A stretch of 64,000 nt of DNA, taken from Spirochaetia bacterium (GTDB lineage: Bacteria; Spirochaetota; Spirochaetia; UBA9216). Shown here in pieces: positions 1 to 64,000 of the stretch. Location: positions 3,488,001 through 3,552,000 of the forward strand of contig OY776510.1 of assembly GCA_963675665.1 (NCBI GenBank), given 5' to 3'. Numbering within the stretch: position 1 is the first letter of the stretch; each line of letters opens with the position of its first letter. The position numbers and the translations under genes are program-made. The notes under the pieces are model-generated. The model was not told where the DNA came from. It was given only the letters and a program-made list of their open reading frames with translations, and did not search any database.

Positions 1-891
1 AAAGAAAAACAGAAAAATCCTGTTCTTGACTGGATTGAAGCTTTTCTTTGGGCTGCAGTTGTTGTACTTATCCTGAATCAGTATTTCTTTCAGGCTTATA
101 CCATACCGACGCCGTCGATGGTCAATACTCTTGAAATTAAAGACCGTCTTTTCGTAAACAAGATGATATACGGACCTGAACTTATTCCCGGCCGTTTTAA
201 AACAAATACGGGAAGAATTCCTCATCGTAATGAAATTATAATATTTGAGAGTCCGACATATCTTTCAAAGGGTCCTGTTTTTGATATCGCGCAAAGGCTT
301 ATTTACATGATTACGTTTTCCCTTGTCGATATTGATAAAGACAAGGACGGTATGCCCAAACCGCATTTTCTGATAAAAAGAGCAATGGCCCACGAAGGAG
401 ATCAGATAAGGCTTATAGACGGCGAGGTTGAAATAATGCCTGCCGGGTCTGCGGAATGGCTTAAAGAGTCTGATTTCAAAAAACTGGTCGATAAGGATTA
501 TATACTACGCCGTCTTCTTGATTCTGATGATTACCCTGCCATAAGAGCTTCAGCTTTTATGGATGCTGCGGATTATGCCGGAATAGAATCAAACAGTCTG
601 TGGCAGGATGCATACTCCACAATGAAAACGTCATATACCGACATGTACTCCTGGAGCGGTTACCGTTACCAGGCAATGTATGAAATAAATCCGCATCTCC
701 ATCAGTACGGAGCAGCCTGGAGAAAAACCGACAAGGGCTGGTATATTCCTGAAGGCTGGATTTTCCCTATGGGAGACAACCGCGACAACTCGCGCGACGG
801 CAGGTATTTCGGTCCCGTCAGTCTGGAAAAAGTTCTTGGAAAGGCTTCTTTTATTTACTGGCCGATAAACAGAATACGATTAATTAAATAA
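1..891 (+). CDS. lepB: Signal peptidase I (5' truncated by window)
   Basis: Frame open from base 1: TM segment, QAYTIPTPSM (catalytic Ser), LIKR (Lys), MGDNRDNSRDGRYFGPV box. Confidence 0.93.
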   Translation, partial: KEKQKNPVLDWIEAFLWAAVVVLILNQYFFQAYTIPTPSMVNTLEIKDRLFVNKMIYGPELIPGRFKTNTGRIPHRNEIIIFESPTYLSKGPVFDIAQRLIYMITFSLVDIDKDKDGMPKPHFLIKRAMAHEGDQIRLIDGEVEIMPAGSAEWLKESDFKKLVDKDYILRRLLDSDDYPAIRASAFMDAADYAGIESNSLWQDAYSTMKTSYTDMYSWSGYRYQAMYEINPHLHQYGAAWRKTDKGWYIPEGWIFPMGDNRDNSRDGRYFGPVSLEKVLGKASFIYWPINRIRLIK

Positions 892-904
892 GCGGGGCAC
901 ATCA

Positions 905-1661
905 TTGTCATACGTCAGCAGAAGAAACTGGAAGCGGAAATCTTCAGGATTCGGGTATTCCGATAAAGGCGGAATTCGCCTGAGAACAGTTATAATTTTT
1001 TTCTTTTTGCTTTTTCTTGTTTTTGAAATTATTTCTTCCATGTTTTTTACTTCCTACAAAGTGGATTCAATTTCAATGGAGCCTACAATTCCTTCTGGTT
1101 CCGTTGTTTTAACTTCACCTCTTATGTATGGTGCTGAAATACCTTTCACATCAATAAGGATTCCGGGGTTCCGTAAACCAGGCAGGGGAGATATCGTTGT
1201 TGCTTCTCCGGCTTTTCATCAACTTATGCCATGGTATCTTCGTGCTGCTGATTCCATAATAAGGTTTTTTTACCCTGCAGAAAAGAGGTATAGATCAGGA
1301 AAGAAACTGGGTAACCAGTAAAAGTATAAAGAGAATTGTCGGCTTGCCCGGCGATACTGTGCGAATGACGGATTTTGAAATACAGATTAAACCGGAAGGA
1401 AAGAATTATTTTTTCTCTGAAAAAGAAATAATGCAGGTAGAGTATTCTATTGAACGGTACAGCACGCCAGGTAATCTTCCTGATGATTTTCCGCTTTCAG
1501 GAAATATGAATGAAATCAGACTGGGCCCGGACGATTATTTTATGATGGGGGATAACCGTTCAAGATCAAATGATTCATATTACTGGGGGCCGGTAGGCAG
1601 TAATAATATTACTGCAAAAGTTCTTCTTGAATACGCTCCGGAAATAAAAATGCTGCAATGA
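905..1661 (+). pseudogene. lepB: Second signal peptidase I, split by a +1 frameshift in a T7 run (1265-1271); possibly a sequencing error
   Basis: SISMEPT in ORF 905..1321; IKRIVGLPGD and MGDNRSRSNDSYYWGPV in the next frame; removing one T restores a single ORF. Confidence 0.8.
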
Positions 1662-2803
1662 CAGTATCCCTTTATATCCATATACCTTTCTGTTATGCAA
1701 AATGCGAATATTGTGATTTTTATTCCGTACCTTTAAACACAATTCATGATACTAAAATTATTGAAAATATTTTAAAGACTATAACTGAAGAACTGAAATA
1801 TAAACTTGATATGATTCCCGACCCGCTGATAGAAACAATTTTCATAGGCGGCGGTACTCCGTCAGTTATTAATGCAACTTTACTGCAAAAATTTCTTAAT
1901 GAAATTAATGAAATAACAGACGGTATTTGCTCGTCCGATATTGAATACACAACAGAAGCAAATATTGAAAGCTGCAGCAAAGATTTTATAAAGATAATAT
2001 CTGATGCCGGAATTAACAGATTAAGCACAGGAGTTCAGAGTTTTGACACTAAAACACTGAATGAGCTGGGGCGGGCGTGTTATCCGGAAAATATATATGA
2101 AGCCGCAGAAGCTGTAAAAAAATCCTGGGGTAACAATCTGTCATTCGATTTAATATCAGGAATAAACATGAATTACAAAGACGATATCGGTAAAGCCGTT
2201 CAGCTTGCTCCTGATCATTTATCGGTTTACCAGCTCACTACGGAAGAGAATACTGAATTCCATCAGAAGATTTTAAACGGTGAGAAAAAGGAACCTGATG
2301 AAAAAACACAGATTGATTCATTAAACTATGCAAATGAATATTTAAAACTTGCAGGATATAAAAGATATGAGATATCAAATTTTGCAAGGCCGGGATATGA
2401 GTGCAAACATAACCTGAGGTACTGGAATATGCAGTCTTATATAGGCGCAGGGCCATCCGCCGTTTCATCTTTATATTTTCAGGACAGGAAGGTGCGTTAT
2501 ACAAATATAAATAATATTGATAAATACCTTGCTTCCCGTGATTATAAAACCGAAATATTGACTGAAACCGATTTTTTGATTGAGCACTTTATAATGGGAT
2601 GCAGGCTGACAGACGGAATAGACCCGAATATTTTCAGTGAAAGATTCGGGATACTGCCTGAAACGATAATACCGCAAACAACAAACCGCTGGATAGAACG
2701 TGGATTAATGGAAGGTGATGGTTTAAGGCTGAATGAAAACGGTTTATTGTTTCTGGATGCATTTCTTTCCGATGTTTATCACGAACTTGCTGTAAAAAAC
2801 TGA
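1658..2803 (+). CDS. hemW: Radical SAM heme chaperone HemW (HemN-like)
   Basis: LYIHIPFCYAKCEYCDF, GGGTPS, YEISNFA, HNLRYW motifs. Confidence 0.9.
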   Translation: MTVSLYIHIPFCYAKCEYCDFYSVPLNTIHDTKIIENILKTITEELKYKLDMIPDPLIETIFIGGGTPSVINATLLQKFLNEINEITDGICSSDIEYTTEANIESCSKDFIKIISDAGINRLSTGVQSFDTKTLNELGRACYPENIYEAAEAVKKSWGNNLSFDLISGINMNYKDDIGKAVQLAPDHLSVYQLTTEENTEFHQKILNGEKKEPDEKTQIDSLNYANEYLKLAGYKRYEISNFARPGYECKHNLRYWNMQSYIGAGPSAVSSLYFQDRKVRYTNINNIDKYLASRDYKTEILTETDFLIEHFIMGCRLTDGIDPNIFSERFGILPETIIPQTTNRWIERGLMEGDGLRLNENGLLFLDAFLSDVYHELAVKN

Positions 2804-3031
2804 AAAAAATAAATAAAATATATTTTTATCTACTAAACATACTTACTTGCATCTTAATATTAAGCACGATTTTTTCTGATGTTTTACTAAAATACAGCAT
2901 CATCAATTTACATATTCATCAGTATTGATTGAATTTCAGCCTTTCGAATCGGATATTTGTCGGGGTTGGCACCATTCCTTCAAAAAGTTATAACCTATAT
3001 ATCTTATTTCAAAGAACCAACAGGAGAAACA

Positions 3032-4321
3032 ATGTACTCTGCATTAGAAAAATATGATCCGCAAATGTTTGAGCTTATCAAACAGGAAGAAGCCAGGCAA
3101 AGCGGTGTGTTGAGACTTATTCCTTCGGAGAATTACGTCTCTCAGGCTGTCCGTATGGCAACAGGTAGTTGTCTTACAAATAAATATTCAGAAGGATATC
3201 CTGGAAAAAGATATTATGAAGGCCAGCAGGTAACCGATCTTATAGAGAATCTTGCCAGGCATCGGGCTAAAAAAATCTTTAAGGCGGACCATGCCAATGT
3301 TCAGCCTTATTCGGGTTCGGTGGCCAATCTTGGGGCATATAACGCTTTGATAAAACCCGGACAAAAAATAATGGGTTTGACCCTTGGTTCCGGAGGGCAT
3401 TTGACTCACGGTTCAAAGGTCAGTATTACCAGCAAGTTTTTTGAAGCAGTAAACTATTCGGTTAATGAGAACGGCTATCTTGATTATGATGAAATCCGGG
3501 ATATGGCAAAGAGAGAAAAACCGGATATCATTGTATCAGGTACAACCGCATATCCGCGTGCAATAGATTTTGAAATTTTCGGCGACATTGCCAGAGAAGT
3601 AGGAGCATATCATGTCAGCGATATAGCTCACCTTTCAGGTCTTGTAGTTGCCGGGCTGCATAAGTCGCCGGTACCTTACGCTGATATTGTTTCAACTACA
3701 ACGCACAAGACACTCAGGGGACCGCGAGGCGGTATGCTTTTATGCAAAAATGAACATGCGGCTAAGCTCGACAAAGCAATTATGCCCGGACAGCAGGGCG
3801 GACCGCACATGCACACCATCGCTGCAATAGCCGTAGCGCTTGCAGAAGCTGATACCCAGGAATTTCTTGCTTACGCAGAACAGATCCTGAAGAATTCAAA
3901 AAGGCTTGCAGCAAAACTTATGGAAAAAGGGTTTACTCTTGTTACAGGCGGTACAGATAATCATATAATCCTTATTGATCTCAGAAACAAGAATATTCCC
4001 GGGCGTGATTTTGCCAAAGCGCTTGACCGGGCAAGAATTGTCGGTAATTTCAACACTGTACCACATGATCCTGCGCCACCGACAAAACCGAACGGTCTGA
4101 GAATAGGAACTCCGGCAGTAACCACCCGGGGTATGAGAGAATCGGAAATGGATATAATCGCCGATCTTATAAATTCGGTTGCTGAAAACATGGGTAATGA
4201 AGACAAGATATCTGAAATTTCCAAAGAAGTAATGGCTCTTACGTCAAGGTTTCCGGTACCGGAACATTTTATAATCCCGAAAAAAAAGGAAACTCCGCCG
4301 TTCGGCTGCGACGAAGACTAG
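3032..4321 (+). CDS. glyA: Serine hydroxymethyltransferase
   Basis: LIPSENY, NKYSEGYPGKRYY, GGHLTHG, TTTHKTLRGPRGG; ATG 3032 follows an AGGAG RBS. Confidence 0.97.
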   Translation: MYSALEKYDPQMFELIKQEEARQSGVLRLIPSENYVSQAVRMATGSCLTNKYSEGYPGKRYYEGQQVTDLIENLARHRAKKIFKADHANVQPYSGSVANLGAYNALIKPGQKIMGLTLGSGGHLTHGSKVSITSKFFEAVNYSVNENGYLDYDEIRDMAKREKPDIIVSGTTAYPRAIDFEIFGDIAREVGAYHVSDIAHLSGLVVAGLHKSPVPYADIVSTTTHKTLRGPRGGMLLCKNEHAAKLDKAIMPGQQGGPHMHTIAAIAVALAEADTQEFLAYAEQILKNSKRLAAKLMEKGFTLVTGGTDNHIILIDLRNKNIPGRDFAKALDRARIVGNFNTVPHDPAPPTKPNGLRIGTPAVTTRGMRESEMDIIADLINSVAENMGNEDKISEISKEVMALTSRFPVPEHFIIPKKKETPPFGCDED

Positions 4322-4329
4322 TTATTCAG

Positions 4330-4365
4330 AATTTCTGTTAACCTTTTACAGGGTTAACAGAAATT
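4330..4365. terminator. Bidirectional intrinsic terminator
   Basis: AATTTCTGTTAACC...GGTTAACAGAAATT inverted repeat between convergent glyA and cobB. Confidence 0.75.
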
Positions 4366-5089
4366 AATTTTTTCCATTTAAAAGATTGCAAAAAATTTCA
4401 AGATCGGAAAATAATTTCCAGGCGTACGAATCAAGAGGTGTAGGCATATTATTTACTATAACAATCTTGCCGCCGGACCGGACAGTTTCAAGAGGAATTG
4501 AAGCTGCAGGCTGAACTACAAGGGACGAACCCAGAACAAGCATTAAATCTGAGGAAGATGCAATCATAAAAGCTTTCTCTATGGCGTCGGCCGGCAGGGC
4601 TTCGCCGAAAAAAGTAATATCAGGTTTAATTATACCCCCGCATAATTCACAAAAAGGAGTTTTATCCTGCTGTACGATTTTTGATACTTGTTCAAAAGTC
4701 ATACTATGGCCACAGGAAAGGCAATGATGAACACGGGGTGAGCCGTGAACTTCAATAATGTTTTTTAAACCGGATTTATGATGCAGAAGATCAATATTCT
4801 GAGTAATTACCGCTTTTAAAATTCCTTCGGCTTCCAGTGAGGACAGCATAAAATGGACAATTCCGGGTTCTTTACTCTCAATATCATAAATAAAATTTTT
4901 TGATTTCCTGTAATAGAAAGACGGATCACGTAAAAAAAAATTCAGGTCGAATATTTTATCTGCATCGGGATCATTATAAAGACCGTTTTGTCCGCGAAAA
5001 TCCCTGATTCCGGAAAAGGTTGAGATACCGGCACCTGTGAATGCGGTAACATAATCTGATTTTTTAATTAGCTCTTTTAATTCAATCAT
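4364..5089 (-). CDS. cobB: NAD-dependent protein deacylase (sirtuin)
   Basis: GAGISTFSGIRDFRG, ITQNIDLLH, HGS, two CxxC, KPDITFFGE, GSSLVVQPAA. Confidence 0.93.
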   Translation of the reverse strand: MIELKELIKKSDYVTAFTGAGISTFSGIRDFRGQNGLYNDPDADKIFDLNFFLRDPSFYYRKSKNFIYDIESKEPGIVHFMLSSLEAEGILKAVITQNIDLLHHKSGLKNIIEVHGSPRVHHCLSCGHSMTFEQVSKIVQQDKTPFCELCGGIIKPDITFFGEALPADAIEKAFMIASSSDLMLVLGSSLVVQPAASIPLETVRSGGKIVIVNNMPTPLDSYAWKLFSDLEIFCNLLNGKN

Positions 5090-5630
5090 TTATTATCATA
5101 TCGTCTTTTAATTCAACAGTTTCATATGGAGTTGCAAGAAAAGCAGGATCAACAACCTCCTCTGATTTTGTCATCATAAATGCGATTTTCTGGAGCATGG
5201 CCAGCGTCATATGCTGTTCCCACTCATCGAGTCTTTCAAAATTCGTAATAAACCCCTGATCAAGAAGAGAAGGTTTCTGAGCAAGAATATTATGAGCTTT
5301 TTGCGTTGCACGTACCATAACTTTTCGTTTATCGCTGTCGGTTCTGCTTCTTTCAAGTATACCGCGCTGTTCCAGACGTTCTACTATATTTGTAACAGTC
5401 GCCTGGCTGAGACTGACTTCCTTTGCAAGTGTACCCAGCGCAATTTTCTCATTATTTGCTATTACTTTGATAAGAATAAGCTGAGGACCTGTTAATCCGT
5501 ATTTCTTGACAAGTTTTTTTGAATGAAGATCAGTACACCTTATAATTTGTCGTAAAGAAATCAGCATGTCATAATAGACAGTATCAGTATTTAACAAAGC
5601 AGTTTTCCTTAAATGAAAAAGAATATTCAA
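5082..5630 (-). CDS. MarR-family regulator (EctR/CosR-like)
   Basis: GLTGPQL..., SLSQATVTNIVERLE, DKRKV winged helix; divergent from the osmoprotectant ABC operon. Start uncertain. Confidence 0.85.
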   Translation of the reverse strand: MNILFHLRKTALLNTDTVYYDMLISLRQIIRCTDLHSKKLVKKYGLTGPQLILIKVIANNEKIALGTLAKEVSLSQATVTNIVERLEQRGILERSRTDSDKRKVMVRATQKAHNILAQKPSLLDQGFITNFERLDEWEQHMTLAMLQKIAFMMTKSEEVVDPAFLATPYETVELKDDMIIND

Positions 5631-5672
5631 ATAATATAGCAGTTTAAAGTTTTTAACAAGAAAAACCTTTTA

Positions 5673-5710
5673 TATTAGAATACAAATTATAAATATTTAG
5701 TATTCTAATA
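5673..5710. promoter_or_regulatory. Candidate MarR operator
   Basis: TATTAGAATAC (5673) and GTATTCTAATA (5700) form an inverted repeat in the divergent promoter region. Confidence 0.45.
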
Positions 5711-5871
5711 ATAAATAATAAATATTTTTTAAATTAAATTATATATATGCCTATACAGTAAGTAATTAAGCACTTATATGAAGAGTATGGGGATAAATAA
5801 CCGAATATACTGTTGTTTATTATTTAGAATTATAATAATATATTTATATAACACATAACAGGGGGCAAGTT

Positions 5872-6558
5872 ATTTCTCTTTTTGAATATCTTGGATACTA
5901 CGGAAATACAATTTTAGAACAATTTATAAGACATCTTCTTATAATTCTTTTAAGTATCCCTTTTTCTTTAATTGTAAGCGTACCTATAGGTTTTGTAATT
6001 TCAAACAAACCTAAGATGGCAAAAATTGTTTTATATATCGCAAGCATTTTGATGACTATACCGTCGCTTGCATTATTCGGAATAATGGTGGTTGTTCTTG
6101 CGCCTGTACATTTGGGTATAGGTATTACGCCGGCAATACTGGCTATAATGATTTATTCGCTTCTTCCAATAATACGTAATACATATACAGCTCTTAACCA
6201 GGTAAATCCCAGGATGATTGAAGCGGCAAAGGGTATCGGAATGACACAGTTACAGATACTTTTTAAAATCAAAATTCCTTTGTCAATTCCTGTAATTATG
6301 GCCGGCGTAAGAAACGCAATTGTTCTTGGCATAAGTGTAGCAACATTCGCGTCTCTGGTCGGTGCCGGCGGTCTGGGCTATTTTATTTTCTCGGGTATCA
6401 GCCGTACCAATTTTTATATGATTATTACCGGCACAATTTTGGTTTCAGCATTGGGAATCGGAATGAATTATCTGCTTATGAAATTGGAAGAATGGGTGAC
6501 GCCACGGGGACTAAAAATCTATACACAGAAAGCGGGAGCAAAAATTGATAGAACTTAA
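5872..6558 (+). CDS. Osmoprotectant ABC transporter permease (probable ATT start)
   Basis: TIPSLALFG, EAAKGIGM loop, GAGGLG; frame extends 48 codons upstream of ATG 6016 and resembles the N-terminus of paralog 7645..8292. Confidence 0.8.
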   Translation: MSLFEYLGYYGNTILEQFIRHLLIILLSIPFSLIVSVPIGFVISNKPKMAKIVLYIASILMTIPSLALFGIMVVVLAPVHLGIGITPAILAIMIYSLLPIIRNTYTALNQVNPRMIEAAKGIGMTQLQILFKIKIPLSIPVIMAGVRNAIVLGISVATFASLVGAGGLGYFIFSGISRTNFYMIITGTILVSALGIGMNYLLMKLEEWVTPRGLKIYTQKAGAKIDRT

Positions 6559-7639
6559 GAATATAACAAAAAAATTCGGTAAAAAGATTGCTGTTGATAA
6601 TGTAAGCATGACTATGGAAAAAAATAAAATTACCATGCTTATCGGACCTTCAGGATGCGGAAAAACTACTACGCTTAAAATGGTTAATCGTCTTATAGAT
6701 GCAACTGAAGGAGATATAAAGATTAATGGAGAGTCTATATACAATCTTGACGCAGTTCAATTACGAAGAAGTATGGGGTATGTAATTCAGGAAACCGGGC
6801 TTTTTCCTCATATGAATGTTTTTGACAATATAGCAGTTGTTCCGAGGTTGCTTGAATGGAATGTGAAAAAAATTAAAACCAGAATTGAAGAATTGCTTGA
6901 TCTTGTTACACTCAATTCAACATACATGTATAAATACCCTCTGCAATTATCCGGCGGAGAGCGTCAGCGGGTCGGCCTTGCAAGGGCGCTTGCTGCGGAC
7001 CCTGAAATACTTCTTATGGATGAACCGTTTGGAGCTATTGATCCCATAAACAGATCGAAACTTCATGACTCCTTTATTTCGATACAGGAGAAAATTAAAA
7101 AAACAATAGTATTTGTAACACATGATATTAACGAAGCTATAAAACTCGGCGACAGGATTGCAATTCTGAATAACGGCCATATTGTTCAGCATGATAATGT
7201 AAATAATATTCTATACGAACCGGAAAATGAATTTGTTGAGAAGCTTTTAGGTCACGACAGAAATATAAAGGCGCTTGTTCTGAAAAAGAACAGAGATTAC
7301 ATTCAGCGTGATGGATTACTTACAGTTAAACGCGGAGAAAATCCTGAAGATATTCTGGCTTTAATTTTAAAAGCCGGCAAAAAAACTGCTCTCGCAATTG
7401 ACAGCAACGGAAAATTTGAAGGTGAGTTTATCATCAAAAAGAATAAACAGACAAAAGAACCTCATCTTGATTTCAACGATGAGGTCGTGGCCCTTGAAAA
7501 GAACGGAAACCTTCAGGAAACATTCTCCTTGATGATTGAAACGGGCGAGAGCGTAATGCCGGTTGTCAGTGAAAAAAATAAATTTGAAGGTATTATTGAT
7601 CTGAACGATATCTTTTCCGAGCTCGGAAGCGGGGCTTAA
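6545..7639 (+). CDS. Osmoprotectant ABC transporter ATPase (ProV/OpuBA-like)
   Basis: GPSGCGKTT, LSGGERQRVG, LLMDEPFGA, CBS-like tail. Confidence 0.92.
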   Translation: MIELKNITKKFGKKIAVDNVSMTMEKNKITMLIGPSGCGKTTTLKMVNRLIDATEGDIKINGESIYNLDAVQLRRSMGYVIQETGLFPHMNVFDNIAVVPRLLEWNVKKIKTRIEELLDLVTLNSTYMYKYPLQLSGGERQRVGLARALAADPEILLMDEPFGAIDPINRSKLHDSFISIQEKIKKTIVFVTHDINEAIKLGDRIAILNNGHIVQHDNVNNILYEPENEFVEKLLGHDRNIKALVLKKNRDYIQRDGLLTVKRGENPEDILALILKAGKKTALAIDSNGKFEGEFIIKKNKQTKEPHLDFNDEVVALEKNGNLQETFSLMIETGESVMPVVSEKNKFEGIIDLNDIFSELGSGA

Positions 7640-7644
7640 CAGAT

Positions 7645-8292
7645 ATGTTTTTTGAATATTTTATTGAAAATCAGGAATCAATTTATCGAATGATACTGCA
7701 GCATCTGTTCCTTTTTATTGTTTCAACGCTGTTTGCTGTAGTTATAGGAATCTTTGTTTCAATAATTGCGACAAGGGAAGGTCATGAAAAAATCGGAAAT
7801 ATTCTGCTGACGATATCAGGAATGGCGCAGGCTGTTCCGTCGATTGCCGTTGTCGCACTTGTCTTTCTGTTTGTCGGAATAGGTATGAAGCCGGCAATTA
7901 TTGCCCTTGTTATTTACAGTATTGTCCCGATTATTTTCAACACATCATCAGGACTGCTCAGTGTAAACGCAAAGACAATTGAAGCCGCCAGGGGCATAGG
8001 ATATACCGACAACCAGATACTCTGGAAAATAAAAATGCCTATTGCCTCTCCGGTAATCATTGCGGGCATACGATCTGCCGCTACGATAAATATCGGAACA
8101 GCTACTATTGCATCGGTTATCGGCGGTGGCGGTCTTGGAGATCTTATTTTTATAGGTATCAAGCTGCAAAAATCACACATCACAATTACGGGCGCACTGC
8201 TTACGGCCATTATAGCCGTAATAGCAGACATAATTATTCAGCATGCAGGCAACCGGGTTATCCCCCGGGGGCTTACTATAAAATCAAAATAA
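7645..8292 (+). CDS. Osmoprotectant ABC transporter permease
   Basis: QAVPSIA, EAARGIG, IGGGGLGDLI. Confidence 0.92.
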   Translation: MFFEYFIENQESIYRMILQHLFLFIVSTLFAVVIGIFVSIIATREGHEKIGNILLTISGMAQAVPSIAVVALVFLFVGIGMKPAIIALVIYSIVPIIFNTSSGLLSVNAKTIEAARGIGYTDNQILWKIKMPIASPVIIAGIRSAATINIGTATIASVIGGGGLGDLIFIGIKLQKSHITITGALLTAIIAVIADIIIQHAGNRVIPRGLTIKSK

Positions 8293-8305
8293 ACAGGAGT
8301 ATAGA

Positions 8306-9202
8306 ATGAAAAAATTACTAATTGTTGTCACTGTTTTTTGTCTTTTATCCGGCTATGCATTTGCCGCAGGAAGCCAGGAAACAAAATCTGTCACTGTTGG
8401 AGCCAAAAACTTCACAGAGCAATATATATCGGGAAACCTGATAGCTCTACTTCTTGAAGATAACGGATTCAATGTTGAAAAACAGTTCGGTACAGGAAGC
8501 GCTATTACCAGAGAAGGCCTTGAAACAGGACAGACCGACCTGTATCCGGAATATACCGGAACAGCATGGCAGGTATATCTGAAACATGAAAATGTAATCA
8601 ATGATCCTGTTGAACTCTACAACAGCGTTAAATCAGAAGATGAAGGAAACGGTATAATCTGGCTTGACAGATGGCCGTTAAACGACACGTATGCACTCGG
8701 CATTAAAAAGGACTCTGTATCAAAATTTGGAACATCGATCAGTTCTCTCGGTAAATATATAAATGCAAATCCAAACGAAGTAATTGTAGGTGTTGATTCT
8801 GAATTTTATGAAAGACCGGACGGTTTTTTCGGTATGGCAAAAACATATGGTTTTGAACTTGATAAAAAAAATATAAAGACCATGGATGTAGGGCTCAGCT
8901 ACGAAGCTCTTAACAGGGACCAGGTTAATGTCGCTATGGTTTTTTCCACAGACGGACTTTTGAAAAAATATGATCTGCAGGTTCTTGAAGACGATAAACA
9001 GTTTTTTCCTGTTTATAATATTGCGGTTACCATCAGAGAAGAAATCCTTAAAATGTACCCTGAAATAGAAGGAATTTTAAAACCTCTTGCTGACTTGGAT
9101 GACCTTACAATGCAGAACCTTAACTACAAAGTTGATGCTGAAGGACTTCCTGCAGAAGTTGTTGCCAGACAGTACCTTGAGGAAAAAGGCTTAATCAAAT
9201 AA
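8306..9202 (+). CDS. Glycine betaine/choline-type ABC substrate-binding protein
   Basis: Signal peptide, VGAKNFTEQ, YPEYTGT, LEDDKQFFPVY. Confidence 0.92.
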   Translation: MKKLLIVVTVFCLLSGYAFAAGSQETKSVTVGAKNFTEQYISGNLIALLLEDNGFNVEKQFGTGSAITREGLETGQTDLYPEYTGTAWQVYLKHENVINDPVELYNSVKSEDEGNGIIWLDRWPLNDTYALGIKKDSVSKFGTSISSLGKYINANPNEVIVGVDSEFYERPDGFFGMAKTYGFELDKKNIKTMDVGLSYEALNRDQVNVAMVFSTDGLLKKYDLQVLEDDKQFFPVYNIAVTIREEILKMYPEIEGILKPLADLDDLTMQNLNYKVDAEGLPAEVVARQYLEEKGLIK

Positions 9203-9224
9203 AACAAGTTTTTAATTTAAAGAT

Positions 9225-9261
9225 AAAGCAGAAACAGTCATCGTTACTGTTTCTGCTTTTT
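9225..9261 (+). terminator. Intrinsic terminator
   Basis: AAAGCAGAAACAGT-loop-ACTGTTTCTGCTTTTT after the ABC operon. Confidence 0.75.
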
Positions 9262-9301
9262 ATATCTTAAAATACAAGCATAGGAGAAATAATCATTTTT
9301 T

Positions 9302-9448
9302 ATGAAAGAGAATAACGACAGGATAATTTTCAAATGCCCCGAATGCGGCCGAAAGCTGGGCGTAGGAAAAGACAAGAAAGGTATTACTGCAAGATGTCCT
9401 GGCTGCGGAAAACGTATTACAATACCCAAACAGACTAAAACAAAATGA
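9302..9448 (+). CDS. Small zinc-ribbon protein (48 aa, not in ORF track)
   Basis: MKENNDRIIFKCPECGRKLGVGKDKKGITARCPGCGKRITIPKQTKTK; two CPxCG motifs; AGGAG upstream. Confidence 0.75.
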   Translation: MKENNDRIIFKCPECGRKLGVGKDKKGITARCPGCGKRITIPKQTKTK

Positions 9449-9608
9449 AATAATTGTCATTTTTTGAATTGATTAATAAAAATGACCGATTAGGATCATC
9501 CAACTCCTTAATTGATATGATTTTACTATTCCCCTTGACAGCTGATTTTTCGTTGTGATAACTTGTTGAAGCTGTTATAATTAACTAATTTTAAATCAAG
9601 GAGATTAT

Positions 9609-10355
9609 ATGTCAGGCCACAGTAAATGGCATACGATAAAGCACAAAAAAGGCGCAGCCGATGCTAAAAGAGGAAAAATATTTACAAAAATAATTAAAGA
9701 AATCACGGTAGCCGCAAGAATGGGCGGAGGAGATATTGAAGCCAATCCCCGTCTCAGAACCGTAGTTCTCAAAGCCCGTGATGCAAATATGCCGAAAGAC
9801 AACATTGAAAGAGCTATAAAAAAAGGTACCGGCGATCTCGAAGGCGTGAATTACACCGAAGGCATGTATGAAGGCTATGGTGCAGGTGGAGTGGCAATTC
9901 TTGTAGAAACTCTTACCGACAACAAAAACCGTACAGCTGCCGACGTAAGAAGTATTTTTTCAAAAGCCGGCGGAAACCTTGGCGAACTCGGCTGTGTTTC
10001 GTATATGTTCAACAGAAAAGGTGTTATAGCTTTCAGTACCGAAACCTGTTCCGAAGATGAAATCTTCAACGCTGCTCTTGAAGCGGGCGCTGAAGATGTT
10101 GTAACGGAAGACGGTATAATTGAAGTTTATACCGCTCCGGATGATTTCGAAGCGGTTCGTGATGCGCTTGAAGAAGCCGGATACAAACGTGAAATGGCAG
10201 AAGTTTCAATGATTGCAGATCAGAAAATTATGCTTGATGACGAAAAAACAAGGAAAGTTTTAAGGTTGATTGACAATCTTGAAGATAACGACGATGTTCA
10301 GAATGTTTATTCCAACATGGATCTTCCAGACGGTTTTGATCCTGACGCAGAATAA
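9609..10355 (+). CDS. yebC: YebC/PmpR family protein
   Basis: [34 protein letters not shown]. Confidence 0.96.
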
Positions 10356-10365
10356 CTAATTTTTA

Positions 10366-10872
10366 ATGGCCAATCGTGTTCTGGGATTCGATCCCGGACT
10401 TGCCAATACCGGCTGGGGTGTTATTGATGCAGATACAAGCAGGTTAGTTCCGGTTGCATACGGTTCAATAACAACCCCGCCTGATATTTCAGCCGGGGCT
10501 CGTCTTGATATAATTTTCAGCGAATCCGAAAAAATAATAAAAAAATATAAACCCGACGCTGCGGGTATGGAAAGCCTGTATTTTTCCAAAAATGTCACCA
10601 GCGCTATACCCGTGGCTCAGGCAAGAGGGATCCTGTTTTTGTCTCTGTTTCGTAACGGAATAGATGTTGAGGAATATACGCCCCAGCAGATAAAACAGGG
10701 AATTACGGGAAACGGGAGATCTGGAAAACTGAAAGTCCAGGAAATGATTCGTATATTACTTGGCCTTAAAAATATTCCGGAACCTGACCACGCAGCAGAT
10801 GCTCTGGGCGCGGCAATATGTTGTTTCAACACCAAATTACTCAGTTCAAGGGGAGTATTACGTAATGTTTAA
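10366..10872 (+). CDS. ruvC: Holliday junction resolvase
   Basis: LGFDPGLANTGWG, QARG, PDHAADAL. Confidence 0.95.
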   Translation: MANRVLGFDPGLANTGWGVIDADTSRLVPVAYGSITTPPDISAGARLDIIFSESEKIIKKYKPDAAGMESLYFSKNVTSAIPVAQARGILFLSLFRNGIDVEEYTPQQIKQGITGNGRSGKLKVQEMIRILLGLKNIPEPDHAADALGAAICCFNTKLLSSRGVLRNV

Positions 10873-11458
10873 CAGTCTGTACGGTACAGTTACACATAAA
10901 GATGAATCAAAAATATTTCTTGAGCTGAACGGGATAGAATGGCAGATTTACATGCCTTTCAATTCCATTACAAAATTGCCGCCCGCCGGAGAGAAAGCCA
11001 GAATCTATACCTATCTGCAGCATAGCCAGGATGCAATGCAACTTTTCGGTTTTTCAAATACAAGGGAAAGATTTCTTTTTCGTGATTTGCTTAAGGTAGG
11101 CGGAATAGGCCCGAAACAGGCAATAAAGATTATGTCCGGAATAGAGCCTGAAAGTTTTATGCGACAGCTGGATGATAACGATGTTGAAGCATTAACAAGA
11201 CTGCCTGGCCTGGGTAAAAAAACAGCCCAGAAAATAATACTGACGCTCAGGGGAAAATTAAGCATCGATGAGGATGTTCACAGTGAACAGTCTGCAGACG
11301 GTGATATAATTAATGCTCTTGTTGATATGGGCTTCGACCGCAAGGCTGCCGAGGCCGCTGTCCGCAAAGCTGCTGATGAAGAAGAAACAAAAAAAGCGCC
11401 CATATCCGAAAAAGAGCAGATTATTTTCAGAAGAGCTATTATAATGCTCAGCAGCTGA
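10865..11458 (+). CDS. ruvA: Holliday junction branch migration protein
   Basis: MFNSLYG start, LFGF, VGGIGPK, LPGLGKKTAQ. Confidence 0.95.
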   Translation: MFNSLYGTVTHKDESKIFLELNGIEWQIYMPFNSITKLPPAGEKARIYTYLQHSQDAMQLFGFSNTRERFLFRDLLKVGGIGPKQAIKIMSGIEPESFMRQLDDNDVEALTRLPGLGKKTAQKIILTLRGKLSIDEDVHSEQSADGDIINALVDMGFDRKAAEAAVRKAADEEETKKAPISEKEQIIFRRAIIMLSS

Positions 11459-11469
11459 ACAGGTAAATT

Positions 11470-12552
11470 ATGACTGAAGATTTTTTGGACGAAACAGAAA
11501 ACACAGCCGGCGGCATGCTGAGCGGGGACTACAGCGTTGAAATCGACGGAAGGGAAAACCCGCTGCGCCCAAAAACTCTAACAGAATTTCAGGGACAGGA
11601 TGCAATAAAAAGCAATCTGGATATTTTTATCAGGGCCGCGAAAGATCGTGAAGAAAGCCTTGATCATGTTTTTCTTTGCGGCCCCCCGGGACTTGGAAAA
11701 ACTACACTTGCAGGAATAATATCAAATGAACTCGGAGCTGATCTGAAAGTGACAAGCGCTCCGGCGATTGAAAAACCTAAGGATCTTGCCGGCATTCTTA
11801 CAAGCATTACAGAGCGCAGCGTCTTTTTTATTGATGAAATACACAGGCTTAAACCCGCAATTGAAGAAATGCTTTATATTGCAATGGAAGACTTTGAGAT
11901 GGATTGGGTTATAGGGCAGGGGCCGTCGGCACGAAACATCCGAATTCCGATTCCTCCGTTCACTTTAATAGGCGCAACAACAAAAGCAGGACAGGTTGCC
12001 AGCCCGCTTTACAGCAGGTTCGGCATTTCATGCAGAATGAATTTTTATGAGCATGAAGATATTATGAGCATAATCAGACGTTCATCGGTTATACTTGATG
12101 TTAAGATTGATAATGATGCGGTAAACCTGCTTGCACAATGCTCAAGGGGAACACCCCGTGTAGCAAACAGGCTTCTGCGCCGCATGCGTGATTTTGCCCA
12201 TGTTGATAACAGTGATATTATTACCAAAAAAATAGTAGCCGGCGGGTTAAAAAGACTTGAAATAGACGACAAGGGACTTGAACGTCTTGATCGTCAGATA
12301 CTCAGACTGATAATTGAAAGATACAACGGGGGGCCTGTCGGTGCGGAAACACTTGCAATATCGGCAGGAGAAGCGGTTGAATCTCTTGAAGATTTTTATG
12401 AGCCGTACCTGATTCAGCAGGGATTCATCAAACGGACCTCCAGGGGAAGAATGGTAACTGAACTTGCATATTCGCATCTCGGCATCAATGCCGGCGGTCT
12501 TAAAAACAATTACGGGAAAGAAACTGATGAAAACCAGTCATTTCTCTTTTGA
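11470..12552 (+). CDS. ruvB: Holliday junction branch migration helicase
   Basis: [37 protein letters not shown]. Confidence 0.97.
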
Positions 12553-13552
12553 CCTGCCCGAAGAACTTATAGCCCAGTATCCGTCGGACCGCAGGGGTGA
12601 ATCCAGGCTTATGCGTCTTGACAGAAAAACAGGAGCTGTAAGCCATCATTACATTTCTGATCTTCCGGAACTTCTACCTGAAGGGGCCCTGGTAGTATTT
12701 AACAATTCAAAAGTAAGAAAAGCACGCATTTTCGGAGAATCTTTAACAGGCGGGAAAGTTGAGTTTCTGCTGATAAAGAAAATTGATCCTTACAGCTGGC
12801 TTGCCATGGTATCAAAATCAAAAAAACAGAAACCCGGGAAAAGGTTCAGTTTCGCCGACGGAGTCGAGGGCGAAATTACAGGTATCGAAGGAAGTTACAG
12901 AATAATCAGATTCGACAAGCCTGTAGATGACAACTGGCTGGATTTATACGGAAGGATGCCTCTGCCGCCGTACATAAAACGCGAAGACGAATTTTCGGAT
13001 GCAGACAGGTACCAGACTGTTTTTTCCGAAAATACCGGTTCCATAGCAGCTCCAACAGCAGGTCTTCATTTTACCGGCGAAATACTTCAAAATCTTGAAA
13101 AACGCGGTATGCAAACCGTCTTTCTAAGCCTTCACGTGGGTATGGGCACATTTTTGCCGGTGCGTACAGAGAATGTCAGCGATCATAAAATGCACTCTGA
13201 AGATTATGAAATATCAGACAAAACAGCACAATCAGTAAACAAAGCTCTATCCGAAAAGCGGCCTGTTGTAGCAGTAGGAACAACTTCGGTCAGAACGCTG
13301 GAATCCGAGGCAGCGCGCCTGGGCCGGCCGGCAATAGAAGCAGGAAGAAGAAGTACTGATATATTTATCTATCCCGGCAAGAAATTTAAAATAGTGGATC
13401 ATATGGTTACAAATTTTCATACACCTGAATCCTCACTGCTTATGCTTGTATCCGCGTTTGCAGGAAAAGATAATATTGATGCGGCATACATGAAAGCCAT
13501 CGAAAATAAGTATCGGTTTTTTTCATACGGAGACGCCATGCTTATTGTCTGA
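12527..13552 (+). CDS. queA: S-adenosylmethionine:tRNA ribosyltransferase-isomerase
   Basis: [44 protein letters not shown]. Confidence 0.96.
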
Positions 13553-13607
13553 TTTTTTGCAGTAAGGGTTGAAATAATAATTCACTATAGTTAAGATCGG
13601 AGCTTAT

Positions 13608-14966
13608 ATGAAAACAATCATTTTAGGGGCGGGTACCCGCGGATTTCAGATTGCAAAACATCTTATTGAAGAAAAAAAAGATGTTGTTTTAATAGAATCA
13701 GATCCAAAGAAAGCAACCTATGCATCATCAAAACTTGATTGTATGGTTGTGAAAGGTTCGGGAACTTCCATTGAAAAACTGAAGGAAGCGGGAATTGGCG
13801 ATGCCGACATGTTTATCAGTATGACTGATTCGGATGAGGTGAACATGGTAGCCTGCGGACTGGTTTCAAGTGAATTCGATGTACAGCATAAAATTGCCTG
13901 TATCAGGAACCTGACCTATATCGGTTCGCATGGACTTTCCGGTAAAATTCTCGGAATTGACTATATTATTAACCCGGAATCGGAGGCTGCCAACGCTATC
14001 TATGATGTTGTAGATAAAGGTGTTTTCAGCGATATGATTTCATTTCAGAAAACAAGCCTGCTGCTGAATAATATTTACGTTACCCCTGAATCAGCCTTCG
14101 TTAATAAAAATATTAAAATGATAAGACAGGCAATTAATGACGATTTTCTGATAGCGGCAATACACCGTCATCATAAAATGATTGTTCCTTCGGGCGATAC
14201 TGTAATCAAGGACGGTGATACACTTTCAATAGTTACCGGTGAAAGCGGAATTGAGTCTGTTTTCAACGCTATAGGCAAACAGAAAAAACCGCTGAAAAAA
14301 GTTTTACTGGTAGGCGGAAGCAAAACCGCCCGGTTTCTGCTGAAGAATTTCACTCAATCAGACAGGCGTTCTTTTGCGCTTGTCGATCAGGACAGCGAAA
14401 TTTGCAAGGAATTTGCCGAGCAGTTTCCTGAAATCCTGATAATAAATTCGGACGTAACTGATGAAACCCTTTATGAAGATGAAGATATAGGAAGTTATGA
14501 TCTGATGATAACGCTTACCGGAAATGATGAACTTAACATACTTACAGCCATTTATGCAAAGAAAATCGGTATTGACAGATCAATGGCGCTTATAAAACAT
14601 AATAATAATTATCTTCGGCTTGCGCCTCATCTTGATCTTGATTCGGTTGTCGCAGTAAGCAGTTCAACCGTCAATTCCGCTCTGCGGTATATCAGAGGAG
14701 AAAATTTCAAGTCTGTGCACTCGTTGTTTGAAGGTAAACTTGAAGTTTTTGAATTCGAGATAAATGAAAAAACATCCATGGTAAACCGGCAAATAAAGGA
14801 TATTAATCTGCGCAATAAAGGACTAATTGCAGGTATTACCAGGGACGGAAAGAATATTATCCCTTCAGGAGAAAATATTCTAAAAAAAGGTGATGTTATT
14901 CTTGTAACTGTAGATCGCAGCCATATAGATTTCGTACAAAAATTATTCAAGCAGTCGGAGCAGTAA
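13608..14966 (+). CDS. trkA: Trk potassium uptake regulatory subunit
   Basis: Two RCK_N/RCK_C pairs; adjacent trkH. Confidence 0.93.
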   Translation: MKTIILGAGTRGFQIAKHLIEEKKDVVLIESDPKKATYASSKLDCMVVKGSGTSIEKLKEAGIGDADMFISMTDSDEVNMVACGLVSSEFDVQHKIACIRNLTYIGSHGLSGKILGIDYIINPESEAANAIYDVVDKGVFSDMISFQKTSLLLNNIYVTPESAFVNKNIKMIRQAINDDFLIAAIHRHHKMIVPSGDTVIKDGDTLSIVTGESGIESVFNAIGKQKKPLKKVLLVGGSKTARFLLKNFTQSDRRSFALVDQDSEICKEFAEQFPEILIINSDVTDETLYEDEDIGSYDLMITLTGNDELNILTAIYAKKIGIDRSMALIKHNNNYLRLAPHLDLDSVVAVSSSTVNSALRYIRGENFKSVHSLFEGKLEVFEFEINEKTSMVNRQIKDINLRNKGLIAGITRDGKNIIPSGENILKKGDVILVTVDRSHIDFVQKLFKQSEQ

Positions 14967-14967
14967 T

Positions 14968-16425
14968 TTGAATCCTTTTTATATACTAAGACTTACTGCT
15001 GTAATACAGCTTGTTGTATCCGCTTTCATGATAATACCGGCCGGAATTGCCGCGCATTATGGTGAAACTGTTGAGTTTTATTCTTTTCTGGGAACAATAC
15101 TTCTTGTATGGCTTTTCGGAGCAGTATATATGCTGTTTACCAGAAAAGCCCCGAACCGTGTTCTTACATCACGCGACGGTTTTTTCTTTGTAACGTCAAG
15201 CTGGATTCTGGCCGCCGGGTTCGGCGCTTTGCCGGTTTATATCTCCGGGGCAATACCATCCTATACCGACGCATATTTTGAAATAATGTCGGGTTTCACT
15301 ACTACCGGGGCGTCGATTCTGACAGATATAGAATCTCTTCCGCGAAGTGTTCTATATTGGCGTTCGCTTACTCACTGGCTGGGCGGTATGGGTATAGTTG
15401 TTCTTGTCGTCGCATTAATACCGCTTCTGGGGGCCGGCGGCACAAAACTGGTCGGGGCCGAATCTCCGGGTCCGTCGGTCGACAAATTTACTCCGAAAAT
15501 CAGAAACAACGCACTTATTCTCTGGCTGATATACCTGGGCCTTTCAGTTATAGAGATAATTCTTCTGATGTTCGGCGGAATGGACCTTTTTGACGCATCT
15601 ACCCATACCTTCGGAACAATGGCCACCGGAGGATTTTCACCAAAAGCTGCCAGCGTTGGCCACTATAACAGTGCATACATCGATGCAGTAATTACGGTTT
15701 TCATGGTAATGGCCGGATGCAACTTTGCTCTGTACTATAAAGTTCTGCGAGGAAAAATCGGAGATGTTTTAAGAGACGGCGAATTTAAAGTGTATATTGC
15801 AATATTTTTTATTGTGGCAATTCTGATCAGCATAAACCTGATGGTGCAGGGTGACGGATACGAAACACCCGGACGCGCATTCAGATACGCATCTTTTCAG
15901 ACAGCTACAATCATAACAACAACAGGTTATGCAACAGCCGATTTTGAACTGTGGCCCAATTTTTCAAAGGTACTTCTGTTTTTTCTGATGTTTATCGGAG
16001 GATGTTCAGGCTCGACCGGCGGAGGTATAAAGGTTATCAGAATTATAACGGTAGCAAAACTTGCATTAAACAATATTAAATATATGCTTCACCCGCGCGG
16101 TGTATTCAGTATGAAAATCGGCAATTCTACCATCAGAAAGGAAGTTGTTTATACCATAGCCGGTTTTTTTGCTTTATACATTTTTACGATTCTGTTGACT
16201 ACCGTAATCGTCTCAACAGCCGGAACAGATATTGAAACATCTCTGACAACTGCTTTGGTAACGGTAGGAAACATCGGGCCGGGTTTTGGACAGATAGGAC
16301 CAACCGACAACTACTTTTTCTACCCGGGACATATTAAATGGGTGCTTTCCCTGGCCATGATGGCAGGACGGCTGGAATTGTTTACCGTATTTGCGCTTCT
16401 TACGCCGCAATTCTGGCGAAGGTAA
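14968..16425 (+). CDS. trkH: Trk potassium uptake membrane subunit
   Basis: SGFTTTGAS, WLGGMGI, TGGFS, GGCSGSTGGGIK, GNIGPG. Confidence 0.95.
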   Translation: MNPFYILRLTAVIQLVVSAFMIIPAGIAAHYGETVEFYSFLGTILLVWLFGAVYMLFTRKAPNRVLTSRDGFFFVTSSWILAAGFGALPVYISGAIPSYTDAYFEIMSGFTTTGASILTDIESLPRSVLYWRSLTHWLGGMGIVVLVVALIPLLGAGGTKLVGAESPGPSVDKFTPKIRNNALILWLIYLGLSVIEIILLMFGGMDLFDASTHTFGTMATGGFSPKAASVGHYNSAYIDAVITVFMVMAGCNFALYYKVLRGKIGDVLRDGEFKVYIAIFFIVAILISINLMVQGDGYETPGRAFRYASFQTATIITTTGYATADFELWPNFSKVLLFFLMFIGGCSGSTGGGIKVIRIITVAKLALNNIKYMLHPRGVFSMKIGNSTIRKEVVYTIAGFFALYIFTILLTTVIVSTAGTDIETSLTTALVTVGNIGPGFGQIGPTDNYFFYPGHIKWVLSLAMMAGRLELFTVFALLTPQFWRR

Positions 16426-16427
16426 TA

Positions 16428-17402
16428 TCAACTCATTAACTCAAGACCGTTATCGGAAATTATTTTGATTATGTTGTCGTATGCAGCTAGTGCGCGGCCG
16501 CCGACAATTGAAAAGTCTTTTCTTACTATTTCAGGCGTTGCATCTATGAAAAATATATTTGCGCCGGCCCTGATTGCTGCAGCATTGCCTGCAGGATCCG
16601 CAAAACCGAGTTTTGAGTTTTTTCCGGGCTGTCCTGCCGTTATCAGTGTTTTCGGAAGAAGCAGTCTGAAAAGCGATATCAGTCTGAGAGTCAAATCGAT
16701 ATCGCCGGGCGGATTGTTTACGGCCATTGGTGTCCCCGGTGCAGGCAGATAAGGAACTATGGGGATCCATGCGGGATTAAATGTCAGCGTATATTTGAAA
16801 TCAACAATAATATCTTCCGTTCTTTGGCCTTCAAGTCCGACTATTCCGCCGGTAGCTATTTTGAAGCCTGTTTCTGCCGCTTCATTTATACAGCGTATTC
16901 TTTGATCATAATCAGCAGACGGTTTCACTTTTCTGAAAAGCTCACGGCTTGCCGTTTCAAATTTAAGGCAGTATTCACTTGCTCCGGCATTATAAAACAA
17001 TTTCAATTTTTCTTTTGGAAAAACACCTGCGCCGATAGTAATATAAAAACCTTTGCCGGCGGCATAACCGATAATATCTGTAATTTCTTCAATCTTACGT
17101 AACGGGTCTTCGCCTGAAATCAGAAAAAGTCTTTTTATACCCAGGTTTTCAAGGTAATCAACACCGTTTTCAAGCTGTTCATAGGTGAGTCTGAAGCGTT
17201 TTACCGGATTCTCAGATCTCAATCCGCAATACAGGCAGTCGTTAACACAGTAGTTTCCAAGCGCCAGTATTCCGGTCAGAAAAACCTTGTTTCCGAATAT
17301 ATTTCCTGTTTCTTCAAATGCAGGTTTGCGATATTCATTTTCAAAATCAAAATCAGAAAGATTAAGTATAGACTCGAGGTTTTCAATAATATCGTTTTTC
17401 AT
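16428..17402 (-). CDS. Radical SAM enzyme, BioB/HydE-like
   Basis: NYCVNDCLYCGLR CxxxCxxC motif, IVGLEGQ, PAPGTPM, AGAN. Confidence 0.8.
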   Translation of the reverse strand: MKNDIIENLESILNLSDFDFENEYRKPAFEETGNIFGNKVFLTGILALGNYCVNDCLYCGLRSENPVKRFRLTYEQLENGVDYLENLGIKRLFLISGEDPLRKIEEITDIIGYAAGKGFYITIGAGVFPKEKLKLFYNAGASEYCLKFETASRELFRKVKPSADYDQRIRCINEAAETGFKIATGGIVGLEGQRTEDIIVDFKYTLTFNPAWIPIVPYLPAPGTPMAVNNPPGDIDLTLRLISLFRLLLPKTLITAGQPGKNSKLGFADPAGNAAAIRAGANIFFIDATPEIVRKDFSIVGGRALAAYDNIIKIISDNGLELMS

Positions 17403-17405
17403 TAT

Positions 17406-19415
17406 TTAATAATCCTCAAGCTCATCAAGCCACATTTTAACAGAAGCATCGCTTGGCATTCGCCAATCGGCGCGCGGAGAAAGCGCAATTGTTCCTACTT
17501 TAGGCCCGTCTGGTACACAGGAACGCTTAAACTGCTGACTGAAAAAACGTTTGTAGAACAGTACAAGCCATTTTTTAATCTCATCACGAGTATACTCTGA
17601 TATGCCGTTTTTTCCGTTGAATGCTGCCCGGGCCAGGAAAAGTACTTTTAACGGCTCGTAACCGCACCTGACGACCTGATAAAGGAAAAAATCGTGAAGT
17701 TCATACGGGCCGATTTTTTCCTCAGTCTTTTGAGCAATCTCTCCATTGCTGTCGGGCGGCAAAAGCTCGGGCGAAATCGGCGTATTATTAATATCAGTAA
17801 GGATTCCGGATGTTTTTTTATCAGCCAGGTGTTCAATGTAATATTCAACCAGAAACCTTACAAGGGTTTTCGGCACGCCGGTATTAACCGCATACATGGA
17901 CATATGGTCGCCGTTATAAGTACTCCAGCCCATAGCCTGCTCGGAAAGATCGCCGGTACCAATTACTATTCCGCCAAGCTGATTAGCCTTGTCCATCAGA
18001 ATCTGGGTCCGTTCTCTGGCCTGTGCGTTCTCGTATGTTACATTTTTAATGCCTTCATCATGATTTATGTCGTTAAAATGCTGTCTCACGGCAGCTGTTA
18101 TATCAATCGATTCAATTTTAAGCCCAACTGAGGCACACAGTTTTTCAGCATTACTTCGGGTACGTTTAGTTGTGCCGAAGCCGGGCATTGTCAGGCAGTT
18201 TATTCCGCTGATATCAAAATCAAGGCTTTTAAAGGCTTCTATGCATACAAGCAGCGCAAGTGTTGAATCAAGACCGCCGGAAAGGCCGAGCACAACCTTT
18301 TTGCATCCGATATGAATAAGCCTGGAAGCAAGCGCAGCGCTCTGAATAGAAAAAATTTCACGGCATCTTTCACTTCTTTTTTCAGGCGCAGTCGGAACAA
18401 AAGGGGCTGGATCAATATATCTCATCAGCATATCGTGTGTGAAATCTTTTGACGGCGCTGTTGTATCATCCGTATATTCGTAATCTTCAAGCTCAACAAA
18501 AATAAAAGAACCTGCATCTTTTTTCCTGGTCAGTTCAGTTGCAGCGCATTCCGAGAAAGTTTTATTATTGATACGTTCATGCCTTATGAAATCAAGGTCA
18601 ATATCTGCATAAGTAAAACCGTCTGTTCGTTCAAAGCGTTCGCTTTCAACAAGAAGTCTTCCGTTCTCGGCAACAATTCTGTGACCACCGAATACTGTGT
18701 CGGTAGACGATTCGAAAACCCCTGAAGAACAGTATATATATGCGGACAGCTGCTGACCGGAAAGTTTTTCAATCAGTTCTCTCCTGTAATCGGCTTTTCC
18801 TGCAAGTTCATTGCTTGATGAAAGGTTAATTATTAATTCTGCGCCGGCAAGGCTTTTCCTGACCGACGGCGGAACCGGCGCCCACATATCTTCACAGAGT
18901 TCAATTCCGGCTGTGCATGTATTGTTTTGATATCCGATTTTAAAAAGCAGGTCAGTACCGAACGGAATCTCTTTATTATCGATTAAAATGCTGTCGGAAA
19001 AAACATCAGCTCCAGAGGAAAACCACCTGTGTTCATAAAATTCGTTATGATTCGGAATATATGTTTTTGGAACAATACCGAGAATGCAGCCTCCGGAGAT
19101 CATTACGGCACAGTTATACAGCCTGTTTTCATGAAGAACAGGCAAACCAACGGCAATAAAAGCATTTAAATCCGAGGTTTCGTCGGTAATTCTTAATAAT
19201 TGCTTTAAAGCATTACTGTATAGCAGCTTCTGCATGAAAAGATCGGCATTGGTATAGCCTGTTATGCATAATTCGGGAAACACTATAAGATCACAGCCCT
19301 GTTCAGCAGCTGTTTTTGCTGTTTCGATTATCCTGTCGGCATTAGACCCGACATCGGCAAGCTTAAGCATCGGAGTTATGCAACCTGCACGTAAAAAACC
19401 AAATTCATTTCTCAT
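17406..19415 (-). CDS. nadE: Glutamine-dependent NAD+ synthetase
   Basis: Nitrilase domain (FPEL, PKTYIPN, ELCED) plus GLSGGLDSTL, ENAQARER, QQFKRSC. Confidence 0.96.
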   Translation of the reverse strand: MRNEFGFLRAGCITPMLKLADVGSNADRIIETAKTAAEQGCDLIVFPELCITGYTNADLFMQKLLYSNALKQLLRITDETSDLNAFIAVGLPVLHENRLYNCAVMISGGCILGIVPKTYIPNHNEFYEHRWFSSGADVFSDSILIDNKEIPFGTDLLFKIGYQNNTCTAGIELCEDMWAPVPPSVRKSLAGAELIINLSSSNELAGKADYRRELIEKLSGQQLSAYIYCSSGVFESSTDTVFGGHRIVAENGRLLVESERFERTDGFTYADIDLDFIRHERINNKTFSECAATELTRKKDAGSFIFVELEDYEYTDDTTAPSKDFTHDMLMRYIDPAPFVPTAPEKRSERCREIFSIQSAALASRLIHIGCKKVVLGLSGGLDSTLALLVCIEAFKSLDFDISGINCLTMPGFGTTKRTRSNAEKLCASVGLKIESIDITAAVRQHFNDINHDEGIKNVTYENAQARERTQILMDKANQLGGIVIGTGDLSEQAMGWSTYNGDHMSMYAVNTGVPKTLVRFLVEYYIEHLADKKTSGILTDINNTPISPELLPPDSNGEIAQKTEEKIGPYELHDFFLYQVVRCGYEPLKVLFLARAAFNGKNGISEYTRDEIKKWLVLFYKRFFSQQFKRSCVPDGPKVGTIALSPRADWRMPSDASVKMWLDELEDY

Positions 19416-19488
19416 GGATATATCTTAGCATATCAGCAGGACTGCTTGAAGTCTCAATAATTTTTATTTTTGTTTTTTTAAAAACACA

Positions 19489-19692
19489 TTAGTAATGCGG
19501 CGGTTTGGTATGTTCCATCGGTTCGCCGCCGCCGGACTCAAGGAAATCATCCAGCTTTTTCTGTATTTTCATACAGAATTTTCGCAGACTGTCAATTTCC
19601 CGGTTCTGGCCGGCAATTATTTTATTCAACTCATCGATCGTATTTTCAGCGTAAACAATCCTGGTTTCCAGTTCAATTATTCTATCTTCCAT
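19489..19692 (-). CDS. slyX: SlyX family protein
   Basis: RIIELETRIVYAE coiled coil; C-terminal KPPHY. Confidence 0.88.
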   Translation of the reverse strand: MEDRIIELETRIVYAENTIDELNKIIAGQNREIDSLRKFCMKIQKKLDDFLESGGGEPMEHTKPPHY

Positions 19693-19783
19693 AACAGATT
19701 CATACCTTAATCATTACATAATGTACAGGTCTGTTTTTAACCACTCTTTTATTTAAACAGTTTTTATAATAAAATAAGGCCAT

Positions 19784-21889
19784 ATGACAAATAATAAGCC
19801 TCTTGAATTGGGGCCTGAAGGTGAATTTGAAAAGAAGAGGTTAAGCCGTCTTGTTAAGATTCAGCGAAGCGATAAAGCATTCTTTCTGCTTGCAAGCCAC
19901 AGCTATATAGAAAGCTGGCTTAGGCAGGCTCTTCACATGTGGGAAGACAGCTACTGCTTCAGGGACCTGATTTTTAAATTCAAGATAGAACTTATAGAAA
20001 ACTCGAAATCGTTTCCCAGTACACTTAATGTTCTTCAATCGCTTGCGGCAAAAGAAAAAACTGCAACTGTTATTAAGCAGAATTTTTCAGACATAACTCC
20101 TGAAGAGGCTTCTGCAGCTGCATACAGGCTTCTCCAGTTCTGTCATCTGGCCGACATAGACAATAATGAAGAACTTGAACAGATCGGTTCTGTTCTTAAA
20201 TCCTGGACAGACCGCAGCCTGATTCCTGAAGACGAAATTACAAAACTGCATCAGAAACTTGCCGTCAGCCAGCAGCGAAACAAAGAACTTCTTAATGAAA
20301 TTGAAAAGCTTAGAGAATATAAATCAAGAATTGCAGAACTTGAAACAGAAATAAGAACAATAAAACGGCAAAATTTCGGCGGGCAGGCACAGGACCTGGT
20401 TAACCGTATGGCTGAAATTGAAAAAAACAAAAAGGCAGATGAAAAAATAATTGAAACTCTTAAACCGGCTGATGATTATGTAATTAACCTGGAAAGGCTG
20501 ACAAGCTACACAAGAACAAGATTTGATTTTGAACGCGATATAACCAGGTTAACAGATGAGCAGCAGGAAGTTCTCGACTGCATCAACCTTAAAAACGACT
20601 TCCTGGTTAAAGGCGGGGCAGGAACAGGGAAAACTCTTGTACTTATTAAATCTCTGGAAAAAGCTCTGCAAATCAGTAATAATGAACTGGGTTTTTCAGA
20701 TTCTCCTCTGAAAATGAGTATGCTTACATACAACCGTACGCTTGCCAAGTACGACAGGTACCTGGCAGAACTCTTAAAACAGGAAGAAGATTCAGCTAAA
20801 ATCGAAACAATTGACAAATTTTTATACGACAGGCTGAGAAAGATTAATCCCGATTATAAAATTATTTTTGATGATGATTTTTTTATTAATCTTGTTAAGG
20901 AACATGTGATTTTAAACAATGAAACCGCATTTAGATATTTAAAAGAAATAGACGGATTAATTTACGCGTCTGATCTTTCAGAAGACGAGTATCTTAAAAC
21001 AACCGGAGTATTCAATAAGAAAGAAAGAAAAAAAATATGGGAAACAAGCGTTATTCTTGCTGAAAAGATGAAATCGATATCAACATATACCAAGAATTTC
21101 AGCAGAAGAATTATTCTTGACCATCTTGAAAAAAAACCTGAAGATGAAGAAATTCACGATACTGATTTCACATTCATAGATGAGGTACAGGACCTTACTG
21201 CTGCTGATATTAAAACGGTTAAAGCCTGTACCAGGCGTGCAATAATTATGGCAGGAGATTCGGACCAGGCGATTTATCAGAACGGTTTTTCATTTGCCCG
21301 TTCAGGCATTGATATACGGGGAACAACAAAAATACTCAGAACAAATTTCCGTAACAGTATCGAAATCCAGAAGACGGCATCTGCTTATACCGGAAAACCA
21401 TTTGAACACAGGGCATTCAGAACAGGACCTCCACCCGAAATGTATCTTGCAGATAATATCCAGGAAATAAATGATTTGATAGTTAAACGTGTGAGCTTGT
21501 TTTTAAACGAGCTTTGCTATGATCCTGAAAATGTTTGTATACTTGTTCCAAGCAGCCGAGATATTGAGCTGCTTCAGGACAGCCTTCAAAAAGCAGGTTA
21601 TGAAAGCCACGACCTAAGAGCCGACGGGTTCTCTTTCAAATCGCGCGGCGTTATACGCATATCAACAATGCATTCAAGCAAGGGCCTTGATTTTCCGGTT
21701 GTTCTGCTTAGCCTGCATACAGTACCGCAGGTAGCAGGAAAAACCGAAGAAGAAAAGGATCTTATGAGGGAAAATTTAATTTATGTTTCAATGACCCGTG
21801 CTATGGATCAACTGAATATTTTCTGCCTGAAAGATGAAAAAAATACAGAGATAAAAAAACTTATCTCTGTATTCAAAAAAACAAAATAA
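19784..21889 (+). CDS. UvrD-like SF1 helicase with long N-terminal extension
   Basis: GGAGTGKT, DEVQD, GDSDQAIY, NFRNS, STMHSSKGLDF, YVSMTRA. Confidence 0.88.
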   Translation: MTNNKPLELGPEGEFEKKRLSRLVKIQRSDKAFFLLASHSYIESWLRQALHMWEDSYCFRDLIFKFKIELIENSKSFPSTLNVLQSLAAKEKTATVIKQNFSDITPEEASAAAYRLLQFCHLADIDNNEELEQIGSVLKSWTDRSLIPEDEITKLHQKLAVSQQRNKELLNEIEKLREYKSRIAELETEIRTIKRQNFGGQAQDLVNRMAEIEKNKKADEKIIETLKPADDYVINLERLTSYTRTRFDFERDITRLTDEQQEVLDCINLKNDFLVKGGAGTGKTLVLIKSLEKALQISNNELGFSDSPLKMSMLTYNRTLAKYDRYLAELLKQEEDSAKIETIDKFLYDRLRKINPDYKIIFDDDFFINLVKEHVILNNETAFRYLKEIDGLIYASDLSEDEYLKTTGVFNKKERKKIWETSVILAEKMKSISTYTKNFSRRIILDHLEKKPEDEEIHDTDFTFIDEVQDLTAADIKTVKACTRRAIIMAGDSDQAIYQNGFSFARSGIDIRGTTKILRTNFRNSIEIQKTASAYTGKPFEHRAFRTGPPPEMYLADNIQEINDLIVKRVSLFLNELCYDPENVCILVPSSRDIELLQDSLQKAGYESHDLRADGFSFKSRGVIRISTMHSSKGLDFPVVLLSLHTVPQVAGKTEEEKDLMRENLIYVSMTRAMDQLNIFCLKDEKNTEIKKLISVFKKTK

Positions 21890-21898
21890 AACAGGCTT

Positions 21899-23032
21899 TT
21901 ATGCCATTACATTTTCAAGCTGTTTCAGCTTTTGTATTACAGGAATATGTTGTGGACATGCTTCCTCGCACTGCCCGCATTCTATACAGTTTGAGGCCTT
22001 TTTGGAATCTTCAAAATAGTTCTTATAACTTACTTTGAACTGATCAACAGAATTATAGACAGAAGTATTATTAAGAAAAGTAAGGTTTGCAGGAATATCA
22101 ACTCCGGAAGGACAGGGCATACAGTATTTGCAATTTGTGCACGGTGCAATAATACGTTCTTCGTACATTTTGCGTACATTTGAGATAATTTTATGCTCGT
22201 TGTCGCTTAACCCGCCGGCATCGGCTTTTTCAGCTGATGCAATATTCTCTATTACCTGATGCATATCGCTCATACCGCTTAATACGGTGTTTACTTTTTC
22301 ATTGTCCCAGACAAAACGCAAAGCAATATCTGCAGGGGAACTTGAGTTACCGGCCTTTTGCCATTCATCATTAATATCATCGGGAATATTTTTAAGGAAA
22401 CTGCCTCCTCGAAGCGGTTCCATTATGACTATACCAAGATTACGATCGGCTGCATATTCAAGCCCTTCCAGCCCGGCCTGATACTCAAGATCCATAAAAT
22501 TATACTGTATCTGACAGAAATCCCAGTTGTAACTATCAACAATCTCTTTGAAAACTGGCAAATCATCGTGAAATGAAAAACCTATATACTTTATCTTCCC
22601 CGATTCAAGAGCTTTTTCTATAAAATCAAACAATTCTGCTTTAACAACTTGCGCCCATGTAGCAGCACCAAGCGAATGAATCAGATAAAAATCGATATAC
22701 TCAGTTTTAAGTTTTTTAAGCTGATTATCGAGATAATAATCCATATCTTCTCTTTTCTTTATTAGCCATGCAGGAAGTTTTGTAGCAAGTTTTACCTTAT
22801 TGCGATAACCGTCAGACAAAGCCTTTCCGGTAATAAGTTCACTCTGACCGCCATGATAAGGCCATGCTGTGTCTATATAGTTTACACCGGAATCTATTGC
22901 ATAACGGATCATCTTAATACTTTCAGCCTCGTCAACTGTTTTATCGGAACCGGAAACGAGAGGAAGACGCATGCACCCAAAACCCAAAACAGAAACCATT
23001 TCACCAGTTTTACCAAATTTCCTATATTTCAT
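21899..23032 (-). CDS. Aldo/keto reductase with C-terminal 4Fe-4S dicluster
   Basis: LGFGCMRLP, DTAWPY, GFSFH, CTNCKYCMPCP, CIECGQCEEACP; ATG at MKYRKFG. Confidence 0.92.
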   Translation of the reverse strand: MKYRKFGKTGEMVSVLGFGCMRLPLVSGSDKTVDEAESIKMIRYAIDSGVNYIDTAWPYHGGQSELITGKALSDGYRNKVKLATKLPAWLIKKREDMDYYLDNQLKKLKTEYIDFYLIHSLGAATWAQVVKAELFDFIEKALESGKIKYIGFSFHDDLPVFKEIVDSYNWDFCQIQYNFMDLEYQAGLEGLEYAADRNLGIVIMEPLRGGSFLKNIPDDINDEWQKAGNSSSPADIALRFVWDNEKVNTVLSGMSDMHQVIENIASAEKADAGGLSDNEHKIISNVRKMYEERIIAPCTNCKYCMPCPSGVDIPANLTFLNNTSVYNSVDQFKVSYKNYFEDSKKASNCIECGQCEEACPQHIPVIQKLKQLENVMA

Positions 23033-23157
23033 AAAAATATTATAGCAGGATGAATATTCAGATACCAGTCTGTTATCATCAAACACCTGAATAAAACAGA
23101 TATAGTTATACTACGTATATACAACGCCTATAAATAGTCAGTATTACTCTTTTCTAT

Positions 23158-23186
23158 TTGACAAAAAATAAACATGAGTACATAAT
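23158..23186 (+). promoter_or_regulatory. sigma70-type promoter of the recombinase
   Basis: TTGACA-17bp-CATAAT ending 14 bp before ATG 23201. Confidence 0.65.
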
Positions 23187-23200
23187 TTTGTCATTAAAAG

Positions 23201-24265
23201 ATGAATATAAAAATAACTTTAAAAAATGATGATTTAATTGAACTCACCTGTCCATATAATACAGAATTAATATCTGTAGTTAAAAAAATACCGGGAAGAA
23301 GGTGGCATCCGGACAGGAAGCTTTGGACATATCCTAATAAAGATAAAAATACCCAATACCTGCTTGAATATTTATATAAAACAGGCTCTTCTTATTACGA
23401 CAAACAGAAAAATCTGCAAAAGAACACTAATATAATTACACCTCTTGAAAAAACTGTAAGATATTTGAGACTGAAAGAATACAGCCCCAAAACAATCTAC
23501 ACCTATAAAAAACATATAAACTGGTTTTTCCGGAGAACCGGTTTGGAGCCGAAGGATGTCCGTACCGAAGATATAATTTTATATCTTGAAAAAATCAAAA
23601 ATGTTGCCGGATGCTCCAGAACTTATGCTGTTCAATGCATAAGCGCTCTGAAATGTTTTTACAGCCGGGGATTTGATTCGTGGTTCAATCCGGCTGACAA
23701 TATTCCGCTGCCTAAGAAAGATCATAAGTTTCCGGATATTCTTTCAAGAAAAGAAATCTCGGATATACTGGAAATAACCGCTAATATTAAACACAAGTTT
23801 TTAATATTATTGATCTATTCCGCCGGCCTGAGGGTAAGCGAAGCTGTCAATTTAAAAATAAACGATCTGGATTTTGACAGAAAAATGATTCATATCAGAT
23901 CAGGAAAAGGTAAAAAAGACAGGTATGTAATGTTATCGGAAAAAGCTGTAAAACTATATTTAGATTACAATAAGCAGGTAATGTTACAAAACTGGCTCTT
24001 CCCAGGTCAGGATTATAACTCTCATTTAAGCATACGATCAGCACAATCAGTATTTATCAGAGCAACTGAAAAAACTGAAATACAAAAAAAAGTCAGCATA
24101 CATTCATTACGTCATGCATTTGCTACACATCTACTTGAAGACGGTGTAGATTTAAGATACATACAGGAGCTTCTGGGGCATAAAAGCAGTAAAACAACAG
24201 AAATATATACCCATGTAACAAAAGTAAGTATAAACCGCCTGAAAAGCCCTATAGACAGATGGTAA
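23201..24265 (+). CDS. Tyrosine recombinase (integron-integrase-like, lacking the I2 insertion)
   Basis: SAGLRVSE (R), GKGKKDR (K), HSLRH, LLGH, TEIYTHV (Y); SAM-like YSPKTIYTY domain; extra N-terminal KKIPGRRWHPDRKLW domain. Confidence 0.93.
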   Translation: MNIKITLKNDDLIELTCPYNTELISVVKKIPGRRWHPDRKLWTYPNKDKNTQYLLEYLYKTGSSYYDKQKNLQKNTNIITPLEKTVRYLRLKEYSPKTIYTYKKHINWFFRRTGLEPKDVRTEDIILYLEKIKNVAGCSRTYAVQCISALKCFYSRGFDSWFNPADNIPLPKKDHKFPDILSRKEISDILEITANIKHKFLILLIYSAGLRVSEAVNLKINDLDFDRKMIHIRSGKGKKDRYVMLSEKAVKLYLDYNKQVMLQNWLFPGQDYNSHLSIRSAQSVFIRATEKTEIQKKVSIHSLRHAFATHLLEDGVDLRYIQELLGHKSSKTTEIYTHVTKVSINRLKSPIDRW

Positions 24266-24280
24266 CCAAAATTTTGAAGG

Positions 24281-24330
24281 GTTATATGCATGTTATACAT
24301 GAAGATAAATTGAAGTTGAGGCGAAATAGC
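24281..24330 (+). other. Candidate attI-like primary site / start of cassette 1
   Basis: GTTGAGGCGAAATAGC (24315) mirrors the end of cassette 1 (GCTACATCGCCTAAC); GTTATA repeats at 24281 and 24292. Confidence 0.55.
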
Positions 24331-24357
24331 GAAATAAATAAAAATTGAGTTGGTTTA

Positions 24358-24675
24358 ATGAAAAAATATACAGGACATATTCCACCTTGTGGGATCTTTT
24401 GTGGAAGCTGTCCAAAATATAAAATTGATTGTGAAGGAGCAGAACATCATTGTAGTAGAGAAAATTGGGAAATGATTTATACATGTTGTGTTGAAAAAAA
24501 GAAATATAAATTTTGTTATGAATGTTATGACTATCCATGTTCATATTTCCACAATTTTTCAAAATCATGGCTTACTATTACAGACTCTAAAGATAATATT
24601 ATGGACAATCAAGTATTTATTAAAAATGATGGTCCTGAATATTTTTTGAAGAAAATGAATGAGAGGCTCAAATAA
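24358..24675 (+). CDS. Cassette 1: Cys-rich DUF3795-like protein
   Basis: PPCGIFCGSCP ... CEG ... CC..KK..FCYEC.DYPC pattern. Confidence 0.8.
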   Translation: MKKYTGHIPPCGIFCGSCPKYKIDCEGAEHHCSRENWEMIYTCCVEKKKYKFCYECYDYPCSYFHNFSKSWLTITDSKDNIMDNQVFIKNDGPEYFLKKMNERLK

Positions 24676-24688
24676 TATATGCTACATC

Positions 24689-24786
24689 GCCTAACAAGCG
24701 AATATGAGGCTACGGTGACAAGCACCTTCGCCCAAATAAACCTCCCATTCGGTCGGTTTACTTCTCATATTCGCAGGACGTTAGAT
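24689..24786 (+). repeat. attC-like site 1 (98 bp)
   Basis: GCCTAAC-aa-GCGAATATGAG ... CTCATATTCGC-aggac-GTTAGAT. Confidence 0.88.
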
Positions 24787-24856
24787 TGCAATTTCTGTCC
24801 TGGTTGGGATTATTTAAGGAAGAGCCCGCCTTCCGTGGCGGGCATGGAGATAAGAA

Positions 24857-25921
24857 ATGAATAATAAAGTATTATATTATCCAAGTATAGAATTTTATGA
24901 TGTTAGTTGGGTTAAAGCATCTCTATGTATTTGGGACAAAGTTTATAGAATTGTGCCTTCAACTTATATTCCCAATGATTGTTTAGAAATAGAAACATTT
25001 ATTAATCATGGACTAGTTGATAATATTAGTATTGAACAAAATGATTTATCAGAAACAGCTGATAATTTTATCGATTTTATTGAAAAAATACCAGGATTAC
25101 CTGCTGGCATTGAAGGATATGAAAAGATCAATTTGCACAAAGAAAAAGTAGATGATCGTATTCTGCCCATATTAGAAGCGATATCAGACAAATTTGAATT
25201 AGAATCATGGATACCTCTATCAAGACCGATAGTAAACGCTTACATGCTTTTTTTTGCAGAAACTATTTCAAGAAGAAGAAAAATGCCAAAGATTACTGAT
25301 AATGTCGACATGTATACAATAATGCATTATTTTATGGCAGATGGTAATATTGATGAATCAATAGGTTCACATGAACATAAAGAATATAGCATTAATCTTG
25401 TATTAGAAAATATTATACCAGCAGATATTAATACCGTATCACCTGAGATTATACTTAATTTCAGAGAAGCAACAGAAGATATTAGAGACACTTTTAGAAA
25501 CTATGTATATAATTTGATTGATGAAATAAAGTCTATTGAAAGTGAATCTTATGCAAAAGAAATAATAACTGATAGTATTTCTGATATTTCTAAAAATAAT
25601 TCATCGCAAAAAAGAGTTATTAAAGAATTAGGTATGAATTTCACTACATCATTTCTTTCAATAGGTATACCTACTACAATTTCGGCAATTGCACTTTTTT
25701 CAAATACAAATAATATATTTTCCATAAACGAAATAATGGGTTCAGTTTTCATTGGAGCAGTTGCGTCTATTGCAGATACAGTCCGCTCAAGAAGAAAAGA
25801 TTGGAGTTCAGAGGAATCACTTTTTATGCATGAATTAGATAGAAGATTTGATACTTATAGGAATTTCAGGCCAACAACTAATCGACATTTTAATATTTTA
25901 GAAGAATATATTAATGATTAA
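24857..25921 (+). CDS. Cassette 2, gene 1: DUF6236-like protein with hydrophobic C-terminal segments
   Basis: N-terminal VLYYPSIEF...W.K...WDKVYRIVP pattern recalled from DUF6236; family not verified. Confidence 0.6.
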   Translation: MNNKVLYYPSIEFYDVSWVKASLCIWDKVYRIVPSTYIPNDCLEIETFINHGLVDNISIEQNDLSETADNFIDFIEKIPGLPAGIEGYEKINLHKEKVDDRILPILEAISDKFELESWIPLSRPIVNAYMLFFAETISRRRKMPKITDNVDMYTIMHYFMADGNIDESIGSHEHKEYSINLVLENIIPADINTVSPEIILNFREATEDIRDTFRNYVYNLIDEIKSIESESYAKEIITDSISDISKNNSSQKRVIKELGMNFTTSFLSIGIPTTISAIALFSNTNNIFSINEIMGSVFIGAVASIADTVRSRRKDWSSEESLFMHELDRRFDTYRNFRPTTNRHFNILEEYIND

Positions 25922-25952
25922 TAAAGTAAATAAAACTTAAAAGGAGCATAGC

Positions 25953-27515
25953 ATGTCAGAAAAACTAATTCTAGATGCATTAATTACAAGAGAAGATTTT
26001 GAAATCTCTGACGAATTAGATATACCCACAACAGATATGAAAGATACTTTGTCAATTCAAGATTTAGAATATAATTCTTTTTTCTATCGTGCATTAAGAA
26101 AGCCTGATTTTCAAAGAGAGACTAGTGATTGGACTATTGAAAAAACATTTCAATTTATTGAAAGTTTTATTAATGGAGATTTAATACCTGCAGTTATTTT
26201 GTGGAAAAATAGTTCAGGTTTAATATTTGTAATAGATGGTTCTCATCGAATCAGCGCTTTATCTTCATGGATAAATAACGACTATGGGGATGGTCGTTAT
26301 TCAATAGAATTTTATAATAATCAAATTTCAAACCAACAGAAAAAACAAGCCCAAACAGCAAGAACAATAATTGATGCTACAATAGGTTCATATGATTCAT
26401 ATAAAAATATTGATACAAATCTAAAAGAAGAAAATTTAACGAAATATAAAAAGGCGATGCAGTTAGGTTCTACAGCTATTCAAATTCAATGGGTAAAAGG
26501 TGATTCTAAAAAAGCAGAGGAGTCATTTTTTAAGATAAATGAAAAAGCTTCTCCAATTGATAATACTGAAAAGAAGATTATTAAAAATAGAAACAAACCA
26601 ATTGGGATAGCTGCAAGAGCAATCATGAGAAGTGGTAGTGGATATAGATATTGGTCCAAATTTGATAATAAAAGAAAAAATGAAGTTGAGCAGCTTGCAA
26701 AAGACATAAATGATATGCTTTTCTTACCAGAATATACAACCCCTATTAAAAGTTTAGATTTACCGATTGGCGGAAAGATCTTATCGAATAAAGGTTTAGC
26801 ACTAGTTCATGATACAATAATGATATGTAATAATTTAAATGAAAAAGAATTAGAGAGAATAGTGGATGACAATGATGGGATAAATACTGTTAAATACTTA
26901 AAACGAACAAAAAGACTTTTATTGAGGATTAATAGTCAACATCCAGGCTCTTTAGGATTACATCCAGTTATATATTTTTATTCAATACGTGGTGTTCATA
27001 AAGTAGCCTCATATTATGGAATACTTGATTTTATTAATTATATAGAAGAAACGAATAGGTACAACGATTTTATAGAAATACGCGAGAAGTTTGAAAGAAT
27101 CTTATTAGATTATGAATTCCTGATACAACAAATAGTACGTCATGATAGGCAATCTATAAATGGATATAAAAATATTAAGGAATATTATTCTTTAATTATG
27201 GACTATTTATTACAAGGTAAAGAGATTGAGGAAGTAATTAAAATGATTCTTGATACTAAGAAGTTTTCATATCTTTCTATTGCAATTACTAAAATGGAAG
27301 AAACTAAAGCTAAAAAATTCTCAAGAGATAAAAAATCGATAATTTTTATCAAGGAAGGTTTAAAAACAATTCCTAAATGTGGTATTTGTGGCGGGGCGTT
27401 ACATTCAAAATCGATATCAATTGATCATATAGAAAGAAAACAGGATGGTGGAATTTCAATGATAGATAATGGCCAATTATCACATCCATATTGTAATACA
27501 ACATATAAAAATTGA
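25953..27515 (+). CDS. Cassette 2, gene 2: DUF262 (ParB-like) plus HNH nuclease, GmrSD-like
   Basis: KPDFQRE..W, VIDGSHRISAL, FFKIN; C-terminal CGICGG..SIDHI..NGQLSHPYCN. Confidence 0.85.
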   Translation: MSEKLILDALITREDFEISDELDIPTTDMKDTLSIQDLEYNSFFYRALRKPDFQRETSDWTIEKTFQFIESFINGDLIPAVILWKNSSGLIFVIDGSHRISALSSWINNDYGDGRYSIEFYNNQISNQQKKQAQTARTIIDATIGSYDSYKNIDTNLKEENLTKYKKAMQLGSTAIQIQWVKGDSKKAEESFFKINEKASPIDNTEKKIIKNRNKPIGIAARAIMRSGSGYRYWSKFDNKRKNEVEQLAKDINDMLFLPEYTTPIKSLDLPIGGKILSNKGLALVHDTIMICNNLNEKELERIVDDNDGINTVKYLKRTKRLLLRINSQHPGSLGLHPVIYFYSIRGVHKVASYYGILDFINYIEETNRYNDFIEIREKFERILLDYEFLIQQIVRHDRQSINGYKNIKEYYSLIMDYLLQGKEIEEVIKMILDTKKFSYLSIAITKMEETKAKKFSRDKKSIIFIKEGLKTIPKCGICGGALHSKSISIDHIERKQDGGISMIDNGQLSHPYCNTTYKN

Positions 27516-27658
27516 TAATTAATAAAAAATGTATTGGAATCATGAATTATCTACATGATTAATTTGAAAAGGAGTTAAGCATATAGAAAATGATTATAGG
27601 GTCAAATACATCCATGTATTTGACAATTAAGTATTAAAGCAACCATGAAAGAAACGGC

Positions 27659-27806
27659 ATCTAACAAGCAAATATGTAGCTCCGGCCATTCGGCCTGCGC
27701 CCAAATTGAAGCTAACGGAGAAGCGGAGCAGGACAGTCGGGTTTGCTCATTGACAAAACACTCCTTTGGCGGCGCTTCAACTTTACATATTCGCGGAACG
27801 TTATGT
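27659..27806 (+). repeat. attC-like site 2 (148 bp)
   Basis: ATCTAAC-aa-GCAAATATGTA ... TACATATTCGC-ggaac-GTTATGT. Confidence 0.85.
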
Positions 27807-27955
27807 GCAATTACCCCGCCCCTTTTTTGGGAGAAGAGATTGTATATAGGCAAACTGGCATCCGTGCCAGTTTGGAAATGTATAAACACACATCGCATCG
27901 CATAAAAAGGTGAGATTATAGAATTAAAATTTATTAGTATGCATAACAAGGAAGC

Positions 27956-28837
27956 ATGATAATGGAATGGTCTGAAAGAATGAATATGGCAATCGATTAT
28001 ATTGAAGATAATATTAAAAATGAGATACTGATTTCAGAAGTAGCAAATATAGCCAATTGTTCATCATTTCATTTTCAGCGAATGTTTTATGCAATCATTG
28101 GGATTACGCCTGCTGAATATATCAGACGACGAAGATTGACTTTAGCAGCCTCTGATCTCGCTGCTGGGAATGAAAAAGTCATTGATATTGCTCTGAAATA
28201 TGGTTATGAATCACCAAATGCGTTTACTAGAGCATTCCGGAATATGCATGGTATTAATCCACGAGAAGTGCGCAGCTCAGAGGTTAAATTATCGGCATAT
28301 AATCGTGTTTCTTTTCATATCGAAATCAAAGGAGGAAATGATATGGATTATAAAATAGTCGAAAAACCGTCTTTTGAATTGGTAGGGAAGAGTAAAAACT
28401 TTACACATGAAAACTTTTTTAAAGAAGGCCCTAAATTCTGGAAAGAATACGTATGTACAGATGAATACCAAGAGCTTTGGAATTTGACAAATGGTAGATG
28501 GGGAGAGGTGACTGATTCCCCTCTGATGTCTGTCTATTTGCCTAGTGAAAAAAATGATGAATCATTTATTGATATTCTTGGTGTTGAAAAGTCAGATAGT
28601 TTTAATAATCATAAATTTGAACTATTTCAGATACCAGCTGCTACCTATGCAGAATTTAATTGTACTTATCAGACTTCTGCAAAAATGAATAAATTTATTT
28701 ACGGTGAATGGCTTCCTTCAACCGGTTATGAAAGGGATACTCAAAAAGCTGATATTGCAGCTTATTTCCCAGTAGCTTTTATGTCAACAAAAGGGATGGG
28801 GGTACGATGGTGGATACCAGTGGTTAAGAGAAAGTGA
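27956..28837 (+). CDS. Cassette 3: AraC-family regulator with GyrI-like effector domain
   Basis: MEWSERMN.AIDYIE, SSFHFQRMF, EYIRRRRLTLAA, KYGYESPNAFTRAF. Confidence 0.92.
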   Translation: MIMEWSERMNMAIDYIEDNIKNEILISEVANIANCSSFHFQRMFYAIIGITPAEYIRRRRLTLAASDLAAGNEKVIDIALKYGYESPNAFTRAFRNMHGINPREVRSSEVKLSAYNRVSFHIEIKGGNDMDYKIVEKPSFELVGKSKNFTHENFFKEGPKFWKEYVCTDEYQELWNLTNGRWGEVTDSPLMSVYLPSEKNDESFIDILGVEKSDSFNNHKFELFQIPAATYAEFNCTYQTSAKMNKFIYGEWLPSTGYERDTQKADIAAYFPVAFMSTKGMGVRWWIPVVKRK

Positions 28838-28909
28838 AAGAGATTTCAAGCAAAACATCGTGTTTTGCTTGAAGAATTCTCTTAAGAAAGACCGGGGCGG
28901 GGAAACTGC

Positions 28910-29001
28910 ATCTAACAAGGGTTACACGCTCCGGCCATTCGGCCTGCGGGCTGCGCCACATTCGGCTGCGCCGAACGTCGTGTAACCCTGGAACGTTATA
29001 C
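28910..29001 (+). repeat. attC-like site 3 (92 bp)
   Basis: ATCTAAC-a-AGGGTTACACG ... CGTGTAACCCT-ggaac-GTTATAC; nearly identical to site 4. Confidence 0.9.
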
Positions 29002-29079
29002 AAAATGTTCCCGCTAAGAGGAAGACGCCCGGACCTCCGGCCGACGGGCTAAAAGAGAGTTTAAGATTAAGGAATCAAG

Positions 29080-29859
29080 ATGGAAAAAGAGTTTACCGGA
29101 AATGAAATTGGATTAAATGGAGAAGCTCAAATAAAGATAGCTATCAAAACTATCTCTGATCTTGGTGGGAAAGCAGAAATGAAGGATTTATATTCTGCTT
29201 TAGAGAATGAAATGCGAGGAAAGAAACTCTCCAATCAAGGAAAGGCAAGTTTCAGATTTTTTGTGAATAAGGTCGCTGTAAAAGCAGGATTGATTTATCC
29301 GTATGACAAAAATAATCCGGGGTGGATGTTGACTCCGGCTGGTAAAGAATATCTGAAGAATGAAGAGATTAATGAAATAACAGTAAATACGGATACAAAT
29401 GAAGAAGAGGTAACTTTATCTAATTCGGCAAGAGGTTTAGCTTTTGAATTATACGCTCATGATTTTCTAAAGACATTATATCCAAGTTTTGTGTGGCATC
29501 ATCAGGGGCTTTATAAAACAACTGAAAGAGGTTTGGATTTTATAGGAGATAAACTTGGGGATCAAAATTCAGATGTTCGAACCATTGGTGTTCAGGTTAA
29601 GTTTCATAAAGAGAAAAATTCGCCAACTCAGATTGAATGGTTAAAATTTCTATCTGGTTGTTTTGCGCGCAGAGTAGATTTAGCAATATTTATCACAACA
29701 GGTAGATTGTCGAGTGCTCAATATCGAGAGGCGAGGGAATCAAATGTTATAGTTATTCAAGGAAAGGATGAGATAACAAGGATTGCAAAACAGAATAATT
29801 TAAAGAAGTTTGATTTATTTGGAAGTGAAGAGGAAGGAGAGGCTTCAGAAGAAGGATGA
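29080..29859 (+). CDS. Cassette 4: Mrr-like restriction endonuclease
   Basis: N-terminal winged helix (GWMLTPAGKEYL), then FE, GLD, GVQVK, IFITTG..S Mrr_cat motifs. Confidence 0.82.
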   Translation: MEKEFTGNEIGLNGEAQIKIAIKTISDLGGKAEMKDLYSALENEMRGKKLSNQGKASFRFFVNKVAVKAGLIYPYDKNNPGWMLTPAGKEYLKNEEINEITVNTDTNEEEVTLSNSARGLAFELYAHDFLKTLYPSFVWHHQGLYKTTERGLDFIGDKLGDQNSDVRTIGVQVKFHKEKNSPTQIEWLKFLSGCFARRVDLAIFITTGRLSSAQYREARESNVIVIQGKDEITRIAKQNNLKKFDLFGSEEEGEASEEG

Positions 29860-29921
29860 AGAGTTAAGATGTTCAAGCCTTGACTCCGCCGTGCGGCTTG
29901 AACGAAGAGCGGGAACACTTC

Positions 29922-30013
29922 GTATAACAAGGGTTACACGCTCCGGCAATTCGGCCTGCGGGCTGCGCCACATTCGGTTGCGCCGAACGTCGTGTAACCC
30001 TGGAACGTTAGCT
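29922..30013 (+). repeat. attC-like site 4 (92 bp)
   Basis: GTATAAC ... GTTAGCT; body differs from site 3 at two positions. Confidence 0.9.
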
Positions 30014-30105
30014 GAAATGCCCCGCTAAGAGGAGAACGCCCGGACCTCCGGCCGACGGGCTAAACTGAATAGGAAATTAATAATAAATTAAAATATGGAG
30101 TTAGT

Positions 30106-30954
30106 ATGAAGAAGTTATCACTAGTATTTGTATTTCTAATAGCTGTGAGTAGTTTATATGCAGAGGATATAGCTTTAATTGAAGATAATGTGCTTGATTT
30201 ATTTAATAGTTACAATCCTCAATATAAAACAATTGGTCCAAAAATCTTGAATATCCCTGAAGGGCAAATTGATTTTTACAAAATGAAAATAGATACTGAT
30301 GAAAGTGATCTAAAATTCTTAGTAATTAAAGATAAGTACATTATAGGGGTCTTGCAAAATGTTAATGGTGAAGATCAACTTTTAATTGATGCAAATGGTG
30401 ATAATTTATTAGATTATTATTCTCAAGAATTAACAATACCTTATTGGGTTGTAGCATCAGAGTGTAATAATCACAGTAATAATGAATATAATTTGGATAT
30501 TTATTTTGATGAAGCTATTGAGATTTTTAATGGAGAGGTGAACCCATATTCATCCGGTTTGCATTATCAGTTTACGCAAAAATTATTAGTTTCAGTTTCA
30601 GCACCGGAAACTCCTAATCGAGATATAATTTACGCTTTATATGATTATTACAATCATGGCGACCAATATCCATGGGTTGCTTTACAAATAATTAATTATA
30701 TAAGCAAGACTACTTACGATAGATATAAAAAGGATAATCTATTATTTTACTTACATACTATGGAATCCTTAATTAATTTTGGATATTCAGATAGAGCGAT
30801 ACCATTGATGGAAGAGTTAGTAAAGAAATACCCAGAATTTATTCCAGGGTTAGTGTATAGATGGCAATTAGAAAATGATGCTTCGAAAAAGGAGAAATAT
30901 TATAAAGATCTAAAAACCAATTATCCAAATCATTGGATAGTGAAATTAATTTAA
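30106..30954 (+). CDS. Cassette 5: exported hypothetical protein with TPR-like C-terminus
   Basis: Signal peptide MKKLSLVFVFLIAVSSLYA; GGAG RBS; helical repeats ..KYP.. / ..NYPNHW. Confidence 0.75.
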   Translation: MKKLSLVFVFLIAVSSLYAEDIALIEDNVLDLFNSYNPQYKTIGPKILNIPEGQIDFYKMKIDTDESDLKFLVIKDKYIIGVLQNVNGEDQLLIDANGDNLLDYYSQELTIPYWVVASECNNHSNNEYNLDIYFDEAIEIFNGEVNPYSSGLHYQFTQKLLVSVSAPETPNRDIIYALYDYYNHGDQYPWVALQIINYISKTTYDRYKKDNLLFYLHTMESLINFGYSDRAIPLMEELVKKYPEFIPGLVYRWQLENDASKKEKYYKDLKTNYPNHWIVKLI

Positions 30955-31034
30955 TGAAATATTATAGATTTGAAAACTTTGGTAGCCAGTCCTTGACTCC
31001 GTCGCACGGACTGGTTTAAGAGCGGGGACACTTC

Positions 31035-31342
31035 AGCTAACAAGGGAATATAAGCAGCGCCCATTCGGGCTTGGCCTTCGGCACATTTTTATTTTTCTGA
31101 ACATAGGCTTTATCATCGGCATTTAACACATGAAATGCAGTAGTCAACACCTTTGACACGGTTCTGGCGGAGACATTCGCTGATCGCTCATTCCAGAACC
31201 GCGCCAACCCTCGAAGACTCGGGACGGTTTCGCTACTGATTTCGTCGTTAAATGCACGGGATTTTTCAGTTTCGGGAAAATGATGGGTGTGATAGAATCA
31301 ATGAGAAAAATAAAAACGTCTTATATTCCCGGGGCGTTATGC
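31035..31342 (+). repeat. attC-like site 5, giant (308 bp), with nested inner site at 31121-31253
   Basis: AGCTAAC-aa-GGGAATATAAG ... CTTATATTCCC-ggggc-GTTATGC; TTTTTATTTTTCT/AGAAAAATAAAAA arm; inner ATTTAAC...GTTAAAT. Confidence 0.8.
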
Positions 31343-31576
31343 GACATTCTTGGAGGAAGAAGATAGAAACATTGTTTGGGATGATTTTGATAGTTTTTAG
31401 CATTTTACTCATTAAAAATTATTTTATTTCATATGGAAGGGCTATAAATAAATTCCGTGATATAATGTTATTTACAGTTTTAAATGCTGTAATTGAATTC
31501 TCAAGCAAGATCAACCAACTTGTTTTTAGGAACTTTACGCAGAAATTTAAGATTGAATTAAAAATAAAGGACGAAC

Positions 31577-32212
31577 ATGAATTCTACAGGCCAATATTAC
31601 TACAATGCCAGATGGTATGACCTAAATCTGGGTAGGTTTACCACAGAAGACCCGATAAGCGACGGCCTAAACTGGTACGCTTACGCTAATAATAATCCGC
31701 TGAGGTTTGTTGATCCGACCGGGTTAATAGATGTTGAATCTGATATAGTTGAAACGGAAACATACGTCGATGTTGATACTGATTCTCTCATGACTGGTGA
31801 TCCTATGGATATCTTTGATGATCCAGAAGTTGCAAAAGCTGATACTTTAGCTCAATTAGAAGATGTAGTAGATGAAACTGTAGAAATGATTTCCTTTACT
31901 ACCACTTTGGGTGGACTTTTGCCAGATGAAGAAGTTTCAACCACATTATTTTTTATTGGTGTAGGGACCGACCTTTATTCTACCCTTGTCTCTGAGGATA
32001 TGTCAGGGCTTGAATTAGGGATAAAGATAGGACTTGGTGTTGTTGGACTTATTTCAAGTCCTGCTGTTGCAGTGCCCTGTGTTTTAGCTACGATGTATGT
32101 AGGCTCGGCTTTTGATCATTTAGATGATGGACCTATTACAACAACTGATAATATGTCTGATTTATCTGATTTTCTTGGTGGTACTATAGATTGGGCAATG
32201 GATAATCAATAA
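31577..32212 (+). CDS. Cassette 6: Rhs-associated core plus C-terminal toxin-like domain
   Basis: TGQYYYNARWYD..LGRFTTEDP...NWYAYANNNPLRFVDPTGL. Confidence 0.88.
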   Translation: MNSTGQYYYNARWYDLNLGRFTTEDPISDGLNWYAYANNNPLRFVDPTGLIDVESDIVETETYVDVDTDSLMTGDPMDIFDDPEVAKADTLAQLEDVVDETVEMISFTTTLGGLLPDEEVSTTLFFIGVGTDLYSTLVSEDMSGLELGIKIGLGVVGLISSPAVAVPCVLATMYVGSAFDHLDDGPITTTDNMSDLSDFLGGTIDWAMDNQ

Positions 32213-32514
32213 TGAAAATACTTTTTACAATCTATTTTTGGATTTATTATACCGGTTTAAATATCAATAAAACCTTAGGAATACCAAAAAGACTATCAAG
32301 CTCTTATACTGGTGCAGGTCTTCTTACAGGATTATCTGTATTCATACCTATTTTTGTTTTGTTGGATTATTTCTTACCAATTAAATTAAGTAAATTACCT
32401 ATTTATTTTTGCATACTAATAATTATTATTATATTCGAAAAGATTTTAAAAAAGGTAAGTATAAATAAAAGTGGTGTCGAAGTAAAAGAAAAGATTGAAG
32501 ATTTAATAAATTAG
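32212..32514 (+). CDS. Cassette 6: small membrane protein, putative immunity protein
   Basis: TAATG overlap with the Rhs gene; hydrophobic segments. Confidence 0.55.
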   Translation: MKILFTIYFWIYYTGLNINKTLGIPKRLSSSYTGAGLLTGLSVFIPIFVLLDYFLPIKLSKLPIYFCILIIIIIFEKILKKVSINKSGVEVKEKIEDLIN

Positions 32515-32760
32515 ATCGTTTTTTAGTGTTTATAGATTTTATTTCTTTCATAATTATTTTTTCATGGATATTTCTAAGTTTTTATTTATGGCATTTTATA
32601 ATAATAAATTCTATTTGAAAACAAAATAGATTACCTTCCGCCGGAATAGGGCGTTGGAGTAGTCCCGGTGAAACCGGGCTACTCAACTATCCATTCCGGC
32701 TTCCAAGATAAATAGGGTGGAATTAAAGGTTGTATGATAAAATGTTAATAAAAGAACGTC

Positions 32761-32901
32761 GCATAACAACGGTTAAGCGGCTCCGGCCAGTCGGCCTGCG
32801 CCCAAATTGCCAGGAAGGGATTAGATAAACTTGAGGCAGTTAATAAGTAAGAGTTTATGTTCAGCTTTCCTGTCAACTTCGCTTAACCCGGAACGTTATC
32901 T
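32761..32901 (+). repeat. attC-like site 6 (141 bp)
   Basis: GCATAAC-aac-GGTTAAGCG ... CGCTTAACC-cggaac-GTTATCT. Confidence 0.85.
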
Positions 32902-32967
32902 GAAAGTTTTGGTTTTTGGTGATTCTATATAGAATAGTCATTCATGGCTATTCTTGTAAGATTTATC

Positions 32968-32996
32968 TTGACTAAGGTTAGCATGTAGGCTAACAT
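32968..32996 (+). promoter_or_regulatory. TA promoter with overlapping palindromic operator
   Basis: TTGACT-17bp-TAACAT; GTTAGC-N6-GCTAAC palindrome. Confidence 0.7.
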
Positions 32997-33002
32997 GAGA
33001 GT

Positions 33003-33365
33003 ATGAGTCGAAAAGTGATTTTCTATACAACAGATACAGGAAAATGCCTTGTAGAAGAATTTCTCAATAATCTTGAGGTAAAAGTTGTTAAGAAGATTGT
33101 TTGGACGTTGAAAATAATTGAGGAGATGGATTTAGTTCCAAAGACATATTTCAAGAAGTTGTAATCTACTGATGGAATATGGGAGGTCAGAATTAAAGTT
33201 GGAACAAATATATACCGGATCTTTAGTTTTTGGGATAAGAATAATTTGATTGTTTTAACCCATGGGATGATTAAGAAGTCTCAGAAAACACCAAAAAATG
33301 AGATCAAAATAGCAGAAAGTTATAAGAAGGAATATTTCAGGAGGAAAGAAAATGAACCTCAATGA
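33003..33365 (+). pseudogene. Cassette 7: RelE/HigB (Gp49-like) toxin with premature stop
   Basis: MSRKVIFY...YFKKL*STDGIWEVRI..YRIF..LTHGMIKKSQKTP; in-frame TAA at 33162. Confidence 0.88.
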
Positions 33366-33624
33366 TTATGTAGATAAAAGAATAAAGAATGAAGGAATCT
33401 CAAAAGAAGAGTTTTGGGATGGCTATGAAGATTATAAGATAGGGATATTCTTAAAAGAGGCAAGAGAAAAAAGTGGGTTAACGCAGGAAGAGTTAGCAAA
33501 TCGAATCAATACAACTAAAAGTGTAATCTCAAGGATGGAGAATCATTCTGAAGATATAAAATTATCAACTATTGAAAAAGTAGCAAAAGCCTTAGGAAAG
33601 AAGGTTAAAATCGCAATCGTTTGA
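33352..33624 (+). CDS. Cassette 7: HigA-like XRE antitoxin
   Basis: REKSGLTQEELA...KSVISRMEN...LSTIEKVAKALG. Confidence 0.9.
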   Translation: MNLNDYVDKRIKNEGISKEEFWDGYEDYKIGIFLKEAREKSGLTQEELANRINTTKSVISRMENHSEDIKLSTIEKVAKALGKKVKIAIV

Positions 33625-33684
33625 TTCTACACTAAAGCCCAAAAGACATCCTTGTCTTTTGGGGATCAAATCACCAAAACCTTC

Positions 33685-33779
33685 AGATAACAGGGGCTAT
33701 GTGCTTCGTCGCTATACGCTCCTCGGGCTACGCCACATACGGCTATCGCCGTACGTCACATAACCCCGGGACGTTAGAT
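33685..33779 (+). repeat. attC-like site 7 (95 bp)
   Basis: AGATAAC-a-GGGGCTATGTG ... CACATAACCCC-gggac-GTTAGAT. Confidence 0.9.
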
Positions 33780-33912
33780 GCAATGAGCCCGACAAGAGGA
33801 AGACGCCCGGACCTCCGGCCGACGGGCTAAGAGGTAAATATATGGAATATGAAAAATTATTTTTTGATAAATTAAGTCAAAGCTACAATAATTCTTCCTA
33901 TTAGGAGAGCGA

Positions 33913-34632
33913 ATGTGGTATGAGAAGACCTATATAAATGGTTCTATGAAGTGGATTAAAATATTTAATGATGAAAATCAAGGACTCAAAGTTGAGGATT
34001 GGGAATTAGATCGCGCCTGGGAGGCTGTAATAAAAGAAGATCCTGATTATATAACAATTGAATTGATGTATGATCAAGAATTTGCTTTCAGTTCTGCATT
34101 TTTCTTTCGTGCAAATATAAAGAATCCAAAACTTCAAACATTTTTTTGTCCAAAGTGTTTTAAATATTTAGATACTCATGAAGAAATGTTTTTTTTCAAT
34201 AATCCAATATTAAGGACAAATAAAATAATAAAATCAAAATTTGAAAATGTTAATTTTAAAAATAAGGCATCTGCCGAAATTCAAGCTTATATACTCAATG
34301 AAAATACTTTTAAAAATTGTGGATTATGGGGTATGCACGGTTGTACTTTGTTGTCTTATTTTATTGAAGAAGAGCATTATGATGTGATTTTTCAAAGTAA
34401 TAATGAAGGATTTGTATATCTATGGAAATATAAAGGAATTCCACAAAGATTTAAATTAGAATTAAATGAAAAGGAAAGCAGATTTGATGTAATAGATAAA
34501 AATGAGATTGTTTACTCTGAAAGCCTTGAACGTTTTTTCACAGCTAAAGGGTTTTATAATAGATATTATGAGATAGTAAGCTATTTAAATAATTTTAAAA
34601 AATTAAATTTAGAGGATAAGAACGATATATAA
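33913..34632 (+). CDS. Cassette 8: hypothetical protein (true start may be 33842, frameshifted)
   Basis: 239-aa ORF between two sites; an out-of-frame ATG with GAGGT RBS lies at 33842. Confidence 0.65.
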   Translation: MWYEKTYINGSMKWIKIFNDENQGLKVEDWELDRAWEAVIKEDPDYITIELMYDQEFAFSSAFFFRANIKNPKLQTFFCPKCFKYLDTHEEMFFFNNPILRTNKIIKSKFENVNFKNKASAEIQAYILNENTFKNCGLWGMHGCTLLSYFIEEEHYDVIFQSNNEGFVYLWKYKGIPQRFKLELNEKESRFDVIDKNEIVYSESLERFFTAKGFYNRYYEIVSYLNNFKKLNLEDKNDI

Positions 34633-34715
34633 GAACCGAAGTTTTGGTATTTTTTAAGATCAATGAAGAATCCAGACCTAACTCCGTTGAACGGTCTGGA
34701 TGTTGGGCTCAAAGC

Positions 34716-35016
34716 ACATAACAAGGGAATATAAGCAGCGCCCGTACGGGCTTGGCCTTCGGCACATTTTTATTTTTCTGAAGTGAGTGAAGATTATCGG
34801 AATTTAACAAGTCAAATGCAGTTGTCGCCGTCTATTGTCACGGTTTTAGCAGAGACGTTTCGCGCTGATCGCGCTACACTCTAAAACCGCGCCAATTCCT
34901 TTCGCTTCGCTCCAGGATCGAGGGCGCAACTGATTTAGTCGTTAAATGCACGGGATTTTTCAGTTTCGGGAAAATGATGGGTGTGATAGAATCAATGAGA
35001 AAAATAAAAACGTCTT
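34716..35016 (+). repeat. attC-like site 8 (giant type), truncated by IS3
   Basis: Homologous to 31035-31342; ends at AAAAACGTCTT where the IS begins; inner site at 34802-34947. Confidence 0.82.
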
Positions 35017-35046
35017 TGAACCGCCCCGGGAATCCCGGAGACTGTT

Positions 35047-35955
35047 TTAGTTGAGTCCGACAACTCTGGCCGAATCTCTAACACTTTCATAATACATCAT
35101 CTCAAACTCTTTTGGGGGAATATTTCCAATCGGTTCAAGAATTCTTCGGTTGTTAAACCAGTCCACCCATTTCAGAGTTTCATATTCTACTTCATCTATA
35201 GATTTCCAGGGACCTTTTCTCCAGATCACCTCCGCTTTATATAAACCGTTTATTGTTTCCGCCATTGCATTATCATATGAATCTCCAACACTTCCGACAG
35301 AAGGTTCAATGCCTTCTTCAGCCAATCTCTCAGAATATTTGATAGACAGGTACTGGCTGCCGCGGTCGCTGTGATGAATCAATTTATCTTCCGGCGCTCG
35401 AGCAAAGATTGCCTGCTCCAAAGCATCCAGAGTTAGTTCGGCACTCATTGATCGCGATACGCGCCAACCGACGATCATCCGTGAAAACACATCTGTTACA
35501 AAGGCTACATATACAAATCCTCGCCAGGTTGCCACGTAGGTGAAATCTGCAATCCATAACTCGTTCGGCCGGGTAGATTTGAATTCCCGATTTACTAAAT
35601 CCAACGGCCTGTCTGTTTTCTTATCAGGAATCGTCGTTTTAATACCCTTGCCGCGAATAACTCCTCTAAGACCAAGATCCTTCATGAGTCGAGCTACAGT
35701 GCATCTTGCGACATTAAAACCCTCACGCTTCAGTTGTCTCCAGACTTTTCGGACTCCGTAAACTTTGTAGTTATCATCCCAGACACGCTTAACTTCCGAC
35801 TTCAATTTTTTATCAGAGTGATAGCGTGCAGGAGCCTTACTTGGATCTTTTTCTCTGGATTTCATTTCGTAATAAAAAGACGGAGCAATCGGTATTACTT
35901 TACAGATTGACTCGACTCCATAATCTTCTCTATTTTTATCAATGAAATTAATCAT
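35047..35955 (-). CDS. IS3 OrfB transposase (DDE)
   Basis: [37 protein letters not shown]. Confidence 0.95.
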
Positions 35956-36275
35956 TTCCTCTGTGGGCGGTCGAGCTCCGCCTGTGCGAAATATGCTGAA
36001 GCCTTTCTGAGTATCTCGTTAGCTTTTCTTAATTCCCTGACTTCTCGCTCCAGTTCTTTAATTCTGGTTTTCTCATCAATAGTCAGACCTTCTCGCTTTT
36101 CTGAATCCATTTCCGCTTGACGAACCCATCGGCGCAATGTTTCCGGGGTGCAGCCAATCTTGTTTGCTATTGATTCTATGGCTCCCCATTGGGAGCCGTG
36201 CTATTCAGTAGTCTCAAATACCAACCGTACTGAACGTTCTTTTACTTCTTTTGAATACCGGGTTCTTTTGTCCAT
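35952..36275 (-). pseudogene. IS3 OrfA with premature TAG
   Basis: [48 protein letters not shown]; stop at 36201-36203. Confidence 0.85.
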
Positions 36276-36325
36276 AACATAATCCTCTCATATAATTATG
36301 TCTCTGGTAAACCCGGGGCGGTTCA

Positions 36326-36654
36326 ACCATCAGAACAGGAATATGATGGAGATTTTGTAGAGTTTGCGTATCCGATAAATTACAGGAAGCGGTTCGTAAA
36401 TAATCGAGGCTTTATCAGTTTTAATGGAACACGCTATTTTGTCGGGAATCCATTTGGAGGATACAATATAGGAGTTCAGCAGAATGAAGAAGGGCAACTA
36501 AATGTCTGGTTTGGAGACTCTCTTCTTGGATATTTTAACCAGGAAAGTTTGTTGCTGGTGCCTGAAAAGCAGTATACACTAATGAAAAGAAAAAGGAGAA
36601 AAGTGTTACCGATGTCGTGACACAAATCCGTTACCTATGTCGTGAAACCGGACC
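36326..36654 (+). mobile_element. IS481-family remnant (3' end of transposase and right end)
   Basis: Frame ending ..NVWFG...RKVLPMS* followed by tandem GTTACC.ATGTCGTGA repeats typical of IS481 ends. Confidence 0.7.
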
Positions 36655-36693
36655 CCGCTGTCGCCTTCCATGGCTCATTAGAAAGAATTAAGA

Positions 36694-36722
36694 TTGATAA
36701 AACTTAAAAGGTGTTGTACAAT
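36694..36722 (+). promoter_or_regulatory. TA promoter
   Basis: TTGATA-17bp-TACAAT overlapping TGTACA/TGTACG motifs; ATG 7 nt downstream. Confidence 0.6.
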
Positions 36723-36728
36723 GTACGT

Positions 36729-37121
36729 ATGAGTATATTGGTAGATGCAAACATATATTTAGCAGTAATTCTCGATGAGCCGGAAAAAAGCAAAATAATA
36801 GAATTAACTCAGGAAGATGATCTGATATCACCGGTTGTTTTACCTTTCGAAGTGGGAAACGCACTATCTGCAATGTATAAAAGAAATAGGTTAGATAAAA
36901 GTCAAATAATTGATTGTTATTCAATATTTCAGAAAATACCAGTGCGTTTGATTGATGTTAATATTCAAAACTCATTAGTAATAGCAGCAGATTATGGAAT
37001 ATATGCTTACGATGCATATTATTTGGAGATAGCAAAACGATACAAATGCAGTTTGTTGAGTTTGGATAATAGAATGAAAGAAGTGGCTAAAGATTTAGGA
37101 GTCCACTTATTGGAGGTCTGA
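36729..37121 (+). CDS. Cassette 9: VapC PIN-domain toxin
   Basis: ILVDANI, FEVGNAL, YAYDAYYL, LLSLD. Confidence 0.92.
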   Translation: MSILVDANIYLAVILDEPEKSKIIELTQEDDLISPVVLPFEVGNALSAMYKRNRLDKSQIIDCYSIFQKIPVRLIDVNIQNSLVIAADYGIYAYDAYYLEIAKRYKCSLLSLDNRMKEVAKDLGVHLLEV

Positions 37122-37346
37122 ATGAGAGTTTTTAATTATTCAGAAGCTAGGCAGAATTTTGCTTCAATATTGAATATGGCAGCAGAAGAAGATGTCATAA
37201 TAGCAAAGAAAGATGGAAGCAGATTTAAGATTGTACCGCTTACTAAAAATGAAAGTAAATCCCCATTTGACGTTCCAGGAATTAAAAGTAAAGTTACAAC
37301 CAAAGAAATCCTTGATGTTATTAGAGAAACTCGAGAGTTATCGTAG
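37122..37346 (+). CDS. Cassette 9: Phd/YefM-like antitoxin
   Basis: YSEARQNFASIL...VII.KKDG. Confidence 0.88.
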   Translation: MRVFNYSEARQNFASILNMAAEEDVIIAKKDGSRFKIVPLTKNESKSPFDVPGIKSKVTTKEILDVIRETRELS

Positions 37347-37367
37347 AGAAGAAAGCCGTAATACTTC

Positions 37368-37462
37368 AGATAACAGGGGCTATGTGCTTCGTCGCTATGC
37401 GCTCCTCGGGCTGCGCCACATACGGCATTCGCCGTACGTCGTATATCCGCGGAACGTTAGAC
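37368..37462 (+). repeat. attC-like site 9 (95 bp, arms mismatched)
   Basis: AGATAAC-a-GGGGCTATGTG ... CGTATATCCGC-ggaac-GTTAGAC; body like site 7. Confidence 0.82.
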
Positions 37463-37496
37463 GAAAGATATAAAGGTCGACGGGCTTGAATGAGAT

Positions 37497-38306
37497 ATGA
37501 ATATTGAAAAGGTTTTAAGGAATTATATAAAAATAGAGAATAGAGTTATCCATTCGGGTGAACAGTTTGTTATAATTACATTATGTTTAATACTGGTATT
37601 TTCATGTAACAAAAAGATAGAAAGCAGAAATAATGAATTATTAAAAGTATTGTTTATAGGAAATAGCTACACATTCAATAATAACCTTCCCGATCAAGTT
37701 AAAAAAAATATTTACTGATCAAAACAAGGCTATTTCTATTGAGATAAAATCATTTACTCCCGGTGGAGCAAGACTCCAAGATCATCTAAATTCTATTTTC
37801 ACTTTGGATACAATAAGAAATGGAAATTGGGATATAATAATTATACAAGGGCATAGCTTGGGCCTCTAAATAATCCTATTGGTTTTAAGGATGCTGCTTT
37901 AACTCTCATAAAAATCGCTAAAGATAGTGGTGCTGAAGTCTATTTATTTGAAACATGGTCTCGTGCTTTGGGTGAACCAGAGTACAGTGAAGAATGGTCA
38001 GGGCGAAATCATGCTGCAATGCAGAAACTCATCAGCAAAAAATATACTGATATTGCAATAGTCACTGATGCAATAGTTATTCCGATAGGGAGAATATGGC
38101 AAAGACTAAGGATAGAGATCCCAAAAATTGAATTATATTCAACAGACGGTTCTCATCCTACACCCTGTGGAAGTTATTTGGCGGCTTGTGTTATTTATAA
38201 ATATCTGTTCGATGAAGATCCTACTGACATTAAATACTATCCAAATGGAATAAAGAAATCTGATGCTAAGAAATTACGGGCTGCTGCTGAAAATATTATT
38301 CTTTAA
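37497..38306 (+). pseudogene. Cassette 10: SGNH-hydrolase-like protein, frameshifted
   Basis: VLFIGNSYT, WDIIIIQ, LFETWSR and DGSHPT..GSYLAA spread over different frames. Confidence 0.8.
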
Positions 38307-38559
38307 CGAAAAAGAAATAAGTTTGGAGAATATTATGACCGAGATACTATATACGATTAATATTTAATTTCCTTAGAGATGGAAAAAACTTATTGTCCAG
38401 GCATGTGAAAAAAATATGAAGATGAAAATGATTCATTGTAGCTGGTTGAAGAGTGATGGTTTTAAGCAGATAGTCAGTTATAAAAAGGGGTGCTATAATA
38501 ATCAAAGAAACCAGACCTTGACATCGCCGTGCGGTCTGTTTGAAGAGCCAAAACTCTTG

Positions 38560-38636
38560 CTATAACAGGGGCTATGTGCTCAGCCCATTCGGCCTTCGGG
38601 CTGCGCCGAACGTCGTGTAACCCTGGAACGATAGGA
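38560..38636 (+). repeat. attC-like site 10 (chimeric; right core has lost TT)
   Basis: Left arm of site-7 type, right arm of site-3 type; ends GGAACG-ATAGGAA instead of GTTATAGGAA. Confidence 0.78.
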
Positions 38637-38660
38637 ACTAGTTTTTAAGAGATTATTACG

Positions 38661-39155
38661 ATGAAAGAGAAGTACCAAATCCAAATAGCCGATAAGAATG
38701 ACCAAGAATTTCTTTATGAGATGCTTTACCAATCAATTTATGTAGAGCCAGATTCACCGAAACCTGATAGACAAATAATTGATATTCCAGAAATATCAAA
38801 ATATGTCGCAAACTGGGGAAAGCAAGGAGATTACGCTTTAATTGCTTTAGATGAAAATGGAACTAAAATAGGTGCAGTTTGGCTCCGATACTTTGATGTA
38901 AATAACAAGGGATATGGATTCATTAACGATCAGATACCTGAGATAGGTATCGCTGTAGAAGAAAAGAGCCGTGGGAATGGTATTGGGTCATTCTTATTAA
39001 ATGAAATATTGAAAAGAACGAAAAATGAAATAGAATCAATTTCATTAAGTGTTCAACCGAATAATCCAGCAATGGATTTATATTCTCGATTCGGTTTCTA
39101 TGAATGTGGAAAAGAAGGGGACTCTGTAATAATGAGATATGATAACGAGGCATGA
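38661..39155 (+). CDS. Cassette 11: GNAT acetyltransferase
   Basis: GAVWLR, GYGF..PEIGIAV, RGNGIG, SLSVQPNNPAMDLY.RFGF. Confidence 0.92.
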   Translation: MKEKYQIQIADKNDQEFLYEMLYQSIYVEPDSPKPDRQIIDIPEISKYVANWGKQGDYALIALDENGTKIGAVWLRYFDVNNKGYGFINDQIPEIGIAVEEKSRGNGIGSFLLNEILKRTKNEIESISLSVQPNNPAMDLYSRFGFYECGKEGDSVIMRYDNEA

Positions 39156-39165
39156 AAACTACTTC

Positions 39166-39281
39166 CTATAACAGTGAGTATATGCTACGTTCGGCTATCG
39201 CGCCTCACTTGGGCTGCGCCACATTTTTTCTTTTTCCTGCTCCGCTTCGCCCGCTTATCGGGAAAAGAAAAAACGTTATAT
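39166..39281 (+). repeat. attC-like site 11 (right inner arm deleted)
   Basis: CTATAAC ... GGGCTGCGCCACA TTTTTTCTTTT/AAAAGAAAAAA c GTTATAT; no partner for the left arm. Confidence 0.72.
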
Positions 39282-39302
39282 GCAATGCATAACGAGAAAG
39301 AA

Positions 39303-39800
39303 ATGATTGTATTAGAAAAATTTGAAAAAGATAACATTCCCCAATTACTATCTTGGCTTGAAGACACGGATGCAAAATTCCTTTTACAGTTTGCTGGACC
39401 CATATATTTATTCCCATTGAATGAAAAACAACTCATGGAAACTTTGGATTCAAAAGATTATTTATTGCTTCGGGCAATCGATACCAAAGCCGGGAATATA
39501 ATCGGTCATTGCCAATTTATGAGAGTTGATAAAAATAAACAACAAGCATCCATTGGTAGAATCCTTATTAATCCTAATTTCAGAGGGAAAGGATTTGGAG
39601 TACAACTCATAAATGAAATGAAAATCTTTGCCAAAGATAAATTAAATCTATTGAAGATTGATTTACGTGTTTTTGATTTCAACACTGCAGCTTTACATTG
39701 TTATTCTAAAGCTGGGTTTGTTAAAACCTCTGTACATGAAAACCATATTCCTGAGTTCAATGAAACTTGGAAAATTATTACAATGGAATGTTCTCTCTGA
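39303..39800 (+). CDS. Cassette 12: GNAT (RimJ-like) acetyltransferase
   Basis: RILINPNFRGKGFG, LRVFDFNTAALHCY.KAGF; real start MIVLEKF. Confidence 0.9.
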   Translation: MIVLEKFEKDNIPQLLSWLEDTDAKFLLQFAGPIYLFPLNEKQLMETLDSKDYLLLRAIDTKAGNIIGHCQFMRVDKNKQQASIGRILINPNFRGKGFGVQLINEMKIFAKDKLNLLKIDLRVFDFNTAALHCYSKAGFVKTSVHENHIPEFNETWKIITMECSL

Positions 39801-39824
39801 CCCTCTATTCTCGTTGGTCAATGA

Positions 39825-39971
39825 ATCTAACAAGCGAATATGCGGTTCCGATTCGCTCCACTCAAATTGCTTCTTTGATAATCTCTGATAAAAGTATGCT
39901 ATACTTTTCCCAGATATTATTAAGCTCTCAAGTGGCCGAAGCACCTTCGCATATTCCGCAGAACGTTATAT
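39825..39971 (+). repeat. attC-like site 12 (147 bp)
   Basis: ATCTAAC-aa-GCGAATATGCG ... CGCATATTCCGC-agaac-GTTATAT. Confidence 0.85.
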
Positions 39972-40080
39972 GACATATTCTTGAGATGGATATAATATAC
40001 AGAAAATAAAAGAGGAGTACTTAATGTCTACAATATTATTTGATTTCTTTAGATAAACATAAAAATATAAGGAGTCAATA

Positions 40081-40827
40081 TTGTCGTATTTTAATTTTCA
40101 AGGAAAGAAAATATTTTATTCAGTTAAAGGAGAAGGTCCTCTTCTGATAGTTTTACCAGGTAACACAGCTACATCTGCTGCACATGAGCATGAGTTAAAT
40201 TATTTTTCAGATAAGTATTGCACTGTTTCCCTAGATTTTCTGGGAACTGGAAAATCAGACAGAATGAAGCAATGGGATAGCGGTTGGTGGGAAGCCTGTA
40301 GTAACCAAGTTAAAGCATTAGTTGAGCATCTTAATTATAAAGAGGCGATTCTTCTTGGCATAAGTGGCGGTGCTATTATAGCAATTTCTGCCGCTATAAA
40401 TCATTCTGAATATGTTAAAGCAGTTGTTGCAGATAGCTTTTCATTGCATTTTACGGAAGAAATGTATAAAAACAATGTCTTAAATGAAAGATCTAATTTA
40501 TCTGAAGAACAACAAATGTTCTGGTCATCAATGCATGGTTCAGATTGGAAAGATGTTATAACTGCTGATACAGAAATGATTGGAATGGTTGTTAAGGAAG
40601 GAGGATCTTGTATCAAGAGCCAACCAGAAAAGATAAAATGTCCTGTTTTGCTGACATATTCAGAAGAAGATAGTTTTCTTCCAAATGTAAAAGAAATTGC
40701 TGCAGATTTAGAAAAGAAGATTAGCAATTGTGAGATTAAAATATTTTCAAATGGAGATCATCCTCTAATTTGGACAAATCCTACGGATTTTTTTCAATCC
40801 GTTGATAGATTTCTATTAAAAATATAA
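40081..40827 (+). CDS. Cassette 13: alpha/beta hydrolase
   Basis: LDFLGTGKS, GISGG nucleophile elbow, ED, GDH. Confidence 0.9.
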   Translation: MSYFNFQGKKIFYSVKGEGPLLIVLPGNTATSAAHEHELNYFSDKYCTVSLDFLGTGKSDRMKQWDSGWWEACSNQVKALVEHLNYKEAILLGISGGAIIAISAAINHSEYVKAVVADSFSLHFTEEMYKNNVLNERSNLSEEQQMFWSSMHGSDWKDVITADTEMIGMVVKEGGSCIKSQPEKIKCPVLLTYSEEDSFLPNVKEIAADLEKKISNCEIKIFSNGDHPLIWTNPTDFFQSVDRFLLKI

Positions 40828-40879
40828 AGAAAATTTGTGGGCTATTTCGATGGCCCGCATTCAATAACAAGAATAAGTC

Positions 40880-41051
40880 ACATAACAGCGTGGATCAAGG
40901 GCCTTGCCGTCCCTGGCAAGGATAAAGAAAAGTCGACAAAACGCACACATTGTAATAATTTACTATTATGAAGCTTTTTGATTGGGATGAAAAGAAGAAT
41001 TCAGAATTAAGAAAAACGCGTGATATAAACGGAAGATTGGTTGAATCAAGC
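40880..41051 (+). pseudogene. Truncated site 13 fused to a remnant BrnT-like toxin cassette
   Basis: ACATAAC at 40880 without right half; ATG 40968 gives MKLFDWDEKKNSELRKTRDI, then deleted. Confidence 0.62.
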
Positions 41052-41145
41052 AGATAACAGGGGCTATTTGCATCGTCGCTATGCGCTCCTCGGGCTGTGC
41101 CACATACGGTTGCGCCGTACGTCACATAACCTCGGAACGTTATGC
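41052..41145 (+). repeat. attC-like site 14 (94 bp)
   Basis: AGATAAC-a-GGGGCTATTTG ... CACATAACCTC-ggaac-GTTATGC; site-7 family. Confidence 0.87.
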
Positions 41146-41197
41146 GAAATCTCGAACCTAAAAAAAGAAGATGCTTGCCATCCTTTGCAAGCAAAGA

Positions 41198-41230
41198 TTG
41201 ACGGAGTGTAGTAATTACTATATAATTACT
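41198..41230 (+). promoter_or_regulatory. mazEF promoter/operator
   Basis: TTGACG-17bp-TATAAT with AGTAATTA...TAATTACT palindrome. Confidence 0.8.
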
Positions 41231-41246
41231 TTAGTTGAGGTATAAT

Positions 41247-41495
41247 ATGTTAATTTCAGTGGTTCCTATAGGCAATTCAAAAGGAATTCGGATTCCTAAG
41301 AGCATTTTGCAGCAATTAAATATTGAAGAAAAAGTCGAATTGGAAGTTCATAATACAGAAATATTGATACGGCCAATTAAGAAAAAGCCGAGAGAAGGAT
41401 GGTCCGAAGAGTTTATGAAAATGCATCAAAATGGTGATGATTCTTCACTTGTGGACAATTTAACAGGTCAGGATGATTTTGAATGGGAATGGTAA
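41247..41495 (+). CDS. mazE: Cassette 15: AbrB/MazE antitoxin
   Basis: IGNSKGIRIPK, PREGW, FEWEW. Confidence 0.9.
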   Translation: MLISVVPIGNSKGIRIPKSILQQLNIEEKVELEVHNTEILIRPIKKKPREGWSEEFMKMHQNGDDSSLVDNLTGQDDFEWEW

Positions 41496-41812
41496 TCCAT
41501 CAATACGAAGTGTATTTGATAAACTTGGATCCGACTGTTGGTCATGAAATAAAAAAGACAAGACCTTGTTTAGTTATTTCACCAAACGAGATGAATGAAT
41601 CGATCCAGACTATTATAATCGCTCCAATGACAACGAAATCACATCCATATCCAACTCGAGTACCAATTAAATTTGAAAAGAAAGATGGATGGATTGTTTT
41701 AGATCAATTAAGAACAATTGATAGAAAGAGATTAATTAAAAAAATTGGAAAGATAAATAAAAAAGAAGTTGAACTCGTCAAGAATGTACTCCAGGAAATG
41801 TTAATAGATTAA
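41483..41812 (+). CDS. mazF: Cassette 15: PemK/MazF toxin
   Basis: LDPTVGHEIKKTRPCLVISP, APMTT, LDQLRTIDRKRL. Confidence 0.94.
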   Translation: MGMVIHQYEVYLINLDPTVGHEIKKTRPCLVISPNEMNESIQTIIIAPMTTKSHPYPTRVPIKFEKKDGWIVLDQLRTIDRKRLIKKIGKINKKEVELVKNVLQEMLID

Positions 41813-41861
41813 AGCCAATCAACATCCTTGTTGCTTGGCTTTGAAGAAGGTTTGTGACTAC

Positions 41862-41949
41862 GCATAAAACAGCAGAATATGAGGCTCCAGCCATTCTGCT
41901 GTCGCCTAAATCGACTATGTCGACTTCGCATATTCGCGGAGTGTTATAT
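41862..41949 (+). repeat. attC-like site 15 (left core has AA insertion)
   Basis: GCATAAAAC-a-GCAGAATATGAG ... CGCATATTCGC-ggagt-GTTATAT. Confidence 0.75.
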
Positions 41950-42108
41950 GAAAATTACTGGGACATCAAATAATAATAGGTGTATATTTGTTGCGTACGG
42001 ATAAGCGTACGGGGATGTGGAATGAGTAGTATAAATGTAACAAATGCCAGAAAAGATCTTTACAATTTAGTACAAAGGGTAAATTCAACGTAAGCGGTAA
42101 TTCTTACC

Positions 42109-43662
42109 CTATGCCTTAATCAGCCCAGGAGTCAGGTTGAACGGAAGCAGTGCTTCATAATCAGCCGGTGTTTTGCAATTTGGAAGCTGTCTGAAAACGT
42201 AGTAGAAATAATCATAGACCGAGAGGTTCTGCATTTTAGCTGATTCAACAAGGCTGTACAAAATTGCTGAAGATTCGGCGCCGTGTTCTGTATCGGAAAA
42301 CAACCAATTCTTCCTGCCGATCACAAAAGGCCGGATTGCGTTTTCGGCAATGTTGTTAGACGACGTAAGCAGCGGGTCTTCCAAATACAAGTTTAACTGC
42401 TTCCAATTATCCAGCGTATAGGCAATAGCTTTCCCGAAGGCAAGTGTAGGCGGCGTTGCCGCTGCATATTGTGTCAGTAATTCAAATAAGGATTTCAGAA
42501 TCGGAGAAGCCCTGTTCGTCCGTTGTTTTTGAAACCCTTTCTTAGAAAAATCAGCTCTTAAATCTTCAAGCTCAAAAAGTTTCTTAATCAATTCGAGTAT
42601 CTGTTTTGCATCCGGAGATTTAGACAGCTCCCAATACTTGTAGAAATATCTACGGGCATGAGCCCAGCACAAAACATGACGAATAGATTTATTTCCTTCA
42701 TCGCTTAGTTTTTTCAATGCAGTGTGATAAGCCTCATAATCATCAGTCTGCAGCCAGCCGGAATATTCTTGCAGGAAATCATACGGAACTTTATGAGAGC
42801 GGCTTGTTTCATACTGAAACACAACAGATTTTTTATCAGTCTCTCCACCAAGAAATACCCACATCCAGGATTTATCCTGTGCTTTACGACCTTTTTCTTT
42901 CAAAACCTGCACCCGGGTTTCATCAGCATTGATTACTGGACCGTTTTTAATATTATCTTTAAGCAGCTCATATAGCGGCTTGCATCTTTCAGCGCATTTA
43001 ATTGCCAATGTGCTCAGTGTTGCACGTGGAATATCCGCACCTATCGCATTCAACCTCTTACTCTGTCGATAAAACGGCAGCGCATATTCAAACTTCTCAT
43101 TTATAATCCATGCAAGCAGGCTTTCATCGGCAATACTTCCGGAAATGAGGTGTTTAATCCCTTCTGCTGTCTGTACTCCGGATGAATCATCAGTTGTTCC
43201 TTCACAATTTCGGCAGACATATTTTTTCTTTATCTCACGTCTGACGACTACTTTCGCAGGAACGATGCAGAGTCGTTCAGATACATCTTCACCTATACAA
43301 ACCTTCTCGGTACCACAGGCACAGGTTTTATCTTCTTCATCGATATCGTATTCAACAATCTCGCGAGGCAGGTCTTCAGAAAGCGCTTTTCTTCCCGAGT
43401 TCTTTCGAACTGTTTTTGTGTGGGCTTTTACTTCAAGGGTTTCTGATTCTATTTCATCCTGCTGCTCAAATGCGGAATCTTCTGCTTCGTTGAAAAGGGA
43501 CGCCTGCTTCTTATCTTCACTGGTAAATTTCTCAGATTTTGTTCCGAAGTGAAGAGTCTGCAGGAGGTGTACCAGTTCTTTCAATTCGGTAATCTGATTA
43601 TCCTGATTTTGGACTGTTTGTTTGAGTTGAGCAATTTCGTTAAGCAAGGCTTCAGTACTCAC
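42109..43662 (-). CDS. tnpC: IS66 transposase TnpC
   Basis: FGTKSEK, ADET, CWAHARR, NNIAENAIRP..IGRKNWLF. Confidence 0.95.
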   Translation of the reverse strand: MSTEALLNEIAQLKQTVQNQDNQITELKELVHLLQTLHFGTKSEKFTSEDKKQASLFNEAEDSAFEQQDEIESETLEVKAHTKTVRKNSGRKALSEDLPREIVEYDIDEEDKTCACGTEKVCIGEDVSERLCIVPAKVVVRREIKKKYVCRNCEGTTDDSSGVQTAEGIKHLISGSIADESLLAWIINEKFEYALPFYRQSKRLNAIGADIPRATLSTLAIKCAERCKPLYELLKDNIKNGPVINADETRVQVLKEKGRKAQDKSWMWVFLGGETDKKSVVFQYETSRSHKVPYDFLQEYSGWLQTDDYEAYHTALKKLSDEGNKSIRHVLCWAHARRYFYKYWELSKSPDAKQILELIKKLFELEDLRADFSKKGFQKQRTNRASPILKSLFELLTQYAAATPPTLAFGKAIAYTLDNWKQLNLYLEDPLLTSSNNIAENAIRPFVIGRKNWLFSDTEHGAESSAILYSLVESAKMQNLSVYDYFYYVFRQLPNCKTPADYEALLPFNLTPGLIKA

Positions 43663-43700
43663 ATAAGAATTTTACCACGGTTAAATTCGAGTGTGAAGCC

Positions 43701-44045
43701 CTAAACGCGGGAATAATTTAATTGCTTATGCGCTTTAAAGAAATCTATTCCATCAAGCAGCATCTTCAACTCTTCGAACTTTATCTCCCTCGCGTCTTCT
43801 TCCGTTTCCGGCCAGGGGAACTTATTCTTTTCAAGTCTTTTCTGCCAAAGACAGAATCCGTTCCGATCCCAGTAAACGATTTTAAGCAGCTTTCTTTTGC
43901 CGTTGCAGAATAGAAACAGACTTTTTGAGAACGGGTCGTTCTGCATTATATTCTGAATCTGCAGGCTCAGACCGTTCACACCTTTTCGTAAATCAGTTTT
44001 CCCGGGTCTGACGAAGTAACGGTATTCTGAGTAATCGATAATCAT
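43701..44045 (-). CDS. tnpB: IS66 accessory protein TnpB
   Basis: TDLRKGVNGL, LKIVYWDRNGFCLWQKRLE..FPWP. Confidence 0.95.
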   Translation of the reverse strand: MIIDYSEYRYFVRPGKTDLRKGVNGLSLQIQNIMQNDPFSKSLFLFCNGKRKLLKIVYWDRNGFCLWQKRLEKNKFPWPETEEDAREIKFEELKMLLDGIDFFKAHKQLNYSRV

Positions 44046-44341
44046 TCGAGCTCCCCGATTACTTTAAGAACTGATTTCAGCCCGGCTTCATCAAATCCGG
44101 CAGTTATTGATATTAAGAACTTTTTGGTTTTTATAACTATTGGGGCGGCTGAGAAGATTCCATTTGGTTTTATTTCAACAACTGAAGAACTTCCGGGTGC
44201 TTCCTGATTGCCAATAATTTTCCTGTTTTTATAAAACGTGTTTGGATGAATCCCGATCTCTTTACAGAACTCTAAAATCGTCTTACCGCTTTGCTGTTGT
44301 TGCTCAATGACTTCTTCCCAATTATTTATTACCTTTCGCAT
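44042..44341 (-). CDS. tnpA: IS66 accessory protein TnpA
   Basis: W...QQQSGKTI.EFC.E.GI...TFY HTH. Confidence 0.85.
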   Translation of the reverse strand: MRKVINNWEEVIEQQQQSGKTILEFCKEIGIHPNTFYKNRKIIGNQEAPGSSSVVEIKPNGIFSAAPIVIKTKKFLISITAGFDEAGLKSVLKVIGELE

Positions 44342-44651
44342 TTATTTCCTCCTGGTTAATAATTCCGGAGGATAATACATTTTTATATTTTAGCAAGAAG
44401 GTAAGAATTACCGCTTACAATTCAACTCATGAACCTGTAGAAATCACCGGCAAAGAATCTAATGCGATTTTGATAGGTGAAGAAGATTGGCGTAGCATAC
44501 AGGAGACACTCTATCTTTCTACTGTCCCTGGTATGAGAAAATCAATAATCGAAGGCATGAAAACAAAAGCGAAAGAAGTCCTAAAAATCCTTAAAGAAGA
44601 ACCATTTCAAGATTATCCGCCTTATGAGAAACTTATTGGTGAGGTGAAATC

Positions 44652-44985
44652 TTGAATATTGTTGAAAATCCAAATCAAGAGCAATATCCAGGGCAGAGAT
44701 TTTTTATTTTAGATATCAATGAATATATTTATTGCGTTACATTTGTTGAAGATGAAAAGACGGTTTTCCTTAAAACCATAATTCCAGGTCGCAAATACAC
44801 AAGAAAGTATTTATGAGGAAAGAAAGATGAAAAACAATCTGACTCGAGAAGAAATCAATATTATTGAAGATATGGAATCTGGAAAAACTGTTTCAATTAT
44901 GGATTTGAAGAAAGAAAAGAAGAGATATAGTGAATATACAGCAAAAACTGTAAGAAAAGATAAAAGAGTTAATATCCGAATAAGT
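44652..44985 (+). pseudogene. BrnT-like toxin C-terminal fragment plus truncated RHH antitoxin
   Basis: IVENPNQEQYPGQ..FVEDE..FLKTIIP.RKYT; ORF 44827 KDKRVNIRIS runs into a half site. Confidence 0.7.
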
Positions 44986-45027
44986 ATACGACTACGCCGT
45001 ATATCTCATAACCCCGGGACGTCAGCC
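44986..45027 (+). repeat. Right half of attC-like site 16
   Basis: ATACG..CGCCGTA..CATAACCCCGGGAC-GTCAGCC; site-7 family with GTT changed to GTC. Confidence 0.72.
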
Positions 45028-45049
45028 GCAATTGAATAGGATGTGATTA

Positions 45050-45421
45050 ATGAAAAGTCGAAATGAATTTGATTTGCCCCAAGCCATCCAGGAATGGGGT
45101 TGGAAATTCCATCACGTAGGGATTCCAACAAATGAAAAAAAGATGAACGAAGAATACCTAAAAAAATTTAAATTTTCAGTATCGGGTTTTTCAGAGAGTC
45201 CTTTTGGTATTGAATGGATGAGATTTGAAGCTGAATGTGAAATGCCAGAAATAATACAGCAAGTACCACACTTGGCATTTGTTGTAAATGATCTTGATTT
45301 TGAATTGAAAACAAAAAATTTTAAAATACTGATAGAACCGAATCCTCCTATGAAAGGAATCAGAGTTGCCATGATAGAGCATAATGGAGCGCCAATAGAA
45401 TTGATGGAATTAACTACGTGA
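45050..45421 (+). CDS. Cassette 17: VOC/glyoxalase-like protein
   Basis: FHHVGIPT, PHLAFVV.DL, GAPIELME. Confidence 0.85.
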   Translation: MKSRNEFDLPQAIQEWGWKFHHVGIPTNEKKMNEEYLKKFKFSVSGFSESPFGIEWMRFEAECEMPEIIQQVPHLAFVVNDLDFELKTKNFKILIEPNPPMKGIRVAMIEHNGAPIELMELTT

Positions 45422-45432
45422 AATTAATCTGA

Positions 45433-45560
45433 AACCAACTAGGGAATATCCGATAAGCCAAAACGAGCTTGGTAACAGGCTATATTTTTCTCAAATAAGT
45501 CATTATCATCGACATTTAACAAGGATTTGATTAGAGGTCATCACTCCACTCCGCTGTGAA
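45433..45560 (+). repeat. Degenerate remnant of a giant-type site (site 17)
   Basis: AGGGAATAT and TATTTTTCT....TTATCATCG.CATTTAACA match site 5; right boundary approximate. Confidence 0.55.
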
Positions 45561-45595
45561 ATATGATCGAAGTTGCGAAAATACTAAGATTTGTT

Positions 45596-45811
45596 TTATT
45601 TTTTTAATCGGTCAGTCGTCGAAAAAATATTTTTATCAATTTTGTAGTTCGACATAATTTCAAAACCGACGCCCATCCCAGGTATTGAGCAAACGGGAAT
45701 AACCGCCATGTTGATGGTGTCTATATCGCGGTAGCCAATATGCTTTTTATCAAGGAGCATCATAATAATGCTGACAAGCCTGTCAATTTTCATCTGATAA
45801 TTGCCTTGCAA
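45596..45811 (-). pseudogene. YafY-like HTH-WYL regulator fragment
   Basis: MKIDRLVSIIMMLL..YRDIDTI..PG.G.GF; HTH internally deleted, WYL domain absent. Confidence 0.75.
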
Positions 45812-45899
45812 ATATTTTTTATTGTTGCCATAGTGTTGTCAACATTTATATGTATAATTGGAAAATAAACTTATCAATCTGCTTTAAGGAGGACCCACT

Positions 45900-46391
45900 A
45901 TGCAGAAAAAAGCCCTGGTAATAATTGATATTCAAAATGACATAACAAAGAATTACAAGGATGTTATCGATAATATTAATAGAGCTATTGATTGGGCTGT
46001 CAATAATAATGTTCATGTTGTTTATATAAGGCATGAAAATTTATCAGCCGGCACAAGAACTTTTAAACCCGATACTCGTGGAGCTGATTTTCCATCAGAT
46101 TTAAAAATGGTATCAAAAAATGTTTTTACAAAAAACAAAGGAAACGCGTTAACCAGTGAAGAACTTTCAAATTTCATTATGGAAAATGGAATATGTGATT
46201 TCTACATAACAGGCGCAGATGCTGTTGCTTGTGTAAAATCAACCTGTTATAATTTACGAAAAGCAAATTATGGCGTTAATGTCCTGTCAGATTGCATTAC
46301 CAGTTATGATAAAAAGAAAATAGTTGAAATGCTGAACTATTATGAAAGTAAAGGCTGTAAAAATATTTGTTTAAATGACATATTAGATTAA
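45900..46391 (+). CDS. Isochorismatase-family cysteine hydrolase
   Basis: ALVIIDIQND, FTK, TGAD..ACVKST. Confidence 0.9.
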   Translation: MQKKALVIIDIQNDITKNYKDVIDNINRAIDWAVNNNVHVVYIRHENLSAGTRTFKPDTRGADFPSDLKMVSKNVFTKNKGNALTSEELSNFIMENGICDFYITGADAVACVKSTCYNLRKANYGVNVLSDCITSYDKKKIVEMLNYYESKGCKNICLNDILD

Positions 46392-46499
46392 GATTGCTTA
46401 ATATTTATCTCTTTAAACAGCGGCGTTTTCTTGCCCACGGTTTTGTTCAGTTATCGACTTAAAAGGTAATATTTTTTCCTGACAAAAGAAGGAGTTAAA

Positions 46500-47315
46500 A
46501 TGAAAAACGATAAGATCGATTTGAAGGGTGTCCATGAAACTTTACTGATGCCCTTATGGGGAAGAGCAACGGAAACTAAATCAAAAAAACCACTACTTAT
46601 TGATACTGAAGCTGTTCGAATAATAGATTCAATCAATTATGATTTCACTAGAATTGAAAAAAAAGTAAACCAGATAAGCAAAGCATCATGGATTGCAAGA
46701 AGCATATACTTTGATGAGAAAATTAAAGACTACTTGATAAAAAATCCGAACGGAACGATTATAAATATAGGCTGTGGTTTGGATACCACGTATGAACGTG
46801 TAAATAATGAGAAAGCAATCTGGTATGAATTAGATTTTCCGGAAGTCATAGAATTTAGAAAACAACTTATTAAAGAAACTAACAACCGAATATTTTTACC
46901 ATTTTCTGTATTGGATAAAAAATGGTATTCCCTGTTAAATAATAAAGATTTTGTTATTATCATGATGGCTGGTGTTATATATTATTTTGATGAGAATAAT
47001 GTACGAAGATTGTTTGAAATGTTTATTAATAATTTTAAGACAGCAATTGTTATTTTTGATTACAGCTCTAAAAAGGGTATACAACTAGCAAATAAAAAAG
47101 TCATCGATGAGAGTGGAATGGATAAATCATCATATCTAAAATGGGGAGTTGATGATATTAAAGAGATAGAAAAATGGGATACGAAAATTAAAGTTATTGA
47201 CAACATGAAAATGTTTAATGATATTAAGAGTAAATACCCATTTAAGAGAAAAATTGGAATGTCTATATCAGATCGTCTTTCAATTATGTCATTAGCCAGA
47301 ATAATTATAGAATGA
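46500..47315 (+). CDS. Class I SAM methyltransferase (LCM/TcmP-like)
   Basis: ETLLMPLWGRA, NIGCGLDT, WYELDFPEVI. Confidence 0.9.
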   Translation: MKNDKIDLKGVHETLLMPLWGRATETKSKKPLLIDTEAVRIIDSINYDFTRIEKKVNQISKASWIARSIYFDEKIKDYLIKNPNGTIINIGCGLDTTYERVNNEKAIWYELDFPEVIEFRKQLIKETNNRIFLPFSVLDKKWYSLLNNKDFVIIMMAGVIYYFDENNVRRLFEMFINNFKTAIVIFDYSSKKGIQLANKKVIDESGMDKSSYLKWGVDDIKEIEKWDTKIKVIDNMKMFNDIKSKYPFKRKIGMSISDRLSIMSLARIIIE

Positions 47316-47334
47316 TTATTTATCCATTCTCGAT

Positions 47335-47655
47335 TTGGGAGCCGGTACAGGCTTGTTGTACCAGCATTTTTTTGCATATTATCCTGATTCAAAATATATC
47401 TTAATTGATATTTCCGAGGGAATGTTAAAAGTAGCCAGGCAACGTTTCTCTGAAAACCAGAATTCTGATTTTATTACAGAGGATTATTCAAGAAAACTTC
47501 CTGATGAAAATTTGGACTTAATATGTTCGACACTTTCAATTCATCATATGGAAGATAGTGATAAACAATTGCTTTACAATCTGGTTTTTGAAAAACTCAC
47601 TGATAAAGGTTGTTTTATCAATTTGGAGTCGTCGTCGGGTTTAAAAGGAGCTTAA
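47335..47655 (+). pseudogene. Class I SAM methyltransferase fragment
   Basis: LDLGAGTG, DISEGML, LSIHH; both ends missing. Confidence 0.72.
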
Positions 47656-47801
47656 ATAATTAGAAATTTATCTACTCATATCTGTACATCTGCTGAAAAT
47701 GTAATTACTTACTAACCAATGGAAATAACAGACTGCACAGCCGTTCGCTAAAATCACTTTGCTCTTTTGGGTAGAAAGAGTAATATAAAAAGGAGAAAGT
47801 A

Positions 47802-48245
47802 ATGAGAATAGAAAAAATTTACAATAACAAAAAGCAATACCTTGATTTGTTACTATTGGCGGACGAGCAGGAGGAAATGATTGACAGGTATCTGGAAACC
47901 GGCGATATGTTTGCATTATACGATGATGATCTGAAAACTGTTTGTGTTGTTATGGCGATAGACAAAGAAACCTGCGAATTGAAAAACATAGCAACATATA
48001 AAAAATATCAAGGGAAGGGATATGCCAGGGCTATGATAAAGTTTGTCTCAAATTATTATAAGAACAACTATAAGATAATGCTTGTCGGAACAGGAGAAAC
48101 CCCGCCAATATTGTCATTTTATGAAAGTTGCGGATTTGAGAAATCTCATTTTATAAGGAATTTTTTTACAGATAATTATGATCACCCAATGTTTGATGAC
48201 GGTATACAACTGATTGATATGATTTATCTGAAGAAAAAATTATAA
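47802..48245 (+). CDS. GNAT acetyltransferase
   Basis: LLLLADE, ELKNIAT, QGKGYA, FYESCGF. Confidence 0.92.
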
Positions 48246-48369
48246 ATACCTGATGCAAACAAATATATATCCGAACACATTCGAATCAACACTCCATGAG
48301 TTGCCGTATACTGATCTTGACAAAACATAGCAATGTATAAGAAATAGTTTACTTAACAAAGGAAAAAAA

Positions 48370-48999
48370 TTGAGAATAAACATACTATTTAAAGGTTATA
48401 TTACCGGTTTGATCTTACAATTAGCAATAGGACCTGTATTCCTGTTTATTTTAAATTTATCATTGGAATTTGGTTTCCTGAAAGGATTTTTTGCTGTACT
48501 GGGAGTGACCCTGGTTGATTACCTGTACATCATATTGGCTATATATGGAGCAGGGAAGCTTCTTGATAAATCGAGATTTAAAAAACTATTCTTAATAGTA
48601 AGTTCCGTTATTCTCATTATTTTCGGTATAATCCTTATCAGGAAAGGATTCTTATTCAGCATGCATGAGCAAATTGATTTAAATAATTTATCATTATTTC
48701 AATGCTTTGCAAGTACGTTCATCCTGACAATCTCCAATCCTTTAACCATTATTTTCTGGACAAGTATTTTTACAAATAAATCTATTGAATATTCATTGAC
48801 CCGTAAAGAATTGTTCCCTTTCGGGTTATCTGCAGGCTTTGCAACCCTAAGTTTTCTTGGCACTTCAGTTTTAATATTTTCTTTGTTAAATACGTTAATT
48901 CCATCAGTTTTAATACAAATCCTTAATATAATTGTTGGATCGATTTTAATTTGTTTTGGTACAGTACGTATTATAATGTCGAAAACCATAAACGCCTGA
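48370..48999 (+). CDS. LysE-family exporter
   Basis: AIGPV, LTISNPLTIIFW, multiple TM helices. Confidence 0.9.
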   Translation: MRINILFKGYITGLILQLAIGPVFLFILNLSLEFGFLKGFFAVLGVTLVDYLYIILAIYGAGKLLDKSRFKKLFLIVSSVILIIFGIILIRKGFLFSMHEQIDLNNLSLFQCFASTFILTISNPLTIIFWTSIFTNKSIEYSLTRKELFPFGLSAGFATLSFLGTSVLIFSLLNTLIPSVLIQILNIIVGSILICFGTVRIIMSKTINA

Positions 49000-49216
49000 A
49001 CATACTACTTTTATGCCAATATGCCATATAAAAGTGGCATTTTCATTGAAAGATGCCACATTTTTATTAATTGACGATTAATTATTTTTCTTATATAACT
49101 TCATTTAAGAAGTTTTATGGTTGCGGTTAATGTTTATATATTACCTTTTAGTTATTTGGTAATGTTAATTATTAAAATTAAAAATAAAAAAGAGAAAAGA
49201 AACAGGAGATAATACG

Positions 49217-50179
49217 TTGATAAGAAAAAAAAGAATTATTTTATGTGTTATTGCAGCAATTTTAATCTTTATAATAATAAACAATTTCTCTTTTCAGGGA
49301 CATTCCGGATCATCACAAACAATATCGGTTTTAGCCCATAGAGGTATGGCTCAGACTTTTGATATTGGAAAAGTCAAATGGGACACGAATACTGCTGCAA
49401 TTATATATAAACCGGAACATGATTTTCTTGAGAATACCATACCTTCCATGATGGCTGCTTTTGATTATGGAGCAGATCTTGTTGAATTCGATATTCGAAC
49501 TACCAAAGACAAAAAACTTGTTGTTTTTCATGATTATCTGGTAGATTACAGAACCGAAAAGAAAGGTAACGTATCAGATTACACCCTGGAAGAATTACAG
49601 AAAATGGATATCGGTTACGGTTATACTTACGATAATGGTAACACCTTTCCTTTTAGATCAAAAGGTGTTGGGTTAATGCCTTCGTTCGACGATGTATTAA
49701 AAGAGTTTCCCCAAAAAGAATTTCTTATACATATTAAAGATAACGGTCCTGAAATTGGAAATTTGCTTATTGAAAAATTCAGGGAAATGAACGATGAAAC
49801 AGTCGGCTTATATTCCATCTATGGAAATGATGAAGCAATTGCCCTTATTAAAAAAGAATATCCTGAAATGAAAGCGATGACAGCACAAATGTTAAAAAAA
49901 GCTTTGATTCAGTATCTTCTTGTTGGTTGGACCGGATATACTCCCAAAAGTATACGTAATATGGAAATTCATATCCCGATAGAATATACAAAATTAATAT
50001 GGGGCTGGCCTGCGAAATTTCTTGACCGGATGAATAAGGCCGGCAGCAGAGTTGTTCTTATACGGAAGATCGGTCCATGGACAGGCGGTTTTGATTCAAT
50101 TGAAGAAATTAAAGATATTCCGGCTGGTTATAACGGGTATATTATGACTGACCGAATCGACAGGATTCAGCCCTTTTAG
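49217..50179 (+). CDS. Glycerophosphodiester phosphodiesterase family protein
   Basis: AHRG, ENTI, VEFDI..TKD..LVVFHD. Confidence 0.92.
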   Translation: MIRKKRIILCVIAAILIFIIINNFSFQGHSGSSQTISVLAHRGMAQTFDIGKVKWDTNTAAIIYKPEHDFLENTIPSMMAAFDYGADLVEFDIRTTKDKKLVVFHDYLVDYRTEKKGNVSDYTLEELQKMDIGYGYTYDNGNTFPFRSKGVGLMPSFDDVLKEFPQKEFLIHIKDNGPEIGNLLIEKFREMNDETVGLYSIYGNDEAIALIKKEYPEMKAMTAQMLKKALIQYLLVGWTGYTPKSIRNMEIHIPIEYTKLIWGWPAKFLDRMNKAGSRVVLIRKIGPWTGGFDSIEEIKDIPAGYNGYIMTDRIDRIQPF

Positions 50180-50353
50180 CATTAGTTTGACAGTTGACAT
50201 TAAAATTGATTAAATGTACCATTTCTTCAGGTAAAAATCTAATTCCTGTAAAAACCATTTTATTCCAGCCACACTGATTATTCATATTTTTTTCAATTAT
50301 TCCCCGGCAATTACATTATTATTTTTATCCACTGAAATTTAAATTTTATATCA

Positions 50354-51388
50354 ATGTTGGAGGTTTCAATGAAAAGAACAAAAAATGACGATTCTGCAAA
50401 CATAATGCAATTACTCACTTCGGCCTGGATAACCCAACCTTTATATGTTGTAACAAAATTGGGAATCCCTGATATATTGGCTGAAGAATCGAAATCGCTT
50501 GAAGAGCTTGCCGACAAAACAAATTCATATGCTCCCTTTCTTTACAGAATTATGAGAGCTTTGTCATCAGCAGGCTTTTTTTATGAAAATGAAGATCATG
50601 TTTTTACAGTTAGTTCCATGGGAGAATTGCTGCAAAAAGATAAAATGCAGCCTGTTGTATTAATGTTTCTGTCAGAATGGCATAATAATGCCTGGAATAA
50701 ATTATTACAGAGTGTCCAAACAGGTAAAATCGCATTTGATATTGCATTTGGAAAAAATAGTTTTGAATGGCTGATGGAATATCGTGAGGAAGCGGATATT
50801 TTTAATAAGGCTAACCACATAAAGGCAGTATCAAGCCATACTGAAATAACAGAGGTTTATGATTTTTCCAAAATTAAAACGGTTGCTGATATTGGCGGCG
50901 GTTACGGAGGCCTGTTATTTCATATATTGAATATGAACTCTCATATCAGCGGTATTGTTGCCGATTTAACATATATACAGAAAACTGTACAAAATGAAAT
51001 ACTAAAGAATGAACTTGGTGATCGCTGTTCTTTTATGGAATGTGATTTTTTTGAAAAAGTTCCTGCCGGCAGTGACTGCTATATTCTATCCAATATTCTG
51101 CATGATTGGGATGATAATAGATGTCAGGCAATTATCAGCAATTGTTGTGATGCAATGCACTCAGAATCAAAATTGCTGATAGTTGAATCATTAATCCCGG
51201 CAGGAAATGAGTTTTCTATTGTTAAATTATTGGATCTTGAAGTTCTGGTTATGGGCGGTGGCAAGGAAAGAACAGAATTGGAATTCAGAGATTTATTAAA
51301 TAATACTGATCTAATTCTAAACAGAATAATTCCTACCAAAGAAAATATATCAATATTGGAATGTTCAAGGGATATATTTTCAATATAG
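50354..51388 (+). CDS. O-methyltransferase (dimerisation domain plus Methyltransf_2)
   Basis: DIGGGYG, DFFEKVP, ILHDWDD, GGKERT. Confidence 0.92.
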   Translation: MLEVSMKRTKNDDSANIMQLLTSAWITQPLYVVTKLGIPDILAEESKSLEELADKTNSYAPFLYRIMRALSSAGFFYENEDHVFTVSSMGELLQKDKMQPVVLMFLSEWHNNAWNKLLQSVQTGKIAFDIAFGKNSFEWLMEYREEADIFNKANHIKAVSSHTEITEVYDFSKIKTVADIGGGYGGLLFHILNMNSHISGIVADLTYIQKTVQNEILKNELGDRCSFMECDFFEKVPAGSDCYILSNILHDWDDNRCQAIISNCCDAMHSESKLLIVESLIPAGNEFSIVKLLDLEVLVMGGGKERTELEFRDLLNNTDLILNRIIPTKENISILECSRDIFSI

Positions 51389-51434
51389 GCAAAAAGATTT
51401 GATTGTTTTATTATTAAATTAAGGAGGCTGCGAC

Positions 51435-51821
51435 TTGTTAAACTATGATACTGTAGATGAATATTTGAGTTATCAACCTTTAAAGACTAAAGAGGCCCTG
51501 ATTAACCTGATAAAATGTATAATGGCTGCGGCCCCTGATGCAACCGAATTGATAAACTATAATATTCCTGCATTTGCTTTGATAAAGAATGGAAAAAGAG
51601 ATCAGCAGATTATGATTGCAGGATTTAAAAATCACGTCGGCTTCTATCCTAACCCAACTACAATCGATAAATTCCATGAAAAACTTAAAAACTATAAAAA
51701 AGGAAAAGGATCCATACAATTCCCCATAAACGAACCGATTCCCTGTGAACTGATTATTGAAATGGTAAAATACAGAAGAGAAAGTTTGATGGAAGTAGAA
51801 AAAAGGAGAGATGATACTTAA
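51435..51821 (+). CDS. DUF1801/YdhG-like protein
   Basis: TVDEYL, INYNIPAF, HVGFYP, KGSIQFP. Confidence 0.85.
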   Translation: MLNYDTVDEYLSYQPLKTKEALINLIKCIMAAAPDATELINYNIPAFALIKNGKRDQQIMIAGFKNHVGFYPNPTTIDKFHEKLKNYKKGKGSIQFPINEPIPCELIIEMVKYRRESLMEVEKRRDDT

Positions 51822-52435
51822 TGAAAAAATCAAATTTTACAACAATAGGTTCAAGACCCAATGGTCTGACAGGGGCAATTGCAGGAAAGTTAATGAATAT
51901 TGTTCATTACGGTTTTTATAAAAATATTATTAATAAACATGTAATAACTGCAATTAAATCTACAAACCAGATAACAGTGCTTGATGTCGGTTGTGGAGGA
52001 GGGGTGTCGGTAAAAATTTTCGCAAATTCTCCCGTAATAAAGAAAATATACGGTATTGATTACTCGGATGATATGGTTGAACTTTCAAGAAAATTTAACA
52101 GTAAAGAGATAAGTGATAAAAAAGCTGAAGTTTTAATAGCTGACGTATCAGAATTGCCGTTTAATGAAAACCATTTCGACATTATAACTGCTTTTGACAC
52201 TATAAATTTCTGGCCGAATCATAAACAGGCTATTTCAGAAATATTACGCATTTTAAAGAAAGGCGGGTCTTTCTTTATTATAAATTCTTATCCGAAAGAG
52301 GGAACAAAATGGTACGATTTCGTTAAGTTCAAAGATGAATCTGAATATAAAGAATATCTTAATAATAATGGATTTAATGATGTCAAGGTAGCATTTGAAA
52401 AAAATACTATTATAATTAAGGGTAGAAAACCGTAA
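51821..52435 (+). CDS. Class I SAM methyltransferase
   Basis: LDVGCGGG, GIDYS, LPF..FD, LKKGG. Confidence 0.9.
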   Translation: MKKSNFTTIGSRPNGLTGAIAGKLMNIVHYGFYKNIINKHVITAIKSTNQITVLDVGCGGGVSVKIFANSPVIKKIYGIDYSDDMVELSRKFNSKEISDKKAEVLIADVSELPFNENHFDIITAFDTINFWPNHKQAISEILRILKKGGSFFIINSYPKEGTKWYDFVKFKDESEYKEYLNNNGFNDVKVAFEKNTIIIKGRKP

Positions 52436-52452
52436 AATAATTATGAAAAAAA

Positions 52453-53040
52453 TTGTCAGGAAGGATTATTTTGAATCATAATGATAAAAACAAGCTGACT
52501 CCGGATAAGATTGAGGCTCTTATTGTAACATTAAAAGAACGTTTTGAAAAAAACATGATCAGGCATAATAATATAGAATGGAATGATATACAGCAAAAAC
52601 TAAAAAATAATCCTGAAAAAATATTGTCACTCAATAAAATGGAATCTACAGGCGGTGAACCCGATGTTATTGGTTTTGATGAACAAACCAAAGAATACAT
52701 TTTTTGTGACTGTTCTGCCGAAAGTCCGAAAGACCGAAGAAATATCTGCTATGACCGCGAAGCTCTTGAATCCAGAAAAGAACACAAACCGCATAATAAT
52801 GCAATTGATTTGGCAACTGAAATGGGTATTGATCTTCTAACTGAAGAACAATACCGCGACCTGCAGAAATTGGGAAATTTCGACCTAAAAACATCAAGCT
52901 GGATAAAAACGCCCGACGCTATCAGAAAACTCGGCGGGGCCCTGTTTGCCGATCGAAGATATGATAATGTTTTTATATATCACAACAGCGCACCGTCATA
53001 CTATGGTGTCAGAGGATTCAGAGGAATATTAAAAGTCTGA
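52453..53040 (+). CDS. DUF4256-like protein
   Basis: RFEKNM.RH, MESTGGEPDV, CYDREAL, D.KTSSW, RGFRG.LKV. Confidence 0.82.
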   Translation: MSGRIILNHNDKNKLTPDKIEALIVTLKERFEKNMIRHNNIEWNDIQQKLKNNPEKILSLNKMESTGGEPDVIGFDEQTKEYIFCDCSAESPKDRRNICYDREALESRKEHKPHNNAIDLATEMGIDLLTEEQYRDLQKLGNFDLKTSSWIKTPDAIRKLGGALFADRRYDNVFIYHNSAPSYYGVRGFRGILKV

Positions 53041-53076
53041 AATACTTCAGATACTTATATTTCACAAGGAGGTCAA

Positions 53077-53442
53077 ATGAATTTTTGCTGGGTCACAATT
53101 AACGTACAGGATATCGAAAAATCAACAGCTTTTTACAATGAAATTGTAGGGTTAACTGTAAAAAGGAAGATGAATCCCATGCCCGGGGTTGAAATAGCTT
53201 TTTTAGCATCAGAAGAAGATAAAACTGAAATCGAATTGATAATGAATAAAAAACAGGGTTCTACTTCGTTTGCCGGACTTTCCTTTGGATTTTATGTTAA
53301 GTCGTTGGATGAAACTATAAAAAGACTTAATATGAAGGGAGTGACTGAAATTGAAAGACCTTTTCAACCGATACCGGCAATGAAATTTATTTTCATTAAA
53401 GATCCTGACGGTGCAAAGGTACAGTTTATAGAAAAACTGTAA
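53077..53442 (+). CDS. VOC/lactoylglutathione-lyase-like protein
   Basis: V.DIEKS..FY..IVGL, EIELI, KDPDG. Confidence 0.88.
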   Translation: MNFCWVTINVQDIEKSTAFYNEIVGLTVKRKMNPMPGVEIAFLASEEDKTEIELIMNKKQGSTSFAGLSFGFYVKSLDETIKRLNMKGVTEIERPFQPIPAMKFIFIKDPDGAKVQFIEKL

Positions 53443-53466
53443 ATTCGGTATGAAACAGCCTGTTTA

Positions 53467-53862
53467 TTATTCAGTAAGAGCGTCGTAAATTGCATTCTGT
53501 ATAGCAAGGCTGCTGTAAGTAGCCCCTGTAATTGCATCAAGATCAATGCGCTGTTCATTAATGACAGCAGGAATAAGTTTCTCTGCATCAGCTCCCTGGC
53601 CGTTTCGGTGTTTGAGAATTCTGATATCTCTTATTTCATGATCTTTTACATCAACCTCAAGCACGACCTGAATAATTCCCGCATTTGTTTTTCCTTTATA
53701 AGTTCCGTTGTCAACCCGGCTCAATTCAACCGGTTTAATATCAACATCGGCAATAAATTTTTCGAGATTTCTGACCATCCCTGATATTATTATCCCGCCG
53801 ATTATTACGATTAAAATTATTACCGCTATTACAATAATTATAACTTTAATTGCCTTTTTCAT
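53467..53862 (-). CDS. Membrane-anchored FMN-binding protein
   Basis: N-terminal TM, NGTYKG, DAITGATYSS flavinylation motif. Confidence 0.88.
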   Translation of the reverse strand: MKKAIKVIIIVIAVIILIVIIGGIIISGMVRNLEKFIADVDIKPVELSRVDNGTYKGKTNAGIIQVVLEVDVKDHEIRDIRILKHRNGQGADAEKLIPAVINEQRIDLDAITGATYSSLAIQNAIYDALTE

Positions 53863-53949
53863 TGTTCTGTATCCTTTTCAAAGTCTTATATTACACTATA
53901 AATAAGGAAAATTGTCTTCTTTAGTGCTATATTTTTTTTGGAGGACGAT

Positions 53950-54433
53950 CATGAAATTAAAAATATTTATTTTAACCCTTTTTTTTATTGCGACAATCAT
54001 ATCTACTTCCTGTGTCGACGGTCAATATGATCCGGAAAAGCGATGGGAGCTGAATTGCCAGGAAATTGACGGTTGCGAGGAGAACGACAGTTTTGATGCA
54101 GCCTATGATGTCAGCTCAGATCTTGAATTGCTGTACCTGAATTTCTTTGATGATATTATTGATTACTATATTGTTTATTTCAGCAGCGATTCTACCTATC
54201 AGATACTGGCCGATGTGCCGTTTGATCATCTTTCCGACACTGTTGTAGCTGTTTACGCTGCAAATCATGATATTTTGAAACAATCCTCGGAACCGGATGA
54301 TGAACGTGATTCACTAATAACAGGTTTTTCTCCACCTCAAAGCGGTAATTACTATGTTGGAGTATTTAATACCTTCAGTTCAGGCACCGGTGAATTACGC
54401 GGATACAGCCTGCTTATAGAGGAAGAGGAGTAG
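53950..54433 (+). CDS. Lipoprotein with PPC-like domain
   Basis: MKLK..ISTSC lipobox, E.ND, DYY, SGNYYV; GAGGA RBS. Confidence 0.7.
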
Positions 54434-54605
54434 AGATTTAATCAGTTCCGTTAAATATCAGTATAGAAAAACAAATGGAAATACGTCATAATAGTATAAC
54501 TGAAATATTTCAAATACTTTATACCAAGCTATTTTTTCTTTCAGTCATGGAATAATCAAAAATATATTATTCCTGATATCTTTTTAATTTTCCAAGGGGA
54601 ACAGG

Positions 54606-54980
54606 ATGAATTATCATGACGATAGAATCAAAAAAGAGCTTGTAATGAAAGAAGAACAGCTGCTTGAAAATAAAATCAGGAACAATGCAGATAAACTTGC
54701 CGAACTGATTGATGATAATTGCATAGATTTTTCAGCAGCCGGCAAGCAGCATAAATATAAATCAGGTGATTTATTCGGGGAGATTAGCGGCGTATCTTAT
54801 ATTGACAGCAATTCAATAGAATTAGTTGATATTGCTGATAACTGTAAACTTCTTTTGTATATTGCGGCAAAAGTCAATAACAATACCAGAATAAAATCAA
54901 ACTGCAGTTCAATATGGAAACGAAAAGAAGAACAATGGAAAATAATCTTTCATCAGGAAACAATATCAACTGCGAAATAA
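54606..54980 (+). CDS. DUF4440/NTF2-like protein
   Basis: EEQLL...R, SSIWK...WKIIFHQ.T. Confidence 0.82.
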   Translation: MNYHDDRIKKELVMKEEQLLENKIRNNADKLAELIDDNCIDFSAAGKQHKYKSGDLFGEISGVSYIDSNSIELVDIADNCKLLLYIAAKVNNNTRIKSNCSSIWKRKEEQWKIIFHQETISTAK

Positions 54981-55059
54981 TTCCGTCGAATCTTTATTTC
55001 CGACGCTGCTTTAAACTGATTATTCAGACAAACAAGCAGTTTCATGCTAACATATCACC

Positions 55060-57378
55060 ATGCTCAGTGAACTGATTAAAACCATAAAAGATGATCCTGA
55101 TTTTAAACGGAATGTTACCCATTGGGAAACGCTACCTGCACGCGAAGGGGTTTATGCGGATTTTCCCTCTGATGTCCAGCCTGTTCTAAAGGTTATCTAC
55201 AACAACCGCGGAATCGGCAAACTTTACTCGCATCAACGCGAATGCTATGATCATATATCCGCCGGTAAACATACAGTGGTAGTTACTCCGACAGCTTCTG
55301 GAAAAACACTATGCTATAACCTGCCTGTACTTAATAATCTTCTGCAAAATAATGAGTCGCGCGCTTTATACCTGTTTCCTACTAAAGCTCTTTCACAGGA
55401 CCAGCAGGCTGAGCTTAACCAGGTAATTGAATCGGCAGATCTGCCTGTCAGAACTGTAACTTACGATGGCGATACTCCTGCATCAATCCGGGTATCTGCA
55501 AGAGATGGTGGAAGAATAATTATAACAAATCCGGATATGCTGCATACCGGCATACTGCCTAATCATCCTAAATGGATTAAGTTTCTCAGTAATATAAAAT
55601 ATATTGTCATTGATGAAGTTCATATTTACCGCGGGGTGTTCGGTTCCCATGTAACAAACGTTATCAGAAGACTTAAAAGGATATGCAGGTTTTACGGTTC
55701 CGATCCGCAGTTTATATGCTGTTCGGCAACAATAGGAAATCCCAAAGAGCTTGCTGAAAATATTATAGAAACTTCAGTTGAACTTGTGGATAACAACGGT
55801 GCCCCATCGGGTGAAAAACACTTTGTTTTGTATAACCCACCATTGGTAGATCCGGTTCAGGGAATAAGACGCGGCGTAGTTCTTGAATCACAGAACCTCG
55901 CGCTTAAATTTCTGCGAAACGGCATAAAAACCATTGTTTTCTGCCGCTCTAGAATACGAACAGAACTTATTTCTTCCTATATTAACAATCGCCTGTCAAA
56001 TATTTTTACCGACAACAGCAGGATAAGGGTTGAAGCGTACCGGGGCGGTTATCTTCCAGGCGAACGCAGAGAAATTGAACGCGGTATGCGTGACGGAAGC
56101 ATTCAGGGTATTGTTTCTACTAACGCCCTTGAACTGGGAATAGATATCGGCGGACTTGACGCATCGATTATGGCCGGTTTTCCGGGTAGCATTTCTTCTT
56201 CGTGGCAGCAGGCAGGCAGGGCTGGACGGAGAACAACAGAGTCCCTTTCCGTTTTAATTGCATCAGCTTCCCCTGTTGACCAATATGTTATTGAAAATCC
56301 GCAATATTTTTTCGAAAAAAACCCGGAATCAGCGCTTATTGATCCTGATAATATTTACATACTGCTTGACCATCTTAAATGCGCTGTTTTTGAATTGCCT
56401 TTTGAACTTGATGAATTTTTCGGAAAACAATCGAAAGAAATGCTTATGTACCTTGAGGAAGAAGGTGTTGTCAGGCTTACAGGCGATAAATACTACTGGT
56501 CCGACAGAGGCTATCCTGCCGAGAGTATCTCTCTTCGAAGCGCAACCAGTGAAAACGTTGTCATTATAGATGAAACAGGCGGAAAGAATACGGTTATCGG
56601 CGAGATGGATCGACCTTCAGCAAAAGAAATGCTTTTCGATCAGGCTGTTTATATCCATCGCGGCGAACAATATAATGTTCGCAAACTTGATATTGAAAAC
56701 AAAAAGTGTTACGTAACCCAGTCTAAACTGAATTATTATACCGATGCCGTGGTAAAAACAGATATCAAGGTTCTTGAAATAGACAAGAGAACCGTTGTTT
56801 CCGGTTGCGAAATAGCTGAGGGAGATGTCCTGGTCAGAAAACATGCTGCAAAATTTAAAAAAATTAAATATATGAGTCATGAAAACGTAGGCTTCGGAGA
56901 GATATATCTCCCTGAAGAAGAGATGCACACAAGAAGCGCAGTTTTTATTTTTTCGGCTGGAAGCTCTGCCGCTTCCGCATTTGAAAAAATTCCTGAAGAA
57001 CTTAAAGAGCATGTGATAGGACGTATCGGCAGTCTTATTAAAAATGTCTCTCCGGTATTCCTGCTTTGTGATCCCCATGATATCGGCGTTGCAGAGCGCC
57101 TTCGTGATCCTCATTTCAGCGTACCCAGTATATATATCTATGACAATTACCCCGGCGGCACCGGTTTGTCTGAAGGAATAACATCAAGGTCTTCAGAAAT
57201 ATTGAACGCTGCATTTGAGAGAATTATCAGTTGTCAATGTGAATCGGGATGTCCGTCATGCATCGGACCCGATGACGAAAAATCCGTCACGAACAACAAG
57301 AAAGATCAGATTATATTTTTCTTTCGGGAATGGATTGGCTCCCTGAATGACACTGTAAACAAGACCGGAGCATTTTAA
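55060..57378 (+). CDS. DEAD/DEAH helicase with DUF1998 (MrfA/YprA-like)
   Basis: TASGKT, DEVH, TNALELGIDIG, QQAGRAGR, YD..PGGTG, C.CESGCPSC. Confidence 0.93.
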   Translation: MLSELIKTIKDDPDFKRNVTHWETLPAREGVYADFPSDVQPVLKVIYNNRGIGKLYSHQRECYDHISAGKHTVVVTPTASGKTLCYNLPVLNNLLQNNESRALYLFPTKALSQDQQAELNQVIESADLPVRTVTYDGDTPASIRVSARDGGRIIITNPDMLHTGILPNHPKWIKFLSNIKYIVIDEVHIYRGVFGSHVTNVIRRLKRICRFYGSDPQFICCSATIGNPKELAENIIETSVELVDNNGAPSGEKHFVLYNPPLVDPVQGIRRGVVLESQNLALKFLRNGIKTIVFCRSRIRTELISSYINNRLSNIFTDNSRIRVEAYRGGYLPGERREIERGMRDGSIQGIVSTNALELGIDIGGLDASIMAGFPGSISSSWQQAGRAGRRTTESLSVLIASASPVDQYVIENPQYFFEKNPESALIDPDNIYILLDHLKCAVFELPFELDEFFGKQSKEMLMYLEEEGVVRLTGDKYYWSDRGYPAESISLRSATSENVVIIDETGGKNTVIGEMDRPSAKEMLFDQAVYIHRGEQYNVRKLDIENKKCYVTQSKLNYYTDAVVKTDIKVLEIDKRTVVSGCEIAEGDVLVRKHAAKFKKIKYMSHENVGFGEIYLPEEEMHTRSAVFIFSAGSSAASAFEKIPEELKEHVIGRIGSLIKNVSPVFLLCDPHDIGVAERLRDPHFSVPSIYIYDNYPGGTGLSEGITSRSSEILNAAFERIISCQCESGCPSCIGPDDEKSVTNNKKDQIIFFFREWIGSLNDTVNKTGAF

Positions 57379-57397
57379 TTTCGGAGCTTATGCAAAA

Positions 57398-58549
57398 ATG
57401 GAACCTGGGGATCTTCGAAGCAGAATAGACTCTCTGAAAAAAAATAATATTACTGAACAGAAGAAATCAGTAAACGTCGGTAATGTTCTTGTTGAAAACG
57501 GATGGAATCGTATTGCAGATATGGTATACGAAAAGGTTAGTGTGAAGAAAAATATACTACCTGATGTAATTTCTGAAGTTCTGCTTGATAAAAATACTGC
57601 CTCCGGAACCTCACACCCAACTTCACGGTTTGTTTTTTACGATACCGAAACTACAGGATTATCAGCGGGAGCCGGAAATATTGTTTTTCTTGCAGGTTTC
57701 GGCGAGAAACTTCCAGGTTCGGATTATTTCCAGATAACCCAGCTTTTTCTTTCAGATTTTCCTGGCGAACCTTCTTTTCTGGAAAGAGTAAAAGATTTTC
57801 TAAAACACGATCATATTTATGTATCTTACAACGGAAAATCATTTGATTCTAATGTACTTAGAACAAGATTTACCATGAACCGCATTAAAGCTGATTCAGG
57901 TTTTCAGCTTGATTTGCTGTATCCCTGCCGGCGACTATGGAAAAATATTATAGGAAGTTGCTCACTTCGCGATATTGAACGCAAAGTACTGGACAAACAT
58001 AGAGAACTTGATGTACCGGGTTATATGGTACCAGATCTGTATTTTGAATTTATCCGTAACGGTCGCTGGAAAACAGTTGAAGCGGTCATGGCACACCATC
58101 TTGAAGATATAAATAGCCTTGCCGAACTGCTTACAGTTCAGGAACAGCTTTTTTCAGAAGCAGGTCAGCCCTCGGATTTTTATGATCCACTGGGGCTGTC
58201 CTCAATTCTAATGGAAAAAAAACCTGAAAGCGCGGCGGAGGTATTAAAGACTGCTTTTAAAAGCGGAAACAGCAGGGCCGGAATTGAATTGGGGTTTTAT
58301 TATAAACGTAACAATCAGCTTAAAGACGCGGAAAATATCTGGATAAGTTTATGGGAACAGGGACAAAGTATTTCAGCCGGAATTGAGCTAGCCAAATATT
58401 ATGAACACCATCTGCATAATTTTGATGCAGCATCAAAAATAACACTTGAAATGCTGAACCTGGAAAGATTCAAGGTAATTCCTTATAAAGATAATCTTGA
58501 AAAGAGGAAGAAACGGCTTGAAATAAAAATAAAGCAGAACAGGGTATAA
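57398..58549 (+). CDS. RNase H-like exonuclease with TPR tail (MrfB/YprB-like)
   Basis: YDTETTGL, SYNGKSFD, DLL...RRLW, H..ED, ELAKYYEH. Confidence 0.9.
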   Translation: MEPGDLRSRIDSLKKNNITEQKKSVNVGNVLVENGWNRIADMVYEKVSVKKNILPDVISEVLLDKNTASGTSHPTSRFVFYDTETTGLSAGAGNIVFLAGFGEKLPGSDYFQITQLFLSDFPGEPSFLERVKDFLKHDHIYVSYNGKSFDSNVLRTRFTMNRIKADSGFQLDLLYPCRRLWKNIIGSCSLRDIERKVLDKHRELDVPGYMVPDLYFEFIRNGRWKTVEAVMAHHLEDINSLAELLTVQEQLFSEAGQPSDFYDPLGLSSILMEKKPESAAEVLKTAFKSGNSRAGIELGFYYKRNNQLKDAENIWISLWEQGQSISAGIELAKYYEHHLHNFDAASKITLEMLNLERFKVIPYKDNLEKRKKRLEIKIKQNRV

Positions 58550-58551
58550 AA

Positions 58552-59280
58552 ATGATTGAATTAAAAAAAATTCAGCTTACATTAGGCGGTAAAAAAGTAT
58601 TAGCTGATATCAATGCAAAAGCGTCAGCAGGTGAACTCACTTTATTATCAGGCGATAACGGAACCGGCAAAACTTCATTATTTAACCTGATTGCAGGCAT
58701 ACTGAAGCCTGATTCCGGTGAATTATATTATAAATCAGAATTCCTTGACTGTGAAACAGCTGCTTTCAGCAACCTCCTGAGTTTTATACAGGACGACGGA
58801 GGCACGATTCCTCTTCTTACGGTTGAAGAACAACTGCAACTTCAGTGTTATTTAAATAATCTGAATAAGATTGAAACTGTCGCAAGAGTAAATGAAATTA
58901 TAATGAATCTCGACCTTGAAAGTCATCGAAATTACAGGGCGGAAGAATTATCTGCAGGAGTGCGAAAAAAACTGGGCATTGCTATTGGTATGATCTGTAA
59001 TTCGGAAATTTTCCTGTTGGATGAGCCTTTTGCCTCGCTTGATATTAAAGCATCATTAAAATTACTGAATATCCTTAAAATACTTAAAAAAAGGGGACGT
59101 ATTGTAATAGTTACCACTCATTCGCCCGATATTCTGTCGAAAATAATTGATCGCATCTGGCTTCTTTCCGATGGAATAATTCAGGAAGAAACCGACCGTG
59201 ATAAAATCAAAAATATTCTCAGTATTAAACCTGATAATCAGGAGCATAATTCGGATAAACAATTATCATGGATAAAATGA
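58552..59280 (+). CDS. ABC transporter ATP-binding protein
   Basis: GDNGTGKT, LSAG, LLDEP, TTH. Confidence 0.9.
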   Translation: MIELKKIQLTLGGKKVLADINAKASAGELTLLSGDNGTGKTSLFNLIAGILKPDSGELYYKSEFLDCETAAFSNLLSFIQDDGGTIPLLTVEEQLQLQCYLNNLNKIETVARVNEIIMNLDLESHRNYRAEELSAGVRKKLGIAIGMICNSEIFLLDEPFASLDIKASLKLLNILKILKKRGRIVIVTTHSPDILSKIIDRIWLLSDGIIQEETDRDKIKNILSIKPDNQEHNSDKQLSWIK

Positions 59281-60338
59281 AAGAAATATCAAAACTGCTC
59301 TATACAAGAAGCCTGCATAGAATGTTCGGAAATCCGACTGTAGGAACCCTTACCGGTTTTCTGACAATGATTTATATTATCAGGGCTTCTGTAAACCTGT
59401 ATTTTGTGAATCTGATTTCCGGCGGTGACGCCTGTATGGAATCCGGTCAGATAGCTGCCGGATGGTTTCTTTATTTAGGCACATATTTTATTATCTGCAG
59501 CAGTCTTTCAGCCTTTCATATCAGTTTTGCTCTTCCAAAACGATGCTTTATCTGTTTAACACCAGAAGGAAAACGATTCAGATCCGGTTTTTTAAAACAT
59601 GCAGCCTTTATACGCCCTATGAATCTGGTTGTTGCTGTTTTGGCCGTAGCAGGATTATTTATATTCTGCGGGTTGAAACCAGGGTTTAAAATAATTTTAA
59701 CCGGTATACTTATTCTTACAGTATCTGTGGTCATATCATTTTTTATTTTCAGATTAACTGAAATTATGGATATCGGCATGATGGAAGTACAGTTTATTGA
59801 AGCAGTAATGCTGTCTTTACTGGTACTGATTAACCCTGATGTAATAAATTCAGGCGGAATTGTTAGATTCCTGATCTTTGGAAAATTTATTCCGTTTAAT
59901 TCGGCGGCTATAATAATTTTAAGTTTTATTTTTGTTACTTTTATAACAATCACTCTACTGATACTTACAAAAATTATCAGCATTTTAAATGCAAAATTCC
60001 ATGATTTAAAATTACATACCGGTCCGCTTGAAAGCTGGCATCTTCATTTCTTTAAAATTACGTACTGGCTTGTTCTTTACCTGTTTATTTTCTCTGTACT
60101 GCTTTCCGATTTTGTTTCAGCCTCTGTCAAACAAAAAATTACTGCGGGGTTTTTAATTTTTAACCTGATTTCATATATTGTCTTTATTATTCATTGTGAA
60201 AACGTTATTAGAACAAAATTCAGAAAAAAACTGCTCACAGGAGAACATATACTTCTTACTGCAAGCACGTTTTTATCACATATTTTAATGACATTTATAC
60301 CGGTTTTAACCGTATCTATTATAAAAACTTTCAGTTGA
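59268..60338 (+). CDS. Polytopic membrane protein (probable ABC permease)
   Basis: Many hydrophobic segments; overlaps the ATPase stop. Confidence 0.7.
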   Translation: MDKMKEISKLLYTRSLHRMFGNPTVGTLTGFLTMIYIIRASVNLYFVNLISGGDACMESGQIAAGWFLYLGTYFIICSSLSAFHISFALPKRCFICLTPEGKRFRSGFLKHAAFIRPMNLVVAVLAVAGLFIFCGLKPGFKIILTGILILTVSVVISFFIFRLTEIMDIGMMEVQFIEAVMLSLLVLINPDVINSGGIVRFLIFGKFIPFNSAAIIILSFIFVTFITITLLILTKIISILNAKFHDLKLHTGPLESWHLHFFKITYWLVLYLFIFSVLLSDFVSASVKQKITAGFLIFNLISYIVFIIHCENVIRTKFRKKLLTGEHILLTASTFLSHILMTFIPVLTVSIIKTFS

Positions 60339-60355
60339 TACAGACTCTTCCGGTT

Positions 60356-60550
60356 TTATTCTCCAAGTTTGTCTATATCTATTTTTTTAACATCTATTAC
60401 TGTTTTATCTGCCTGGTTTTCTTCTTTCTGCTCGACCGAACAGGTGCTTTTCGGACTCATTCAAGTATGAACCCCGAACTTTGGAAGAACCCATCTTTGC
60501 AGAACAACCCATCCCGCAATAAACAAAATCATCAATACTGTGTCATTCAT
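60356..60550 (-). CDS. Candidate small membrane selenoprotein (64 aa, UGA at codon 30)
   Basis: GAGGT RBS; MNDTVLMILFIAGWVVLQRWVLPKFGVHT-UGA-MSPKSTCSVEQKEE...; frame stays open 34 codons; SECIS-like hairpin follows. Confidence 0.62.
60428..60443 (-). promoter_or_regulatory. Bacterial SECIS-like hairpin
   Basis: CUGUUC-GGUC-GAGCAG; apical loop begins 23 nt after the UGA. Confidence 0.55.
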
Positions 60551-60684
60551 GGTGTTACCTCTATATTAGATTAGCTTTATATTGCATTTTGGTCAATATA
60601 TCTGATTATTTTACTCAAATGTATTTCACTTATAATTTTATAGGTATTATCTTATATACAGACATTAAAAAATAAGGAGTTAAT

Positions 60685-61188
60685 ATGTCAGAAATAACCC
60701 TGGAAGGAAAAATAATTCATACTATTGGGAATTTACCGACGGTTGGCGAAGCTGCGCCGGATTTTACTCTTGTTTCTACTGATTTGTCAGAAGTCAGGCT
60801 GAATGACTTTAAAGGGAAAAAACTGATTTTGAATATTTTTCCCAGCCTTGATACATCAGTCTGTGCAACATCAGTAAGAAAATTCAATCAGGAACTCAAT
60901 AATCTTTCGGATACTGAAGTTCTCTGCATATCCGCGGATCTTCCTTTTGCACACAGCCGTTTTTGTGTGAGTGAAGGCCTGGAAAATGTTAAAAACGCTT
61001 CTGTTTTCAGAAATCCGGGTTTCGGTAAAAATTACGGAGTGACAATTACCGACAGTCCGCTGGAAGGGCTTCTTTCGAGAGCAGTTGTAGTTATTGACGG
61101 CAAAGGCAGGATTGTTTATACCGAGCAAGTGCCTGAAATAGCACAGGAACCCGACTATAAATCAGCTTTAGAAGCGGTTAAAAAGTAA
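60685..61188 (+). CDS. tpx: Thiol peroxidase
   Basis: FPSLDTSVC, SADLPFA.SRFC, LLSRAV, EPDY. Confidence 0.96.
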   Translation: MSEITLEGKIIHTIGNLPTVGEAAPDFTLVSTDLSEVRLNDFKGKKLILNIFPSLDTSVCATSVRKFNQELNNLSDTEVLCISADLPFAHSRFCVSEGLENVKNASVFRNPGFGKNYGVTITDSPLEGLLSRAVVVIDGKGRIVYTEQVPEIAQEPDYKSALEAVKK

Positions 61189-61196
61189 AATACGAC

Positions 61197-61233
61197 AAAC
61201 TCTGAAAACTGATTTTTTCAGTTTTCAGAGTTT
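61197..61233. terminator. Bidirectional intrinsic terminator
   Basis: AAACTCTGAAAACTGA/TCAGTTTTCAGAGTTT between convergent tpx and nrdJ. Confidence 0.78.
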
Positions 61234-61265
61234 ACGCTTATGTTTTTTAGAACGTAACCGGTGTT

Positions 61266-63506
61266 TCAGCTGCACCTTGAATAACCGCAGTTAAAACATG
61301 TAATGCAGCCGTCAGCATATGTCAGTTGCTGATTGCACTCCGGGCATATTCCGTCCGATGTTATTACTTCTTCACCGTCATGTATATATTTCTTCAAGAC
61401 ACGGGCAACACTGCGTTCAAAATCTGTAAAGTTTGTATCTTTCTGCAGCTGGGTTATTACAAACTGCAAAGGCGTTCCGTGACGCAGCGCCATTGAGATG
61501 AAACGCGCAAGTGAAGAATTCGGCGAATCGAATTCTTTTGTAAAATTTTTAAGCCTTATTTCTTCTTCACCATTAATAAACACCAGATCATAACGGCCGG
61601 AAGGTTCTTTTCTTACAACAGTACGATGATCAGTTTCAATATCTATCCTTGATTCCGGGTCATCAATAACGAAAAGTTCATAAAGGCTGTTTTTCATTTT
61701 CCCGACAATCACTATGATGCTTTTTCGGCCTGCTTTGACTCTGTGAATATCACACGGCAGTTCTTTCGGCCTTGTAGGCGCATGATGAGTGTGTATTGGC
61801 TCTTCCTTGTCCTTGTTCTGATATTCAAGGATACCTTTCATGCTTCCGTTTGGATTGAATGTGGTAAATCCTTTAAGTCCCCTGTCGTATGCATACATAA
61901 ACAGGTTCTTGTAATCATCAAAACTTGTATCTTCAGGCAAATTCAGTGTTTTGGAAATACTGTGATCAATGTATTTCTGAAAAGAAGCCTGGATATCGAT
62001 TGAGTCGTACGGATCTATATTCTGAGTGGTTACAAAATATTCAGGCGCATCGTCTTTCCCGGTAATCTCACGGTATAATCCGTAAGCATAGTCATGGACT
62101 TCCTCGGTTACTGTTTCATCACCTATACCAGTGCGGATAGTTCTGTTGTACTTCAGGGCAAAAATCGGTTCTATGCCGGATGAACAATTCTGTCCCGCCG
62201 AAAGTGAAGTTGTACCGGTAGGCGCAATTGTATTCATCTGTACATTGCGTATTCCGTTTTTTGATATCAGCAGACGGACCTGTTCAGGAAGCTGTCTGAC
62301 AAATTCAGCAGCTAAATATTTTTCTTTATCAAACTGCTCAAAGGCGCCTTTTTCCGCTGCAATCCCGGCTGATGCAGTATATGATTCGTTTCTTAAAGTC
62401 AGCGCAATTTCTTCAGAGAATTCTTTTGATTCATTTGAACCGTACTTTATACCCAGCATTGTAAACATATCGCCAAGACCGGTTATTCCGAGCCCGATTC
62501 GCCGCCACTGTTTTGAAAACTTTTTTATTTTTTCAATAGGATAATCGGTGACATCAAGTATATTATCCAGAAACCTGATACCGACATTTACCGTGGAAGC
62601 GAATTTTCTAAAATCAAATGAAGCCTCCGGTGTAAAAGGGTTATCCACAAACATGGTTAAATTCACAGCAGAAAGACAGCACAACGAGTAGGGCGGCATA
62701 ACAAGTTCACCGCATGGATTAACCCTGTCCATCTTAAACGCCCAGTACCCGTTGTTGTATCTTTCTACAGTATCTGCGTAGAATATTCCGGGCTCATTAT
62801 GGTTATAGGCATTCCTGGCAAGCAGATCATAAAGATACCTGGCTTTTACCGTTTTATATACTTTGTCTCCAAAAATAAGGTTCCAGTCTTCATCATTTCT
62901 TACAGCTTCAATAAAATTGTCTGTTACCTTTATTGATATATTGAACTGGGTCAGCTCCTTGTTGTCATCGCCTTTTTTTACCGTAATAAAATCTTCAATC
63001 TCTGGATGCGAAATATCGAGCAATGCAATATGCGCCGATCTGCGCTGCCCCCCGGTCATTATTGTTTTCGCTGACTGATCAAAAATCTTCAGAAAAGATA
63101 TTACTCCCGATGATTCGGAACCGCTGGATAGCGGCGCCCCTTTGGGGCGCAGTTTTGAAATATCAAAACCGACTCCGCCGCCCATTTTACTGATGGCGGC
63201 ATCTTCCTTAAGAGATTCATATATTCCTTCCATTGAATCTTCTATATCGATTGTAAAACAGTTATTATAATTCTTCATTCTGCTTTCGGGTCTTGCATTG
63301 GCAAGAATTCTGCCTGCAGGAATCAGTCTTCCGTTTAACAGTTCCTCAAAAAAAAACTCGCTCCACTGTTCCTTTTTTTCTTCAACTGAAGCTGCTTCCT
63401 CCGCTATCAACCGGAAAACCTCCTCGGGACTGTTTTCTCCATGAAGGCAGTATTTGGCTTCAAATATTTCACGGCTTATTTTCTGTTTCCATTTCCATTT
63501 TTGCAT
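61266..63506 (-). CDS. nrdJ: Class II (B12-dependent) ribonucleotide reductase
   Basis: NCF, NPCGE, RRIGLG, TIAPTGT, SISKT, C-terminal CPEC..CFNCGYSRC; no beta subunit nearby. Confidence 0.93.
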   Translation of the reverse strand: MQKWKWKQKISREIFEAKYCLHGENSPEEVFRLIAEEAASVEEKKEQWSEFFFEELLNGRLIPAGRILANARPESRMKNYNNCFTIDIEDSMEGIYESLKEDAAISKMGGGVGFDISKLRPKGAPLSSGSESSGVISFLKIFDQSAKTIMTGGQRRSAHIALLDISHPEIEDFITVKKGDDNKELTQFNISIKVTDNFIEAVRNDEDWNLIFGDKVYKTVKARYLYDLLARNAYNHNEPGIFYADTVERYNNGYWAFKMDRVNPCGELVMPPYSLCCLSAVNLTMFVDNPFTPEASFDFRKFASTVNVGIRFLDNILDVTDYPIEKIKKFSKQWRRIGLGITGLGDMFTMLGIKYGSNESKEFSEEIALTLRNESYTASAGIAAEKGAFEQFDKEKYLAAEFVRQLPEQVRLLISKNGIRNVQMNTIAPTGTTSLSAGQNCSSGIEPIFALKYNRTIRTGIGDETVTEEVHDYAYGLYREITGKDDAPEYFVTTQNIDPYDSIDIQASFQKYIDHSISKTLNLPEDTSFDDYKNLFMYAYDRGLKGFTTFNPNGSMKGILEYQNKDKEEPIHTHHAPTRPKELPCDIHRVKAGRKSIIVIVGKMKNSLYELFVIDDPESRIDIETDHRTVVRKEPSGRYDLVFINGEEEIRLKNFTKEFDSPNSSLARFISMALRHGTPLQFVITQLQKDTNFTDFERSVARVLKKYIHDGEEVITSDGICPECNQQLTYADGCITCFNCGYSRCS

Positions 63507-63517
63507 CGATCCTCCCA

Positions 63518-63533
63518 ACACTATATATAGCGC
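63518..63533. promoter_or_regulatory. NrdR box
   Basis: ACACTATATATAGCGC matches the acaCwAtATaTwGwg consensus just upstream of the nrdJ RBS. Confidence 0.75.
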
Positions 63534-63596
63534 ATTTTACAATAATTTTATGGTTTGACCACTATATAACATATCGGTTGTCATGTTAATACAATA

Positions 63597-64000
63597 TTAG
63601 CTTTTTTTTATATAATGGGAAAATTTCTCAGTCAGCCATTTGAAAAGAAACACCGGGGCAAAGAATACAAGAACCAATCCTGCAACAGAAGCAACGGCGT
63701 TATCCATACCGAAAAGCGAAAGTGAAAATGACGGGAAGGGGTTATCATCTATCAGATAAGTCCATGTGCTTCCGTTTTTCCGTTTTTCGGCTTCAGAGAA
63801 CGCAGCATCAAGTCCTGATTGTTTTATATGGAAAACAGTCTTCTCAACAGCTTTATTGAAACCTTCTGAATAGTAAACCTGGGCATCACGAATATACTCG
63901 ATAAGCGGCTCCTTTTTCCCCAGTCTTCTTAGATGAATGCCTTCCCGCAGGATTTCAATCCAGTCAAGAAATTCTGTCCAGAATTCATCCAGGTAAAATG
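63597..64000 (-). CDS. C-terminus of an accessory SecA2-like translocase (truncated by window)
   Basis: LDEFWTEFL..IEILREGIHLRRLGKKEPLIEY...STWTYLIDDNPF. Confidence 0.75.
   Translation of the reverse strand, partial: FYLDEFWTEFLDWIEILREGIHLRRLGKKEPLIEYIRDAQVYYSEGFNKAVEKTVFHIKQSGLDAAFSEAEKRKNGSTWTYLIDDNPFPSFSLSLFGMDNAVASVAGLVLVFFAPVFLFKWLTEKFSHYIKKS

Follow-up and report, generated by a model that had tools for sequence, protein, structure and literature searches.

The leader and trailer that frame the gene cassettes described here each form half of a single long, folded DNA module around the cassette recombination site and are not separate elements. On balance, we read the frame as one extended folded single-strand DNA module centered on the cassette attC. 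As in ordinary integrons, a cassette consists of an ORF and one module, but here the module is larger, running in the order trailer hairpin, purine linker, ≈20-nt arm, R''-attC-R', ≈20-nt arm, purine linker, leader hairpin. This widespread design seems to be undescribed so far; in the parts of the literature that our search reached, we found no publication on attC flanks of this kind, with long arms and accessory hairpins.

The window, by which we mean the whole 64,000-nt stretch of DNA analyzed, contains an integron-like array, and all coordinates from an earlier sequence-only reading were reproduced (Table 1). In cassettes 4, 5, and 8, unrelated ORFs lie between the same 23-nt leader hairpin and trailer hairpins that covary. 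The leader 23-mer, GCCCGGACCTCCGGCCGACGGGC, occurs exactly at 29027, 30038, and 33805 (three matches in the window versus 0.00 expected from 100 shuffles); the remnant reported in cassette 10 is TCGACGGGC at 37477-37485, and the quoted trailer stem sequences were all found. That unrelated ORFs share one structured frame also holds among 163 framed cassettes, whose longest ORFs fall into 126 families. Within this set, the ORFs from cassettes 4, 5, and 8 have no other match.

Table 1. Features of the array in window coordinates.
Feature	Position	Strand	Details
Array-head tyrosine recombinase	23201..24265	+	354 aa, co-oriented with cassettes
Cassette 2 leader hairpin, alternative class	24824..24843	+	GCCCGCC ttccgt GGCGGGC
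Cassette 2 trailer hairpin, alternative class	27601..27624	+	10-bp stem, loop TCCA
Cassette 3 leader hairpin, alternative class	27851..27874	+	10-bp stem, loop TCCG
Cassette 3 trailer hairpin, alternative class	28845..28873	+	13-bp stem, loop TCG
attC of cassette 3	28914..28997	+	
Cassette 4 leader arm (ext')	28995..29015	+	GTT of R' plus 18 nt; partner 29908-29928
Cassette 4 leader hairpin, canonical 23-mer	29027..29049	+	purine linker AAGAGGAAGAC just before
Cassette 4 ORF	29080..29859	+	259 aa, Mrr_cat restriction endonuclease domain
Cassette 4 trailer hairpin	29871..29903	+	9-bp outer stem, inner GAC-TCC-GCC mini-hairpin
Cassette 4 trailer arm (ext'')	29908..29928	+	terminates in AAC of R''
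attC (type A), cassette 4/5 border	29926..30009	+	
Cassette 5 leader	30007..30060	+	arm 30007-30027, linker, leader hairpin 30038-30060
Cassette 5 ORF	30106..30954	+	282 aa, no family match
Cassette 5 trailer	30986..31041	+	hairpin 30986-31014, arm to AAC at 31039-31041
Type-A attC	31039..31338	+	complete type-B attC (31118-31262) nested between its halves
Cassette 7 trailer hairpin, alternative class	33638..33663	+	11-bp stem, loop TCCT
Cassette 8 leader	33773..33827	+	arm 33773-33793, leader hairpin 33805-33827
Cassette 8 ORF	33913..34632	+	239 aa, no family match
Cassette 8 trailer	34670..34722	+	hairpin 34670-34701 (inner AAC-TCC-GTT), arm to AAC
Leader hairpin remnant, decayed cassette 10	37477..37485	+	TCGACGGGC
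Cassette 10 trailer hairpin	38512..38538	+	loop variant GACATCGCC
Trailer hairpin ahead of attC 41868-41945	41811..41842	+	two-tier, inner TCC loop

Pairing between leader and trailer arms

Approximately 20 nt after the GTT of a cassette pair with approximately 20 nt before its own AAC, not with those of its neighbor. In cassette 4, 16 of 18 arm positions form Watson–Crick pairs and the other two are A.C, giving 18 of 18 paired on the bottom strand. For cassettes 3 to 8 of the window, own arms pair at 12 to 16 of 18 positions versus 4 to 10 with neighbors. In a Spirochaetia MAG (G401), 128 of 149 cassettes have a gapped arm score of at least 12, a level attained by 51 of 154 arm pairs that span one attC and by 617 of 5000 pairs drawn at random; without gaps, at least 14 of 18 positions are paired in 56 of 149 own arms, in 13 of the 154 attC-spanning pairs, and in 119 of the 5000 random ones. 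The discordant G401 spans (21 of 149) are mostly 2 to 5 kb in length and possibly comprise two cassettes. Arm positions 3 to 8 and 12 to 19 show two to four Watson–Crick pair types each, and 54 of 58 well-paired arms have A.C at position 10. The arms of framed cassettes in the type-B array of the genome under study pair over only ≈9 bp.

Since a cassette's leader is complementary to its own trailer over ≈20 nt, the two would form a single extended attC module in the circular cassette. The bottom-strand folding energy of the circular junction is −55.2 kcal/mol for cassette 4 and −92.0 kcal/mol for cassette 5, versus −44.7 and −67.7 kcal/mol, respectively, for the array junctions, and the bottom strand folds better than the top in every junction case computed.

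Hairpin covariation and the pairing strand

The trailer stems had been said to covary, and an alignment of 62 distinct trailer hairpins from several genomes upholds this: 83.1% of cells pair versus 74.1% after shuffling, and the covariation score of 0.258 (0.119 shuffled) was reached by none of 500 shuffles, in tests that are inflated by kinship among the sequences. When the 3' partner is slid by one to three columns, only 12 to 54% of cells pair. The inner mini-stem also covaries (pair 18-26: GC 44, CG 5, AU 4, A.C 9; pair 20-24: UA 9, CG 2); nearest-neighbor folding does not predict this 3-bp inner hairpin. Its loop motif is not universal, with many G401 trailers carrying GTT, GGT, ATT, or TGT instead of TCC, and alternative hairpins with unrelated stems occupy the same positions as the canonical ones. 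Conservation lies in structure and the stems covary, which agrees with the proposal that the frame is recognized by structure; the covariation persists in larger alignments, and the enclosed ORFs are non-homologous.

The leader 23-mer is near-invariant, with 14 variants in 258 contexts, and structure alone does not explain this. The leader hairpin alone folds no better than its shuffles (z −1.46 for the minus and +0.23 for the plus strand), and its 5-bp outer stem hardly varies and therefore offers no covariation evidence of its own.

Read on the coding strand, nearly every non-Watson–Crick pair is A.C; on the bottom strand, the one used by integron recombination, the same pair is G.T. This bias is seen at four independent places, and top-strand G.T is rare. 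The earlier observation that G-U pairs are valid on the minus strand only holds and extends to leader pair 7-15 (A.C 225, G-C 31, A-T 2 in 258 distinct contexts), to the leader flank pair −2/+2 (T-A 152, G-C 28, C.A about 54-55, top-strand G.T 1), and to arm position 10. Wobbles that favor the top strand are few: the flank pair is TG in two cases, and one Bacillota leader has T.G in the outer stem. The better-pairing strand of the module is the bottom strand.

On the coding strand the non-standard pairs would be mismatches, and only the opposite strand lets them wobble. Found at four places, this argues against the frame being a set of expression signals on coding-strand RNA, an explanation that we regard as improbable. 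Under that explanation the leader hairpin would serve as a 5' stabilizer or a translational control element (because its CCUCC/UCC loops resemble an anti-Shine–Dalgarno sequence and lie between AAGAGG-like purine runs), the trailer as a 3' stabilizer or terminator, and the arms as a processing stem that frees the mRNA of each cassette from a polycistronic transcript. The hairpins do lie on both sides of the ORF, next to purine-rich Shine–Dalgarno-like runs; type-B cassettes have a −10-like GGGTGTAAAAT 15 to 20 nt upstream of the leader hairpin; the longest ORF is co-oriented with the frame in 149 of the 163 framed cassettes; and a near-invariant leader fits a sequence-specific reader. However, frame orientation tracks attC, not the gene, as reversed MatE (two), PIN (two), and other ORFs lie in unturned frames. 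The canonical hairpins are also not terminator-like, the distance from hairpin to start codon ranges from 30 to 85 nt, promoter-like and terminator-like sites are not enriched (37 found versus 41.5 expected and 8 versus 7.5, respectively), and Rfam gave no match for the frame.

Distribution of the frame and its contents

Within the 5.15-Mb genome, 15 leader copies and 17 trailer-hairpin CM matches all lie in three arrays, in cassette orientation, and no copies of either were found outside arrays. Leader copies number 158 in G401, 13 in G402, and 17 in G403, with none for a control pattern. Frame copies also occur in one Bacteroidales MAG and in Bacillota genomes, and metagenomes hold at least 135 distinct leader contexts on more than 100 contigs and with many attC classes.

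The sequence-only reading had proposed a reusable chassis, which is partly supported, the same frame being found around unrelated ORFs; the frame is neither two independent elements nor a fixed socket. As an explanation in which the hairpins mark joints where foreign ORFs enter a pre-existing trailer hairpin–attC–leader hairpin module and the frame is a footprint of cassette making, we likewise consider the proposal doubtful. It fits the unrelated ORFs inside identical modules, the same inner motif in direct orientation in both hairpins, and metagenome contigs that match a window leader and trailer with other letters between. It also fits the module lineage shared by the leader and trailer of one cassette, with arm types and leader position-17 variants traveling together. 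But an empty chassis, a module without an ORF, is absent among 188 distinct leader contexts; the mapped frame–ORF junctions lie at no fixed distance (30 to 85 nt past the leader hairpin, 11 to 37 nt ahead of the trailer hairpin); no candidate enzyme for such insertion was identified; and the same pattern is expected if the ordinary cassette-making process copies any extended attC module onto new genes.

It is very unlikely that the hairpins act as antisense-strand RNA resembling the binding sites of CsrA-type regulators. Their bottom-strand loops read TGGA, CGGA, AGGA, AGGAC, or GGA, the wobbles favor that strand, and an ACA-NGGA-TGT-type hairpin with a GGA loop resembles a CsrA-type site, but the G401 loop variants lack GGA, arm complementarity is left unexplained, and the frame also occurs in the MAG from Bacteroidales, most of which are not known to have CsrA. 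That one cassette was simply duplicated, or that the frame is a dispersed repeat like REP or MITE elements, has a negligible probability and was ruled out by the 126 families among 163 ORFs and the lack of any copy outside arrays in 5.15 Mb, and the fixed position of the frame relative to GTT and AAC also counts against it, even though two framed cassettes of the type-B array are duplicates (457-aa ORFs at 4,482,540 and 4,497,568).

The array-head recombinase and known systems

Judged from its sequence, the recombinase at the array head is not a canonical IntI. It has an Xer-like core without IntI insertions, to which an N-terminal HARP-like domain of ≈65 aa is added (Pfam, NCBIfam). Against TIGR02249 it scores 190.8 bits, under the cut-off of 265, with model positions 170-234 unmatched, and ≈41 residues of IntI insertions are missing from it when aligned with the true IntI of this genome. 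The N-terminal domain matches Pfam HARP at 27.5 bits (cut-off 25); its best fold matches are weak (UvsW N terminus, Z 5.7; XPB, Z 5.0; SMARCAL1 HARP, Z 4.3, 27% identity) and are to branched-DNA-binding domains, at scores below the level where chance arrangements are common. Full-length orthologs head the framed arrays of G401 and G402 in the same orientation, and orthologs also occur in G403, G404, and G405. Ten framed cassettes of this genome belong to its array of type-B attC sites, the one with a canonical IntI, so the link between the frame and the Xer-like recombinase is not exclusive.

If the frame is an extended folded attC module, a G|TT crossover would split it, and in the array its 3' part would be the leader of the same cassette. 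The two arms would be adjacent only in the excised circle, where the attC stem would be ≈20 bp longer; since the arms pair within their own cassette, the trailer hairpin, arm, attC, arm, and leader hairpin would be contiguous there. We infer that, in the excised single-stranded circle, the module may stabilize the folded attC and present it for integration. The hairpins on either side, with bottom-strand loops that are mostly GGA, could be structural insulators or accessory ("arm-type") sites, and the array-head recombinase may read them through its extra HARP-like domain at the N terminus.

Known integrons carry gene cassettes with attC sites (59-be), among them sedentary chromosomal integrons with homogeneous attC sites, such as the VCRs of Vibrio, and "reverse" integrons in Treponema, Chlorobium, and Blastopirellula (PMC3607928 and PMC6557892). 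Integrons share with the present system co-oriented arrays of unrelated genes, AAC/GTT-bounded imperfect palindromes, bottom-strand preference, and a recombinase gene beside the array, which here has the same orientation as in reverse integrons. Crossover in integrons occurs at G|TT, as it would here, so that the opening bases of each cassette pair with the 3' end of that same cassette. Unlike in the integrons described there, pairing here runs ≈20 bp past the R boxes and two accessory hairpins flank the site; the recombinase also differs, lacking the IntI-specific insertions and carrying an N-terminal domain absent from the IntI of this genome.

The CTX phage genome integrates at dif, and its attP(+) forked hairpin is used by XerCD. 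CTX differs in having no cassette array, AAC/GTT attC architecture, or flanking accessory hairpins, and by analogy the two may be alike in the action of an Xer-type recombinase on a folded, single-stranded hairpin, exchanging one strand. Tyrosine recombinases of the lambda-Int (heterobivalent) type combine an extra N-terminal DNA-binding domain with arm-type sites. The array-head recombinase likewise has an extra N-terminal domain, and its core crossover site has conserved extra sites to either side, but the presumed arm sites would be hairpins in folded single strands rather than duplex repeats, and the N-terminal fold is predicted, from a weak match, to be HARP-, UvsW-, or XPB-like and not of the lambda-Int kind.

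An array of framed cassettes

The window carries a cassette array on its plus strand that runs from ~24.3 kb to at least 42 kb, with a tyrosine recombinase gene at its head in the same orientation as the cassettes. By script and by eye, we identified 14 attC-like palindromes with AAC and GTT at their ends (24693-41945), in which 8-10 of 10 L-box positions pair. The boxes that characterize integron attC sites, R″ (..AAC), L″, L′ and R′ (GTT..), are present at the 3′ ends of the cassettes, and the genes between the sites are co-oriented and unrelated, as in an integron array. They include AraC/Cass2, Mrr_cat, an RHS tip with an immunity gene, toxin-antitoxin pairs and GNATs. Numbering by these attC sites recovers cassettes 4, 5, 8 and 10 of the sequence-only reading.

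Features of the cassette array (window positions)
Feature	Position	Strand
Tyrosine recombinase gene	23201-24265	+
attC 1	24693-24782	+
Cassette 2, defence-type genes	24857-27515	
attC 2	27663-27802	+
Alternative hairpin, predicted terminator	28844-28874	
attC 3	28914-28997	+
Cassette 4, Mrr_cat nuclease	29080-29859	
attC 4	29926-30009	+
attC 5	31039-31338	+
Nested type-B attC	31118-31262	
RHS tip and small ORF	31577-32514	
attC 6	32765-32897	+
Alternative hairpin, predicted terminator	33638-33663	
attC 7	33689-33775	+
attC 8	34720-	+
Nested type-B attC	34806-34943	
IS3-family element	35018-36337	
ALIL pseudoknot	35881-35997	-
attC 9	37372-37458	+
Cassette 10	37459-38631	
DUF4886 gene pieces	37497-37718, 37968-38306	
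attC 10	38564-38631	+
attC 11	39165-39278	+
attC 12	39829-39967	+
attC 13	41056-	+
attC 14	41868-41945	+
IS66-family element	42109-44341	-

Two cassettes carry defence-type cargo: cassette 2 encodes a GmrSD-like DUF262/HNH protein and an unknown 354-aa protein, and cassette 4 a nuclease. In another, an RHS protein is represented by its C-terminal tip alone (the RHS-associated core motif and a variable end), and the one small ORF downstream of it resembles its immunity gene. Cassette 10 is decayed, with its gene in two pieces, most of its leader hairpin lost and an R′ box (38629-38631) that reads GAT, not GTT. The attC of cassette 11 (39165-39300) ends in GTTATATGCAATGCATAAC, itself a small palindrome made of an R′-like and an R″-like box. 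The array is broken by the IS66-family element, which comprises a transposase, a TnpB-like Orf2 and a small ORF. The IS3-family element, which has two ORFs and an ALIL frameshift pseudoknot (Rfam RF01497, 106 bits), interrupts the nested attC of cassette 8; the attC does not resume on its far side, so the insertion was probably followed by a deletion or rearrangement.

Many cassettes share a frame, comprising a hairpin in the leader (the 5′ part, from GTT), a hairpin in the trailer (the 3′ part, ending in AAC) and an arm of ~20 nt at either end. Taking the longest ORF from each of 163 framed cassettes (149 from the Spirochaetia MAG G401 and 14 from the source genome), we obtained 126 families at E≤1e-5. 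Those from cassettes 4, 5 and 8 have no match among the others, in keeping with the earlier description of unrelated genes in a common frame. A search for frame copies with other ORFs or with none had been suggested; the 126 families supply the former, and no ORF-less copy occurs among 188 contexts. Fourteen ORFs are reversed (IS transposases, two recombinases, two MatE, two PIN and two unknowns), and around these the frame keeps the orientation of the attC. A 385-aa DDE transposase lies inside cassettes of both G401 and the source genome.

Covarying leader and trailer hairpins

Every position that the sequence-only reading had assigned to a leader or trailer hairpin proved correct, and its claim that the trailer stems covary was borne out for outer and inner stem alike across 62 distinct trailer hairpins. 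The outer stem of the trailer hairpin is 6-9 bp long; beyond a TT/GTRC internal loop, an inner stem of 3-4 bp carries a triloop whose sequence is not universal (GTT, GGT, ATT and TGT also occur in G401 trailers). The same inner element recurs in the leader hairpin, a 23-mer that is almost constant (14 variants in 258 contexts) and is flanked by two further pairs that covary. The linkers between hairpins and arms are purine-only (AAGAG/AAGAAG). Many cassettes, cassettes 2, 3, 7 and 14 of the window among them, have a different hairpin at the same positions, whose stems are free and whose loops include TCCA, TCCG, TCCT and GTCCT. Single-sequence folding finds the trailer outer stems (z = -2.3 to -3.3) and misses the inner mini-hairpin as well as the leader hairpin.

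The hairpins could instead act in RNA, which we consider less likely. In CsrA/RsmA sites, a short RNA hairpin displays GGA in its loop, and the frame hairpins would resemble them only when the bottom strand is read. Two alternative hairpins appear among the predicted intrinsic terminators of the window; the canonical leader and trailer hairpins do not, and terminators are not enriched there (8 sites versus 7.5 expected), nor did a promoter scan of the window show enrichment. At the Rfam gathering score, the sole match is the ALIL element, and at E≤10 positions 28800-31400 yield four chance-level matches, none on the hairpins.

The window has three matches to the leader 23-mer (0.00 expected) and, at up to three mismatches, the 5.15-Mb genome has 15 (14 exact; reversed control, 0). 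All 15 copies lie in cassette orientation inside three arrays, namely that of the window and those at 3.906-3.923 and 4.418-4.524 Mb. A covariance model built from the 62 trailer hairpins finds 17 genomic sites at E≤1 when 150 of 1088 first-look candidates are scored, all of them within the three arrays (window 4, second 3, third 10). Dispersed repeats of the REP/BIME or MITE kind are ruled against by this confinement of 15/15 leaders and, among the candidates scored, 17/17 trailer matches to cassette arrays.

The third array (G000:C1:4,417,887-4,526,315) is a canonical integron, in which an IntI gene (4,525,383-4,526,315, plus strand; 392 bits) faces more than 50 minus-strand attC sites of another class (type B; those of the window are type A), with a ~29-kb gap at 4.448-4.477 Mb. 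A ~95-nt leader with the hairpin is found there only in cassettes beginning GTTAAATGCAC, and ten framed cassettes carry hybrid leaders. Complete type-B sites are also nested between type-A attC halves, twice in the window and at ~4,438,730-4,440,541 of the genome; the ~75 nt after them are conserved and include a -10-like TGATAGAAT. This nesting suggests cross-talk between the two cassette systems.

Beyond the source genome, the leader pattern occurs 158 times in G401, 13 times in G402, another Spirochaetia MAG, and 17 times in the Bacteroidales MAG G403. In G401, a single array of ~320 kb (1.85-2.17 Mb) holds ~156 framed cassettes, as well as two reversed tyrosine recombinase genes (L281:3695-4378 and L291:12716-13597, in numbered stretches of the array) and several type-B-like attC remnants. 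Metagenomes contribute at least 135 distinct leader contexts behind very different attC sites, ~9 of those listed being judged chance matches. The trailer hairpin followed by an attC also occurs, among the matches listed, in Bacillota genomes including an Alkaliphilus isolate. Most of the at least 128 stretches from a trailer-loop scan of genome contigs have stems of ≤3 pairs, come from G+C-rich genomes and were judged by eye to match by chance or within coding sequence. The frame was absent from 400 sampled genomes of the phylum, none of the same family; the one match, with three mismatches, lies in G+C-rich non-integron DNA and was taken for chance.

Arms that pair within cassettes, with bottom-strand wobbles

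The ~20 nt from the GTT of a cassette are complementary to the ~20 nt that end at its own AAC. In window cassettes 3-8, the arms of one cassette pair at 12-16 of 18 positions, versus 4-10 positions across one attC, between the trailer of one cassette and the leader of the next. A gapped pairing score of at least 12 is reached by 128 of 149 G401 cassettes, compared with 51 of 154 neighbours and 617 of 5000 random pairs. The 21 discordant spans, mostly 2-5 kb long, may hold two cassettes each. The arms fall into discrete covarying types, with two to four kinds of Watson-Crick pair at each of positions 3-8 and 12-19.

Non-Watson-Crick pairs are A·C on the coding strand, and hence G·T on the bottom strand, at four independent places, which upholds the earlier claim that the wobbles are valid on that strand. 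Arm position 10 is A·C in 54 of 58 cases in G401 and in window cassettes 3-7; leader pair 7-15 is A·C in 225 contexts, G-C in 31 and A-T in 2; the leader flank pair -2/+2 is T-A in 152, C·A in 54 and G-C in 28, with top-strand G·T once; and the trailer inner pair is A·C nine times and never G·T. Counter-examples exist and are few. Folding energies of the bottom strand are likewise 3-10 kcal/mol more favorable than those of the top. Wobble pattern and folding energies together favor the bottom strand as the folded form, one that the recombinase may recognize.

Because complementarity begins at GTT/AAC and holds within cassettes rather than across neighbors, crossover would fall inside R′, between G and TT. 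This would place the 3′ arm and leader hairpin at the cassette front, so that the excised circle would form one contiguous unit, in the predicted order trailer hairpin, linker, arm, attC, arm, linker, leader hairpin. On the bottom strand, the circular junction of cassette 4 folds into an unbroken stem at -55.2 kcal/mol, while its array junction reaches -44.7; the corresponding values for cassette 5 are -92.0 and -67.7 kcal/mol. We infer that the excised circle is where the module acts, as folded single-stranded DNA, and that the hairpins would be accessory sites there, perhaps for the N-terminal domain of the recombinase. Contigs of four DNA runs aligned to window 24000-42000 gave mostly repeat-induced joints and no clean excision.

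The array-head recombinase and comparison with known systems

The array-head gene could encode an IntI-type integrase with the IntI-specific additional domain. The protein does match TIGR02249, at 190.8 bits (cut-off 265) and in two stretches that leave model positions 170-234 unmatched; aligned with the true IntI of the same genome, it is missing three insertions of 15, 16 and 10 residues, and we reject this assignment. Its nearest structures are archaeal XerA. The N-terminal domain, conserved in the family, matches Pfam HARP (27.5 bits), is modeled with pLDDT >85 over residues 1-60 and gives weak fold matches (Z 5.7 or lower) to the UvsW N terminus, XPB and SMARCAL1 HARP.

Full-length orthologues stand at the head of framed arrays in G401 and G402, in the same orientation, and full-length homologues occur in the fragmented MAGs G403, G404 and G405. 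At E≤1e-40, no homologue was found in G406 or G407, and G408 gave a shorter match only. The family is large (7802 matches at E≤1e-30 among 8000 candidates scored), with generic annotation only. Because the type-B array of the true IntI also has ten framed cassettes, the link between frame and Xer-like recombinase is not exclusive.

We tentatively propose, as a possibility we would not yet call probable, a distinct and widespread integron-like class. Its integrase would be Xer-like, lacking the IntI domain and bearing an N-terminal branched-DNA-binding (HARP-like) domain. Its cassette site would be a three-part folded DNA, a long split stem complete only in the excised circle plus two accessory hairpins serving that domain as arm-type sites. 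The hairpins could also mark joints where new genes attach to a pre-made module, in which case cassette genesis becomes testable.

The literature searched holds no description of flanking hairpins or extended arms around attC, nor the frame motif strings; passages of PMC3607928 and PMC6557892 mention neither feature. The structured site of a large cassette-array family, found in genomes of Spirochaetia, Bacteroidales and Bacillota and across many metagenomes, is much bigger than the attC hairpin, and the recombinase adjoining the array would not be classed as IntI by standard integron finders. A Treponema integron was reportedly the subject of work by Coleman in 2004, and to our knowledge surveys have found few or no integrons in Bacillota. 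If the proposal is true, the definition of integrons broadens, with Bacillota included. The full stem, existing only in the excised circle, would then give a structural reason for the difference between excised and arrayed cassettes, and the way new genes become attached could be studied in a module that is defined and conserved, which would bear on the question of cassette origin.

In integron biology, the attC hairpin is regarded as the whole recombination signal and the additional domain of IntI as the mark of the integrase. Heterobivalent tyrosine recombinases combine an arm-binding domain at the N terminus with matching arm-type sites on both sides of the core; the window recombinase has an extra N-terminal domain, for which the frame hairpins may be arm sites.

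Follow-up and report, generated by a model that had tools for sequence, protein, structure and literature searches.

Within a host array, integron cassettes are thought to be bound to a single type of site, and the ways in which they might pass from one system to another are poorly understood. The long attC sites of the sedentary chromosomal integrons of Vibrio (VCRs) measure about 120-130 bp and have branched, variable terminal structures. For attC sites in general, a length range of 57-141 bp has been given, along with extrahelical bases on the L'' arm, facing the AAC triplet on the bottom strand, that stand 6 bp apart and in most cases are G and T on that strand (PMC5027507), and an additional domain has been named as a defining characteristic of the integron integrases, or IntIs (PMC9668308). 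Group IIC introns associate with attC sites (PMC7923331), and work on attG describes integrase-mediated insertion of cassettes into ordinary genomic sites (bioRxiv 10.1101/2022.09.11.507474). No precedent for a nested or dual attC site was found in the literature, which was searched mostly by title and abstract.

The window analyzed here is the whole 64,000-nucleotide stretch OY776510.1:3488001-3552000 of a Spirochaetia bacterium genome (GCA_963675665.1, hereafter G000); coordinates prefixed C1 are genome-wide. Two cassette arrays are compared, array A with the Xer-like recombinase IntA and sites of type attC_A, and array B, a canonical integron with the integrase IntB and sites of type attC_B. 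Related genomes compared include G010, G008, G003 and G002, and five were searched for IntA orthologs. Sites of the array-A class begin with xTAAC, a spacer of 1-2 nt and an 11-nt L'', end with L', a 5-nt spacer and GTTA, and bear a GC-rich side branch. Under the cassette rule, the 7 nt beyond a site's AAC are complementary to the 7 nt beyond the GTT of the site before it. Pairing was assessed in two alignments, one of the attC_B family (A1, 54 members) and one covering the outer halves of the composite sites (A2), against slid controls in which the 3' pairing partner was shifted by 1-3 columns and the paired cells were recounted. The features are as follows.

23201-24265 (+): IntA, Xer-like tyrosine recombinase, heading array A and co-directional with its cassettes
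30986-31017 (+): trailer hairpin directly upstream of composite copy 1, a module also found upstream of many array-B sites
31035-31342 (+): composite copy 1, complete, an outer attC_A around an inner attC_B
31035-31120 (+): left outer half of copy 1, module layout as in simple array-A sites
31121-31253 (+): inner site of copy 1, attC_B family member (nhmmer E 7.5e-37)
31254-31342 (+): right outer half of copy 1, with array-B-type leader, 3' half of the AT-rich stem, L'_A and R'_A
34716-35016 (+): composite copy 2, truncated in its right outer half
34802-34947 (+): inner attC_B of copy 2 (nhmmer E 1.8e-27)
35017-36326 (-): IS3-family insertion sequence cutting copy 2, with an ALIL frameshift pseudoknot (Rfam, 106 bits), rve and HTH_21 domains, and terminal inverted repeats that could be read
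45435-45530 (+): decayed composite, distal end of array A (left half matched weakly, nhmmer E 0.68)
C1:4525299-4526318: IntB, full-length canonical integron integrase (TIGR02249, 392.5 bits against a cut-off of 265)

An earlier note on this DNA had described a 308-bp site with ATTTAAC...GTTAAAT nested inside it, in two copies, and this anatomy holds in both. In copy 1 the outer site runs from CTAAC (31037-31041) to GTT (31336-31338), and its R boxes fit the cassette rule with both neighbors (7/7 and 7/7). The left half comprises R''_A (31037-41), L''_A (31044-54), a small GC branch, the 5' half of an AT-rich stem (31083-98) and a spacer; the inner boxes follow, ATTTAAC at 31121-31127 and GTTAAAT at 31247-31253. 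To the right, a leader precedes the 3' half of the stem (31304-19), L'_A (31320-30) and the GTT of R'_A (31336-38). This leader corresponds to the initial ~60 nt of leaders typical of array-B cassettes, the right half as a whole being collinear with such leaders in alignment, and it holds a conserved TAnAAT box (TGATAGAAT, 31290-98). The entire site is predicted to fold as nested hairpins, with a bottom-strand energy of -58.1 kcal/mol (z -6.68, equaled by 0 of 100 shuffles) and a top-strand z of -4.80 versus shuffles. Modules of ~50 nt at the 5' end and ~25 nt at the 3' end are shared with simple array-A sites, such that the outer site reads as an array-A site in which an attC_B with a short leader, borne on the AT-rich stem, takes the place of the apical hairpin; an inverted repeat of 13-16 nt bounds the insert. 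Across the outer part, 89.7% of cells are paired versus 39-55% in slid controls. Three of 11 pairs in the outer L boxes changed on both sides between two genera, a count resting on two lineages, and 12 of the 16 pairs of the AT-rich stem are invariant; the stem never varies. Judged by its modules and its pairing, the outer part is an attC_A.

Copy 2, which the earlier note took for a second site of the same kind, is present with its inner attC_B (boxes at 34802-34808 and 34941-34947), but it is incomplete, being cut by the IS3 element at 35016/35017 and not resumed past it. In the parts present, its left half is 96.9% and its right half 100% identical to copy 1, and its inner part belongs to another attC_B subtype than that of copy 1.

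The two arrays are headed by different recombinases. IntA carries Phage_integrase and SAM-like domains (Pfam) and an N-terminal HARP-like stretch; it scores 220 bits against NF040815, which is at the cut-off, and 190.8 bits against TIGR02249, under the cut-off of 265 and with the match split in two stretches. Aligned with IntB, it shows 46 gap positions opposite the extra segment of IntB, and so has no integron-specific insertion. All 5 of the related genomes searched contain an IntA ortholog (53-63% identity), and the orthologs of G010, G008 and G003 stand beside A-type or composite sites, at the array head and co-directional with it. More distant homologs likewise precede co-directional TAAC...GTTA arrays, for example with 7 sites in a Desulfitobacterium and 10 in an Ignavibacteriota genome. 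From this conserved adjacency we infer that IntA recombines A-type sites. IntB lies ~0.9 Mb from the window and reads divergently from its array, which comprises 51 attC_B sites and in whose repeated cassettes the attC_B subtype co-varies with the upstream cargo. The cassette rule holds in array B (5.90/7, n=50, versus 3.43/7, n=2551) and also in array A, for which consecutive sites score 6.00/7 in G000 (n=6; non-consecutive 3.83/7, n=36) and 5.73/7 in G010 (n=11; non-consecutive 3.76/7, n=110). Both site types share xTAAC ... GTTAx ends; bulged bases are kept in B-type sites and are lacking in A-type sites. The two main arrays keep their simple sites separate by type: every attC_B in array A is nested (2/2 in G000, 4/4 in G010), the 108-kb array B of G000 contains no complete simple A-type site, and the sole good R''_A match in that array is the left half of a split cassette, described below. 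A third, small cluster (C1:3.916-3.923 Mb) holds A-type and B-type sites mixed and un-nested.

Several properties place the inner element in the family of sites in array B. The inner element of copy 1 shares 93% identity with the array-B site C1:4521437-4521564, and in both window copies the ATTTAAC and GTTAAAT boxes fit RYYYAAC / GTTRRRY cores, of which AAC and GTT show little or no variation across the 54 family members. The compensatory arm changes to which the earlier note pointed are real and extend to 19 of 33 pairs changed on both sides; 96.9% of cells are paired versus 27.9-45.4% in slid controls, and the covariation score was reached by 0 of 500 shuffles. Both inner copies, when folded, share the same three-way shape (bottom-strand z -5.01 and -4.52). 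The single conserved unpaired base proposed for the arms proved to be two on the 5' arm, a G (column 21) and a T (column 28 of A1), standing 6 bp apart. Their position and spacing are as PMC5027507 describes, but their identity is not: as G and T belong to the cassette-sense strand here, the bottom strand carries C and A. The idea that the inner repeat might never occur independently fails, for there are 53 occurrences beyond the two nested copies, with pairing conserved. On these grounds, the inner element belongs to the attC_B family of the genome's canonical integron.

Set against the described systems, array B and IntB fit a canonical integron. The inner element resembles long attC sites as characterized in PMC5027507 in its RYYYAAC / GTTRRRY-type boxes, its unpaired central spacer, its L stem with bulges 6 bp apart, its branched apex, its crossover at G|TT and the placement of its arrays beside intI, but it differs in that the bottom-strand bulges are C and A here rather than the G and T reported there. 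The composite departs further from such sites, both in its length of about 304-315 bp, more than twice the 57-141 bp range of PMC5027507, and in its apex, which goes beyond a branched loop in being a second complete site of another class. Array A resembles a canonical integron in consisting of short ORFs between imperfect hairpin sites with TAAC...GTTA ends; it is unlike one in that IntA lacks the additional domain and is co-directional with the cassettes, and in that the sites lack bulged bases. Since IntA lacks the domain by which IntIs are defined in PMC9668308, array A would be integron-like in its working but falls outside the class. The presence of foreign DNA within an attC is shared with group IIC-attC introns and attC-inserting insertion sequences; the insert in the composite, however, is itself a recombination site of the resident integron, and a group II intron origin was rejected given the lack of a reverse transcriptase and of intron RNA domains (no Rfam match). 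The attG work suggests a possible origin, in which an integrase would have used the apex of an array-A hairpin as a secondary site and left a cassette boundary there, although the targets in that work are ordinary genomic sites and the present case is a conserved nested site common to two arrays.

Composites recur in array A of another genus, with four complete ones in G010 and one in G008, downstream of IntA orthologs. They are intact in two genera despite diverged spacers, and their inner subtypes differ while pairing is kept in all. Junctions of composites score 7/7, 7/7 and 4/7 on the cassette rule in G000 and 2/7, 5/7, 6/7, 7/7, 7/7 and 5/7 in G010; three low scores among them (2/7, 4/7 and 5/7) tell against the reading proposed below. 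In array A the composite is seen opened at its outer GTT, in array B at its inner one. Junctions of the latter kind, which the earlier note had proposed searching for, were found in array B of three genomes: one opened form in G000, whose right half is 96% identical to the window copies and starts at the crossover point, three complete forms and one right-half-only form in G010, and one in G002. This split form is carried by at least six different cargos, of which one pair matched; between the split cassette of G000 and the relatives, a DNA search found no common cargo, and the site modules alone matched. Within the G000 genome, nhmmer located each outer half at 3 places at E<=0.001, plus a weak relic, all in cassette arrays and none beyond them.

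Further, cassettes common to both arrays were identified. In G010 a 1601-bp cassette is present in both with 98.4% identity (tblastx, 97.3% over 299 aa), and the common block has an outer-type GTT at its left end and the inner GTT at its right end. The right half upstream of its array-B copy and the right half of composite d are different variants (attC_B and right half together are ~81% identical), and the site now upstream of its array-A copy (t7) is non-composite. Because of the differing right-half variant, a simple route from an IntA-made circle to integration by IntB was rejected for this cassette, which calls for excision between two composites or for later exchange. In G000, a toxin-antitoxin-like cassette (window 32931-33689) has a counterpart in array B that is flanked by decayed outer halves, and the two share 76.4% identity over 763 bp. 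Gene cassettes appear to have crossed between the arrays by way of the nested sites.

A mechanism can be proposed in which the single-stranded unit would fold as a hairpin within a hairpin and would thereby offer two crossover points. IntA would cut at the outer GTT and move the cargo together with the whole composite as an array-A cassette, and IntB would cut at the inner GTT, either between two composites or on a free circle, yielding an array-B cassette with the order right half, outer GTT, cargo, left half, attC_B. With two crossover points and two enzymes, cassettes could pass between arrays whose simple sites are otherwise separate. The assignment of enzymes to sites and the direction of transfer are what we infer; what sequence comparison itself establishes is the anatomy of the composite, the families of both its parts, its conservation in two genera, its opened forms in both arrays and one cassette in both. 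The earlier proposal of a dual-specificity site for a second, perhaps canonical, integrase gains support from this comparison, through IntB and its array of 51 inner-type sites, the opened forms and the common cassette, and the ~308-bp sites are probably bilingual, that is, used by both recombinases so that the arrays share cassettes.

Two other readings are each unlikely and one is far less likely still. IntB alone might recombine A-type and B-type hairpins, IntA having another job, in which case the composite would be two nested sites for one enzyme. Integron integrases accept varied attC sites, with structure weighing more than sequence (PMC2095811 and PMC5027507), so IntB could conceivably act on both types; the ends common to both types and the third cluster near 3.92 Mb, where they mix, are in keeping with this. 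Nevertheless, that the one enzyme serves both is improbable given the segregation of simple sites in the main arrays of G000, the solely nested attC_B of array A in G010, the lack of bulges in A sites alongside the lack of IntB's protein segment in IntA, and the position of IntA orthologs, which stay co-directional at the heads of A-type arrays in G010, G008 and G003, as do distant homologs. It is just as doubtful that the composite is a frozen accident, an array-B boundary trapped in an array-A site and copied passively, with at most one nested site working and the common cassettes made by homologous recombination. The near-invariant AT-rich stem and right half fit recent copying as well as they fit function, copy 2 is IS-broken, the distal copy is decayed, and outer halves decay inside array B. 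However, composites have stayed intact in two genera though their spacers diverged, inner parts of different attC_B subtypes all keep pairing, at least six different cargos occur in split form, and the 1601-bp block and the 96% right-half copy are bounded at GTT crossover points and not at arbitrary repeat positions. Finally, it is very improbable that the unit, whole or in its inner element alone, represents a structured ncRNA or a miniature transposable element targeting array-A sites with AT-rich terminal inverted repeats, both kinds having been suggested in the earlier note, despite the strong covarying fold, the 13-16-nt inverted repeat that bounds the insert and the conserved TAnAAT box, given that the attC_B family delimits cassettes beside a canonical integrase and obeys the cassette rule, that Rfam gave no match at the gathering threshold for the window beyond the ALIL of the insertion sequence, nothing better than E 0.97 for the site itself when searched at E up to 10 and nothing relevant for the cassette leader, and that outer halves are confined to cassette arrays with no associated transposase, no target-site duplication and no dispersed copy outside the arrays, on which account a MITE origin was rejected.

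The reading as sites shared by two recombinases extends, more tentatively, to a wider scheme that we consider possible but short of an even chance, in which one spirochaete family would maintain two mechanistically different cassette systems, with the nested sites as an evolved adaptor that includes an outward promoter. One system would combine an integrase bearing the additional domain with bulged sites, and the other a Xer-like enzyme without the domain and bulge-free sites; by making cassettes substrates for both, the adaptor would let the two arrays draw on one gene pool. Within array A this promoter would serve the cassette that follows and, after opening into array B, the cassette's own cargo. 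A consensus promoter scan (30900-31700) found no sigma-70-type site in the right half, where the TAnAAT box with a TG upstream stands alone, so that the putative promoter role of this box rests on its conservation.

A natural hairpin-within-hairpin site would be a new route for cassettes between platforms, and the composite appears to have been opened at one or the other of its crossover points, in arrays that have different recombinases at their heads. The locus offers testable pairs of enzyme and substrate, one with the integron-specific domain and bulged bases and the other without both, and so bears on the question of what roles this domain and these bases have in single-strand site recognition. 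Searches that assume attC sites of 57-141 bp may miss such junctions or mis-split cassettes.

Some minor observations can be added. In four public sequencing runs, examined as assembled contigs and hence blind to rare junctions, the many joints lay within repeated site sequence; their short sides measured 20-38 nt, and they could not be assigned to this locus. A metagenome scan for a junction of the AT-rich stem with L'_A returned 2 contigs of identical sequence and no site context, which were taken as chance. The relic that the earlier note had placed near 45433 stands in part: left-half pieces and the first ~25 nt of an inner site can be made out by eye at 45435-45530, but the match is weak. 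The trailer hairpin upstream of copy 1 has 16 copies in the genome by pattern search, and those that were placed lie in or near cassette arrays.

The giant recombination sites that an earlier note had described, which lie in array A, a cassette array headed by the Xer-like recombinase IntA, were re-read in the sequence, and their coordinates and motifs were all correct. The features concerned are as follows.

Window 24.7-45.5 kb: array A, short ORFs between imperfect hairpin sites, delimited from repeat families and a motif scan.
Window 23201-24265, same strand as the array-A cassettes: IntA, a tyrosine recombinase at the head of array A.
Window 31035-31342: copy 1 of the giant site.
Window 34716-35016: copy 2 of the giant site.

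Both copies occupy ordinary array-A site positions, between cassettes. On folding, a 321-nt stretch at copy 1 formed a hairpin within a hairpin, far beyond what shuffles gave (z of -6.68 on the bottom strand and -4.80 on the top strand; as good a fold in 0 of 100 shuffles), and the inner elements of the two copies have like folds. Copy 2 is a homolog, as had been claimed, yet it is interrupted at 35016/35017 by a 1310-bp IS3-family element, and no continuation of the site was found in the sequence that follows. Since that sequence does not resume copy 2, part of the array has probably been lost there, and a deletion beside the element is likely. The further relic, at about 45435-45530, is weak (nhmmer E 0.68) and recognisable by eye only. 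The IS3-family element (35017-36326) sits exactly in the L'/R' part of copy 2 and has terminal repeats that resemble the L'/R' end of array-A sites; it may prefer sites of this type.

The inner repeat also occurs by itself. A genome-wide search with the 308-bp site returned its middle third, unaccompanied by the outer parts, dozens of times on the minus strand of a host contig (C1:4.418-4.524 Mb), and two nhmmer rounds gave 55 matches to this inner element (attC_B), most of them outside the composite giant sites:

C1:4.418-4.524 Mb (array B): 51 attC_B matches.
Window: 2 attC_B matches, both nested.
C1:3.923 Mb: 1 solo attC_B site.
C1:3.039 Mb: 1 partial attC_B site.

Array B adjoins, in divergent orientation, a gene for a full-length integron integrase (IntB; 392.5 bits against TIGR02249). 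The inner element is an attC site belonging to this second, canonical integron, and array B is a classical sedentary integron. Compensatory change in the inner pairing, seen earlier between the two copies, extends to the attC_B family: in an alignment of 54 members (A1), the consensus structure has 33 pairs, 19 of which show compensatory changes, paired cells amount to 96.9%, compared with 27.9-45.4% in controls that slide the 3' partner, and the covariation score was reached by 0 of 500 shuffles. Two columns of the 5' arm, six pairs apart, are always unpaired:

A1 columns 21 and 28 (e.g., window 31137 and 31144), cassette-sense strand: bulged G and T, respectively.

These correspond to C and A on the bottom strand. 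According to a passage of PMC5027507, the extrahelical bases of classical attC sites are G and T on the bottom strand; by that account, the attC_B bulges lie in the same arm and at the same 6-bp spacing but are the complement in identity. In all but the identity of the bulged bases, the inner element belongs to the attC class. In array B, the 7 nt beyond the GTT complement the 7 nt before the AAC of the next site, with a mean score of 5.90 of 7 for neighbours (n = 50) versus 3.43 for non-neighbours (n = 2551), and attC_B sites act as cassette boundaries. One cassette is repeated about seven times with a constant site subtype downstream of its cargo and a variable one upstream, indicating that attC_B moves together with its upstream cargo, the way sites of classical integrons do. 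Two copies of an IS66-family element, 2329 bp long, are 100% identical, one in array A (window 42090-44418) and the other in the gap of array B (C1:4471405-4473733).

The recombinase of array A is of another kind. IntA has a catalytic and a SAM-like domain with an N-terminal HARP-like stretch, gives 220 bits with a XerA-type model, a score at its cut-off, matches the integron-integrase model TIGR02249 in two stretches only (190.8 bits against a cut-off of 265), and in alignment is without a segment of about 46 residues that is present in IntB. A passage of PMC9668308 treats an integron-specific additional domain as a defining criterion of IntI; on that definition array A, integron-like in its working, stands outside integrons. 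Proteins with about 36-60% identity to IntA occur in many bacterial and archaeal genomes of many phyla, the closest named genome being that of a Spirochaetaceae, and several of them sit ahead of co-directional TAAC...GTTA hairpin arrays. Loci L080, L111, L090, L098, and L099 are listed with IntA and array A under this integron-like, Xer-headed system. In the window, the motif scan found that array-A hairpin sites start 5' with xTAAC and end 3' with GTTAx. The array-A cargo includes defence-like and toxin-antitoxin-like genes (25953-30954, 33004-33624, and 36711-37121), among whose products are GmrSD/HNH, a Mrr-type endonuclease, an AraC/Cass2 regulator, an HTH antitoxin-like protein, and a PIN-domain protein.

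In a composite, the outer halves make up an ordinary array-A site in which the apex has been exchanged. Simple array-A sites and composites agree over ~50 nt at the 5' end, which hold R'', L'', and a GC-rich side branch, and over ~25 nt at the 3' end, which hold L', a spacer of five bases, and R'; both are without bulged bases. The apex of simple sites is a short hairpin; that of composites consists, in order, of an invariant AT-rich stem, a spacer of ~20 nt, attC_B, and a leader-like stretch of ~60 nt that is collinear with the leaders of about eleven array-B cassettes as far as a conserved TAnAAT box. The position of this box, with a TG upstream, is conserved between two diverged types of right half, and it may be an outward promoter, a candidate that the consensus promoter scan did not call. 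The outer R boxes follow the cassette rule: A-type neighbours score 6.00 versus 3.83 of 7 for non-neighbours in the host genome and 5.73 versus 3.76 in a relative from another genus (G010), and copy 1 scores 7/7 with each of its two neighbours. Low scores occur at three junctions that involve composites (2/7, 4/7, and 5/7). Both sides have changed between the two genera in 3 of 11 L-box pairs, modest evidence of covariation because only two lineages are compared. One G010 site, t7 (G010:C4, L053:22640-22812), is a 165-bp A-type site with an extended AT-rich stem and an apical insert of ~85 nt of a different kind, without attC_B; the apex of A-type sites may be able to take other inserts.

Giant-site matches at E<=1e-10 are found in 7 of the 11 family genomes searched. 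Array A of G010 holds four complete composites (308-315 bp), three in a row, and that of G008, also from this other genus, holds one; in each genome they lie downstream of an IntA ortholog with 53% identity. Within array A, attC_B is always nested (2/2 in the host genome; 4/4 in the 40 kb examined in G010), and no complete simple A-type site was found in the 108-kb array B of the host genome.

Composites opened at the inner GTT (split cassettes) are found in array B. At site 4440401 of the host genome, G|TT is immediately followed by a stretch with 96% identity to the right outer half, which ends in L'_A and R'_A; 3' of it come a cargo ORF, a diverged left half starting with R''_A, and the next attC_B. 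This layout is the expected product of a cut at the inner GTT, in either a composite-carrying circle or a segment between two composites. It recurs in G010, where array B, next to its IntB ortholog, has three complete cases and one that shows the right half only, and once in G002; G004 and G005 have it in partial or decayed form, and the host genome has a decayed case at 4479.6-4478.4 kb. A toxin-antitoxin-like array-A cassette of the host genome (32931-33689) has a relative in array B, 76.4% identical over 763 bp, which has decayed outer halves on either side. Among 17 cargo segments lying beside composites or in split cassettes, there is one strong pair, both in G010. One cargo lies in array A, upstream of composite d; the other belongs to a split cassette of array B, and the two match at 97.3% over 299 aa. 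The DNA block that they share measures 1601 bp (98.4% identity), starts at the outer-type GTT that opens the array-A cassette, extends over the cargo, R''_A, the left outer half, and attC_B, and ends within 11 nt around the inner GTT. Past it, composite d goes on into its right half in array A, and in array B another cassette of that array comes next. The array-A copy now has site t7, which is no composite, on its upstream side, and the array-B copy has a right half of another variant there. This is most simply explained if the unit was cut out at the inner sites of two composites, or else the sequence upstream was exchanged later. In either case, both kinds of crossover point bound the differences between these two recent copies. 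A frozen accident, in which only one of the nested sites is active today or neither is, seems unlikely.

On these comparative grounds, the composite is a nested recombination site that probably links two cassette systems, and the dual-specificity site for a second integrase, the leading reading of the earlier note, is supported. Dual use is probable. One folded strand would carry two crossover points, the outer serving the array-A system and the inner the canonical integron; the AT-rich stem and the stable hairpin inside it would bring the distant outer boxes together. Recombination at the outer site would move cargo and the whole composite within array A; recombination at the inner site would move right half, cargo, left half, and attC_B into array B, where the outer halves would be dispensable and decay. 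In principle, two adjacent split cassettes could rebuild a composite, which would give cassettes a way back. We infer from sequence comparison that IntA would act at outer sites and IntB at inner ones, because each recombinase keeps its adjacency to its own array, because simple sites segregate between the arrays, and because IntA lacks the insertion and A-type sites the bulges that IntB and B-type sites have. A single promiscuous integrase recombining both types appears improbable; the main observation in favour of some cross-reactivity is a third, small cluster of mixed types on the minus strand outside the window (C1:3916300-3923000, near 3.92 Mb), with no integrase nearby, that has at least two A-type sites together with two attC_B, one of them solo with a leader and the other truncated. 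That the composite is an RNA or a miniature transposable element is very improbable. A literature search, mainly at the level of abstracts, found no published description of nested or dual attC sites.

Two further modules are common to both arrays. The first, a GC-rich motif of 23 nt, is found ~30 nt ahead of start codons in the cassette leaders of both arrays, and also in relatives; 14 of its 15 copies agree in every letter, no Rfam match to it was found, and it may be a 5'-UTR regulatory element or protein-binding site. A conserved hairpin of ~30 nt, 10-25 nt upstream of many sites, looks like a cassette trailer.

Window 29027-29049, 30038-30060, and 33805-33827, and 12 other places in C1, of which 10 are in array B and 2 near 3.92 Mb: 23-nt GC-rich motif.
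Window 29873, 30986, and 38511, with 13 more in C1 (those 13 on the minus strand): ~30-nt hairpin.
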